Part shown: piece by piece, positions 1 through 64,000 of the stretch
How positions within the stretch are numbered: position 1 is the first letter of the stretch
Layout: every line of letters begins with the position of its first letter
Source of the DNA: Dendrobates tinctorius
Lineage: Eukaryota
Reading direction: 5' to 3'
Assembly: GCF_039654945.1 (NCBI RefSeq)
Contig: NW_027361869.1
Location: 7,006,001-7,070,000, forward strand
Length of the DNA stretch: 64,000 bases
Made by a program: the position numbers and the translations under genes
Notes under the pieces: generated by a model
Databases searched by the model: none
What the model was told of the DNA's origin: nothing
What the model saw: only the letters and a program-made list of their open reading frames with translations

Positions 1-1531
1 TGATTTTGTGGTTTCTTTTCTTCCTGGAACTAAGAATGTCAAGGCAGACGCCCTCTCTAGGAGCTTCTTTGCTGATTCTCCTGTGGTGACCAAGCCTGCT
101 ACCATCTTAGGCGAAGGGGTAGTTCTTTCTGCCATCTTGCCCGATTTGAGACGTGCTCTGGAAGAGTTCCAGGAGGACAAACCTGAGCGTTGTCCCAGTG
201 GAAAGTTGTATGTTCCTGACCAGTGGAAGAAGAGAGTGATGTCTGAAGTTCATTGCTCTGCTTTGGCTGGTCATCCAGGTATTTTTTTTACTAGAGATCT
301 GGTGAGTCGATCTTTTTGGTGGCCCTCCTTGTCTCGTGATGTCAGGAATTTTGTGCAGTCCTGTGGGACGTGCTCCCGGTCTAAATCGTGTTCTCGCTCT
401 AGTGGGTTGTTGATGCCTTTGCCTGTCCCCAAGAGGCCATGGACCCATATTTCAATGGATTTCATCTCTGATATGCCTGTCTCTCAAAGGATGACTGTTA
501 TTTGGGTGATTTGTGATAGGTTCTCTAAGATGGTTCATCTTGTACCACTCCCTAAGTTGCCGTCTTCCTCTGAGTTGGTGCCCCTGTTTTTGCAACAGGT
601 GGTTCGCTTGCAAGGGATTCCTGAGAACATTGTATCTGACAGAGGAGTTCAGTTTGTGTCTAGATTTTGGAGAACTTTCTGTTCCAAGCTGGGAATTCAG
701 TTGTCCTTCTCCACTGCTTTTCACCATCAGACCAATGGGCAGACAGAGAGAACAAACCAGACCTTTGAGTCATATTTGAGATGTTTTATTTCTGCTGATC
801 AGGATGATTGGGTTTCATTTTTGCCCTTGGCCAAATTTGCTTTAAATAATGGAGCTAGTTCTGCCACTTTGATGTCACCTTTTTTTGTAACTTTGGGTTT
901 CATCCTCGATTTTCTTCAGGGCAGGTGGAGCCCTCTGCCTGCCCAGGTGTTGACACTGTGGTGGAGAGAATGCACCAGATCTGGGACCAAGTGGTGGATA
1001 AGTTATCTCTCTCCCAGGAAAAGGCCCAGCGGTTTTCCAACCGACATAGGACCATTGGTCCCCAGTTTAAGGTTGGTGATATGGTGTGGCTATCATCAAA
1101 AAATATTGCTATGAAGGTGGCTCCTCCTAAGTTTAAGCCTAGATTTATTGGACCTTACAAGATTTTGGAGATTATTAATCCGGTCTCTTTTCGTTTGGCT
1201 CTTCCTGTCACATTTAAAATCCATAATGTGTTCCATAAATCTTTGTTGAAGAGGTTTGTTGAACCTGTTGTTCCGGGGGTGGCACCTCCAGACCCTGTAT
1301 TGGTTGAAGGTAACATGGAATATGAGGTAGAAAAATACTGGATTCCCGTCTGGCTAGACGGAGACTCCAGTATTTGGTTAAGTGGAAGGGTTATGGTCAG
1401 GAGGATAATTCCTGGGTCTCTGCCTCTGATATTCATGCCAAAAGATTGGTGCGTGCCTTTCATCGGTCTCACCCGGATCGCCCTGGTGGCATGGATGAGG
1501 GTTCGGTGACCCCTCCTCAAGGGGGAGGTAC
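1..1531 (+). mobile_element. Ty3/Gypsy chromodomain-type LTR retrotransposon, 3' part of pol (RNase H end, integrase, chromodomain), frameshifted
   Basis: ORFs 8..1114, 925..1509 and 1374..1670 give ADALSR, zinc finger H..GHPG..C..C, core SMDFI/IVSDRG/QTNGQTER, GPY motif and chromodomain YEVEK..VKWKGYG..DNSW; polypurine tract AAGGGGGAGG at 1519-1528. Confidence 0.92.
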
Positions 1532-2325
1532 TGTTGTGAGTTCATTTTCCCCTTCACTACTGAGGCCCGATGAACTCCCTCTTCTGGTAAAGAAAGGTAG
1601 TGAGCCTGATTATCAAGCACCTGAGCCTAATGATGATGACTGGCTGAGTGGAGTTACTGACTGGATATAAGGCCGCCGACGCCCTTCTGCCCTGCGGGTG
1701 AATTCTCTGTGGGATCCTTGGAGACCAGTCTGAATTCCTGCTCTTCTAAAGCTAAGTTTTCTGCTCGGCTTTTTGCATTTGTGCTTTGACTTTGTTTTGC
1801 TTTGTTTTTCTGGATTTCTGCCATTCCCTGCTGGGGTGAGCTGAATTCCTTTAGCTCTGTCTTCTGAAAATACCTGAGTGCTGATTTAGTTTTTGAAGCC
1901 TAGCTGCTTCAGGGTCTTTTTCCATATCAGCTTGTTGGCTTATGTCTTTGATAGGGTTTTGGCAGATTGCAGACAGCAACCTTTCTTTCCTGTTCTGTTT
2001 AGTTAGCTTGGGCCCCATCGTTTGCTCAGCCTATATTTCTATCTGTGTGAGTGTTTTTTCATCTTGCTTCAGCGTCATTATATGTTGGGGGCTGCCTTTT
2101 ACTTTGGGGTCTGCTCTGGGGCAGTTTAGATTTCCTTTTCTGTCTTTAGCCTAATTAGCTCTCTGGCTGTGATCGAGGGGTCTAGGGCACCGTAGGAACC
2201 CCCCACGGCTACTGCTAGTTGTGTTGATAGGTTCAGGGGTCTTCAATCTGATAGTTGCCAACTTCTCTTTTTTTCTGGACGTAGCTTCTATTTTTGTGTC
2301 TGCCTCCTACGGTGACTCAATCACA
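1532..2325 (+). mobile_element. 3' LTR of the Gypsy element
   Basis: Starts TGTTGTG just after the PPT, TATA-like GGATATAA near 1664, ends ..ATCACA next to the satellite; right end approximate. Confidence 0.7.
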
Positions 2326-5300
2326 CCAGTTGGCACTGATCATACAGCTCAGCAGGGAGTAGGTGGTGGCTCTGATCATACAGCTCTGCGGGGACAAAGT
2401 GTATGCACTTATGTTACAGCTTTGCGGGGACAAGGTGGTGGCACTGATCATACAGCTCTGCAGGGAGGAGTTGGTGGCACTGAACATACAGCTCAGCGTG
2501 GACAAAGTGGTGGCACTGATCTTAAAGCTCTACAAGGATGAGGTGGTGGTACTAATCATACAGCTCTGCAGGGAGGAGGTGGTGGCACTGATCATACAGC
2601 TCTGCGGGGACAAGATGGAGGCACTGATGATAAGGCTCTGCAGGGATGATGTGGTGGCACTGATCGTACAGGTCTGCAGGGATGAGGTGGTAGCACTCAT
2701 CATACAGCTTTGCGTGGACAAGGTGGTGGCACTGATCATATAGCTCTGAGGGGATGACGTGGTGGCACTGATCAAATAGCTCTGCAGGGATTAGGTGGTG
2801 GCACTGATCATACAGCTCTGCAAGGAGTAGGCGGTGGCACTGATTCAACAGCTGTGCGAGAAGTAGGTAGTGGTACTGATCATACAGCTCTGTGCTGACC
2901 AACTGGTGGCACTGTTCATGCGGTGACAAGGTGGTAGCACTGATTATACAGTTCTGCGGCGACAAGGTGGGGGCACTGATCATACATGTCTGCAGGGAAA
3001 AGGTGGTGGCACTGAACATACAGATCAGCGCGGACAAGGTGGTGGCACTGATCAGACAGCTCTACAGGGAGGAGGTTGTGGCACTAAACTGGTTTGCAGG
3101 GATGAGGTAGTGGCACTGATTATACAGCTCTGCAGTGAGAGGTGGTGGCACTGAAGATACAGCTGTGCAGGGGTGAGGTGGTTGCACTGATCATACAGCT
3201 CTGCAGGGAGTAGGCGGTGGCACTGATCATACAGCTCTGCGGGGACTTGGTGGTGGTACTGATCATACAGCTCTGTGCTGACCAACTGGTGGCACTGATC
3301 ATACAACTTTGTGGTGACAAGGTGGTGGCACTGATTATACAGTTCTGCAGTGACAAGGTGGTGACACTGATCATACACCTCTGCGGCGATAAGGTGGTGG
3401 TACTGATCATACAGCTCTTCAAGGACCAGGTGGTGGCACTGATCATACAGCTTTGCGGGGACAATGTGTTTGCACTGATTATACATCTCTTAAGGTATAA
3501 GTTGGAGGCACTGATCATGCGGTTCTTCAGGGATGAGGTTGTGGCACTGATCATACAGCTCTGCAGGGATGAGGTAGTGGCACAGATCATACAGCTCTTC
3601 AGGAATGAGGTAGTGGCACAGATCATACAGCTCTGCAGAGAGGAGGTGGTGGCACTGATTAAACAGCTTTGCAGGGATGAGGTAGTGGCACAGATCCTAC
3701 AGACCTGCAGGGACAAGGTGGTGGCACTGATCATACAGCTCTGCAGGGACAAGGTGGTGACACTGATCATACACCTCTGCGGCGATAAGGTGGTGGTACT
3801 GATCATACAGCTCTGCAAGGACCAGGTGGTGGCACTAAACCGCTGCACGACCAGCTCTACCCTCGCCTACTGTATTACCACCCATCCCTTGAAGATTGTG
3901 AGCCCTCGCGGGCAGGGTCCTCTCTCCTCCTGTACCAGTTATGACTTGTATTGTTTAAGATTATTGTACTTGTTTTTATGTATACCCCTCCTCACATGTA
4001 AAGCGCCATGGAATAAATGGCGCTATAACAATAAATAATAATAATAATAATAATAATCAAACAGCTCTGCAGAGACGAGGTGGTGGCACTGATTATACAG
4101 CTCTGCAGGGAGGAGATGGTGGCACTGATCATACAGCTCTGCAGGAAGTAGGAGGTGGCACTGATTATACAGCTCTGTGTGGATAAGATGGTGGCACTGA
4201 TCATACAGCTCTGCAGGGAGGAGTTGGTGGCACAGATCACACAGCTCTGCAGGGATGAGGAGGTGGCACTGATCATGCAGCTATATAGGTAAGAGGTGAT
4301 GTCACTGATCATACTGCTCTGCAGGGAAGAGGTGGTGACACTGATCAAACAGCTTTGCGGGGACAAAGTGGTTGCACTGATTATACATCTCTTAAGGTAT
4401 AAGTTGGAGGCACTGATCATGCGGTTCTTCAGGGATGAGGTTGTGGCACTGATCATACAGCTCTTTAGGGATGAGGTAGTGGCACAGATCATACAGCTCT
4501 GCAGAGAGGAGGTGGTGGCACTGATTATACAGCTTTGCAGGTAGGAGATGGTGGCACTGATCATAAAGCTCTGCAGGGAGTAGGTGGAGGCACTGATCAT
4601 ACAGCTCTGCGGGGAGAATTTGATTGCACTGATCATACAGCTCTGCGGGGAGAATTTGATTGCACTGATCGTACAGCTCTGCTCGGACAAAGTGGTGGCA
4701 CTTATGATACAGCTTTGTGGGGACAAGGTGGTGGCACTGATCATACAGCTCTGCAGTGACTAGGTTGTGGCACTGATCATGCAGTTCTGCAGGGATGAGG
4801 TGGTGGCACTGATCATACAGCTCTGCAGGGAAAATTTGGTGACACTGATCATACACCTCTGCGTCGACAAGGTGGTGGTACTGATCATACAGCTGTGCAA
4901 GGACCAGGTGGTGGCACTGATCATAAAGCTCTGCAGAGAGGAGGTGGTGGCACTGATTATACAGCTTTGCAGGGAGGAGATGGTGGCACTGATCATACAG
5001 CTCTGTGGGGACAATTTGATGGCACTGATCAAACAGCTCTGCTCAGATAAAGTGGTGGCACTTATGATACAGCTTTGCGGGGACAAGGTGGTGGCACTGA
5101 ACATATAGCTCAGCGTGGACAAGGTGGTGGCTCTGATCTTAAAGCTCCACAAGGATGAGGTGTAGGTACTAATCATACTGCTCTGCAGGGAGGAGATGGT
5201 GGCACTGATCATACAGCTCTGCGGGGACAAGATGGTGGCACTGATCATGAAGATCTGCAGGGATGATGTGGTGGCACTGATGATACAGGTCTGCAGAGAT

Positions 5301-8300
5301 GAGGTGGTAGCACTCCTCATACAGCTTTGCAGGGACGAGGTGGTGGCACTGATCATACAGCTTTTCATGGACAAGGTGGTGGCACTGATCAAACAGCTCT
5401 GCAAGGACGAGGTGTTGGCACTGATCATACAGCTTTGCGGGGACAATGTGGTTGCACTGTTTCTACATCTCTTTAGGTATAAGTTGGATGCACTGATCAG
5501 GGATGATGTTGTGGCACAGATCATACAGCTCTGCAGAGAGGAGGTGGTGGCACTGATTACACAGCTTTGCAGGGAGGAGATGGTGGCACTGATCATACAG
5601 CTCTGCTCGGACAAAGTGGTGGCACTTATGATACAGCTTTGTGGGGACAAGGTGGTGGCACTGATCATACAGCTCTGAAGTGACGAGGTTGTGGCACTGA
5701 TCATGCAGTTCTGCAGGGATGAGGTAGTGGCAGCGATCATACAGCTCTGCAGGGATGATTCAGTAGCACAGATCATACAGCCCCGCAGGGATGAGGTGGT
5801 GGCACTGATCATACAGCTCTGCAGTGAAAAGTTGGTGACACTGATCATACACCTCTGCGGCGACAAGGTGTTGGTACTGATCATACAGCTCTGCAAGGAC
5901 CAGGTGGTGGCACTGATCATAAAGCTCTGCAGAGAGGAGGTGGTGGCACTGATTATTCAGCTTTGCAGGGAGCAGATGGTGGCACTGATCATACAGTTCT
6001 GTTGGGACAATTTGATGGCACTGATCATACAGCTATGCTCGGACAAAGTGGTGGCACTTATGATACAGCTTTGCGGGGACAAGGTGGTGGCACTGAACAT
6101 ATAGCTCAGCGTGGACAAGGTGGTGGCTCTGATCTTAAAGCTCTACAAGGATGAGGTGGAGGTACTAATCGTACAGCTCTGCAGGGAGGAGGTTGTGGCA
6201 CTGAGCAAACAGCTCTGCATGGAAAGGTGGTGGCACTGAACATACAGCTCAGCGTGTACAAGGTGGTGGCACTGAACATACAGCTCAGCGTGTACAAGGT
6301 GGTGGCACTGATCAGACAGCTCTACAGGGAGGAGGTAGTGGCACTGATCATACAGCTCTGCCGGTATGAGGTGATGGCACTGAAGATACAGCTCTGCAGG
6401 GATGAGGTGGTTGAACTGATCTTGCAGCTCTGCAGGGAGTAGGTGGTGGCACTGATCTTAAAGCTCTGCGGGGACAATTTGATGGCACTGATCATACAGC
6501 TCTGCTCACACAAAGTGGTGGCACTTATCATACAGCTTTGTGGGGACAAGGTGGTGGCACTGATCATGCACTTCTGCAGGGATGAGGTAGCGGCACCGAT
6601 CATACAGCTCTGCAGGGATGATTCAGTAGCACAGATCATACAGCCTGCAGGGATGAGGTGGTGGCGTGTCACTGATCATACAGCTCTGCAGGGAAAAGTT
6701 GGTGACACTGATCATACACCTCTGCGGCGACAAGGTGGTGGTACTGATCATACAGCTCTGAAGGGAATAGGTGGTGGCACAGATCCTACAGACCTGCAGG
6801 GACAAGGTGGTGACACTGATCATACACCTCTGCGGCGACAAGGTGGTGGTACTGATCATACAGCTCTGCAAGGACCAGGTGGTGGCACTAATCATACAGC
6901 ACTGCAGAGACGAGGTGGTGGCACTGATTATACAGCTCTGCAGGGATTAGATGGTGGCACTGATCATACAGCTCTGCAGGCAGTAGGAGGTGGCACTGAT
7001 TATACAGCTCTGTGTGGATAAGGTGGTGGCACTGATCATACAGCTCTGCAGGGAGGAGTTGGTGGCACTGATCATACAGCTCTGCAGGTAAGAGGTGGTG
7101 TCACTGATCATACAGCTCTGCAGGGACAATGTGGTTGCACTGATTATACATCTCTTTAGGTATAAGTTGGAGGCACTGATCATGTGGTTCTGCAGTGATG
7201 AGGTTGTGGCACTGATCATACAGCTCTGCTCGCACAAAGTGGTGGCACTGATCATACAACTTTGCGGTGACAAGGTGGTGGCACTGATTTACAGTTCTGT
7301 GGCGACACGGTGGTGGCACTGATCATACAGGTCTGCAGGGAGGAGGTTGTCGCACTGAACATACTGGTTTTCAGGGATGAGGTGGTGGCACAGATCATAC
7401 AGCTCTGCAGAGAGGAGGTGGTGGCACTGATTATACAGCTTTGCAGGGAGGAGATGGTGGCACTGATCATACAGCTCTGCAGAGAGTAGGTGGTGGCAAT
7501 GATCATACAGCTCTGCGGGGACAATTTGATGGCACTGATCATACAGCTCTGCTTGGACAAAGTGGTGGCACTTATGATACAGCTTTGTGGGGACAAGATG
7601 GTGGCACTGATCATACAGCTCTGCAGTGACGAGGTTGTGGCACTAATCATGCAGTTCTGCTGGGATGAGGTAGTGGCACCGATCATACAGCTCTGCAGGG
7701 ATGTTTCAGTAGCACAGATCATACAGCCCTGCAGGGATGAGGTGGTGGCACTGATCATACACCTCTGCGGCGACAAGGTGGTGGTACTGATCATACAGCT
7801 CTGCAAGGACCAGGTGGTGGCACTGATCTTAAAGCTCTGCAGGGATGAGGTGGTGGCACTGATCATACAGCTCTGCAGAGAGGAGGTGGTGGCACTGATC
7901 ATACACCTCTGCGGGGACAAGGTGGTGACACTGATTATACACGTCTGTGGCGACAAGGTGCTGGTACTGATCATACAGCTCTGCAGGGAGGAGGTGGTGG
8001 CACTGATCATACACCTCTGCAGCAACAAGGTGGTGGCACTGATCTTAAAGCTCTGCCGGGATGAGGTGGTGGCACTGATCATACAGCTCTGCAGAGAGGA
8101 GGTGGTGGCACTGATTATACAGCTTTGCAGGGAGGATATGGTAGCATTGATCATTCAGCTCTGTGTGGATAAGATGGTGGCACTGATCATACAGCTCTGC
8201 AAGGACGAGGTGTTGGCACTGATCATACAGCTTTGCAGGGACAATGTGGTTGCACTGATTATACATCTCTTTAGGGATAAGTTGGAGCCACTGATCATGC

Positions 8301-11143
8301 AGCTCTGCAGGGATGAGGTTGTGGCACTGATCATACAGCTCTGCAGGGATGAGTTAGTGGCTCAGATCATACAGCTCTGCAGGGATGAGGTAGTGGCACA
8401 GATCACACAGCTCTGCAGGGACGAGGAGGTGGCACTGATCATACAGCTCTGTGGTGAGGAGGCGGTGGCACTGATCATAAGGCTCTGCAGGGACAAGGTT
8501 GTGTCACTGATCTTACAGCTCTGCAGGGAGTAGGTGGTGGCATTGATCATTCAGCTCTGTGTGGATAAGATGGTGGCACTAATCATGCAGCTCTGCAGGT
8601 ATGAGGTGGTGTCACTGATTATACAGCTTTGTGGGGACAATGTAGTTGCACTGATTATACATCTCTTTAGGGATAAGTTGGAGCCACTGATCATACAGCT
8701 CTGCAGGGACGAGGAGGTGGCACTGATCATACAGCTCTGTGGAGACAAGGTGGTGGCACTGATAATACACCTCTGCGGTGACAAGGTGGTGGTACTGATC
8801 ATACAGCTCTGCAGAGAGGAGGTGGTGACACTGATCATACAGCTCTGAAGGGAATAGGTGGTGGCACTGATCATACAGCTCTGTAGGGATGAGGTGGTTG
8901 CACTGATCATACAGCTCTGTAGGGATGAGGTGGTTGCACTGATCATACAGCTCTATGGGGAGGAGGCGGTGGCACTGATCATAAGGCTCTGTAGGGACAA
9001 GGTTGTGTCACTGATCTTACAGCTCTGCAGGGGTGAGGTAGTGGCACAGATCACACAGCGCTGCAAGGACCAGGTGGTGGCACTGATCATACAGCTCTGC
9101 AGGGACGAGGAGGTGGCACTGATCATACAGCTCTGCGGGGACAAGGTGGTGACACTGATAATACACCTCTGAGGCGACAAGGTGGTGGTACTGATCATAC
9201 AGCTCTGCAGAGAGGAGGTGGTGGCACTGATCATACAGCTCTGAAGGGAATATGTGGTGGCACTGATCATAAAGTTCTGCAGTGACGAGGTGGTGGCACT
9301 AATCATACTGTTTTGCAGGGAGGAGGTGGTGGCACTGATCATACAGCTCAGCAGGGAGGAGGTGGTGGCACTGATCATACAGCTCAGCAGGGAGGAGGTG
9401 TTGGCACTGATCATACAGCTTTGCGGGGATAATGTGGTTGCACTGATTATACATCTCTTTAGGGATAAGTTGGAGGCACTGATCATGCAGTTCTGCAGGG
9501 ATGAGATAGTGGCTCAGATCATACAGCTCTGCAGGGACGAGGAGGTGGCACTGATCATACACCTCTGCGGCCACAAGGTGGTGGTACTAATCATACAGCT
9601 CTGCAGGGATGATTCAGTAGAACAGATCATACAGCCCTGTAGGGATGAGGTGATGGCACTGATCATACAGCTCTGCAGGGAAAAGTTGGTGACACTGATC
9701 ATACAGCTCTGCTCGCACAAAGTGGTGGCACTTATGATACAGCTTTGTGGGGACAAGGTGGTGTCACTGATCATGCAGTTCTGCAGGGATGAGGTAGTGA
9801 CACCGATCATACAGCTCTGCAGGTATGATTCAGTAGCACAGATCATACAGCCTGCAGGGATGAGGTGGTGGCACTGATCATACACCTCTGCGGCGACAAG
9901 GTGGTGTTAATGATCATACAGCTCTGCAAGGACCAGGTGGTGGCACTAATCATACAGCTCTGCAGAGACAAGGTGGTGGCACTGATTATACAGCTCTGCA
10001 GGGAGGAGGTTGTCGCACTGAACATACTGGTTTGCAGGGATGTGGTGGTGGCACAGATCATACAGCTCTGCAGAGAGGAGGTGGTGGCACTGATTATACA
10101 GCTTTGCAGGGAGGAGATGGTGGCACTGATCATACAGCTCTGCTCGGACAAAGTGGTGGCACTTATGATACAGCTTTGTGGGGACAAGATGTTGGCACTG
10201 ATCATACAGCTCTGCAGTGACGAGGTCGTGGCACTGATCATGCAGTTCTGCAGGGATGAGGTAGTGGCACCGATCATACAGCTCTGCAGGGATGTTTCAG
10301 TAGCACAGATCATACAGCCCTGCAGGGATGAGGTGGTGGCACTGATCATACAGCTCTTCAGGGAAAAGTTGGTGACGCTGATCATACACCTCTGCGGCGA
10401 CAAGGTGGTGGCACTGATTATACAGTTCTGCGGCGACAAGGTGGTGGCACTGATCACACAGGTCTGCAGGGAAAAGGTGGTGTTATTGAACATACAGCTC
10501 AGCGCGGACAAGGTGGTGGCACTGATCAGACAGCTCTACAGGGAGGAGGTTGTGGCACTAAACATACTGGTTTGCAGGGATGAGGTTGTGGCACTGATCA
10601 TACAGCTCTGCAGGGAATAGGTGGTGGCACTGATCGTGCAGCTCTGCTGGGACAAGATGGTGGTACTGATCATAAAGCTCTGCAGGGATGATGTAGTGGC
10701 ACTGATCATACAGGTCTGCAGAGACGAGGTGGTGGCACTGATCATACAACTTTTCGTGGACAAGGTGGTGGCACTGATCAGACAGCTTTGCGTGTACAAG
10801 GTGGTGGCACTAATCAGGTAGCCCTGAGGGGATGACGTGGTGGCACTGATCAAAAAGCTCTGCAGGGATTAGGTGGTGGCACTGATCATACAGCTCTGCA
10901 AGGAGTAGGCGGTGGCACTGATCATACAGCTTGCGTTGACAATGTGGTGGCACTGATTATACAGTTCTGCGGCGAAAAGGTGGTGGCACTGATCATACAG
11001 CTCTGCATGTAAAGGTGGTGGCACTGAACATACAGCTCTGCAGGGAAAAGGTGGTGGCACTGAACATACAGGTCAGCAGGGACGAGGTGGTGGCACTCAT
11101 TATAGAACTCTGCAGGGGTGAAGTGGTGGCACTGATCATACAG
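2326..11143. repeat. 36-bp satellite array 1 (~240 diverged units), related to the histone 3'-processing signal
   Basis: Consensus GGTGGTGGCACTGATCATACAGCTCTGCAGGGANGA; 12-aa periodicity in ORF translations. Confidence 0.97.
3838..4057 (+). mobile_element. L2/SINE-type 3' fragment inserted in the satellite
   Basis: L2-type 3' end GATTGTGAGCCCTCGCGGGCAGGG...GGCGCTATA followed by a (TAA)n tail; resembles the 3' end of the L2 at 55158. Confidence 0.75.
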
Positions 11144-12167
11144 GCCAAAAATGGGGGACGGGGTATGGAGTATGGCATGCGGATGGAGAGCACATTGATG
11201 CTGGAACCAGCGCGTCGCCTATCACGCTCCCCCATCAGTACATAGGTTTTCATCTGTGCTTTTTTTTTTTTAGTAATTACAGAAAAGCAGGAGGATTTGT
11301 GGTTTATTGGCTTAATTAATTTTCTTCTGTTACATAATATTTGTTCAGTGAACCTGCGGATAATTACACTACACTAATGTGGGGTTAACCCTCTGTGTAG
11401 CTCTAGGACTTTTCACCAATGATGGCAATTAGCTCGATCTGCACGTGCCGCAATCTCCTCAGTCACTTACAGTATTATCGGGACTCCCAGCTGTTTCTGC
11501 ACTGATTACAGGGGGCTATAAGCAGCAGATGTTCTCGAGGAGCCCGATGTGAGATGAAGGTGGCGCATCTGTGAACACTGGTAAATAAGAGGGGATCAGC
11601 AGGAACAAGGCAAGTAAGAGGTTAAACAGAGGAGGAAAGGCGTCTATGTACATCGCTGAAGGCTGAGGGCGGCGCTTAACCGAGGATTCCCGCTCATTGT
11701 CTGATCGCAGGATCCGTTTGGGGATTTGAACTTCCCGCTCTTCTTCCGCCGAGGATTATTAGCGGACATCACAATCCGGTCACACAGAGAACCGCGCAGA
11801 GTCCGGCCCTCCAGAGCCGCCATCACGGGATCGCCCTCCGGGAGGAGCAGCAGTCACTGATGTGGACAATCACCGGCCGCCATCCCCCGATACTCCGGGA
11901 CGTGATAACCGCATGTAATCTCCACAGCGGAGTCAGGGGCCCGAGTATCAAGACATTCACTAATGAGGGACATTTCCTGTGACTATTCGAGGACTCCTCT
12001 CCCCACACAGGTCTGAGGCTTCATGTGATAACCCAGACATGGGCATCCTCAGTGTTTTGTGTTGAACCCCGGAATCAAGTGTGTATGGGCACCAACCTAC
12101 AAACTGGTGGCGGCAGCCCGTGGTGCCTAACGTCAGTCCCATGTGAGCACGCAGAGATCAGCGGCGT

Positions 12168-12208
12168 CAGCTCTTGTGGCGACGGTGTGGGTGGCTCTTA
12201 GAAGAGCC
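12168..12208 (-). terminator. H2A 3' stem-loop and HDE
   Basis: Minus strand GGCTCTTCTAAGAGCC (12193-12208), ACCCA, then AAGAGCTG (12168-12175). Confidence 0.93.
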
Positions 12209-12241
12209 TTTGGTGTTGTGGACAGAGATCGGCGGCAGCGC

Positions 12242-13329
<1,088 letters not shown>

Positions 13330-13363
13330 TCTGCTCAGTCTGCTGCTCCGCCATCACCCCAAA

Positions 13364-13405
13364 GGCTCTTCTAAGAGCCACCACCCCATCTCCATCAGAG
13401 CTGTG
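13364..13405 (+). terminator. H2B 3' stem-loop and HDE
   Basis: GGCTCTTCTAAGAGCC (13364-13379), ACCACCCCATCTCCAT, CAGAGCTGTG. Confidence 0.94.
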
Positions 13406-15082
13406 GCTGCTCCTGTGTCCTTTCCCGTCTCCCCGAGTTGTCTGCTCCACCGCCTGGGTCTCTGCGTCTAGTGACGGGAAGTGACAGGTGAAGGAAGTAG
13501 GGATGATGAATGCTACCAAGGAGATTGTGAGAACCGAGGACCTTCTAAATAATAACCTGGTCACTTCTCCATAAGTTGCTCTGTGTTCAGGGACTACTCT
13601 TTAACCCCTTGCTCCACAGATCTTGATATTCTGGGGTCTCATTCATTTGGTATAACATGATTCGGTTTAGTTCATGATACACCATGATGACTAATAACAC
13701 TTTCTAAGCCGGGATGCTTTGAGACTGAATTTTCTCCCCCATGCAGCACCAGACAGTGAGCTGACGATTTTCCTCTCTGCACTTAGTTCATGATTCTCGT
13801 GTTTTTCCTCAAATAACAGGAGACATTTGTAGTCGGTGCAGTTTTATCTAGAGATTATGCTGGAGTCTTCACTGTAAAGGGAAGCGGTGACGACATTTTA
13901 GAAGCAGCGGGAAATTCAAACCCCCTAACCGTCCTGTGTTCAGCCAATCCGCAGAGGGAGGGGAGGAGCTAATGTTCCCAATGGTTGACACGTTTGCAGT
14001 TCCCGCTTTTTCTGTTCTTTGTCTCCATATAACGCGCGGTCCCAGGACGGAGCGATGTCGGGGAATCTGCAGGTGTTGAGAGGTCGCTGGTCGCTTACAT
14101 CCCATACAGGAGTCTGCAGCTGTTCCTGGTTAGAGAATGAATCCGCGTTAGGCAGATGCTGTGATGCCCCGTGTGTCTGACCTGCAGGCGATCACATCTC
14201 CCTTTCTCGTCATAATCCGTATTGTGGAGACAATATATTGGCTAGAGATGTATCCTACAAGAGACATTTCAGGGGAGACCAATTCTGCTCTTCCAAGCAG
14301 ATCCCACCTGCAGCTCCAGGCAGGAGGTCTGTGATGGGAAATGTGCGATCATGTAGAGAAGATTGCCGAGAGCTCAGTGCACAATACATTACACTGTGAT
14401 GTCAGGATCCTCTAGGTCAGACATGTCATGACATCATCTCCCATCACATCCTCCTCACAGATGTTTTTTAAATAATTACTGCAGGATATGGGGCGATATT
14501 GGCGGCTGGGATCAGTCAGGATCACTGCTGAGCTCTGATTTTCAGCCTTTTCTGTCATTATGTTAATAATTGTTTTTCCTAATTAATTGTAGCTGACAGC
14601 AGGTCCCTACTCTGCAGCAATGTGAGCTATGATGTGGTGGAAAAAAGAATCATTGCCAGGGGAAGAAGAAAACACAAATATAAGGACAATAGTGTCATAA
14701 TTGCCCGAAGTAATGATGACTCCTATCATAGCACAAATGTCCCTAATGCGGGAATATAAGACCTGAATAAAGGCAGAGAGGGCTTAGCCCTGGGGTTAAT
14801 ATAAATGTAATATTCTCTATGAAAACCGGAGATCCTGTGATTACTGAGGACTGAGCCTTATATCAGGCAGTGTATCTACCGGTGTGAGATCCCCTGGGCG
14901 GCTGCCTGTAATATCTGTGGTTACAGTCTGTTCTGTCCTCCTGACATATACTGGGGCCGAGTCTGCTCCCCTCTATTTGTGCTGCCCATTTATCTATAGG
15001 CTGAATCTGGAATAATTCTCATCACAGGGGAAGAAGTGACATTATATTACAAGCTGGAAAGAAAAGGGAAACTGAACAATGA

Positions 15083-15225
15083 GCGGGAAATTCAAACTCT
15101 CCAACAGTTCTGTGCTCAGCCAAACAGCAGAGGAAGGGAGGAGCTCATGTGGATTCTGTAAGCCCCGCCCTGGGGCGCGTCATCTCTGCAGTTCTCTCTC
15201 TGGTCCGTCTCTCCTGTATATAAAG
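15083..15225 (+). promoter_or_regulatory. H4 promoter
   Basis: GCGGGAAATTCAAA (E2F/CHR-like), GC box CCCCGCCC, H4 site-II-like GGTCCG near 15202, TATATAAA near 15217. Confidence 0.8.
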
Positions 15226-15245
15226 GAGGAGTCGTTCGGTTTTAG

Positions 15246-15584
<339 letters not shown>

Positions 15585-15614
15585 TTGTATTCTTTTCTGT
15601 GCTGACAACCCAAA

Positions 15615-15656
15615 GGCTCTTTTCAGAGCCACCCACATCTTCTACCTGAGAGGCTA
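15615..15656 (+). terminator. H4 3' stem-loop and HDE
   Basis: GGCTCTTTTCAGAGCC (15615-15630), ACCCA, then TGAGAGGCT. Confidence 0.93.
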
Positions 15657-16029
15657 CGATTTCCTATTCCTGCATTCTGGTGCCTGTAAGTATACTAGTT
15701 GTCACAGCCTGGCATGTGTCTTGCACTTTCCTCCTTCCATACTGGAGCTGGCACCGCGGACTTGGGGTGATGTGGTTTATTCTCCTTGATCTATAATATA
15801 CAGCTGCCAGGTTCTGGGGGCATACAGTATATCCGCACTGTGCAGCACAGACATCTCTGCACCACAGTACATACCTCGCTGTGATGTGGTCACTACAGAG
15901 CAGAAATCCAAGTTCTGCCGTGAGATGAACGTGATTCTGCTACAGGTCTTCCTGATCAGATCAGTGTGTGTGTCAGGAGGCAGCGAATACTCCCGGGGAT
16001 TGTCGCTGGATAGATGCGCCTCCCCCAAA

Positions 16030-16078
16030 GGCTCCTATCAGAGCCGCACACATGTGTTCTGGAGAAGCTACAATTCCT
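16030..16078 (+). other. Orphan degenerate histone stem-loop with HDE-like segment
   Basis: CCAAA GGCTCCTATCAGAGCC GCACACATG..GGAGAAGCTACAATTCC resembles the H4 3' end. Confidence 0.6.
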
Positions 16079-17289
16079 GATATTTGATGACTGCGGTGAT
16101 GGAGTCTGGTCAGATCCTATTTCTCAGGATTGGTGTAAATCCAGTGAGGAGCGGTCACATCCTGTACCGGTAACTGCTCCCCCTTGTTAGTGGCGGCTCC
16201 CCGGTATGTTCAGCGCCTGCATCTCATCACTACCACCCTCCTCATTTACCATCTACATGTGGCCACTGATTGTGACCTCCTGACTGCTCCTAATAACATG
16301 GACTGGAGCTACAGCCGGCAGCGGTCTCCTGTGCTCGGGCTGATGGATGAAGCCGCTCCCTCCCCGCAGCCGGACATTAGCGGCTCGTTCCCCTCATGAC
16401 GGGGAGGTTTCTGGTGTCTTATCCTATTTATCAGTAGTCGGAGCCAGAAGAGAGAACAGAGTCCGCACCCCGAATGTACAGCGCCGTCATCCGAGCCTGG
16501 CGGACCATAGCGAGGACTGGAGATGAGGCGGCTCCGGAGCCTGTGTATTTCTGAGTGCGGAGAGCGCCATCCCTCCAGAGGAGAAAAAGTCTCGCATACA
16601 AGATAACTGCATAAATGTGGTTGGTGAGATAATGAGCAGCGGCCACCGTTCTGGGGATTGAGGGGTTAATACAATCTCACTTTACCACATGATCTGCAGG
16701 TATAATGGCCGCTTACTCCTGACAGTGATTGGGAAATGATGTCTCTTCCACAAGCAGAGAACAGTCACTGAAGGGTTAATGATCGAGGGCCGAGAGCACG
16801 ACTGAGCGGGAGATTCAAATCATCAAACGGTTATAAAGCTCCGCCCACAGGAACCGACCAATCGATAGACGTGCTTCCTCCTACGTTTAACTCCTTATTG
16901 CCCTTCTACCTGCTGCTCCTCATGTACACGTGTTCTCCCGGCAGCGCTCAGCACATCGGGCTCCTCCTGGTAGAACATGTGCGGATTGTATCATCCGATC
17001 TGTGCTAGATGCGGCCTCCTGTGATCAGTGCGGACCCCACACGGAGACGCCCAGATATAACGTTACCGGGTCTCCGTGTGGGGTCCGCTCCGATCACTGC
17101 TGGAAGTGGAGTTGAGACTGATCAGCCCTGGAGCTGCAGGCAATGTATACACACCCCGTACGGTGCTGCACATCCTCCATACCACCTACTGGGTGGTATA
17201 CAGCACTACAAAGCCTACGTGTGCTGTATACTCCCCATCTAGTGCTGCAGACACAAATCCGAGAGCATCTGTTCTATATAAGCCTGAAT

Positions 17290-17482
17290 CATGGAATGTT
17301 CCAGCTCAGTGCAAGATTCATTAAATCCTCCCAGACGGATGTCTGTCCAGCCTCTGTTTGAAGACTTCCATTGAAGGAGAACTCACCACCTCCAGTGGCA
17401 GCCTGTTCCACTTATTGATCATCCTCACTGTCAAAAAGTTCTCTTTAATATCTAATCCGTGTCTCCTCCCATTCAGAATCAT
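17290..17482 (-). mobile_element. 5'-truncated CR1 fragment
   Basis: Reverse complement of the CR1 3' end at ~30555-30750 (TGTCTGTCCAGCCTCTGTTTGAAGACTTCCATTGAAGGAGAACTCACCAC). Confidence 0.88.
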
Positions 17483-17484
17483 CT

Positions 17485-17940
17485 ACAGAATACCCCCATA
17501 TAGTGCTGTAAACCCCAAATAGCTATTGTATGTATAGGCTCACATAGTGCTGGATACCCTCCATATAGTGACATGAGCATAAGGTAGTGCTGATACCTAC
17601 ATATTGCTGAATACTCTGCACAAAGTGCTGTGGGCCCTCCATATTGTTCTATATAACATCATATGTGGCTGTATACCCCCATATAGTGCTGTAAGCTGCC
17701 AAATACTGTTGTATACGGACACATTGTGCAGTATACCCTTCAAGTAGTATTATATACCTCCATATAGTGCTGATAATCCAACATATAGTATTTTATAGTT
17801 GAATATCCTGTATCCATACAGTGCTGTATACTCCCCATATATTCGTGCACACCCTCATGTATTGCTGTATACCCCCATAGAGTGACATGTATGCTCCTGA
17901 AAGGGCTGAATAATCCATATATCGGATATTCTGGACTCCG
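17485..17940. repeat. Degenerate ~20-bp minisatellite
   Basis: Recurrent ACCCCCATATAGTGCTGTA-like units. Confidence 0.7.
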
Positions 17941-18059
17941 AGCTCCTGATCTACAATCCCCACAACACTGCGCACCACAGAGATGAAGTTACTGCGGGAT
18001 CTCGTCACTTCTCCTCACGTTTTCTGACCTCATTATTGCGGGTCAGGATGATTTCGGAT

Positions 18060-19720
18060 TAGTGATGGGCGAGCACTAAAATGCTCGGGTGCTCGTTGTT
18101 AAGGTCAAGCAAATTAGAATACTCGGGTACTCGGTCAGGACAACGAGCCCCATGTAAGTCTATGGGAGACCTGAGCATTTTTGCAGCGATTCCCCCCAGG
18201 GGTCCATTTAAGGTCTAAAAACATCTGAAAATGAAGGAAACACTGCTCAAATGACACGGGGACATAATGCGGATCGCTTCTGGAACCATTCCTGACTCCT
18301 AGGTCACAGTTTCAAACAATGTTGTCAGAGTTTCATGCCATTGTTACCAGTGCACCAAATAATATACCAAAACGGATTTTGCTGGGATAAATTTTAAGGT
18401 ACATCCTTTCCAGGTTAAAGACTAGTATATAAGGCAAAATAAATAACCCCAAGTCAAAATGTTCCTCCACCACTTGGTCTATGTTCAGACGCAGCGTTTT
18501 TGAAGCGTTTTGCAACTTTAACATTGCTTTCAATCAAAACTAATGCATTCACTTGGAAATGTCATTGTAACATTTAACAACCCTAGCTGGCCATGCGGTG
18601 TGTGACACATAAGCAGACACATCTTGTTTTATTTATGAAGGAGGGACTCGGTCACAGAGCCTATTTTTACAGGGGCCTCAGGCGGCATTAATCTACTTAA
18701 AGGGCCATTATTAAACAGTGGGTCTCCTAAATGGTTATTGTCTATGCAGTGACTGGATGGGCTACCAAGAATTACAACACACCCAATACCCCTTTCACGA
18801 GATGTCCAGGAGGGCCTCCATAAAAAATGTTGCATTGAATGCAAGGCCTGCCCTGCTACAAAGTCATGTGCACCCCAATAAACCTTTGAACCCACATACT
18901 GGTTGGGCCCAGGACAATCCACTTCACATAGAATCAAAGAACATTATTACTTTCGTACTCCAATTCTGTTTTCTTATGGATTCACGGCAAGGCCTGCCCT
19001 GCTACCAAGTCATATGCACCCCAATCCCCCCTTGGAATAAAATATAGAGGGCCTTTTAAAAAATGTCTCATTAAAAAAAGAACCGGATCTCCTAGACTTG
19101 TAATGCCCATACACTAAGTGTGTTGGCTGGCAAACATGTTGCCCTGTGGGTTACACCTCAACCTTTTCCATAACCAGTATTTTACGCCCAGCAAAACCAC
19201 CCACCCTTGTTCGTGTGAGGACTCCTGGAGTGGACCCTCTGGGCCATGATTCCAACCCACCCTGGGCGAGCTGACCTGGTAAGGACCACCCAGGGATACA
19301 GGAAGCATCAGAACGCCCTGGGAAATAAAGTACCATGACTGCTGGAACCAGGTGGCAGGCTCGAAGGAGGCACAAGAGACAGTTTAGCAGGATGAAGTGG
19401 TGGATGATATAGTAACTGACCCAAGCTAGCAGGAGGACATGCAAAGTGAGGACAGCAGCATAGGGGGAGGGAGGCATAGCGCCCCAACAGCCAGGAAGAA
19501 GCAGTGTGGTTGCCGCAGACAGAAGGCCGGCGACTATTAACAGTAACACCAACATGATGGAAGTTGCCTGTCCATCTGTTAGGCCTTCTCAAGTCTAGTT
19601 GTTTTTTAATACTCTGCCCATAACCCCAAAAGAGGTCATTTGCACCACCTGCCATGCCAGCATCAGCAGGGGTAGCAAAACTACCAGCCTCACCACCACG
19701 AGCATGATCAGGACCATGGT
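18060..19720 (+). mobile_element. Degenerate hAT-like DNA transposon with BED zinc-finger remnant
   Basis: Terminus-like AGTGATGGGCGAGCAC; ORF 19599 FFNTL..VICTTCHASISRG..LTTTSMIR is a BED-finger pattern; ends approximate. Confidence 0.55.
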
Positions 19721-19756
19721 TGGTAGCAAAGCCGGCAGTATTAAAGGTCAGGAATT

Positions 19757-19797
19757 CGCTCTTCTTGAGGGAGGATTGGGTGGCTCTGAAAAGAGCC
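19757..19797 (-). terminator. H3 3' stem-loop and HDE
   Basis: Minus strand GGCTCTTTTCAGAGCC (19782-19797), ACCCA, then AAGAAGAGCG. Confidence 0.93.
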
Positions 19798-19828
19798 TTT
19801 GTGTTGCAGTCAGGTGGGCAGGACAGAT

Positions 19829-20308
<480 letters not shown>

Positions 20309-20711
20309 CTATTCACGCTTCATGAGGACACGTCCCCTGCATTCCATTGGTTATTTTGTAGAATGTGAGCAGCGAATAGCGTTTGATGTCCGCGACCAAT
20401 CACTGTACAGAGAAGGCTCAACCTGACTCACAGTTCAGCTATCACCCACTGCTCTGATACACAGGGTCACATCCAATCTCCAGGCGGCTTCTACAGCGGA
20501 AGCTCCGATTCTATATTCCCAGTACCCAGAGCGGTACAGCAGCTCCTCTATAATCAGTCACTGACGCTCCAACTCTCACATCGGAGTTATAACCTCACAC
20601 CACTCTTACTAAGATGTGGGTTACAGGTGGTGATAATTAGGATGATGGAAGTAACGTGATTTCTGCTGCACATCGGCCCCTTCCCTCCATTACACAGAAC
20701 TGTCACCTGAA

Positions 20712-21583
20712 GGCACCGATCATACAGCTCTGCGGGGAGGAGGTGGAGGCACTGATCATACAGCTCTGCGGGGAGGAGGTGGTGGCACTAATCATACAGC
20801 TCTGCGAGGGACAAGGTGGTGGCACTGATCATACAGCTCTGCGGGGACAGGGTGGTGGCACTAATCATACAGCTCTGCGGGGACAGGGTGGTGGCACTAA
20901 TCATACAGCTCTGCGGGGGACAAGGTGGTGGCACTAATCATACAGATCTGCGAGGACAGGGTGGTGGCACTGATCATACAGCTCTGCGGGGACAGGGTGG
21001 TGGCACTAATCATACAGCTCTGCGGGGACAGGGTGGTGGCACTGATCATACACCTCTGCGGGGACAGGGTGGTGGCACTGATCATACAGCTCTACGAGGA
21101 CAGGGTGGTGGCACTGATCATACAGCTCTGCGGGGACAGGGTGGTGGCTCAGATCATACAGCTCTGCGGGGACAGGGTGGTGGCACTGATCATACAGCTC
21201 TGCGGGGACAGGGTGGTGGCTCAGATCATACAGCTCTGCGGGGACAGGGTGGTGGCACTGATCATACAGCTCTGCGGGGACAGGGTGGTGGCACTGATCA
21301 TACAGCTCTACGAGGACAGGGTGGTGGCACTAATCATACAGCTCTGCGAGGACAGGGTGGTGGCTCAGATCATACAGCTCTACGAGGACAGGGTGGTGGC
21401 ACCGATCATACAGCTCTACGAGGACAGGGTGGTGGCTCAGATCATACAGCTCTGCGAGGACAGGGTGGTGGCACTGATCATACAGCTCTGCGGGGACAGG
21501 GTGGTGGCACTGATCATACAGCTCTACGAGGACAGGGTGGTGGCACCGATCATACAGCTCTGCGGGGACAGGGTGGTGGCTCT
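20712..21583. repeat. 36-bp satellite array 2 (~24 homogeneous units) starting at the H1 stem-loop
   Basis: (GGACAGGGTGGTGGCACTGATCATACAGCTCTGCGG)n; the last unit merges into GGCTCTGAAAAGAGCC. Confidence 0.97.
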
Positions 21584-21593
21584 GAAAAGAGCC
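21553..21593 (-). terminator. H1 3' stem-loop and HDE
   Basis: Minus strand GGCTCTTTTCAGAGCC (21578-21593), ACCACCCTGTCCCCG, CAGAGCTGTA (21553-21562). Confidence 0.95.
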
Positions 21594-21620
21594 TTTGTGT
21601 AAAATAACTGGGTCCGCAAC

Positions 21621-22235
21621 TTATTTCTTGGCCGCGGGCTTCTTGGCTTTCTTAGCCGGACTCTTGGCAGCTTTAGGTTTGGCCGCCTTTTTAGCCGGAC
21701 TCTTCGTCGCCTTCTTAGGCTTGGGAGCGGCTTTCGACTTCTTGGGGCTCTTGGCCGCTTTCTTGGCAGCTGCAGGCTTCTTGGCCTTTTTCGGGCTCTT
21801 CTTGGCCGTGGTCAGAGCCTTCTTGGGCTTCTTCGGAGATTTGGCGGCTTTCTTAGCAGCAACGGGTTTCTTGGGCTTGGCTGACTTCTTGGCCACTTTA
21901 GTCTCCTGCTTCTTGGTGAGTTTGAAGGACCCGGAGGCGCCGCTGCCCTTCACCTGGAGGAGGGTGCCCTTGGTGACCAGAGACCTGACGGCCAGCTTCA
22001 GGCGGCTGTTGTTCTTCTCTACATCGTACCCTCCGGCAGACAGCGCCTTCTTCAGGGCGGCCAGAGACACCCCACTGCGCTCCTTAGAGGCTGACACGGC
22101 TTTCACGATCAGCTCGGAGACGCCAGGACCAGAGGATTTCTTGCTGCTCTTGGCGGCGGATTTCTTTGGCTGCTTCTTGGCTTTGGCAGCCGGTTCTGCG
22201 GGAGGGGGAGCGGCGGCTGGCGCGGTCTCTGCCAT
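21621..22235 (-). CDS. H1: Linker histone H1, 204 aa
   Basis: [15 protein letters not shown]..., globular domain [39 protein letters not shown]-rich tail with SPKK motifs. Confidence 0.98.
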
Positions 22236-22304
22236 CCTTATGCTACGGAGCCAAAACACAAAAATCTCCCGATAGGAAAACACTAAGGCCGGAGCTGGAG
22301 GAGT

Positions 22305-22435
22305 CTGTTATATGTACAGGCTTACTGTGCACTGATTGGCTGCTGAGCTACAGGCTTACTGTGCACTGATTGGCTGCTGAGCTACACCGTCCTGAGCATC
22401 TATTGGCTGACACTGCATACATGCCCCGCCTCTTC
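22305..22435 (-). promoter_or_regulatory. H1 promoter with a tandemly duplicated 34-bp CCAAT module
   Basis: CATATAA near 22310 on minus; 22315-22348 equals 22349-22382; third CCAAT near 22402; GC box near 22424. Confidence 0.8.
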
Positions 22436-23171
22436 CCAGCTGAGAACGAGTGAAGCTCCGCTCTCCCCTTGTGCTTCCCTGCCCGGAATAAAAGCCCTTT
22501 ACCGGCTGACACCGGACAGCAGAGCGCGCTTCCTCCGCCGCTTCTTCTTCGCCATCTTCTCCACCGACCGTCTGTAGCTGTCACTAGCAGAGACGCCGGG
22601 GAAGAGCGGAGAGGAGGTCCCGGGATCATCGCCGTCGTCCTCCAGATCTGCACATCGCTGTGTATCCGGGAAGATACATCTGCTGGGGGAACTCGTTCCT
22701 CCTGTTCCCGGCTCCTGTCACCATCACAGGGATCTTTACTACAATGTCTATCGTACAGGACGCTGATTGTACGATGTGGGGACGACCTGGAGCTGCTGAG
22801 AGCCCAGAAGGGTAACACAGGCGATGGCTTCGCTGACTGCCGCCTCCCTGACCTGTGACCTCCCTGTACCCCGTATGTGCGGAGTATTGGGGGTGACAGA
22901 TGCTCCACATCAGGAGATGATCCACATCGGCTGATTGCAATGACCTGCTAATATCTGGTCTCACCCATTGTGGAGCTGTGACCGCTGAGGCCTGTAATGG
23001 TGGAAGAGAACTGATAAGGGGCAGCTTCATAATGCGACTCACTCCCCAACCAGACGCATCTCCGGGGAGAAAACTGTGAGATATTCCTGGATTTATGTGA
23101 CCCAACTATTGTGCAAAAGGGGAATATTGGGAGAAAAGAGGAGACACAAAATCCAATTTCTACACACAGAG

Positions 23172-24022
23172 CACAGCTGTATAGGGATGAGGTGGTGGCA
23201 CTTATCATAAAGCTCTGCAGGGATTAAGTGGTGGCACTGATGATACAGGTGTGCAGGGACGAGGTGGTGGCACTGATCATACAGCTCTGCAGGGAGTAGG
23301 TGGTGGCACTGATCATACAGCTCTGTGTGGATAAGATGGTGGCACTGATCATGCAGCTCTGCAGGGATGAGGTTGTGGCACTGATCATACAGCTCTGCAG
23401 GGATGAGGTAGTGGCACAGATCACACAGCTCTGCAAGGACCAGGTGGTGGCACTGATCATACAGCTCTGCGGCGACAAGGTGGTGGTACTGATCATACAG
23501 CTCTGCAGAGAGGAGGTGGTGGCACTGATCATACAGCTCTGAAGGGAATGTGTGGTGGCACTGATCATAAAGTTCTGCAGTGAGGAGTTGGTAGCACTAA
23601 TCATACTGCTTTTCAGGGAGGAGGTGGTGGCACTGATCATACAGCTCTGCAGGAATGAGGAGGTGGCACTGATCATACAGCTCTGCGGGGACAAGGTGGT
23701 GACACTGATAATACACCTCTGCGGCGACAAGGTGGTGGCACTGATCATACAGCTCTGCGGGGACAAGGTGTTGGTACTGATCATACAGCTCTGCAAGGAC
23801 CAGGTGGTGGCACTTATCATACAGCTCTGCAGAGAGGAAGTGGTGGCACTGATCATACACCTCTGCGGCGACAAGGTGTTGGTACTGATCATACAGCTCT
23901 GCAAGGACCAGGTGGTGGCACTTATCATACAGCTCTGCAGAGAGGAGGTGGTGGCACTGATCATGCAGCTCTGCTCGGACAAAGTGGTGGCACTTATGTT
24001 ACAGCTTTGCAGGGACAAGGTG
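23172..24022. repeat. 36-bp satellite array 3 (~23 units)
   Basis: Same consensus and variant units as array 1. Confidence 0.96.
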
Positions 24023-26856
24023 GGTTTTGGCCGTTGCAGCTGAAAAGAGGAAATCGGAAAACCAGGGGAAGAGTCTTGAGGAGATCATTTGCATATTCCC
24101 AGTGCCTTCTGGGATAAGTGAAGAGTCTCCGCGAGCTCTACGATCACTGGGTTTTGGCCGTTGCAGCTGAAAAGAGGAAATCGGAAAACCAGGGGAAGAG
24201 TCTTGAGGAGATCATTTGCATATTCCCAGTGCCTTCTGGGATAAGTGAAGAGTCTCCGCGAGCTCTACGATCACTGGGTTTTGGCCGTTGCAGCTGAAAA
24301 GAGGAAATCGGAAAACCAGGGGAAGAGTCTTGAGGAGATCATTTGCATATTCCCAGTGCCTTCTGGGATAAGTGAAGAGTCTCCGCGAGCTCTACGATCA
24401 CTGGGTTTTGGCCGTTGCAGCTGAAAAGAGGAAATCGGAAAACCAGGGGAAGAGTCTTGAGGAGATCATTTGCATATTCCCAGTGCCTTCTGGGATAAGT
24501 GAAGAGTCTCCGCGAGCTCTACGATCACTGGGTTTTGGCCGTTGCAGCTGAAAAGAGGAAATCGGAAAACCAGGGGAAGAGTCTTGAGGAGATCATTTGC
24601 ATATTCCCAGTGCCTTCTGGGATAAGTGAAGAGTCTCCGCGAGCTCTACGATCACTGGGTTTTGGCCGTTGCAGCTGAAAAGAGGAAATCGGAAAACCAG
24701 GGGAAGAGTCTTGAGGAGATCATTTGCATATTCCCAGTGCCTTCTGGGATAAGTGAAGAGTCTCCGCGAGCTCTACGATCACTGGGTTTTGGCCGTTGCA
24801 GCTGAAAAGAGGAAATCGGAAAACCAGGGGAAGAGTCTTGAGGAGATCATTTGCATATTCCCAGTGCCTTCTGGGATAAGTGAAGAGTCTCCGCGAGCTC
24901 TACGATCACTGGGTTTTGGCCGTTGCAGCTGAAAAGAGGAAATCGGAAAACCAGGGGAAGAGTCTTGAGGAGATCATTTGCATATTCCCAGTGCCTTCTG
25001 GGATAAGTGAAGAGTCTCCGCGAGCTCTACGATCACTGGGTTTTGGCCGTTGCAGCTGAAAAGAGGAAATCGGAAAACCAGGGGAAGAGTCTTGAGGAGA
25101 TCATTTGCATATTCCCAGTGCCTTCTGGGATAAGTGAAGAGTCTCCGCGAGCTCTACGATCACTGGGTTTTGGCCGTTGCAGCTGAAAAGAGGAAATCGG
25201 AAAACCAGGGGAAGAGTCTTGAGGAGATCATTTGCATATTCCCAGTGCCTTCTGGGATAAGTGAAGAGTCTCCGCGAGCTCTACGATCACTGGGTTTTGG
25301 CCGTTGCAGCTGAAAAGAGGAAATCGGAAAACCAGGGGAAGAGTCTTGAGGAGATCATTTGCATATTCCCAGTGCCTTCTGGGATAAGTGAAGAGTCTCC
25401 GCGAGCTCTACGATCACTGGGTTTTGGCCGTTGCAGCTGAAAAGAGGAAATCGGAAAACCAGGGGAAGAGTCTTGAGGAGATCATTTGCATATTCCCAGT
25501 GCCTTCTGGGATAAGTGAAGAGTCTCCGCGAGCTCTACGATCACTGGGTTTTGGCCGTTGCAGCTGAAAAGAGGAAATCGGAAAACCAGGGGAAGAGTCT
25601 TGAGGAGATCATTTGCATATTCCCAGTGCCTTCTGGGATAAGTGAAGAGTCTCCGCGAGCTCTACGATCACTGGGTTTTGGCCGTTGCAGCTGAAAAGAG
25701 GAAATCGGAAAACCAGGGGAAGAGTCTTGAGGAGATCATTTGCATATTCCCAGTGCCTTCTGGGATAAGTGAAGAGTCTCCGCGAGCTCTACGATCACTG
25801 GGTTTTGGCCGTTGCAGCTGAAAAGAGGAAATCGGAAAACCAGGGGAAGAGTCTTGAGGAGATCATTTGCATATTCCCAGTGCCTTCTGGGATAAGTGAA
25901 GAGTCTCCGCGAGCTCTACGATCACTGGGTTTTGGCCGTTGCAGCTGAAAAGAGGAAATCGGAAAACCAGGGGAAGAGTCTTGAGGAGATCATTTGCATA
26001 TTCCCAGTGCCTTCTGGGATAAGTGAAGAGTCTCCGCGAGCTCTACGATCACTGGGTTTTGGCCGTTGCAGCTGAAAAGAGGAAATCGGAAAACCAGGGG
26101 AAGAGTCTTGAGGAGATCATTTGCATATTCCCAGTGCCTTCTGGGATAAGTGAAGAGTCTCCGCGAGCTCTACGATCACTGGGTTTTGGCCGTTGCAGCT
26201 GAAAAGAGGAAATCGGAAAACCAGGGGAAGAGTCTTGAGGAGATCATTTGCATATTCCCAGTGCCTTCTGGGATAAGTGAAGAGTCTCCGCGAGCTCTAC
26301 GATCACTGGGTTTTGGCCGTTGCAGCTGAAAAGAGGAAATCGGAAAACCAGGGGAAGAGTCTTGAGGAGATCATTTGCATATTCCCAGTGCCTTCTGGGA
26401 TAAGTGAAGAGTCTCCGCGAGCTCTACGATCACTGGGTTTTGGCCGTTGCAGCTGAAAAGAGGAAATCGGAAAACCAGGGGAAGAGTCTTGAGGAGATCA
26501 TTTGCATATTCCCAGTGCCTTCTGGGATAAGTGAAGAGTCTCCGCGAGCTCTACGATCACTGGGTTTTGGCCGTTGCAGCTGAAAAGAGGAAATCGGAAA
26601 ACCAGGGGAAGAGTCTTGAGGAGATCATTTGCATATTCCCAGTGCCTTCTGGGATAAGTGAAGAGTCTCCGCGAGCTCTACGATCACTGGGTTTTGGCCG
26701 TTGCAGCTGAAAAGAGGAAATCGGAAAACCAGGGGAAGAGTCTTGAGGAGATCATTTGCATATTCCCAGTGCCTTCTGGGATAAGTGAAGCGTCTCCGCG
26801 AGCTCTACGATCACTGGGTTTTGGCCGTTGCAGCTGAAAAGAGGAAATCGGAAAAA
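24021..26856 (+). repeat. 127-bp tandem monomers (22 plus a partial copy) at the 5' end of CR1
   Basis: Unit starts at 24021 and recurs every 127 bp to 26815; one substitution seen (26791); each unit contains ATTTGCAT. Confidence 0.97.
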
Positions 26857-26917
26857 CCGCGCGCCTATCGGCGCGCAAATTTTGGCTCATCTTTCATCGT
26901 TTTTAAGAGATCTCAAC

Positions 26918-27806
26918 ATGGAAGAGGCCAGGAGCCATTTGGTGAGCTGCATTTCTTGCTACATGTTCACAGACTTACCAGTGGAAAAGCCAAATTTCAC
27001 ATGCCACAAATGCAAGCTTGTGTCCCTGTTGGAGGAAAAGTTGCAAAATCTCGAAGAGAGGTTGGCTACGTTGAAGATCATTAAGGAAGGTGAAGAGTTC
27101 TTGGACAGAGCAGAATTATCTCTTCATGTTACAGAAAGAGAAGAAATTCGAAGTGCACCTGAAGAAACCAGTACCAGGCTCTCACGCAGGAAAACGATGA
27201 AGAAATACATCAGGATAAGACTTTGCCAACAAACAGCAACCTTGTACGCCCTCAGAGTCCTCCTGGATGGAGAAAGAAAAATGTTGTGAAGAAGAAACGG
27301 AGAGTGGTGGTCATGGGGGATTCCCTGCTGAGAGGAACAGAGGCCGCTATCTGCAGACCGGATATAACTACAAGAGAAATGTGCTGTCTTCCAGGTGCAA
27401 AAATTAAAGATGTGTCTGACAGGATATCAGGACTCTTCAGACCTACAGATGACTACCCATTCCTGCTACTACATGTGGGGACAAATGACACCGCAAGAAA
27501 CGACCTGGAAACATCTGCAGAGACTTTGAAGACTTAGGCAAGAAAGTGAAAGAACTGGGAGCGCAGGTGGTCTTCTCTTCCATCCTCCCAGTGGATGGCC
27601 ATGGAACAAGGAGGTGGAATAAGATTCTGCAGGTGAACAACTGGCTACGTCGATGGTGCCGTCAGCAACGATTTGGATTTCTGGATCACGGAGTGAACTA
27701 CTTATACGATGGACTACTTGCTAGAGATGGGGTGCACCTTACGAAGACTGGAAAGCATGTATTTGGAAGTCGCCTTGCTACACTTGTAAGGAGAGCTTTA
27801 AACTAG
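26918..27806 (+). pseudogene. CR1 ORF1 (zinc finger, coiled coil, SGNH esterase), two frameshifts
   Basis: CISC..CHKC; VVVMGDSLLRG, HVGTND and DGVHL spread over three frames. Confidence 0.88.
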
Positions 27807-27985
27807 AACAACATGGGAAGGGAAGCAAAAGACCAGAAAAAGCCATACACCTGACAAATGCTATTGAGAACTCTGCTATTAGAAGTGGAAAGGAAGAACA
27901 AAGACGAAAGAATCTAATTAATAAAAATATTGGAGAAAGAGAAACCAATCACAAACTAAAATGTTTCTATACTAATGCACAAAGC

Positions 27986-30718
27986 ATGGGCAACAAACAA
28001 GGAGAATTGGAACTACTAACACAGGAAAAGAAATATGATGTCATTGGAATCACTGAAACTTGGTGGGACGATACACATGATTGGAATACAAGACTAGAAG
28101 GATACAACTTATTTGCAAGAAACAGACTTGATAAACGAGGAGGAGGTGTTGCATTGTATGTTAGAAACGCGTATATCTGCACAGAGATTGAAGCTTCAGA
28201 GACTGGGAGATCTGTGGAAACTGTTTGGGTAAGAATACAAGGACAGAACAATGGAAAGGACACCATTGTAGGCATTTACTACAGGCCGCCTGTGCAAGCT
28301 GAAGATATGGATGAACTCTTTATGCATCAAATGGCCAAGTTCTCCAAAAAATATGACATAGTTGTCATGGGAGATTTCAACTATCCAGACATTTGTTGGG
28401 AATCTCTCTCAGGCAAAACTAACAGGTCAAGGAAATTCTTATCCTCTCTTGCTGACAACTTTATCTTCCAAAAGGTAGGGGAGAAAACAAGGGGAACTGC
28501 TACCTTGGATCTAATCCTTATAAACAGGGAGGAAATGGTTGAGGAGGTAAAAGTGGCTGGAACCCTAGGAGGTAGCGACCATGCTATTTTAGAATTTTGG
28601 ATAACTAGAGGCGGAAGACCTGTGAAGACTCAGACGTCAAGGTTAGATTTCAGAAAGGCAGATTTTAAGGGATTCAGAAAGATAATTGGAGGGATCCAAT
28701 GGCTGGATATCCTTAAAGACAAAAATGTCCAGGAAGGATAGGAAATCTTGAAAAATGAAATTCTCAAAGCACAGTTGTTAACAATTCCGAAAAGAGGGAA
28801 GAATAGGAAGCATTTAAGGAAACCAGGATGGGTGAACACAGAACTAAAGCACATGCTAAAAAGGAAGAAAAAAATGTTTATAAAATGGAAAGAGGGAGGC
28901 ATATCTAAAGAAGAATATAATGCTGTCTGCAGAATCTGCAGGGCACAAATCAGATTAGCTAAAGCTAAAAATGAATTGAGGCTTGCAAGAGATGTCAAAA
29001 GCAATAATAAAGGATTTTGGGGATATGTCAAAAGTAAAAGAAAAGTCAAAGATGCTATAGGATTTTTACAGGATGAAAATGATGAAATGGTAAGACAGGA
29101 TGTTGAGAAGGCTGAACTTTTAAATTCCTATTTTGCATCTGTTTTCTCTCAGAAAGGAAATGTAACACCAACTGTTATTCACTGTCCTATTAAGGGAATA
29201 GAAGAATCCAGGATATCTATAAACAGAAAGATAGTGAGGAAACACTTAGCTAACCTAAATGAATTCAAGTCTCCAGGTCCAGATGAATTACACCCCAGAG
29301 TACTGAAGGAGATAGCAGAAGAAATTTCTGAACCACTCTCCATAATCTTTGAAAATTCTTGGAGAACAGGAGAAGTGCCAGAAGACTGGAGAAGAGCAAA
29401 TGTTGTTCCTATCTTCAAAAAGGGGAAGAAGGTGGACCCAGGCAACTATAGGCCGGTGAGTCTGACTTCTATACCAGGAAAGATCTTTGAACAAATTATT
29501 AAACAACATGTAAGTCAATACCTGGATAAGAATGAAGTGATCAAACAGAGTCAGCATGGGTTTGTAACTAATAAGTCATGTCAGACTAACTTAATTTCCT
29601 TCTATGACGGTATCACTGATTGGGTGGATCAAGGAAATGCTGTAGATATAGTATATCTTGACTTCAGCAAAGCATTTGACAAAGTCTCTCATACAATCCT
29701 TATTGAAAAAATGACTAAGTATGGAATGGACAAGGCAACTGTTAGGTGGATTCATAGCTGGCTTAGTGATCGGACCCAAAGAGTGGTCGTAAATGGCTGC
29801 ACATCCAGTTGGAAGAATGTCTCAAGTGGGGTACCACAGGGCTCTGTCCTCTGCCCTGTATTGTTCAACATCTTTATCAACGATTTAGATGAAGGAATTG
29901 AGGGTAAACTGATTAAATTTGCTGATGACACAAAGCTAGGAGGGATAGCTAATACTAGAGAAGAGAGAGAGAGGATTCAAAAAGATTTAAATAAACTGGA
30001 GAAGTGGGCAGTAACTAACAGAATGGTTTTTAACAGGGAGAAATGCAAAGTACTACATCTGGGCAATAAAAATGAAAAAAGCATATATAGAATGGGAGGA
30101 ATAGGGCTAAGTGACAGCACATGTGAAAAAGACTTGGGTATACTAATAGATCACAGACTGAATATGAGTCAACAGTGTGATGCAGCAGCAAAAAAGGCAA
30201 ATGCAGTTCTAGGATGTATTAACAGAAGCATACAGTCTAGATCACGTGAAGTCATTATTTCCCTCTACTCCTCTTTGGTCAGACCTCATCTGGAATATTG
30301 TGTCCAGTTTTGGGCACCACATTTTAAAAAAGACATCAACAAACTGGAGCAAGTTCAGAAAAGAGCGACTAGAATGGTGACCGGTCTGCAAACCCTGTCT
30401 TATGAGGAAAGGTTGCAGGATTTGGGAATGTTTAGTTTGCAAAAGAGAAGACTGAGAGGAGACTTAATTGCTGTCTACAAATATCTAAAGGGCTGTCACA
30501 TTGTAGAAGGATCAACTTTATTCTCATTTGCACAAGGAAAGACTAGAAGCAATGGGATGAAACTGAATGGGAGGAGACAAAGATTAGATATTAGAAAAAA
30601 CTTTTTGACAGTTAGAGTGATCAATGAGTGGAACAGGCTGCCACGAGAAGTGGTGAGTTCTCCTTCAATGGAAGTCTTCAAACAGAGGCTGGACAGACAT
30701 CTGACTGGGATGATTTAG
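27986..30718 (+). pseudogene. CR1 ORF2 (APE endonuclease and RT) with an in-frame TAG at 28739-28741
   Basis: GITETWW, MGDFNYPD, GGSDH; [22 protein letters not shown]. Confidence 0.93.
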
Positions 30719-30933
30719 CGAATCCTGCTTTGAGCAGGGGGTTGGACCAGATGGCCCAGGAGGTCCCTTCCAACTCTACGATTCTATGATTCTATGATTG
30801 CATCACTCTATGATTTGTTACAAAGGGAAGCATTGATGTAACGAGCCATATATGTTGTATTGGTGAATATTTTTCTTTCTATTCACAGGGGTGACAGCGG
30901 GACCCAGTATGTAACTGGTGGAACCAGTATGAG

Positions 30934-31417
30934 ATGATGAAGAGTGCCCAGGATTCAAGGATAAACCTAGAGGAGCAAATGCAGAGCTCGGTGTGGACCC
31001 AGATCCGGTCCCTATTCCCTTCTAACCTCGATGAGTTTCTGCATCAGCTGGGCCCGGAGGTGGACGGGGCCATTGTCATGTGTGTGAACGAGGCAGCAGC
31101 CTGCGTCTATACGTGTGATCTGGGCCGGTGTGGACACCTGGGGGAGATGATTATGGACTATAGCTGGGAGAAGCTGAATGGCCGTAACTGGAGGGACATG
31201 TCCCGGGACTGGAGGATTGCGTATTCTTATGGCTGCCTGTTTAAAGTGGTCGGGCATTGTGGGGAGCCGGTATTCAGTAAGGACGAGGTTCTGCGGGTGT
31301 GTGACATGTCATTGCTCCTGGGAGCTGAGATCATGGACAATGTGATAAGTAAAATAATCCAAATATTGAGGGATTCGCTCTCCAAGGACTCTGTGCGGCC
31401 TCCAAAGTCCACAACAG
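30934..31417 (+). CDS. KDM8: KDM8/JMJD5 first coding exon (exon 30889-31417)
   Basis: MDYSWEKLN...WRIAYSYGCLFK...LRVCDMSLLLGA matches the KDM8 N-terminus; acceptor TTCACAG ends 30888, donor GTAATT at 31418 (phase 1). Confidence 0.9.
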
Positions 31418-31769
31418 GTAATTCATCCATGGGTAATGTGGAGTCAGTGGGAAGCACCTAGCTGCATGCCGTCACCTACTCAGATGGGAAGCCTTTGTAA
31501 AGAATTATCCCTAATAATTGAGGGTCCCGTCTCTGAAACCCTTTTCCGTTTGAAGAACATAAGTCCCAGAGCAGGCGCTCTTACCATGTGGATCCATGGG
31601 GAGTGCGAACTCTTTACATAACAGTAGTCAATATGGATGACCACAGCTATGGCGGAGCCTTTGCAACTTGACTTATCAGCAGCCATGTAAGAGTTGGGGC
31701 CCCCAATTTTTTAGGTGGGATGTACTGTGCTGCCATGCCATGAACGCTAGTGATATGATTATTCTTTTC

Positions 31770-32450
31770 TAACCCCCCCCCCAGAGGCCACTTTCCAAGA
31801 GCCAAGTACATTTTTATTTAATTTTTTTAATTTCATGTAATTTTTTTTTATCCGTCAATACAAATATATGAGGGCATGATTTTTTTTGCAGGACAAATTG
31901 AAGTTTTAAATGACACCGGAAAAAAAGGAAAAAAAAAGTGTAATGGTAGCGGAGAGGAAACAAAAAATCCACCATTGGTTTTATTTTTACAGCATTCATT
32001 TTGCGGTGATATGATTCTCCGTGTGACTGTGGCGATACCATCCTTCTAAGTGGAATATATTATTTCTTTTATTTCTTTTGAAATTTCTGACTTTGTAAGG
32101 TTGGATTGTGTCGCCATTTTCTGACCAGTAACTTTTGTTCCTATGGATGGAGCTGCAGGACAACTTGCTTTTTGCGTGTAGAGCTGTAATTTTTATGGGT
32201 GACATTTTAGGGTACATAAACCATTGTTATCTTTTTTGGGCAGGGACGAGTGCAGCGACTGGCGCTGATTCTGGGTTAAAAGCATTGTGTGATGGGCCGA
32301 CGTGCGGCTGATCGGAAGCCCGCACACTGTTCAAACTGTTTTAAATGCCGTTGTTGGAAATTAGTAACGGCATTTAAGGGGTTAAACAGCAGCGAACGGA
32401 GCTAGTTTGTTCGCTGCTTTTAGCGGCTCGTGGGTGATTAAGGGGTTAAA
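31770..32450. mobile_element. Degenerate non-autonomous TTAA-type DNA transposon remnant
   Basis: TAACCCC... and ...GGGGTTAA termini with AT-rich interior. Confidence 0.35.
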
Positions 32451-32878
32451 GGAGCATGCCTATCTGATACATGAAGACCTATGACAACCAGTGGGACCCA
32501 CAGCTCCGTCCTGAAAAATAAAAGGGCATACAGCTCTAAATAGGTACTATTGCCGCTCAACCGGTTTTCCCGCTGCAGTATTATGGCCACACACTCTGCA
32601 GGGGAGCGGAAGCATAGCTTTATTCAAGGGGAAGGGGGCTGCAATTCTCTGCACGGCAAGTGCAGTAACTCCCCTTCATCCTCTTTTGGAGGGGATCTCA
32701 GAGGTCCAGCCCCCTTCAATCATAAATAGATGGCATTTTCTGGTATGTCCACTATGACACCCCATGATTTCTAGTTACGTCCTTAGACAACCCTGGATGT
32801 AATTGGTCCCCATGGCCATAAACTTTTTTTTTTTTTGAAAAGTTAAATGGTACAGTTGAAAAAATACACGTTTATTAA

Positions 32879-34143
32879 CAGCGTCGGACTGGTGCACCTT
32901 GGAACCCAAGAAGGATTTTCTATGGTGTGCCGACTATGTAGCTGCATAAAAATAAATACAAAACCACCAATTGTGCGGTAAAACACGCTAATATCAGGGT
33001 ATAATATAAGGTAGTACACATCTTAATGATATAGCAGCTGTTGGAGTAGCCCCCTCATAGAATATAATGCAGCCCTCATAAGGTATAATGTAGCCATCCC
33101 CATATAATATAATGCAGCCCCACTAATATAGTATAAAGCAGCCACCTCACAGGGTATAATGAAGTTTCTCCCCCCTAGAATATAATGTAGACCTCTCATA
33201 CACTATAAAGCAGCGCCAGAGAATATAATGTAGCCCCCCTCTATAAAATGTAATGTAGCCCCTTCATATAGTATAATGCAGCCTCCCCATAGATTATAAT
33301 GTAGCCCCCTCATTGGGTATAATGCAGCCTCCCCATAGCATATAATGTAGCCCCCTCCATAGAATATAATGCAGCCTCCCCATAGAATATAATTGAATAT
33401 AATGCAGCCCCCCACCATAGAATATAATATAGCCCCCTCATAGGGTATAACGCAGCCCCCCCCTCCATAGAATGTAATGTAGCCCCCTCATAGAGTATAA
33501 TGCAGCCTCCCCCTCCATAGAATATAATGCAGCCCCCCTTCTATAGAATATAATATAGCCCCCTGCACAGTATTATGACCATCAGTACTCACTCACTAGT
33601 TTATATAGCAAACAATAGGTTCAATACTCATCTCTCCTCCTCGTTCCCCCCGCTGATCCCGGTCTGTTTCCGTCTCAGCAGCTGTACTGTAGTCTGCCCG
33701 ACACACAGCGGTTACACGATGAAGGGACGTGATCGCGCATCAGCTGTGTCAGAGGGGAATGATGGGAGAGGGGAGCGTTATCTGACGCGCTCTCCTCCAT
33801 TATTGCTTTCAGTTGTATTGGCATCTGCCGATATAGTGGAATGCTGGGGAGCAGCAGCGGGTGGCAGGAGGCAGGCGCGTGAAAAGGAGAGAATATTCAC
33901 TGCTCTTGAGCATCGGGCACAGGCTTTAGCCGCAGCAATCTGCCCCTGTCACCTTTTGCTCCAACGGCAGCGGGTTCTCCTGACTCGTGCCTTATTGCAG
34001 CTGTGTAGTGTGCCGCTATTGGAGACAAGCCACTGACTGGGGCAGCGGGGGTCCTAGGCAGCTGCCGACCTTGTATGCCAGCAAATGTCAGTGCCTGGGC
34101 CCACCGGAGAATCCTCTTGTTCTCCGATGAGCCAGTCCGAACC
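32879..34143. mobile_element. Non-autonomous DNA transposon with an internal minisatellite (~33050-33565)
   Basis: Inverted ends TCGGACTGG...CCAGTCCGA; TATAATGCAGCCCCC repeats inside. Confidence 0.6.
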
Positions 34144-34204
34144 TCTTTATTAATTTCAGTTGAGGGATGGGAAAGAAAAAAGGGAAGGGGTTACGGTGCA
34201 TAAA

Positions 34205-34423
34205 TAAATGGGGTTATCCTGGACTTTCTATTTATTTTTTCTATTGTGAAGCTAAGATCTTGCAGGTAGTTGCTGATTACCTGCCTGTTCAGTCTGCTGG
34301 AAATCTTTGCCGTCTCAGAGTGGTCCGTTACCGCTATGAGCCGGCGCCGGGTAGAACAGGCCTGTTACTACTTACACTCATAGTACAAAAAAGAAATGAA
34401 ACAGACTTTGATAACCCCTTTAA
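34205..34423. mobile_element. T2/Kolobok-like MITE
   Basis: Inverted ends GGGGTTATC...GATAACCCC followed by TTTAA. Confidence 0.5.
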
Positions 34424-35235
34424 TGCAGCATGGTCCAGGCAGAAGTGCCCCCTTGTGGTGTCTTATTTATTTACATCATATTTTCCTTCTCTTCTCAAGA
34501 CTTAAATTATTTTAATCTTTCATCATAGTTAATATCCCCCATGCCTCTTATCAGTTTTGTGGCTCTTCTTTTTTTACCTTGGCTATTCTTTCTCTGAACT
34601 GGCGCTAAAGGCTATGCTCACACATTGTATTTTTTACAGGATTTTTTTTTTTTTTTAATGGAAATTAAGATCTTCACAGTACTAGCAAAAGCTATGAAAT
34701 CTCAGAAATCTTATGCACACACTTGCTTTTTTTTTTGCCCTGACTCAATTGGAAAACTGCCGCTTTAAAAAAAAAAAAAATCTGTAGCGTGTCAATTCTT
34801 TTTACCATAGAAAGCAACAAGAGAGTGCAAAAAAGACACAACCGTGTGTTTTTGGTGAATAAAACTAACTTTATGAAACATGTACTGTAGACAAATGACA
34901 GCTGTAATGTGCAGCAAGAATGCATCAGAAACACACCAAATCCTGCCTTTTGTAAGAAGTGTCTTTGCTGCCAAGAGATCTTATTTTGCCTGCAGAAAGA
35001 AAACACAGCAAAAGCATGCGATCATAGTCTAAAACCTAGTAAACTTGTGATATCCTGTCCCTGTCTCGCGAGTCCATGCCCCCTTTAATACATGACAATA
35101 TAATGCTACTTGACATTGCAAGTTATATAGCCTGTGATCCACAAATAAATCCAGATCCTTCTCTTCCAGTGACTCTCCTAATTTTACTGTCCCATACATT
35201 CAGATCCTTCTGTACCAGAGATTCTCCTAGTCTTA

Positions 35236-35884
35236 AGCTGGAGTCACACATAGCGACTTACCAGCGATCCCGACAACGATATCAACGTGTCAGGATCGCT
35301 GGTGAGTCGCTATGTGATCGCTGGTGATCTGTCAGACAGCTTCACCAGCGATTAGTACAGCGACGCCGAGCGCGCGGCATCACTGTGTTCGTTAGAGCTG
35401 ATGAAATATTCATGTCAAAAATAAATTAAAATAAAAAAATATTGTTATTCTCACCTTCCGACGTCCCGCGCAGCCTTCCCGTCTCTCTCCACGCTCCGGT
35501 CCCAGTAATCCTTTGCGAGAATTATCGCGATGACGTCCGTTCTCGCTGGATGGCAAAGTCTCACGGTCATTCTTGCAAAGGATTACTGGGACCGGAGCGT
35601 GGAGAGAGGCGGGAAGACTGCGCGGGACGCCGGAAGGTGAGAATAACAATATTTTTTATTTTTTTTTCATTTCACCTGATCGCTGGTCTCCCGCCTGTCA
35701 CACGCAGCGATGCGTGCTGGCCAGCAGGAGATCAGCGACGAAAAAAATGTCCAGAGGTTTCTTGCAGCGATCAGCGATACCGGCAGGGGGGCTGGTCGCT
35801 GATCGCTGTCACACACGGCGATCTCGCTGGTGAGATTGCTGTTGTGTCACAAAAGTTGTGACTAAGCTGTGTGTGACGGGGCCC
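35236..35884. mobile_element. Harbinger-type foldback MITE inside a minisatellite
   Basis: TTA target duplication (35233, 35885); GTCACAC/GTGTGAC ends; internal inverted repeat (ORFs 35410- and 35442+ nearly identical). Confidence 0.78.
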
Positions 35885-36328
35885 TTACTCCCTCCTACAC
35901 CCAAATCCTTCTCTACCAGTGACTCTCCTAATTTTTCTCTCCCCTACATCCAGATCCTTCCCTACCAGTAACTCTTCTAGTTTTACTCCCTTGCACATCC
36001 AGATTCTTGTCTACCAGTGACTCACCTAATTTTACCCCCCCCCCATATTGTTAGTGCCCAAGTTCAAAACTTTACATTTCTCCACATTGAATCTCATCTG
36101 ACAATTGGATGCCCAAAAATCTAGTTTGTCCAAGCAGCTTATGAACATCTTGCATAGATGGCCCTATACCACATAGTGTGATTTGCAAAAATAAAAAGAT
36201 GACTAATTCTGTCTTCAGGTAAAACTTTTTTTGTTATTTTATTTTCAAGTTTAACTTAAATCTGATCCATCTTGGTGAAACTTTTCATCTGTTTGTTCAT
36301 TTGCTGATATTTCCTTCCTCTCTTTCAG

Positions 36329-36411
36329 TCCTGACCCACAGAAGACAGAAACGTCTGAGAGATACTCAAGGGCATCGGGTGGATGTGGAACCAAACGGCC
36401 AAATCCCAGAG
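36329..36411 (+). CDS. KDM8: KDM8 second coding exon (83 nt)
   Basis: Pyrimidine tract and CAG acceptor, GT donor; joins the phase-1 exon upstream to the phase-0 exon downstream in frame (VLTHRRQKRLRD...QIPE). Confidence 0.7.
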
Positions 36412-36424
36412 GTAGTTTTTCTTA

Positions 36425-37563
36425 GGGTGGTCTCACACGTCCAGATAATTCCGGTACCGGAAAAAACGTTATCGGAGCTGGCCGTGTGTCCATGTGGATA
36501 TGTGGTACCTCCATGTGGCAACCGTGTGCCACATCAGGACCACACAGGAGGCCACCGGGGAAGAAGTGCTACAGTAAGCGCTGTTCCCCAGCGGCTGGTG
36601 CTGAACGCGGCTGTCATTGTTCTCTCCTGCTCTGCTGGCAACAGCGAGCAGGAGAGAAGAATGAATGAAAACCCTGACGTTGGGCCCCCCTCTGTTTGTA
36701 AACCAAGCCGGCAAAACTCACAGCGGGGGGCTGCTATTCTGAGGCTTGTAAGAGGCCATTGATCTTGGCCCCCCCAGCATAAAAACAGCAGCCCACAGCT
36801 GCCCAGAAAAGGCGCATTTATTAGATGCTCCTCTTCTGGAGCTTTGTCAGGTTCTTCCCACTTGCTCTGTAGTGGTGGCAAATGGGGTCATAAGGGGTTA
36901 ATATCACCTTTCTATTGTAAGGTGACATTAAGCCCGGATTAGTAATGGAGAGGTGTCAATAAGACACCTCTCCATTACTAATCCTATTTGTAAGAAAAGG
37001 GTTAAATAAACACACACAATTAGAGCAAAGTATTTTAATGAAAAAATACACTACACACATTGTTTAAAGCTTTATTATACTCCTAATTCCATATCGACGC
37101 CATCGTTCTGTAAAAAAGTGTAAAATAATAAACTAACAATATCCCATACCTGTCCCACAATTAGTCAAGTCTCATGGCGTAAATCCATCTCAGGGGTTAA
37201 TCAATTTACTGGCGGAGTGATGCTAATGCGACCGCTCGGACTGTAAACTACTGGGGAATGAATGGTAGCAGCCGGCGCATGCTCATTAACTAGCAGTGAC
37301 GTCAACGCTCATCACTGCGCCCGCTGCTTCCATTTACAGTGTGAACTGTTCTCCGTGTGCCGTGTTCAGCACGTTTTGCGGACTGTGCGCTCCCACAAGC
37401 ACTGACATGTCTCCATGTTTTACACACAGACCGTGCGTCCGTGAAAACACGCTGACATGTGCAGAGACATTTTCATGTTAATGTGTCTACGTGTGTCAGT
37501 GTCTCCGGTACGTGAGGAAACTGTCACTACACGGACCGGAGCCACTGACGTGTGAAACTGACC
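36425..37563. mobile_element. Harbinger-type non-autonomous transposon
   Basis: TTA duplication at 36422 and 37564; ends GGGTGGTCTCACACGTC and GACGTGTGAAACTGACC. Confidence 0.78.
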
Positions 37564-37794
37564 TTAGAGATTAGACATATTTGTTTGTGAGATGTTGTAG
37601 TTTGTTAAAACTGTCTCTGTTCCTTCCAGCCAATCACAGATCAGCTTTGATTTTTCTAAATCTGTTTAAAAAAACAAAATGGAAGCTGATCTCTGGTTGC
37701 TATGGGAAACGGAGACCATTATAATAAATGAGTCCCAATGTGTGTTTTATAGAAGATGGTGGCGTAACAATCTTATGGTTATTTCTCTGTGCAG

Positions 37795-37955
37795 AAAATA
37801 CCCCGTCCACTCTCCCCGGTCCTGTGTGCCGATACCACAATTCCTACAGTGCGCTGCCCCTCACTGGAACACTTCAGGCGCAATTACCTGATACCCCAGA
37901 AAGCTGTAATATTGGATGGGGTCATCGATCACTGGCCATGCATGAAGAAATGGAG
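37795..37955 (+). CDS. KDM8: KDM8 third coding exon
   Basis: KIPRPLSPVLCADTTIPTVRCPSLEHFRRNYLIPQKAVILDGVIDHWPCMKKW(S) matches KDM8 PSLQHFR..PVIL.GV.DHWPCM.KWS; GCAG acceptor and GTAAG donor. Confidence 0.93.
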
Positions 37956-38528
37956 GTAAGATGGTACATCGGGGTGTAAGGAGCAGGCCCAGCAGCGTAG
38001 AGTGCTATGTACATGGCGGGTGTCAATTAACTTGCTCTGAATGCTGCTGTTAACCATTTAGATGCACCTTTAATTTCTGAAAGACGAGTTTAAATCGTTA
38101 CCATCTGTGTGAGTGGTAGTTCAGACTCTCATCCCCTCCATTCACCCTACCCGCAACCCTGAAAGCCTTTGTCACCGCCATCTTCGGCCTCGTGGGAAGC
38201 CCTGTCTGCGGTGGGGTTATAGGAGACCAGTAGTTTCCAAGTGTACTGAAAAGCAGGGCTGTGGAGTCGGTAAACCAAACCTGCGACTCCGACTCCTCAA
38301 TTTCCCTTACACCGACTCTGACTCCGACTCCCACATATATTGCTTGTATTTAAGTGAAAAATTTATTGTAGTACAATGTGAACATCAGACATTTAATCAT
38401 TTTTATGATACAATGATCAAGATATTTAGATAGAACATAATATATATTTATTAGAATACAACTTTAGAACACAAAAAACGAATACATTGTAAATATGCAA
38501 TACACTATGTAATATCGATTTTATACAT

Positions 38529-38589
<61 letters not shown>

Positions 38590-38600
<11 letters not shown>

Positions 38601-39388
38601 AACAGAATGCAGCAGCACATGTACGTGAATTCAGGCCATGTGAAAACACAGAAAAACATTATAACGATTCAATTTAGATAATCCTCAAAAATATTTTGTT
38701 CAAAAAAACATTTTTTTTACTTAAAGTAATATAAAAATGAAGGTTCTTAGTGCACAAATTGGCCAATTCATGTAAGCCCATCAACCACGGCAAGGTGACC
38801 TCCCCTGATGGGTCCCTGCTCTTCCGTACATAAGCCACTTCTGGGCCACCAGCCTACAATTTTGGACAAACATGTCACTACCGGGCTAAGCCTACAATTT
38901 ATGGGCAGGTATAGCTGATTGCGGCCACCTGCAAGGCCAATGGGAGGGGTGCAAGATCAGGCTAGAGGCAGCTAGCATCCAGCAACTAAATAGAAAAAAA
39001 AAAAACCTGACCAGCACCTCCTATTGTGAACATGTGCAAGCTGCAAAAACTGCACAATATAGAGAAAAAGGCTGGTGGCCCAGAAGTGGCTTATGTACGG
39101 TAGAGCAGGGACCCATCAGGGGAGGTCACCTTGCCGTGGTTGGTGGGCTTACATGAATTGACCAATTTGTGCACTAAGAACCTTCATTTTTATATTACTG
39201 TAAATAAAAAAAAAAAAAAATGGTTTTTGAAAAAAATATTTTTGAGGATTATTATCTAAATTGAATGGTTATAATGTTTTTCAGTGTTTTCACATGGCCT
39301 AGATTCATGTACATGTGCTGCTGTATTCTTTTTCTCTATATTGTGCAGTTTTTGCAGCTTGCACGTGTTCACACTAGGAGGTGCTGGT

Positions 39389-39391
<3 letters not shown>
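38590..39391. repeat. Permuted inverted-repeat element between (TA)n tracts
   Basis: 38590-38855 is inverted at 39069-39325; 39007-39068 is inverted at 39325-39391. Confidence 0.8.
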
Positions 39392-39428
<37 letters not shown>

Positions 39429-39457
39429 GTATAATATATATATATATTATACACACA

Positions 39458-41017
39458 CAGTGGCATGCAAAAGTTTACGCACCCCTGGTCAAAATTACTG
39501 TTATTGTGAACAGTTAAGCAAGTTGAAGATAAAATGATCTCTAAAAGGCCTAAAGTTAAAGATGACACATTTGTTTTGTATTTTAGGCTAAAAAGTAATA
39601 CACATTAGTAATTTTTAAAATGTGAAAAAATGACAAACGAAAAATGGTCCGATGCTAAAGTTTGGGCACCTTTGGAGATTTGTGTGCTCAGATAACTTTG
39701 ACCAAGGTTTCTGACCTTAATTAGCCTGTAAGGGATATGGCTTGTTCACCCTCAATGTTAGGAAAGGCCAGCTGATGCAGATTCCACAGGTTTAGAAACA
39801 CATAGCCTCCTCCAACCTTGTGCGAAAAAACAGCCACCATGGGTTCTTTTAAGCAGCTGCCTAGCACTCTGAAAATGAAAATGGTGGAGGCCCACAAAGC
39901 AGGAGAAGGCTATAAGAAGATAGCAAAGCGTTTTCAAAACAGTGGAGGTCAAGATAAGGTCTGGAAGGCCAAGCAAAATTTCAGAGAGAGCTGCTTGTAG
40001 GATTGCTAGAAAGGCATATCAGAACCCCCACTTCACTGCAAAAGACCTTCAGATAGATTTAGCAGATTCTGGAGTTGTGGTAATTGTTCTACTGTTCAGA
40101 GGCACCTTATCAAATATGGCCTTCATGGAAGAGTCATCAGAAGAAAACCTCTCCTGCACCCTCACCATACAATTTAGCATCAGAAGTATGCAAAAGAACA
40201 TCTAAACAAGCCCAATGCATTTTAGAAACAAGTCCTGTGAATCGTTGAAGTTAAAATAAAACTCTTTGGTCGCAATGATCAAAGGTATGTGCAGAGAAAA
40301 AATTGCATAGAATTTCAGGAAAAGAACATCTCTCCAACCATTAAGCATGGGGATGGATCAATCATGCTTTGGAGTTGTGTTGCAGACAATGGCACAGGGA
40401 GCATTTCACAGGTAGAGGGAAAAATGGCATCAATAACAAATTCTTGATGCAAACATAACACCATGTGTAAAAAAAAAAGCTGAATTTGAAAACAGGATGG
40501 CTTCTACAAATGGATAATGATCACACACATCAAAATCCACAATAGACTACCTCAAAAGGCGATAGCTAGAGGTTTTTCTATGGCCCTCACAGTCCCCCGA
40601 TTCGATCATCATTGAAAATCTGTGGCTAGCCCTCAAAATAGCAGTGCATGCAAGACGACCCAGGAATCTCACAGAAATGGAAGAATTTTCCAAGGAAGAA
40701 TGGATGAAAATCCATCAAACAAGAATTGAAAGACTCTTGGCTGGCTACTAAAAGCGTTTACAAGCTGTGATATTTTTAAAAGGGAGTGCTACTAGGTACT
40801 AACTATGCAGGATGCCCAAACTTTTGCATTGGCCTATTTTCCTTATTGTAATTTTTAAAATGTAAAAAATGACAATATATAATTTTTTTGGCCTAAAATA
40901 CAGAGAAAATGTGTCATCTTTAACTTTAGCCCTTTTAGAGATCATTCCATCTTCAACTTGCTTAACTGGTTACAATAACAGTAATTTTGACCAGGGATGC
41001 CCAAACTTTTAAATGCC

Positions 41018-41021
<4 letters not shown>
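39458..41021 (+). mobile_element. Tc1/mariner element with long IR/DR-type TIRs and decayed transposase
   Basis: CAGTGGCAT...ATGCCACTG ends with ~200-bp inverted repeats; GEGYKKIAKRF, RSGRPSKIS and WPSQSPD remnants. Confidence 0.9.
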
Positions 41022-41092
<71 letters not shown>

Positions 41093-42312
41093 CACACACA
41101 CACACACTATTTAATAAACTATATAAGTGGCAAAAAAACAGTTTTCAACAAAAACATACTAAATAACATTTGTGCAGTCTATTAATTTTTTCTAAGACAT
41201 AGAATTGCCTCCATCAGATCCTCCTTCATAGATGACCTCAAATCTGACCTAATAATTTTAAGGCTAGAGAACAACCTCTCTACAGTAACTTGGGTTGGAG
41301 GCAAAGCCGTAACCACATGGACAACATCTCTAACAATTTACGGGTATAAAGGAATTGCCTTATGCACAGTCAGTTTTGATGAAACATTTTGCTGAAATAT
41401 GGTCAATCTGCTTGCTATAGGAGACGGAGTGAAATCTTTTTCCTTGCGGCAACGCTTTGGCTGCTCCATGTCATCAAAATACATGCCAAAGTCAAACTCC
41501 TCATCTGATGAGAACATATGGCAGCAGTAGCACTCTCAGGACCCAAGTCCTCTTGCGCCTGGCAGTCCTCCTGTAGGCCACTCTTCCTAACTGCTACCTC
41601 AGTCAGAGCTTCTTTTCCTTTAGTAAGCTGTTGATCATCAAGCAATATACGATAACTTGGGTCCACATAAACAGCTGCCAGAAAAAAATTATTTTCCAAC
41701 AGCTGTGTCTGTCTCCATTTCATTGAAGCAGAAATGCCATCTGCGATTAAACCTCCTCTTTGGGACAGGCAAAATAGCAAGTTCTTCCACTCCCTTATGA
41801 AAATGCCAGGAGTTAAATCCTCAGCTTGTAATTTTTTAGTCACGGTAAATAGGTGATTAAGCAATTCCTTCAATTCAGCCACCTGTGTCCATTGACCTTC
41901 ATTTAGGGTTACCTGAGGGTTCGCCATATCTATAAGAAACGGTTTTAGTTCAAGCAATCGCTCAATCATTAAATAAGTGCTGCCGCACTGAGTGGCTTGA
42001 TCGACAATTGCCCCTTTCCCAACACGTCTCCTCAAAATGGAATTTTCCAATCAGATTTCCAGCATGTCCCTCTTGCAGACTATCTCTTATTGCCAGCTGC
42101 AGCGTGTGCACAACTTTCTCACTTTCTCCAGCTCGGGGCCCAGGAATCAGATCCTGTGCAGGGCAGGCACCCCTCCTCTCTCTGGTGAAGACGGCAGAAG
42201 ACAGGACAGAGGAGGGGAGATTGCCCCCTGCAGTCTGGAGCCGGTGCAGGACGGGAGCACTGCAGCATACAAGTGAGTTTTGATAGGTTCCCCCCCGCCC
42301 CTCGATGGCTAC

Positions 42313-42620
42313 GGCCATGATTCACACACAGCGTGTTTGCGGATCCGTTTTTTGCAGTAAAATGCAGTGACTGGGCATCCCAGCAAAGTCAATGGGTTTC
42401 AAGATATGACATTCAGACACATCGTTTTGTGAGGATCCGTTTTTGGGCTGAATGAGCATGTCAGTTTGGGTGGCGTTTTTCTAATCTGCTTTTGCTATTG
42501 AAAAACATTATCTATGAGCTCAAAAACCTTTCAGGTGATAAGTTTTTTTTGAAAATCTGATCTGCTTTTGCAGCTGAAAAACGTATCCTCAAAAAACGCT
42601 GTGTGTGAATGTAGCCTTAG
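42313..42620. mobile_element. Harbinger-like MITE remnant
   Basis: ATTCACACACAGCG...CGCTGTGTGTGAATGTAGCC followed by TTA. Confidence 0.55.
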
Positions 42621-42728
42621 ATCAGGAATAGAACAGCCATTCATAGGATATTTCATAACTTTCCCAAATTCCTATGAAAAAATATTCAGCACATTCTGCA
42701 CTGAATTACTGTACCCAATTTATTATAT

Positions 42729-43562
42729 ACTAGCTGAAGAGCCCGGCGTTGCCTGGGCATAGTAACTAACTGTGGTTAGTTATAGCAAATTATAATGATT
42801 ATATTGCACATAAAAACATTTCACATCATATATTCAACACTACAGATTTGCAACACAAATTAACTAAATGATTACCCAATTATTGACAGTATTTTTTTTC
42901 AACTCATTCAAGAGCCTTTTGATAAACGTGTATCTGTGTATGTAACCCTATCCTGTGTGATAATGTCTGCTGAGAGGTGTGTACCTAATCCTCTCCTGTG
43001 TGATACTTTCTGCTGAGCTGTGTATCTAATCCTATCATGTGTGTTACTGACTGCTCAGCCGTGTATCTAATCCTTTCCTGTGATACTGACTGCTGAGCCG
43101 TGTATCTAATCCTATCCTGTGTGATACCGTCTGCCGAGCCGTGTATCTAACCCTATCCTGTGTGATACTGACTGCAGAGCTGTGTATCTAATCCTGTCCT
43201 GTGTGATACTGACTGCTGAGCCATGTGTCTAATCCTTTCCTGTGTGATACTGACTGCTGAGCTGTATATCTAATCCTATCCTGTGTGATACTAGGCTCCC
43301 CCTGCAGTCTGTGTCAGAGGGTGGTCTGTGTTGGCACGGTAATAAATTGTGTTATTTCCAGCTTTACAGAAGGACGATAACACCATAGAAATGTTAAGAA
43401 TAATAGGCAAAATTGTTTGGAGAATTGGAACGCGCTGGGTTAAAATTTCGCCTCACAACATAGCCTGTGACGCTCTCGGGGTCCAGACGTGTGACTGTGC
43501 CAAATTTTGCGGCTGTAGCTGCGACGGTGCGGATGCCAATCCCGGACATACACACATACATA
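42729..43562 (+). mobile_element. Helitron/Helentron-associated (HINE-like) element with ~41-bp internal minisatellite (42930-43292)
   Basis: Start ACTAGCTG..GCCCGGCGTTGCCTGGGC hairpin; GTGTATCTAATCCTATCCTGTGTGATACTG units; (CATA)-type microsatellite at the end. Confidence 0.55.
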
Positions 43563-43565
43563 CAC

Positions 43566-46029
43566 TTTTTTTTCTTTCCCCATGACAGCACCGCAGACAT
43601 GAGAGATGGTATCTGCCCCCAGGAAACAGGAAACCTGTAGCAGAGACATAAGAAGGGGGCGGCACCTCTCTTCCTCAGTTTGGTTTCCTGTTTCCCGCAG
43701 GCGGATGCCGGTTGCAGAGTCCGTACCTCCGGAGGGATCCCCCTCTGATGTCGTCCGGTCAGGAGGCCGAATTCCGCGGGGAGAGGCAGCGAGGCGTGGT
43801 GGCGCGCGCCTGTCAGACCAGCTCGGTGGGCGCTGTGAGTGGTGTCCTCCTCGTGAGACTCCCTGGTGGCCGCTCCAGTGGGAGGCTGGGCTGGGGGAGG
43901 CATGGCCACCATGACGCTGGCGCCGACTGAGTGGCGACGGCTTCTGGGGTCTCACCGGAAGTGACGTCACACGACGGGGGAGCGGTGTACTGGGCTCTTC
44001 CGGGCGGGAGCAGTCCCAGAAGCGCGCACCGCTCCTCCATAAAAAGGAGGCAAGGCAGGTGCCACTGGTCCCTGAGAGGCTGCACACAGGCTTCGGAGTT
44101 GTAGAGCCAGATCAGCAGCGGAGCGCAGATATGGATCCTGAAGGCGAGATGCGCGCGCAGGAGGAAGAGCCACCTGCTACCGGGGTACCCAGAGGGCCAG
44201 GTGAGTGCCTTTTGTAAGGCAGCACAATATATTAACAACTGCCCTATGTATGTATTCTGTAGGGAAAGGCCACATCAAAGCACAACAAGGAATCTGCATT
44301 ATGCAAAACGGCACTAGCTAAATCTTATGAGAAGCGACTTTGTCGCTCGTGCATTAAAAAAAACAGTGGCCGAAGAGTCACCATCCCTGCTCCAGAGCAT
44401 TAAAACTATGATCCGGGATCAAGTAAAGTCGACGGTAAAAGATGAATTAAAGGAGCAGACTACACTTGGCTCCGATATAACTACTGCTTCACCCCCGCCC
44501 CCACCTCCTCCTCTCCCTCCCACAGAAATAACTACAGACATAGAGTCTGAGGAAGAACAAGGGGAGATAGGGCCCTCGGACTCGGACCTAGACTCCTCGG
44601 ACGAGGAAAATGGTCGTCCATATTTCCTTTCTGAGGACATTGGGAAATTACTAAAGCTTGTAAGGTCCACAATGGGACTTCAAACACCAAAAGAGCCAAA
44701 GTCAACTCAAGATGCTATGTTTAGCAATCTTGACGGGACAATACAAAGGTTTTTTCCTTCCATGATAACCTGTTAAATTTGATCAAGAGGGAATGGAAGA
44801 AACCCAACAAAAAAATGTCCATACCGCAGGCGCTCAAACGTAAATACCCGTTTGATGAGGAGGTATGCGATAAATGGGAAAAAGCTCCCAGGCTAGATGC
44901 CGCCATTGCTAGTACATCCAGGGGAATAGCATTGCCATTTGAGGACATGGGCACCTTAAAAGATCCCCTTGACAAGAAAGCAGACGCTTTTCTAAAATCT
45001 GCTTGGGAAGCATTGGCTTAGTCATTTAAGCCGGGGGGTGGCTGCCACTTGTACAGCGCACGCTATGGTCAAGTGGTTAGACGAATTAAGTGACCAAATT
45101 AAGAATAAATGCCCTAGGGAGACACTACTGGAGGCAATACCTTCCCTACAGAAGGCAGCGGGATTCCTGGCTGATGCCGCAGTAGATTCTGTCCGAGGTG
45201 CCGCCCGTGCATGCGCCCTTTCAAATTCAGACCGCAGAGCACTTTGGTTAAAGAACTAGTCGGCAGACTTCCAGTCAAAGGTTAAACTCTGCGCCGTCCC
45301 TTGTGAGGGTCAATACCTGTTTGGGAAAGCATTGGACGAAATTTTAGAAAAAGTGTCAGATAAGAAAAAACGGTTTCCACTCCCCTTCCCTAGGCGTCGG
45401 TGGACTGAAGCTCGCTCGTCCTTTCGTGGAGCAGGGAACAGAGGGAGCCGAGGGCGGCCAGACGATAGAACCACGCGGGGCAGACCCTGGAGGGGAGAAG
45501 AGAAAGGATTCCCCTTTAGTAAAACCACACCGAGACCCGATACTAAGCAATGACGCCAGGGCGGTTGGGGGAAGGCTTCGGTTCTTTGTCCATCAATGGG
45601 TAGCATTGCCCGCCTCAAAGTGGGTAACCGACCTGTTAGCCGAGGGCCTATGACTAAGTTTTCTAAGCCTTCCACCTCAAAGAGTAAAAGTGACCCGGGT
45701 AGCCAAAAAGAATCAGGCCACGCTAGAAAAGGAGATTCAACTCCTCATGCAAAAGGAGGTACTAATAAAAGTACCGTGTTATCAAGTAGGGAGAGGATTG
45801 TACAGCACTCTGTTCCTCACGCCAAAACCAGATGGGTCACTAAGAACAATATTCAATCTCAAAGCCCTGAATCAATACATCAGAACAGAGAAATTCAAAA
45901 TGGAGACCATGGGGTCAGCAGTGAAGCTACTCGACCCGGGTTGCTACATGGCAGTAATAGATCTTACCGACGCCTATTACCATGTCCCAATATGGGGGGG
46001 AACACCAACAATATCTAAGATTGGTAGTA
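43566..46029 (+). mobile_element. DIRS-type retrotransposon, 5' part (gag with LAP2alpha-like domain, start of RT), truncated
   Basis: T-rich start; YPF..KWEKAPRLDAAIA..LKDPLDKK; VGGRL..W; LYSTLFLTPKPDGSLRTIFNLKALN; IDLTDAYYHVPI. Confidence 0.87.
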
Positions 46030-46615
46030 GGAATAATCCAACAGATTTATTGACCAAAAAACAGGAACAACACGAAGGTAATTTGCAGAGTCCCAAAATA
46101 AGTCCACAGGAAACTGATTCGGGGGCACCTCCCGACAATCCTTGTGCCAGATCACAAAACCATAGTCCTTTAAGAGTCCCAGAAATCCACCACGATCGCA
46201 CAGAGGCCGAAGCTTCCTCAGACAGCCTCGTCCTTCTCTTTTAGCATCCAACTCACATCTGATCTTAAAGCAAGAATGTATTGTCAGGGCTCCTGGGATC
46301 AGTCCATCTGAAGGGGGGTAGGGGTCACACCTACTATTCAATGGTTTGGTCCATCAGAAGAGTCTAGAAATGTAAGGGCTCCACTTGGTCTACAGGATGT
46401 GTATTGTAGGTTATCTTCTGCTTAGGAAAACAATAGCCAAAGTTCCACTAGCTGTTGACACAAGCCTAAATTAGATTATGGTCCAGGTACATCACAAGAC
46501 ATTGCAAAGTATTGGGGGAAGGAGACATGGTTAATTTACAGCAAATACAACCAGAGGAAAGTTACATGACATATTATACAAAATACAGGACAGGGCAAAA
46601 CTACAAATCATGACA
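46030..46615 (-). mobile_element. Gmr1-type Gypsy LTR1 (3' LTR, outer ~45 bp missing)
   Basis: Matches 51335-51919 and 60405-60991; PPT at 46616-46630. Confidence 0.92.
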
Positions 46616-46698
46616 ATCCCTTCCCCTCCCAATTTGTGTACGTACTAGGGACCTCTACAGGTCACTGGTTAAGTACACACAGGCATGGCTGACAGGAC

Positions 46699-49600
46699 TC
46701 AGGGCTCCTCTTGCCTGGACAGTCCATCTGCATTTTGGGGTTGGCTGCCTCTTCTATATTGTATGGTAAAGTTATAGGGCTGCAGTGCCAGGCTCCATCG
46801 TAGTAAGCGTCCATTGTCCCCAGAGACTCTGTTCAGCCAGGTGAGGGGATTGTGATCAGTAATGACAGTGAATTCTCGTCCATACAGATACGGCCTTAGT
46901 TTCCTAAGGGCCCACACTACAGCCAGACATTCTTTTTCAACAGTTGCATAGGCCACTTCTCGGTCCAGCAGTTTCCGGCTGAGGTAGGCAATGGGGTGCT
47001 CGTCCCCAGCTGCATTCACCTGGCTGAGGACAGCTCCCAGTCCATAAGCAGAGGCGTCCGTCTGCACAATGAATCTCCTCTTGTAGTCTGGAGCAGCCAG
47101 AACAGGGTCACAGACCAGAGCGTCCTTCAGCTGGTTAAAAGCCTCATCACAGGCTGGAGTCCAGATCACCAACCAGGGCATCGTTTTCTTGGTCAGGTCG
47201 GTAAGAGGCTTGGCCACAGTGCTGAAATGAGAAACAAATTTTCGGTAATAACTGGCAGTGCCCAAAAAAGCCATAACTTGTTTCTTAGTTTGGGGTACAG
47301 GCCAGTCTCTAATAGCCTGGATTTTGGCAGGTTCGGGACGGAGCTTCCCTCCTCCTACTCTATGCCCTAGGTACTGGACTTCACCCATCCCCAATTGGCA
47401 TTTATCTGGTCGAATGGTTAGGCCTGCTGCAAGAAGCAGGTCAAGAATAACGGCTACTTGGTTCAGATGTTCCTCCCACGTCTGGCTGAAGATGGCGATA
47501 TCATCCAAGTAGGCACAAGCAAAGTCACCACATCCCCGGAGGATCTGGTCCACCATTCTCTGGAAGGTGGCCGGGGCATTCTTCATTCCAAAGGGCATAT
47601 TTAGGAATTCATACAGACCAAAGGGGGTTATAAAAGCGGACCGTTCTCTCCCCTCCTCCGTCAGAGGGATTTGCCAGTATCCCTTACTGAGATCAAAGAT
47701 AATGACATATCGGGATCCAGCCAGTCGGTCTAGAAGTTCGTCAATACGAGGCATTGGGTAAGGATCACTGACGGTATGGTCGTTTAGTCGTCGATAGTCC
47801 ACACAAAATCGAGTACTCCCATCCTTCTTGGGTACTAACACCACAGGAGAGGCCCAAGGGCTATGGGAGGCCTGGATTACCCCAAGCTGTAGCATCTCCT
47901 CCAGTTCGTGCTGCATGGTGTTTCGAACTGATTCAGGTACCCGGTAAGGAGCCTGTTGTATGGGACGGATGCCCTGAGTGTCCACATGATGTTGGGTGAC
48001 GGTGGTTCGACCTGGTTGGGATGAGAAAGCAGCACGTCTCTGTTGAAGCACTCCCAGCATCTGGATTTTCTGTAAGGAATCCAGGTGATCTCCCAGAGGA
48101 ACCTGTTCCACAGTGGATGGGGCTCTCGCTGCTTCCAGGAGATCAGGTAGGGAGTCCTCATCCTCTTGACCGTCCTCTGAAGCTAGCCGACAGCTTGCTA
48201 TCATTGGAAGGGTCCGGTCATGGTACTCCTTAATCATATTCACATGGACAGTCTTTTGTCTTAGCCCCTGATCATCTAAAGCAAGAAGGTAATTGGTGTC
48301 ATTCAGTTTTCTGAGAACCCGGAAGGGACCCTCCCATGTTGTCTGCAGTTTATTCTGCCGATGGGGAACAATCATTAAGACCTGTTGTCCTTCTACAAAC
48401 TCCCGGTAGCGTGCTTTACGGTCATACCATGTCTTCTGTCTGGTTTGAGCCATCCGCACATGACTCTGGGCAAAACTATCAAGTTGGGCCAGGGTTTCTC
48501 GCAGCTTTAGGACATAAGGGACAACAGGGGCCCCTGTATCTTCAACTTGCCCCTCCCAGTATTCCTTGAGCAGGGTTAAGGGTCCTCGGACCTTTCTTCC
48601 ATAGAGTAGTTCAAAGGGGGAGAACCCAGTGGACTCCTGGGGAACTTCCCGATAGGCAAACAAGAGATGGGGTAGGTACTTCTCCCAGTTTGAATCTCTG
48701 TCAGTGAAGGCCCTCAGCATATTCTTCAGAGTGCCATTAAATCGTTCACAAAGTCCATTTGTTTGGGGATGATACGGGGTCGTGCGGATCGCTCGTACTC
48801 CACAGGTGCGCCACAGACACTGGACCAGCTCTGACATGAACTGGGAGCCTTGGTCCGACAAGATCTCACTGGGAAATCCTACTCTGGTGAAAATGGTAAC
48901 CAGGGCCTCGGCCACCTTGGCTGCAGAAATACTTGACAAGGCCACCGCTTCTGGATATCGGGTGGCATAGTCCACAACAGTGAGAATGTACTGCTTTCCA
49001 GATTTACTTGGTTTAGCCAGAGGTCCAATGATATCAACAGCTACTCTTTGAAAGGGTTCTTCTATTATAGGGAGCGGTTGCAGGGGTGCCTTTGGGTGAT
49101 CTCCGGGTCGCCCTCTACGCTGACATATGTCGCAAGTTCGGCAGAAATGCGCCACTGCTTGGGAAATCCCAGGCCAATAGAAAGATTGAGTCAATTGCCT
49201 CTCGGTGCGGGTTTTGCCTTGATGGCCAGCAGTAGGAATATCATGAGCAAGGTGTAATAGGGGAATTCTGTATTTCTGAGGAACAATCAGCTGTTTGCTA
49301 TAAGTCCAGGGCTTATCTAGGGAGTCGGCATTGGTAACCCGATACAGAAGTCCATTTTCTCTGATAATTCTTTCTCCATTCTCCCCTAGCTGCCCTATTT
49401 CAGCTCGAGCTCTAAAACTAGCTAGGGTGGGGTCAGTCTCCACTTCTTGTCTAAACTGAACTTTATCCCAGGTAACATTCATATTATCCCCACAAGAAGA
49501 ATCACTCACCGGCTGTGACGGCGGTTCTGGTGGCCTCATTTCCATGGAAGGGTTGTACACGTCCACATTTGCTGCTCTCTTGGCTTGACTTCGGGTTACC

Positions 49601-51255
49601 GCACCGACAAAGTGGCAATGAAGATTCCCCACATCATTTCCTAGAAGAACGTCTGCAGGGAGGCCGCTCATCACACCGACCATGTATTGTTTGGCCCCAA
49701 AGCCATAATCCAGGGTCACACTCGCTCTTGGAATATATCTCTGGGTACCTCCAGCCAATTCAATGGCAATTCCTGGTCCCTTTTGAATTGCTTCTGGTTG
49801 AATTACTCGGGGATCGGCTATGGTGAGAAAAGCCCCAGTGTCACGGAAGCCAACAACTTTTTGACCATCCAGCACGACCTCCTGTAGATGTTTGTGCTGA
49901 AGATCAGAAGAACAGGTGGCTGGGGCTCGCACCCCATAGACTCCTGGTAGGGAAGCCAGGATATCAGAGTCACTTGGCAAGTCATCAGGCACTGAATCCA
50001 TCTCTTCTCCAGGTGAGGGGGTCTGTAGATAATGAACAGGCAAAGGCGGTCTGTAGGTGTTCTGCCTCCATACACCTGGACATTGGAATTGCATATGCCC
50101 GGGCTGCCCACATCCATATCATCTGCGCTCTGGGATTCTTCCTCCACGTCGTAGTCCCAAAGGTGGAGCAGGAGTAATGCGAGGCACAGTCACACGAAGG
50201 TCACCATGAGTTGATGGTCTAGTGGGATGGTGAATATTGGAGGCAGAAGGACCAGGGGCCGCCAGCGTTGGGGGGCTGGTAGTGTTTTTCTCCCTGAGTA
50301 GTAATTTTTTCCACTGAGGCTTGATGGTGAGAGCCTCATCAGCTAGAGCTGCAGCTTCCTCCACTGTTGCTGGTCTCCTTTCACGCACCCATTCCCGGAT
50401 CTCAGCGGGGCACTTAAAATAAAACTGCTCTTTTAGGATGACCTGCAGGAACGTTTCCCAGGTTATGGCCTCCTCTGCCTCCAGCCAGCGATGACATATA
50501 TGTTTGAGTTTGTGAGCATACATCTTGAAGGACACTTCCTCATCACAGGCTAAAGTACGGAACTGAGTCCTGTAAGTGTCTGGGGTCACAGCATAATGTT
50601 CTAGAATAGTCTGTTTAATCTCCGCATACTCACAGTTCAACCGAGGGTCCATAGCTCTATAGGCTGCGGCAGCTCCACCCTCTAAGAGCCCCACAAGATG
50701 TCGGACGCGCTCCCTTTCCGGGACTTCCATTAATCGACACTGATGCTCAAAGTCCAGGAAGAAGCCCTCAATGTCACCGGAAGCCTCATTAAACGGCTTG
50801 AAGTCTTTGCGGGACACTCTGGGGAGTTCCCTCATGGGGGATGCTGTGGGTACAGTCTGTCTGGAGCTTCTCGCTGCCTCCAAAGTGATCTCCCTCTCCA
50901 GCATTGCCCTCTCCTCCATCCTGCGCTGCCTCTCCTTGGCTGTGCGCATGACCTCCCTCTTATCTTCTATGGTAGCCTCTTCTCCCAGCAAGGCCATCTC
51001 CTCCTCGTACCACACAACCCACTGACTTTTTTGGGTATTTACCTCCGACTGCCGCCTTTCCTCTCTTTGCTGTGAGGATCCTTCCTCAGCATCATCTTGC
51101 AGGTGAACTGCTTCCAAAGCCTCAATCAGCTGCTCCTTGGAGAGTCCCTTGTAGCTGACTCCCAGTTCACGGGCCTTTGTTTGTAGGTTCACCGCAGTCC
51201 AGTTCTTGTACTCTGCGGTGCTGGTTCCAGATGTTGATGGGCCGTTGTCCTCCAT
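46699..51255 (-). pseudogene. Gmr1-type gag-pol copy 1 (SCAN-like gag, protease, integrase, RT, RNase H); one stop at 50119
   Basis: EQF..PAEIREWVRERRP; DTGA; H..GH..C..C, AVDII, ILSDQG, NGLCER, GPF placed before RT (YLDD) and RNase H (TDAS..ADGLSR). Confidence 0.94.
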
Positions 51256-51269
51256 TCCTTCTGCTCTGA

Positions 51270-51287
51270 TCCCAGCGCTGCCAACCA
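51270..51287 (-). other. Primer-binding site (tRNA-Leu-like); second copy at 60340-60357
   Basis: Minus strand TGGTTGGCAGCGCTGGGA just inside the LTR. Confidence 0.6.
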
Positions 51288-51290
51288 GTT

Positions 51291-51919
51291 TGTGACGGGA
51301 GTATTCTCCAGAGCAAGGAGGGACAACAGGCCTGGGAATAATCCAACAGATTTATTGACCAAAAAACAGGAACAACATGAAGGTAATTTGCAGAGTCCCA
51401 AAATAAGTCCACAGGAAACTGATTCGGGGGCACCTCCCGACAATCCTTGTGCCAGATCACAAAACCATAGTCCTTTAAGAGTCCCAGAAATCCACCACGA
51501 TCGCACAGAGGCCGAAGCTTCCTCAGACAGCCTCGTCCTTCTCTTTTAGCATCCAACTCACATCTGATCTTAAAGCAAGAATGTATTGTCAGGGCTCCTG
51601 GGATCAGTCCATCTGAAGGGGGGTAGGGGTCACACCTACTATTCAATGGTTTGGTCCATCAGAAGATTCTAGAAATGTAAGGGCTCCACTTAGTCTACAG
51701 GATGTGTATTGTAGGTTATCTTCTGCTTAGGAAAACAATAGCCAAAGTTCCACTAGCTGTTGACACAAGCCTAAATTAGATTATGGTCCAGGTACATCAC
51801 AAGACATTGCAAAGTATTGGGGGAAGGAGACATGGTTAATTTACAGCAAATGAACCAGAGGAAAGTTAAATGACATATTATACAAAATACAGGACAGGGC
51901 AAGACTACAAATCATGACA
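51291..51919 (-). mobile_element. Gmr1 LTR2 (middle)
   Basis: TGTGAC...TGACA, about 630 bp. Confidence 0.93.
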
Positions 51920-54900
51920 GCGTCCGTCTGCACAATGAATCTCCTCTTGTAGTCTGGAGCAGCCAGAACAGGGTCACAGACCAGAGCGTCGTTCAGCTGG
52001 TTAAAAGCCTCATCACAGGCTGGAGTCCAGATCACCAACCAGGGCATCGTTTTCTTGGTCAGGTCGGTAAGAGGCTTGGCCACAGTGCTGAAATGAGAAA
52101 CAAATTTTCGGTAATAACTGGCAGTGCCCAAAAAAGCCATAACTTGTTTCTTAGTTTGGGGTACAGGCCAGTCTCTAATAGCCTGGATTTTGGCAGGTTC
52201 GGGACGGAGCTTCCCTCCGCCTACTCTATGCCCTAGGTACTCGACTTCACCCATCCCCAATTGGCATTTATCTGGTCGAATGGTTAGGCCTGCGGCAAGA
52301 AGCAGGTCAAGAATAACGGCTACTTGGTTCAGATGTTCCTCCCACGTCTGGCTGAAGATGGCGATATCATCCAAGTAGGCACAAGCAAAGTCACCACATC
52401 CCCGGAGGATCTGGTCCACCATTCTCTGGAAGGTGGCCGGGGCATTCTTCATTCCAAAGGGCATATTTAGGAATTCATACAGACCAAAGGGGGTTATAAA
52501 AGCGGACCGTTCTCTCCCCTCCTCCGTCAGGGGGATTTGCCAGTATCCCTTACTGAGATCAAAGATAGTGACATATCGGGATCCAGCCAGTCGGTCTAGA
52601 AGTTCGTCAATACGAGGCATTGGGTAAGGATCACTGACGGTATGGTCGTTTAGTCGTCGATAGTCCACACAAAATCGAGTACTCCCATCCTTCTTGGGTA
52701 CTAACACCACAGGAGAGGCCCAAGGGCTATGGGAGGCCTGGATTACCCCAAGCTGTAGCATCTCCTCCAGTTCGTGCTGCATGGTGTTTCGAACTGATTC
52801 AGGTACCCGGTAAGGAGCCTGTTGTATGGGACGGATGCCCTGAGTGTCCACATGATGTTGGGTGACGGTGGTTCGACCTGGTTGGGATGAGAAAGCAGCA
52901 CGTCTCTGTTGAAGCACTCCCAGCATCTGTTTTTTCTGTAAGGAATCCAGGTGATCTCCCAGAGGAACCTGTTCCACAGTGGATGGGGCTCTCGCTGCTT
53001 CCACGAGATCAGGTAGGGAGTCCTCATCCTCTTGACCGTCCTCTGAAGCTAGCCAACAGCTTGCTATCATTGGAAGGGTCCGGTCATGGTACTCCTTAAT
53101 CATATTCACATGGACAGTCTTTTGTCTTAGCCCCTGATCATCTAAAGCAAGAAGGTAATTGGTGTCATTCAGTTTTCTGAGAACCCGGAAGGGACCCTCC
53201 CATGTTGTCTGCAGTTTATTCTGCCGATGAGGAACAATCATTAAGACCTGTTGTCCTTCTACAAACTCCCGGTAGCGTGCTTTACGGTCATACCATGTCT
53301 TCTGTCTGGTTTGAGCCATCCGCACATGACTCTGGGCAAAACTATCAAGTTGGGCCAGGGTTTCTCGCAGCTTTAGGACATAAGGAACAACAGGGGCCCC
53401 TGTATCTTCAACTTGCCCCTCCCAGTATTCCTTGAGCAGGGTTAAGGGTCCTCTGACCTTTCTTCCATAGAGTAGTTCAAAGGGGGAGAACCCAGTGGAC
53501 TCCTGGGGAACTTCCCGATAGGCAAACAAGAGATGGGGTAGGTACTTCTCCCAGTTTGAATCTCTGTCAGTGAAGGCCCTCAGCATATTCTTCAGAGTGC
53601 CATTAAATCGTTCACAAAGTCCATTTGTTTGGGGATGATACGGGGTCGTGCGGATCGCTCGTACTCCACAGGTGCGCCACAGACACTGGACCAGCTCTGA
53701 CATGAACTGGGAGCCTTGGTCCGACAAGATCTCACTGGGAAATCCTACTCTGGTGAAAATGGTAACCAGGGCCTCGGCCACCTTGGCTGCAGAAATACTT
53801 GACAAGGCCACCGCTTCTGGATATCGGGTGGCATAGTCCACAACAGTGAGAATGTACTGCTTTCCAGATTTACTTGGTTTAGCCAGAGGTCCAATGATAT
53901 CAACAGCTACTCTTTGAAAGGGTTCTTCTATTATAGGGAGCGGTTGCAGGGGTGCCTTTGGGTGATCTCCGGGTTGCCCTCTACGCTGACATATGTTGCA
54001 AGTTCGGCAGAAATGCGCCACTGCTTGGGAAATCCCAGGCCAATAGAAAGATTGAGTCAATCGCCTCTCGGTGCGGGTTTTGCCTTGATGGCCAGCAGTA
54101 GGAATATCATGAGCAAGGTGTAATAGGGGAATTCTGTATTTCTGAGGAACAATCAGCTGTTTGCTATAAGTCCAGGGCTTATCCAGGGAGTCGGCATTGG
54201 TAACCCGATACAGAAGTCCATTTTCTCTGATAATTCTTTCTCCATTCTCCCCTAGCTGCCCTATTTCAGCTCGAGCTCTAAAACTAGCTAGGGTGGGGTC
54301 AGTCTCCACTTCTTGTCTAAACTGAACTTTATCCCAGGTAACATTCATATTATCCCCACAAGAAGAATCACTCACCGGCTGTGACGGCGGTTCTGGTGGC
54401 CTCATTTCCATGGATGGGTTGTACACGTCCACATTTGCTGCTCTCTTGGCTTGACTTCGGGTTACCGCACCGACAAAGTGGCAATGAAGATTCCCCACAT
54501 CATTTCCTAGAAGAACGTCTGCAGGGAGGCCGCTCATCACACCGACCATGCATTGTTTGGCCCCAAAGCCATAATCCAGGGTCACACTCGCTCTTGGAAT
54601 ATATCTCTGGGTACCTCCAGCCAATTCAATGGCAATTCCTGGTCCCTTTTGAATTGCTTCTGGTTGAATTACTCGGGGATCGGCTATGGTGAGAAAAGCC
54701 CCAGTGTCACGGAAGCCAACAACTTTTTGACCATCCAGCACGACCTCCTGTAGATGTTTGTGCTGAAGATCAGAAGAACAGGTGGCTGGGGCTCGCACCC
54801 CATAGACTCCTGGTAGGGAAGCCAGGATATCAGAGTCACTTGGCAAGTCATCAGGCTCTGAATCCATCTCTTCTCCAAGTGAGGGAGTCTGTAGATAATG

Positions 54901-57900
54901 AACAGGCAAAGGCGGTCTGTAGGTTTTCTGCCTCCGTACACCTGGACATTGGAATTGCATATGCCCGGGCTGCCCACATCCATAGCATCTGCGCTCTGGG
55001 ATTCTTCCTCCACGTCGTAGTCCCAAAGGTGGAGCAGGAGTAATGCGAGGCACAGTCACACGAAGGTCACCATGAGTTGATGGTCTAGTGGGATGGTGAA
55101 TATTGGAGGCAGAAGGACCAGGGGCCGCCAGCGTTGGGGGGCTGGTAGTGTTGTTCTAATAATATAATAATAATAATAATAAATTTTATTTTTATAGCGC
55201 CGACATATTCCGCAGCACTTTACATTTCAGAGGGGATTTGTACAGACAATAGACATTACAGCATAACAAAAATCACATACAGTAGATTATAACAAATAAC
55301 AAGAGGAGTGAGGGCCCTGCTCGCAAGCTTACAGTCTATGAGGAAAGAGGTAGACACGAAAGGTGGGTGGTAACAGTTGCTCTGATTGTATGGACCAGCC
55401 ATAATGTTAAGTGTGTAACAGTACAGACACAGAGGGCTAATGGATGCATAAAGCATGTGGGAACATGATGCTGGGAACCTGGTTATGGTAAAACTTTTGG
55501 CTCTGCCACACAGGGATAGGTTAGGTTAATGTGTTGAGGCGATAGGCCAGTCTGAATAAATGCGTTTTCAGGACACGCTTAAAATTGTGGGGATTGGGGA
55601 CTAATCGTATTGACCTGGGAAGTGCATTCCAAAGAATTGGCGCTGCACGTGTAAAGTCTTGGAGACGGGAGTGGGAGGTTCTGACTATTGAGGATACTAA
55701 CCTCAGGTCATCAGCAGAACGGAGGGCACGGGTAGGGTGGTATACTGAAACAAGGGAGGAGATGTAGGGTGGTGCTGAGCCATGGAGGGCTTTGTGGGTG
55801 AGGGTAATAAGTTTATACTGAATTCTGGAGTGGATGGGTAGCCAGTGTAATGACTGGCACAAGGTAGAGGCATCGGTGTAACGATTGGTGAGGAATATGA
55901 TCCTGGCTGCAGCATTCAAGACAGATTGGAGAGGGGAGAGTTTGGTAAGAGGGAGACCGATTAGAAGAGAGTTACAATAGTCGAGACGAGAATGAATAAG
56001 AGAAACAGTAAGAGTTTTTGCAGAGTCAAAAGTAAGAAAAGGTCGAATTCTAGAAATGTTTTTGAGGTGCAGATGACAAGAGCGAGCCAGTGATCGAATG
56101 TGGGGGGCAAAGGAAAGCTTGGAATCAAGTATGACCCCAAGACAGCGGGCATGTTGCTGGGGAGTAATAGTGGAACCACACACAGAAATAGCAATGTCGG
56201 GTATAGGTGCATTAGTAGCGAGAGGAAACACCAGGAGTTCAGTCTTTGACAGGTTCAGTTTCAGATATAGTGAGGACATGATATTAGACACAGCGTTTAG
56301 ACAATCGCCAGTGTTTTCTAGAAAGGCTGGCGTGATGTCAGGAGAAGAAGCGTATAATTGGGTGTCATCAGCATAGAGATGGTACTGGAAACCAAATCTA
56401 CTGATTGTTTGACCAATAGGGGCAGTGTACAAGGAGAAGAGGAGGGGGCCTAGAACCGATCCTTGAGGAACCCCAACAGTAAGGGGAAGGTGAGAGGAGG
56501 AGGAACTGGCAAAAGAAAGAGTAAAGGAGCGGTCGGAGAGATAGGAGGAGAACCAGGAGAGAACGGTGTCCTTGAGGCCAATGGAATGGAGCATAGTGAG
56601 GAGGAGCTGATGATCCACAGTGTCGAATGCTGCAGAGAGATCCAAGAGAATTAGCATGGAGTAATGACCATTTGATTTAGCTGTTAGCAGATCATTAGAG
56701 ACTTTAGTGAGGGCAGTTTCAGTGGAGTGTAAAGAGCGGAAACCGGTTTGGAGAGGGTCGAGAAGAGAGTTTTCTGAGAGATAGCGGATAAGACGGGAGT
56801 GGACCAGGCGTTCCAGGAGTTTAGAGATGAAGGGAAGATTAGAGACAGGTCTATAGTTAGCGGCACAGTTTTGGTCGAGGGATGGTTTTTTTAAGTAGTG
56901 GATGTATGATGGCATGCTTAAATGAGGAGGGAAAAATACCAGAAGAGAGAGAGAGGTTAAATATTTTAGTTAGGTGAGGGGTGACAGCAGGGGAAAGGGA
57001 CTGGAGGAGATGTGACGGAAATGGGTCACTGGTGCAAGTAGTTGGGCGAGAAGATGCAAGGAGCCTGCTTACTTCTTCTTCTGTGACTGGTTCAAAATCA
57101 GAGAGTGAGTTAGATGCAGTGGGGGAGGGAGGACAGTGCATGGTATGAGGGGATTTGGAGATAATTTCCTGTCGGATCTGGTCAATTTTTTCTTTGAAGT
57201 AATTGGCCAGATCGTCAGCTCGGAGCTCCGTGGTTGGGGCCTGTACTCTTGGATTGAGTAGAGAATGAAAAGTGTCAAAGAGACGTTTCGGGTTATTGGA
57301 CACTGAGGTGATGAGGGTGTTGAAATAGGTTTGTTTGGAGAGGTGAAGGGCAGTGTTGTATGTTCTAAGCATAAACTTAAAATGGATGAAATCTTCGTGT
57401 AGATTGGATTTTCTCCACAGACGTTCGGCGCACCTGGAGCACCGCTGCAGGAAACGTGTTTGCACCGTGTGCCAGGGTTGTCGCCGTCTGTGTTGTGGTG
57501 TTCTATTTATAGGGGGTGCAAATTCATCCAGGGCAGTTTGAAGTGTTTCATTGTAATTCTTCAATGCAGAATCAGGACATGAGAGGGAGGAGATAGGGGC
57601 CAATGAAGACTGCAAGTTCTTCAGAAGTTTCTGGGTGTTAATGGCCTGTATGTTTCTATAAGTCTGGACAGTGGGGGTGACCTGAGCAGCCTGGCAGTTC
57701 TTGATAGAGAATGAAAGAAGATTGTGGTCAGAGAGCGGGAGAGGGGAGTTTGCAAAATCATCCACTGCACAAAGCCGAGAGAAGACCAAGTCGAGGGAGT
57801 TTCCGTCTTCATGCGTTGGAGAATTAGTAAGCTGTGAAAGGCCAAATGAGGAGGTTAGAGATAAAAGGTGAGTAGCAGATGTTGAGAGGGGAAGAGCAAT

Positions 57901-60325
57901 GGGGATGTTGAAATCTCCCATGATGAGGGTAGGGATGTCACAGGAGAGAAAATGTGGAAGCCAAGTGGCAAAATGATCCAGGAACTGATGGGAGGGGCCG
58001 GGAGGACGATACACCACCGCCACTTGCATGGAGAAGGGGGTGTAGAGTCTGACGGCATGGACCTCAAAAGAAGGGAAGACAAGTGAGGGTACTTGAGGGA
58101 TAACCTGAAAGGTACATTTTGGTGATAGGAGCAGACCAACGCCTCCACCAGCTCTATTGTCTGATCTTGGGGTATGAGAGAAGTGTAGCCCCCCGTATGA
58201 AAGAGCAGCAGCAGCGGTAGTATCTGACTGCTGGATCCAGGTTTCAGTAAGAGCCAGGAGGTTAAGAGAATTAGAAAGGAAGAAGTCATGGATGAAGGAG
58301 AGTTTGTTACACACTGAGCGAGAATTCCAAAGTGCACAATTAAGAGAGACAGATGGCATGCAGGGAATATTAGTAAGATTAGAGGGGTTTCTGAGTGTAG
58401 CAGTGGAGGGGTTTGACTTTCTATAACATGGGGGACCAGGGTTGGGAGCAATGTCTCCTGCGACTAGGAGAAGGAGGATAGAAAGAGTGAGCAGATGGTT
58501 AAGTGATTTGTGAGAGCGTCTCTGGTGTTGAATGGTGGGACTGCCTGGATCTGTGCAATTTAACAATGTGAAAAGAGCGTGAGTGCTATACATAGGAGAG
58601 GAAAGAAGCGAGGGGCCAATATGGATGGAGTGTGGAGAGTTAATGCCAGGGCGGTGGATGTGTGTGAATGCAGCGGCCAGGATATAAATTACACAAATGC
58701 ATATGGTATATATTTGTTGTACTCCAAATGTACAGGGAGTAGATGTATATAAATGTCTTACCTGTCTAACTGCCATGTTATAACTGCCAGAAGTACTTTG
58801 ATACATGTACTTCGATTACATGTGCATAAATGCCACCCCTGCATAAATGCTCCCCCTAGCTAGGTCTGAATATATAGGAGGTTAAGGCTAAGTTTTTTTT
58901 TTTTTTGGCTCTCTCTTCTCGTTAATCAATCACACTAAATTGAGACACCAGGACCCAATAAAATGTTGTGGTCAAATAAACACATGTCCAGCACTACATG
59001 GATCATAAAGCACTTTGAAAAGTTTCTTGACCTCACAACATAAGGGCACAAGCAGAGTAAGTTGAAAAAAACTATATACCAGATATAAGTTTGCAGAGTT
59101 GAAAACACATAGATAGCATTCAGGATTAACTGCTTGCTGACATTGAATGGAGACACAGGAGTGGATTCAGAGCAGAGATTGGAAAAGCTGGTTACCAGAT
59201 ATAAGTTTGCAGAGTTGAAAACACATAGATAGCATTCAGGATTAACTGCTTGCTGACATTGAATGGAGACACAGGAGTGGATTCAGAGCAGAGATTGGAA
59301 AAGCTGGTCACCAGATATAAGTTTGCAGAGTTGAAAACACATAGATAGCATTCAGGATTAACTACTCCCTGAGTAGTATTTTTTTCCACTGAGGCTTGAT
59401 GGTGAGAGCCTCATCAGCTAGAGCTGCAGCTTCCTCCACTGTTGCTGGTCTCCTTTCACGCACCCATTCCCGTATCTCAGCGGGGCACTTAAAATAAAAC
59501 TGCTCTTTTAGGATGACCTGCAGGAACGTTTCCCAGGTTATGGCCTCCTCTGCCTCCAGCCAGCGATGACATATATGTTTGAGTTTGTGAGCATACATCT
59601 TGAAGGACACTTCCTCATCACAGGCTAAAGTACGGAACTGAGTCCTGTAAGTGTCTGGGGTCACAGCATAATGTTCTAGAATAGTCTGTTTAATCTCCGC
59701 ATACTCACAGTTCAACCGAGGGTCCATAGCTCTATAGGCTGCGGCAGCCCTCTAAGAGCCCCACAAGATGTCGGACGCGCTCCCTTTCCGGGACTTCCAT
59801 TAATCGACACTGATGCTCAAAGTCCTGGAAGTAGCCCTCAATGTCACCGGAAGCCTCATTAAACGGCTTGAAGTCTTTGCGGGACACTCTGGGGAGTTCC
59901 CTCATGGGGGATGCTGTGGGTACAGTCTGTCTGGAGCTTCTCGCTGCCTCCAAAGTGATCTCCCTCTCCAGCATTGCCCTCTCCTCCATCCTGCGCTGCC
60001 TCTCCTTGGCTGTGCGCATGACCTCCCTCTTATCTTCTATGGTAGCCTCTTCTCCCAGCAAGGCCATCTCCTCCTCGTACCACACAACCCACTGACTTTT
60101 TTGGGTATTTACCTCCGACTGCCGCCTTTCCTCTCTGTGCTGTGAGGATCCTTCCTCAGCATCATCTTGCAGGTGAACTGCTTCCAAAGCCTCAATCAGC
60201 TGCTCCTTGGAGAGTCCCTTGTAGCTGACTCCCAGTTCACGGGCCTTTGTTTGTAGGTTCACCACAGTCCAGTTCTTGTACTCTGCGGTGCTGGTTCCAG
60301 ATGTTGATGGGCCGTTGTCCTCCAT
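51920..60325 (-). mobile_element. Gmr1 internal copy 2: RNase H cut off, gag interrupted by L2 and a 5-bp deletion
   Basis: ORFs 51841..55059, 59362..59727 and 59732..60325 are near-identical to copy 1. Confidence 0.93.
55158..59364 (-). mobile_element. L2-clade LINE (APE and RT, one frameshift near 56890) inserted in Gmr1 gag
   Basis: ORFs 56857..58806 (WNSRS, LTETW, MGDFN, SDH) and 55521..56915 ([20 protein letters not shown]); L2-type 3' UTR and (TTA)n tail; 116-bp 5' monomers 59078-59363. Confidence 0.93.
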
Positions 60326-60360
60326 TCCTTCTGCTCTGATCCCAGCGCTGCCAACCAGTT

Positions 60361-60991
60361 TGTGACGGGAGTATTCTCCAGAGCAAGGAGGGACAGCAGG
60401 CCTGGGAATAATCCAACAGATTTATTGACCAAAAAACAGGAACAACACGAAGGTAATTTGCAGAGTCCCAAAATAAGTCCACAGGAAACTGATTCGGGGG
60501 CACCTCCCGACAATCCTTGTGCCAGATCACAAAACCATAGTCCTTTAAGAGTCCCAGAAATCCACCACGATCGCACAGAGGCCGAAGCTTCCTCAGACAG
60601 CCTCGTCCTTCTCTTTTAGCATCCAACTCACATCTGATCTTAAAGCAAGAATGTATTGTCAGGGCTCCTGGGATCAGTCCATCTGAAGGGGGATAGGGGG
60701 TCACACCTACTATTCAATGGTTTGGTCCATCAGAAGAGTCTAGAAATGTAAGGGCTCCACTTGGTCTACAGGATGTGTATTGTAGGTTATCTTCTGCTTA
60801 GGAAAACAATAGCCAAAGTTCCACTAGCTGTTGACACAAGCCTAAATTAGATTATGGTCCAGGTACATCACAAGACATTGCAAAGTATTGGGGGAAGGAG
60901 ACATGGTTAATTTACAACAAATACAACCAGAGGAAAGTTACATGACATATTATACAAAATACAGGACAGGGCAAAACTACAAATCATGACA
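60361..60991 (-). mobile_element. Gmr1 LTR3 (5' LTR)
   Basis: TGTGAC...TGACA, third copy of the LTR. Confidence 0.93.
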
Positions 60992-63900
60992 CATATAGAG
61001 CAGTGTGTACAGTTTATAGAGCAGTGTGTACAGTATGTACAGTATATAGAGCAGAGTGTGCAGTATATAGAGCAGTGTGTACAGTATATAGAGCAGAGTG
61101 TGCAGTATATAGAGCAGTGTGTACAGTATATAGAGCAGTGTGTACAGTATATAGAGCAGTGTGTACAGTATATAGAGCAGTGTGTGCAGTGTATAGAGCA
61201 GTGTGTACAGTATATAGAGCAGTGTACAGTATATAGAGCAGTGTGTACAGTATATAGAGCAGAGTGTATAGTATATAGAGCAGTGTAAGGTATATAGAGC
61301 AGTGTGTACAGTATATAGAGCAGTTTGTGCAGTGTATAGAGCAGTGTGTACAGTATATAGAGCAGTGTACAGTATATAGAGCAGTGTGTACAGTATATAG
61401 AGCAGTGTGTACAGTATACAGAGCAGTGTGTACAGTATATAGAGCAGAGTGTGCAGTATATAGAGCAGTGTGTACAGTATATAGAGCAGTGTGTACAGTA
61501 TATAGAGCAGAGTGTGCAGTATATAGAGCAGTGTGTACAGTATATAGAGTAGTGTACAGTATATAGAGCAGTGTACGGTATATACAGCAGTGTACAGTAT
61601 ATAGAGCAGTGTTTACAGTATATAGAGCACTGTGTACAGTATATAGGGCAGTGTGTTCAGTATATAGACCAGTGTACAGTATCTAGAGCAGTGTGTACAG
61701 TATATAGAGCAGAGTGTGCAGTATATAGAGCAGTGTACAGTATATAGAGCAGCATGTACAGTATATAGAGCAGTGTGTGCAGTATATAGAGCAGTGTGTG
61801 CAGTATATAGAGCAGTGTATACAGTGTATAGAGCAGTGTACAGTATATAGAGCAGTGTGTACAGTATATAGAGTAGAGTGTGCAGTATATAGAGCAGTGT
61901 ACAGTATATAGAGCAGTGTGTACAGTATATAGAGCAGTGTATGCAGTATATAGAGCAGCATGTACAGTATATAGAGCAGTGTATGCAGTATATAGAGCAG
62001 CATGTACAGTATATAGAGCAGTGTGTGCAGTATATAGAGCAGTGTGTGCAGTATATAGAGCAGTGTATACAGTGTATAGAGCAGTGTGCAGTGTATAGAG
62101 CAGTGTACAGTATATAGAGCAGTGTGTACAGTATATAGAGTAGAGTGTGCAGTATATAGAGCAGTGTACAGTATATAGAGCAGTGTGTACAGTATATAGA
62201 GTAGAGTGTGCAGTATATAGAGCAGTGTACAGTATATAGAGCAGTGTTTACAGTATATAGAGCACTGTGTACAGTATATAGGGCAGTGTGTTCAGTATAT
62301 AGACCAGTGTACAGTATATAGAGCAGTGTGTACAGTATATAGAGCAGTGTGTATAGTATATAGAGCAGTGTTTACAGTATATAGAGCAGTGTGTACAGTA
62401 TACAGAGCAGTGTGTACAGTATATAGAGCAGAGTGTGCAGTATATAGAGCAGTGTGTACAGTATATAGAGCAGTGTGTACAGTATATAGAGCAGAGTGTG
62501 CAGTATATAGAGCAGTGTGTACAGTATATAGAGCAGTGTACAGTATATAGAGCAGTGTACAGTATATAGAGCAGTGTACAGTATATAGAGCAGTGTTTAC
62601 AGTATATAGAGCACTGTGTACAGTATATAGGGCAGTGTGTTCAGTATATAGACCAGTGTACAGTATCTAGAGCAGTGTGTACAGTATATAGAGCAGAGTG
62701 TGCAGTATATAGAGCAGTGTACAGTATATAGAGCAGCATGTACAGTATATAGAGCAGTGTGTGCAGTATATAGAGCAGTGTGTGCAGTATATAGAGCAGT
62801 GTATACAGTGTATAGAGCAGTGTACAGTATATAGAGCAGTGTGTACAGTATATAGAGTAGAGTGTGCAGTATATAGAGCAGTGTACAGTATATAGAGCAG
62901 TGTGTACAGTATATAGAGCAGTGTATGCAGTATATAGAGCAGCATGTACAGTATATAGAGCAGTGTATGCAGTATATAGAGCAGCATGTACAGTATATAG
63001 AGCAGTGTGTGCAGTATATAGAGCAGTGTGTGCAGTATATAGAGCAGTGTATACAGTGTATAGAGCAGTGTGCAGTGTATAGAGCAGTGTACAGTATATA
63101 GAGCAGTGTGTACAGTATATAGAGTAGAGTGTGCAGTATATAGAGCAGTGTACAGTATATAGAGCAGTGTGTACAGTATATAGAGTAGAGTGTGCAGTAT
63201 ATAGAGCAGTGTACAGTATATAGAGCAGTGTTTACAGTATATAGAGCACTGTGTACAGTATATAGGGCAGTGTGTTCAGTATATAGACCAGTGTACAGTA
63301 TATAGAGCAGTGTGTACAGTATATAGAGCAGTGTGTATAGTATATAGAGCAGTGTTTACAGTTTATAGAACAGTGTGTCCAGTATATAGAGCAGTGTACG
63401 GTATATAGAGCAGTGTACAGTATATAGAGCAGTGTACAGTATATAGAGCAGCATGTACAGTATATAGAGCAGTGTGTACAGGATATAGAGCAGTGTTTAC
63501 AGTATATAGAGCAGTGTGTCCAGTATATAGAGCAGTGTACGGTATATAGAGCAGTGTACGGTATATACAGCAGTGTACAGTATATAGAGCAGCATGTACA
63601 GTATATAGAGCAGTGTGTACAGGATATAGAGCAGTGTTTACAGTATATAGAGCAGTGTACGGTATATAGAACAGACTACAGTATATAGAGCAGTGTACAG
63701 TATATAGAACAGAGTACGGTATATAGAGCAGTGTACAGTATATAGAGCAGTGTACAGTATGTAGAGCAGTGTGTACAGGATATAGAGCAGTGTGTACAGT
63801 ATATAGAGCAGTGTGTCCAGTATATAGAGCAGTGTACGGTATATAGAGCAGTGTGTACAGTATATAGAGCAGTGTGTACAGTATATAGAGCAGCATGTAC

Positions 63901-64000
63901 AGTATATAGAGCAGTGTGTACAGGATATAGAGCAGTGTTTACAGTATATAGAGCAGTGTACGGTATATAGAACAGACTACAGTATATAGAGCAGTGTACA
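60992..64000. repeat. 19/21-bp satellite (ATATAGAGCAGTGTGTACAGT)n with a 984-bp higher-order duplication
   Basis: Direct inspection; rare ATCTAG variant at 61681 and 62665. Confidence 0.95.

What the first reader, a model, noticed from the sequence alone, without database searches (positions are those of the whole stretch)
20712..21593. Satellite made from the histone mRNA 3'-processing signal: tandem U7-binding HDEs starting inside the H1 stem-loop
Seen: on the H1 sense (minus) strand the gene ends GGCTCTTTTC[AGAGCCACCACCCTGTCCCCGCAGAGCTGTATGATC] and the bracketed 36-mer is then repeated ~24 times, mostly as AGTGCCACCACCCTGTCCCCGCAGAGCTGTATGATC, with some units keeping GAGCC. Each unit is the 3' stem arm, the ACCAC segment where cleavage occurs, a spacer and AGAGCTGTA. 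The H2B gene here has nearly the same layout (AGAGCCACCACCCCATCTCCATCAGAGCTGTG). Established: AGAGCTGT(A) is the histone downstream element that pairs with the 5' end of vertebrate U7 snRNA (..UUACAGCUCUUU..), and the units lack the 5' arm needed for SLBP binding. Inference: this is where the satellite arose, and the downstream part of an H1 pre-mRNA would be a multivalent U7 snRNP-binding RNA (back-up cleavage sites, termination aid, U7 sponge or histone-locus-body scaffold). I know of no description of such an array but cannot search.
Basis: partly seen in the sequence, partly recalled or inferred. Interest (0 to 1): 0.92.

Follow-up and report, generated by a model that had tools for sequence, protein, structure and literature searches.

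The report
Satellite copied from histone H1's end signal
Directly behind a frog histone H1 gene lie 24 tandem copies of the second half of the gene's own mRNA-cutting signal, each a possible docking site for U7 snRNA; the origin is well supported, but the copies decay like ordinary junk repeats and nothing shows that they are used.

Summary
On the minus strand, the H1 gene (21621-22235) ends in a canonical stem-loop (21593-21578). A 36-bp unit starts at the first base of the 3' arm. It holds the 3' arm, ACCACC, a 10-nt spacer, AGAGCTGTA and TGATC, and it repeats 24 times (20712-21585, 93% alike).

The same satellite forms two more same-strand arrays in the window: 2331-11143 (about 245 units) and 23183-24035 (23 units).

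Origin from the histone 3' signal is well supported. The unit also resembles the unamplified 3' flanks of H2B, H2A, H3 and H4. The H1-adjacent array is a private subfamily that includes H1's own signal.

Each intact unit can form 9 base pairs with the U7 5' end (-14 kcal/mol), within the range of the five real genes here (-9.9 to -18.8). No unit has a stem-loop for SLBP. The U7 site decays exactly like the functionless positions, and public-run contigs give no proof of read-through RNA.

Best reading: a gene-derived satellite that evolves neutrally, with incidental U7 sites. A U7-related role remains untested.

This scan has already reported the same satellite many times on other stretches of this genome. 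I found no description in the searched literature.

The parts
21621..22235 (-). Histone H1 coding sequence (204 aa plus stop), replication-dependent type
   Evidence: ORF, sequence. Best protein hits are dendrobatid frog H1 (Ranitomeya variabilis 92%, Phyllobates terribilis 89-91%), Pfam PF00538.
21578..21593 (-). H1 mRNA 3' stem-loop (SLBP site), the only one in 20400-24100
   Evidence: Rfam RF00032, 35.9 bits against a gathering score of 34. Motif scan. Folds to a 6-bp stem with a 4-nt loop, -9.3 kcal/mol.
21548..21583 (-). First 36-bp unit. It is H1's own signal: 3' stem arm, ACCACC with the expected cleavage site, 10-nt spacer, AGAGCTGTA, TGATC.
   Evidence: It differs from the modal array unit at one base (position 3, A instead of T).
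21553..21561 (-). H1 histone downstream element core AGAGCTGTA, 16 nt after the stem
   Evidence: Nine contiguous pairs with the U7 5' region, -14.0 kcal/mol. The spacing compares with 17-19 nt in H2B, H2A, H3 and H4.
20712..21585 (-). H1-adjacent 36-bp array of 24 units, ending in a partial unit GGTGCC before unique DNA
   Evidence: TRF. Units. Private variant ACCCTGTCC in 20 of 24 units, and in 0 of 263 units elsewhere.
20240..20711 (-). Unique spacer between the array and the H3 start codon, holding the H3 promoter. No AATAAA or ATTAAA on the sense strand between the H1 stop and H3.
19829..20239 (-). Histone H3 gene, next gene downstream on the same strand as H1
   Evidence: Stem-loop at 19797-19782.
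23183..24035 (-). Second array of the same satellite (23 units, about 82% alike), upstream of the H1 promoter, same orientation
2331..11143 (-). Third array of the same satellite (about 245 units, 77% alike), same orientation, starting about 1.05 kb downstream of the H2A stem-loop
13364..13405 (+). H2B stem-loop, ACCACC, spacer and AGAGCTGTG: the same layout, not amplified
   Evidence: Alignment to the satellite consensus gives z=7.7 against shuffles. U7 duplex -18.8 kcal/mol.

Best explanation
This is a satellite DNA whose monomer is the downstream half of the histone H1 mRNA 3'-processing signal.

Inferred history:
- An ancestral H1 3' flank carried a 36-bp segment running from the 3' stem arm to just past the U7-binding element.
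- That segment duplicated in tandem, perhaps by slippage between the similar hexamers AGAGCC and GGTGCC that bracket it.
- It then grew by unequal exchange into arrays behind H1 and between histone clusters.

In this copy, H1's working signal is the first unit of a young, locally homogenised 24-unit array.

The units keep the sequence needed to pair with U7 snRNA only because they are copies. They lack the SLBP stem-loop, they decay neutrally, and any U7 binding to rare read-through RNA is most likely incidental.
For: Shown:
- Exact in-register continuity from the stem-loop 3' arm into the array.
- The consensus of the large, separate array matches H1's signal at 32 of 36 positions (z=15). It also matches the independent, unamplified 3' flanks of H2B (z=7.7), H4 (5.6), H3 (4.9) and H2A (4.5).
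- The 16-nt spacing from stem to U7 site is gene-like.
- All 290 or so units in three arrays have one orientation, the H1 sense.
- The H1-adjacent array is a private subfamily: ACCCTGTCC in 20/24 units against 0/263, and mean identity 0.92 within against 0.80-0.82 to the other arrays. Its four distal units grade into the general type.
- The true 3'-arm form GAGCC occurs in 5/24 units here, against 5/240 and 0/23 elsewhere.
- Neutral decay in the 240-unit array: the U7-site core is 90.0% conserved, TGATC 90.6% and AGTGCC 92.0%. With base type controlled, core versus rest is A 0.932/0.925, C 0.871/0.852, G 0.861/0.876, T 0.927/0.912. Intact cores are 0.392 observed against 0.386 expected from independent decay.
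- In the H1 array, 2 of 9 core positions vary against 9 of 27 others (p=0.69).
- There are no extra stem-loops.

From the literature (PMC7026596): cutting base pairing to 9 bp left less than 5% cleavage even with a stem-loop. A substrate without the stem-loop was not cut by endogenous U7 snRNP.
Against: - Neutral-looking decay of single units does not exclude a function that needs only many approximate sites.
- 88% of the units next to H1 keep a perfect 9-bp U7 match, with a predicted duplex stronger than those of the real H3 and H4 genes here.
- One 93-nt contig, from a run guessed to be RNA in a related organism, bridges the H1 3' UTR, the stem-loop and the U7 site at about 38% of the H1 coding depth. 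This could be unprocessed or read-through RNA.
- The direction of origin (gene to satellite) rests on parsimony, because I could not read H1 flanks of outgroup frogs.
Confidence: 0.74

Rival explanations
1. Functional multivalent U7 array. When Pol II reads past the H1 cleavage site, the nascent RNA carries 24 U7 snRNP sites here, and hundreds in other copies. These would act as back-up cleavage or torpedo-entry sites that stop transcription before the H3 promoter about 470 bp further on. Alternatively, they would concentrate U7 snRNP at the histone locus body.
For: - Nine-bp match and -14 kcal/mol per unit, within the range of the real genes (-9.9 to -18.8), against -7.1 +/- 2.3 for shuffles.
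- Units keep the gene-like distance between ACCA and the U7 site.
- U7 snRNP cuts at a fixed distance from its binding site, and strong duplexes can be processed without SLBP (PMC7026596).
- H1 and H3 are in tandem, with no poly(A)-like signal between them.
- All arrays are in H1 sense.
- Amphibian oocyte 'spheres' at histone loci are U7-rich histone locus bodies (PMC12046345).
- Newt lampbrush loops read through into satellite DNA (PMC5615363).
- There is a bridging contig in X2.
Against: - No excess conservation of the U7 site over positions with no role, and no excess of intact cores.
- No SLBP site in any unit.
- A 9-bp duplex without a stem-loop is a poor substrate in vitro.
- In the run with very high H1 depth (X10, 6,000-14,000), the array bins have depth 0-60. 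The only RNA-labelled run of the window's own organism (X11) has nothing on the array.
- Uniform orientation is also what simple tandem growth gives.
Confidence: 0.16
2. Reverse direction. An older 36-bp satellite that happens to contain GCCACCACC and AGAGCTGTA recombined into the H1 3' flank at the 3' arm. H1 would then borrow its downstream element from the satellite.
For: - The bulk satellite is far more abundant than the H1-type variant. In X15 the summed contig depth is about 100,000 on the distal general-type units, against 70-600 on H1-type units.
- The other two arrays do not start at a stem-loop.
Against: - The unit resembles four other histone genes' unamplified flanks in content and spacing, which a chance satellite would not.
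- The junction falls exactly at the arm and keeps a gene-like 16-nt spacing.
- Units with the true arm GAGCC are enriched next to H1.
Confidence: 0.07
3. Assembly artefact: a collapsed or mis-joined repeat placed next to H1.
For: Repeats are prone to mis-assembly. One X15 contig joins 20842 to 21572, suggesting copies with other array lengths.
Against: - An exact 470-nt contig spans the distal flank into the array.
- 68-75-nt contigs cover the H1 3' UTR through the stem-loop in X15.
- A related organism shows the same H1-to-unit junction.
- The Ranitomeya imitator H1 model reads into the same unit.
Confidence: 0.03

Closest known systems
Canonical metazoan histone pre-mRNA 3'-processing signal (stem-loop, ACCCA, histone downstream element, U7 snRNP)
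   Same: The first unit is H1's working signal. Every unit keeps the 3' arm remnant, ACCACC, a 10-nt spacer and a core that pairs over 9 bp with the U7 5' region (PMC7026596).
   Different: Units 2-24 have no 5' arm or loop, so they have no SLBP site. They are tandemly iterated, and their cores decay neutrally.
PcP190 satellite of hyloid frogs, derived from 5S rDNA (PMC11675491, PMC4201667)
   Same: A frog satellite whose monomer derives from a functional segment of a tandemly repeated small gene family.
   Different: PcP190 has a 190-bp unit copied from a transcribed RNA gene. Here, a 36-bp unit is copied from a cis-acting RNA-processing signal, and it has stayed physically attached to the source gene.
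Newt (Notophthalmus) histone clusters embedded in satellite DNA, with read-through transcription on lampbrush loops (Diaz et al. 1981 and Gall et al. 1981, as cited in PMC5615363; PMC2114352)
   Same: An amphibian histone cluster flanked by long satellite arrays downstream of histone genes, giving an opportunity for read-through into the satellite.
   Different: As far as I know (from memory, not checked here), the newt satellite is not related to the histone 3' signal. Transcription of the present satellite is not shown.
Satellites born from other genic or mobile-element fragments (rDNA spacer, transposable elements, SINEs; PMC5615363, PMC10702118)
   Same: The same mode of birth: tandem duplication of a short pre-existing segment followed by unequal exchange.
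   Different: The source segment here is a binding site for a trans-acting snRNP, so each monomer is a potential RNA-level ligand.

Membership tests
Histone pre-mRNA 3'-processing signal | 16-nt stem-loop (6-bp stem, 4-nt loop) that binds SLBP | tested here: not met
   Met only by H1's own signal (RF00032, 35.9 bits). There is no other hit in 20400-24100 at E<=10. A scan for the 5' arm with up to 2 mismatches finds none inside the arrays.
Histone pre-mRNA 3'-processing signal | ACCA/ACCCA cleavage context immediately 3' of the stem position | tested here: met
   ACCACC follows the arm remnant in the consensus of all three arrays. It is 78-94% conserved per base in the large array.
Histone pre-mRNA 3'-processing signal | Downstream element complementary to the U7 snRNA 5' end, at gene-like spacing | tested here: met
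   Nine contiguous pairs and -14.0 kcal/mol with the U7 5' region shared by human and mouse (PMC7026596). The core is intact in 88%, 54% and 38% of units in the three arrays. Spacing is 16 nt against 17-19 nt in the other genes. This frog's own U7 was not available.
Histone pre-mRNA 3'-processing signal | U7-dependent cleavage of the RNA in vivo or in vitro | not testable with these tools
   Only assembled contigs of runs with a guessed library type were available.
Satellite DNA | Long head-to-tail arrays of one monomer at several places | tested here: met
   Three arrays with about 290 units in the window. Very high summed contig depth in X15. Earlier notes report arrays of 26-47 kb elsewhere in the genome (unchecked).
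Satellite DNA | Concerted evolution, meaning array-specific variants | tested here: met
   Identity within the H1 array is 0.92, against 0.80-0.82 between arrays. There are private diagnostic variants.
Gene-derived satellite (PcP190-like origin) | Monomer homologous to a functional segment of a gene | tested here: met
   z=15 against H1's signal, and 4.5-7.7 against four other histone 3' flanks, with 5,000 shuffles each.
Read-through-transcribed histone-linked satellite (newt type) | Satellite RNA made by read-through from histone genes | tested here: inconclusive
   Run X2 has a contig bridging 21556-21648 and also satellite contigs. X10 and X11 show little or nothing on the array. Library kinds are guessed and DNA carry-over cannot be excluded.

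The most novel reading that the evidence does not exclude
In cells with heavy histone-gene transcription, above all lampbrush-stage oocytes, read-through from H1 yields nascent RNA carrying tens to hundreds of U7 sites. This RNA would tether or nucleate the U7-rich histone locus body at the locus, or provide serial fail-safe cleavage that ends transcription before the next gene. It would be a satellite recruited as an RNA scaffold for a specific snRNP.
Probability: 0.12. Interest if true: 0.85.

Novelty: new variant of a known kind. Interest (0 to 1): 0.5.

Why it matters
Satellites born from pieces of genes or mobile elements are known. A satellite whose monomer is the docking site of a specific snRNP, still attached to the gene it came from and lying inside the histone locus, did not turn up in the searched literature.

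It gives a clean, datable example of satellite birth from a cis-acting RNA signal. The ancestral single copy, the first unit and the local subfamily are all visible.

If the arrays are transcribed, they would be a natural experiment on U7 snRNP recruitment, histone-gene termination and histone locus body assembly in amphibians, where such bodies sit on the histone loci. On present evidence they are most likely neutral.

Tried and rejected
- H1 flanks of other frogs. The look-up of encoding contigs returned gene maps but no DNA for Ranitomeya variabilis, Phyllobates terribilis, R. imitator and Hyla sarda, because the files were too large.
- Satellite distribution through predicted proteins.
  - Frame-1 array ORF: no hit.
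  - C-terminus of the R. imitator read-through H1 model: only itself.
  - Exhaustive HMMER with a frame-2 array ORF: only low-identity periodic proteins.
  - The best look-alike, P0195, lies on locus L001. It is an unrelated 36-bp repeat with no histone context.
- Exact 27-mer across the unit junction in JGI metagenome contigs: none.
- The neighbouring 127-bp repeat as a second derivative of the stem-loop: only a 10-nt match (CTCTTTTCAG), p about 0.03, so rejected.
- Higher-order periodicity in the 8.8-kb array: mean identity is flat (0.77-0.79) at lags 1-60, although some multi-unit blocks recur.
- Earlier notes of the scan name no U7 gene in this genome, so the frog's own U7 was not tested.
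- Literature searches found nothing describing such a repeat.

Full report
**What is there**

The window holds one histone cluster:
- H2A, 12242-12646, minus strand
- H2B, about 12950-13329, plus strand, with a masked N run at 13050-13186 that I left alone
- H4, 15273-15584, plus strand
- H3, 19829-20239, minus strand
- H1, 21621-22235, minus strand

Each gene ends in a stem-loop followed by ACC(A/C), a pyrimidine-rich spacer of 16-19 nt and a purine-rich core of the AGAGC type. Rfam scores the H1, H3 and H4 stem-loops above its gathering score. The H2A and H2B stem-loops have the loop UCUA and fall below it.

On the H1 sense strand the stem-loop lies at 21593-21578. A 36-bp unit begins at the first base of the 3' arm (21583). 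It contains the arm, ACCACC, a 10-nt spacer, AGAGCTGTA and TGATC, and it repeats head to tail down to 20712. Tandem Repeats Finder reports 24.2 copies, 93% matches and no indels.

**Surroundings**

The same 36-bp satellite forms two more arrays, at 2331-11143 (about 245 units, 77% matches) and at 23183-24035 (23 units, 82% matches). All 281 units found by a consensus scan lie in the H1 sense orientation, and none lies on the other strand.

The large array begins about 1.05 kb downstream of the H2A stem-loop. The small one lies upstream of the H1 promoter and abuts a 127-bp repeat. Neither starts at a stem-loop. The finding is therefore one array of a histone-cluster satellite and not an isolated oddity.

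Earlier notes of this scan report the same satellite behind other H1 genes and as spacers of 26-47 kb between histone clusters elsewhere in this genome. I did not check those notes. They show that the scan has found this before on other DNA.

**Origin**

The consensus of the large array, taken independently of H1, matches H1's own signal at 32 of 36 positions (z=15 against 5,000 shuffles). It also aligns significantly with the unamplified 3' flanks of H2B (z=7.7), H4 (5.6), H3 (4.9) and H2A (4.5). The distance from stem to core is 16 nt, gene-like against 17-19 nt in the other genes. A satellite unrelated to histone genes would not be expected to reproduce the content, order and spacing of the signal.

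The array next to H1 is a private subfamily:
- The spacer variant ACCCTGTCC occurs in 20 of its 24 units, including H1's own, and in 0 of 263 units of the other arrays.
- Its four distal units carry the general variants (CCTTGTCC, CCTCCTCC).
- Mean identity is 0.92 within the array, against 0.80-0.82 to the others.
- Units that keep the true arm GAGCC make up 5 of 24 here, against 5 of 240 and 0 of 23 elsewhere.
- The array ends with a partial unit, GGTGCC, before unique DNA.

AGAGCC and GGTGCC bracket the first unit as imperfect direct repeats. That makes slippage or unequal exchange between them a plausible first step. This is an inference.

**Other species**

- The nearest H1 proteins are from dendrobatid poison frogs.
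- One Ranitomeya imitator gene model (P0012) reads through its stop. Its tail translates the stem-loop, then one satellite unit of the CCTCCTCC type, then the core of a second unit in a shifted frame.
- Contigs of a run from a related coded organism (X2, whose H1 is about 94% identical) include a 93-nt piece covering the H1 3' UTR, the stem-loop and the first unit as far as mid-core. They also include array pieces carrying the H1-type variant.

The H1-satellite junction is therefore older than this copy and probably older than this species. The satellite did not arise at this particular copy.

**U7 pairing**

The U7 5' region GUGUUACAGCUCUUUUAG is identical in the human and mouse sequences printed in PMC7026596. 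Predicted duplex energies with that region are:

| Target | Energy (kcal/mol) |
|---|---|
| H1 signal and modal unit (9 contiguous pairs) | -14.0 |
| H2B | -18.8 |
| H2A | -15.0 |
| H3 | -10.6 |
| H4 | -9.9 |
| Shuffled units | -7.1 +/- 2.3 |
| Other 36-mers of the window | -7.4 +/- 2.8 |

All five real genes pair with the mammalian sequence, and H2B does so over about 14 pairs. That is indirect evidence that this frog's U7 5' end is conserved, although its U7 gene was not available. The intact core is present in 88%, 54% and 38% of units in the three arrays.

**Signs of use**

*Stem-loops.* No unit has one. At E<=10, Rfam finds a single Histone3 hit in 20400-24100.

*Decay in the 240-unit array.*
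- The core is 90.0% conserved, the same as TGATC (90.6%) and AGTGCC (92.0%), which have no role in processing.
- Only the spacer is more variable (76.5%), mainly at a CpG.
- With base type controlled, core and non-core positions are indistinguishable.
- Intact cores are as frequent as independent decay predicts (0.392 against 0.386).
- In the H1 array, 2 of 9 core positions vary against 9 of 27 others (p=0.69).

*Biochemistry.* PMC7026596 reports that reducing pairing to 9 bp left less than 5% cleavage even with a stem-loop. A substrate lacking the stem-loop was not cut by endogenous U7 snRNP, while strong duplexes can dispense with SLBP. A 9-bp site without SLBP is therefore expected to be weak.

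*Reads.* Only Logan contigs of runs with a guessed library type were available.

| Run | Organism and type | What it shows |
|---|---|---|
| X15 | The window's organism, probably DNA | Holds the locus, including an exact 470-nt contig from the distal flank into the array |
| X10 | Organism B, labelled RNA? | Depth 6,000-14,000 on H1 coding sequence, 0-60 on the array |
| X11 | The window's organism, labelled RNA? | Nothing on the array |
| X2 | Organism A, labelled RNA? | Bridging contig at depth 15.9 against 41.7 on the coding sequence, plus satellite contigs up to about 400 |

The X2 result could be read-through or poly(A)-enriched misprocessed RNA, or it could be DNA carry-over. Contigs show presence, not absence. 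Transcription remains open.

**Mechanism**

Most likely (about 0.74), the array is a neutrally evolving satellite born from the H1 3' signal. H1's working signal is its first unit, and the U7 sites are a by-product of copying.

The functional alternative (about 0.16) is that read-through RNA is cut or bound serially by U7 snRNP. That would stop transcription before the H3 promoter about 470 bp downstream, or concentrate U7 snRNP at the locus. Points in its favour:
- There is no AATAAA or ATTAAA between the H1 stop and H3.
- Amphibian oocyte histone locus bodies are U7-rich and sit at histone loci (PMC12046345).
- Newt lampbrush loops read through into satellites (PMC5615363).

None of this is evidence for the present array.

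**Comparison and novelty**

The closest known things are:
- the canonical histone 3' signal, of which the units meet the cleavage-context and U7-site features but fail the stem-loop feature;
- gene-derived frog satellites such as PcP190, derived from 5S rDNA (PMC11675491);
- the satellite-embedded histone clusters of newts.

Full-text searches for a satellite built from the histone downstream element or from U7 sites found nothing. I rate it a new variant of a known kind, namely a gene-fragment-derived satellite. Its interest is moderate: it shows a clear example of satellite birth and offers a testable but currently unsupported link to U7 biology.

Noticed in passing
window 24021-26855: A 127-bp tandem repeat with 22 copies, 99% identical, directly abutting the 36-bp array. 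Each unit holds an octamer motif (ATGCAAAT on the minus strand) and a 10-nt match to the stem-loop 5' arm and loop (CTCTTTTCAG). The match is not significant (p about 0.03), and no other similarity was found in the window.
   Followed up: partly
window 16030-16045 (+): A degenerate stem-loop-like element (GGCTCC TATC AGAGCC) preceded by CCCAAA, about 400 bp downstream of the H4 stem-loop, with no histone ORF before it. It may be a relic of a dead histone gene's 3' end.
   Followed up: no
window 22315-22386: An exact 34-bp tandem duplication in the H1 promoter. Each copy contains a CCAAT box (CAGCCAATCA on the H1 sense strand).
   Followed up: no
window 12193-12208 (-) and 13364-13379 (+): The H2A and H2B stem-loops have the loop UCUA instead of UUUC. 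They fall below the Rfam Histone3 gathering score, so a gathering-threshold scan misses two of the five genes.
   Followed up: partly
protein P0012 (Ranitomeya imitator, CAJ0937837.1): An annotated H1 protein that lacks the N-terminus and reads through the stop into the stem-loop and two satellite units. It is probably a pseudogene or a gene-model error, but it is useful as cross-species evidence for the H1-satellite junction.
   Followed up: partly
window 20842/21572: One X15 contig (depth 5.9) joins 20842 to 21572 with 8 other letters between. This hints at cluster copies with much shorter arrays behind H1. The shorter side is only 26 nt, so the joint is weak.
   Followed up: no
window 5561-5655, 6016-6087, 9663-9761, 10096-10188, 24036-23925: A distinctive block of 2-3 units (with CAAAGCTGTA[A/T]CATAAGTGCC) recurs at several places in the large array and opens the small upstream array. 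Multi-unit blocks have therefore been copied between and within arrays, even though no regular higher-order period is seen.
   Followed up: partly
window 8-1114, 28748-30718, 46699-55059, 61031-63997: The cluster is flanked by mobile-element ORFs: an integrase fragment, a LINE-type reverse transcriptase and two Ty3/gypsy-like pol copies. An unrelated 21-bp satellite of about 145 copies lies at the window's end.
   Followed up: no
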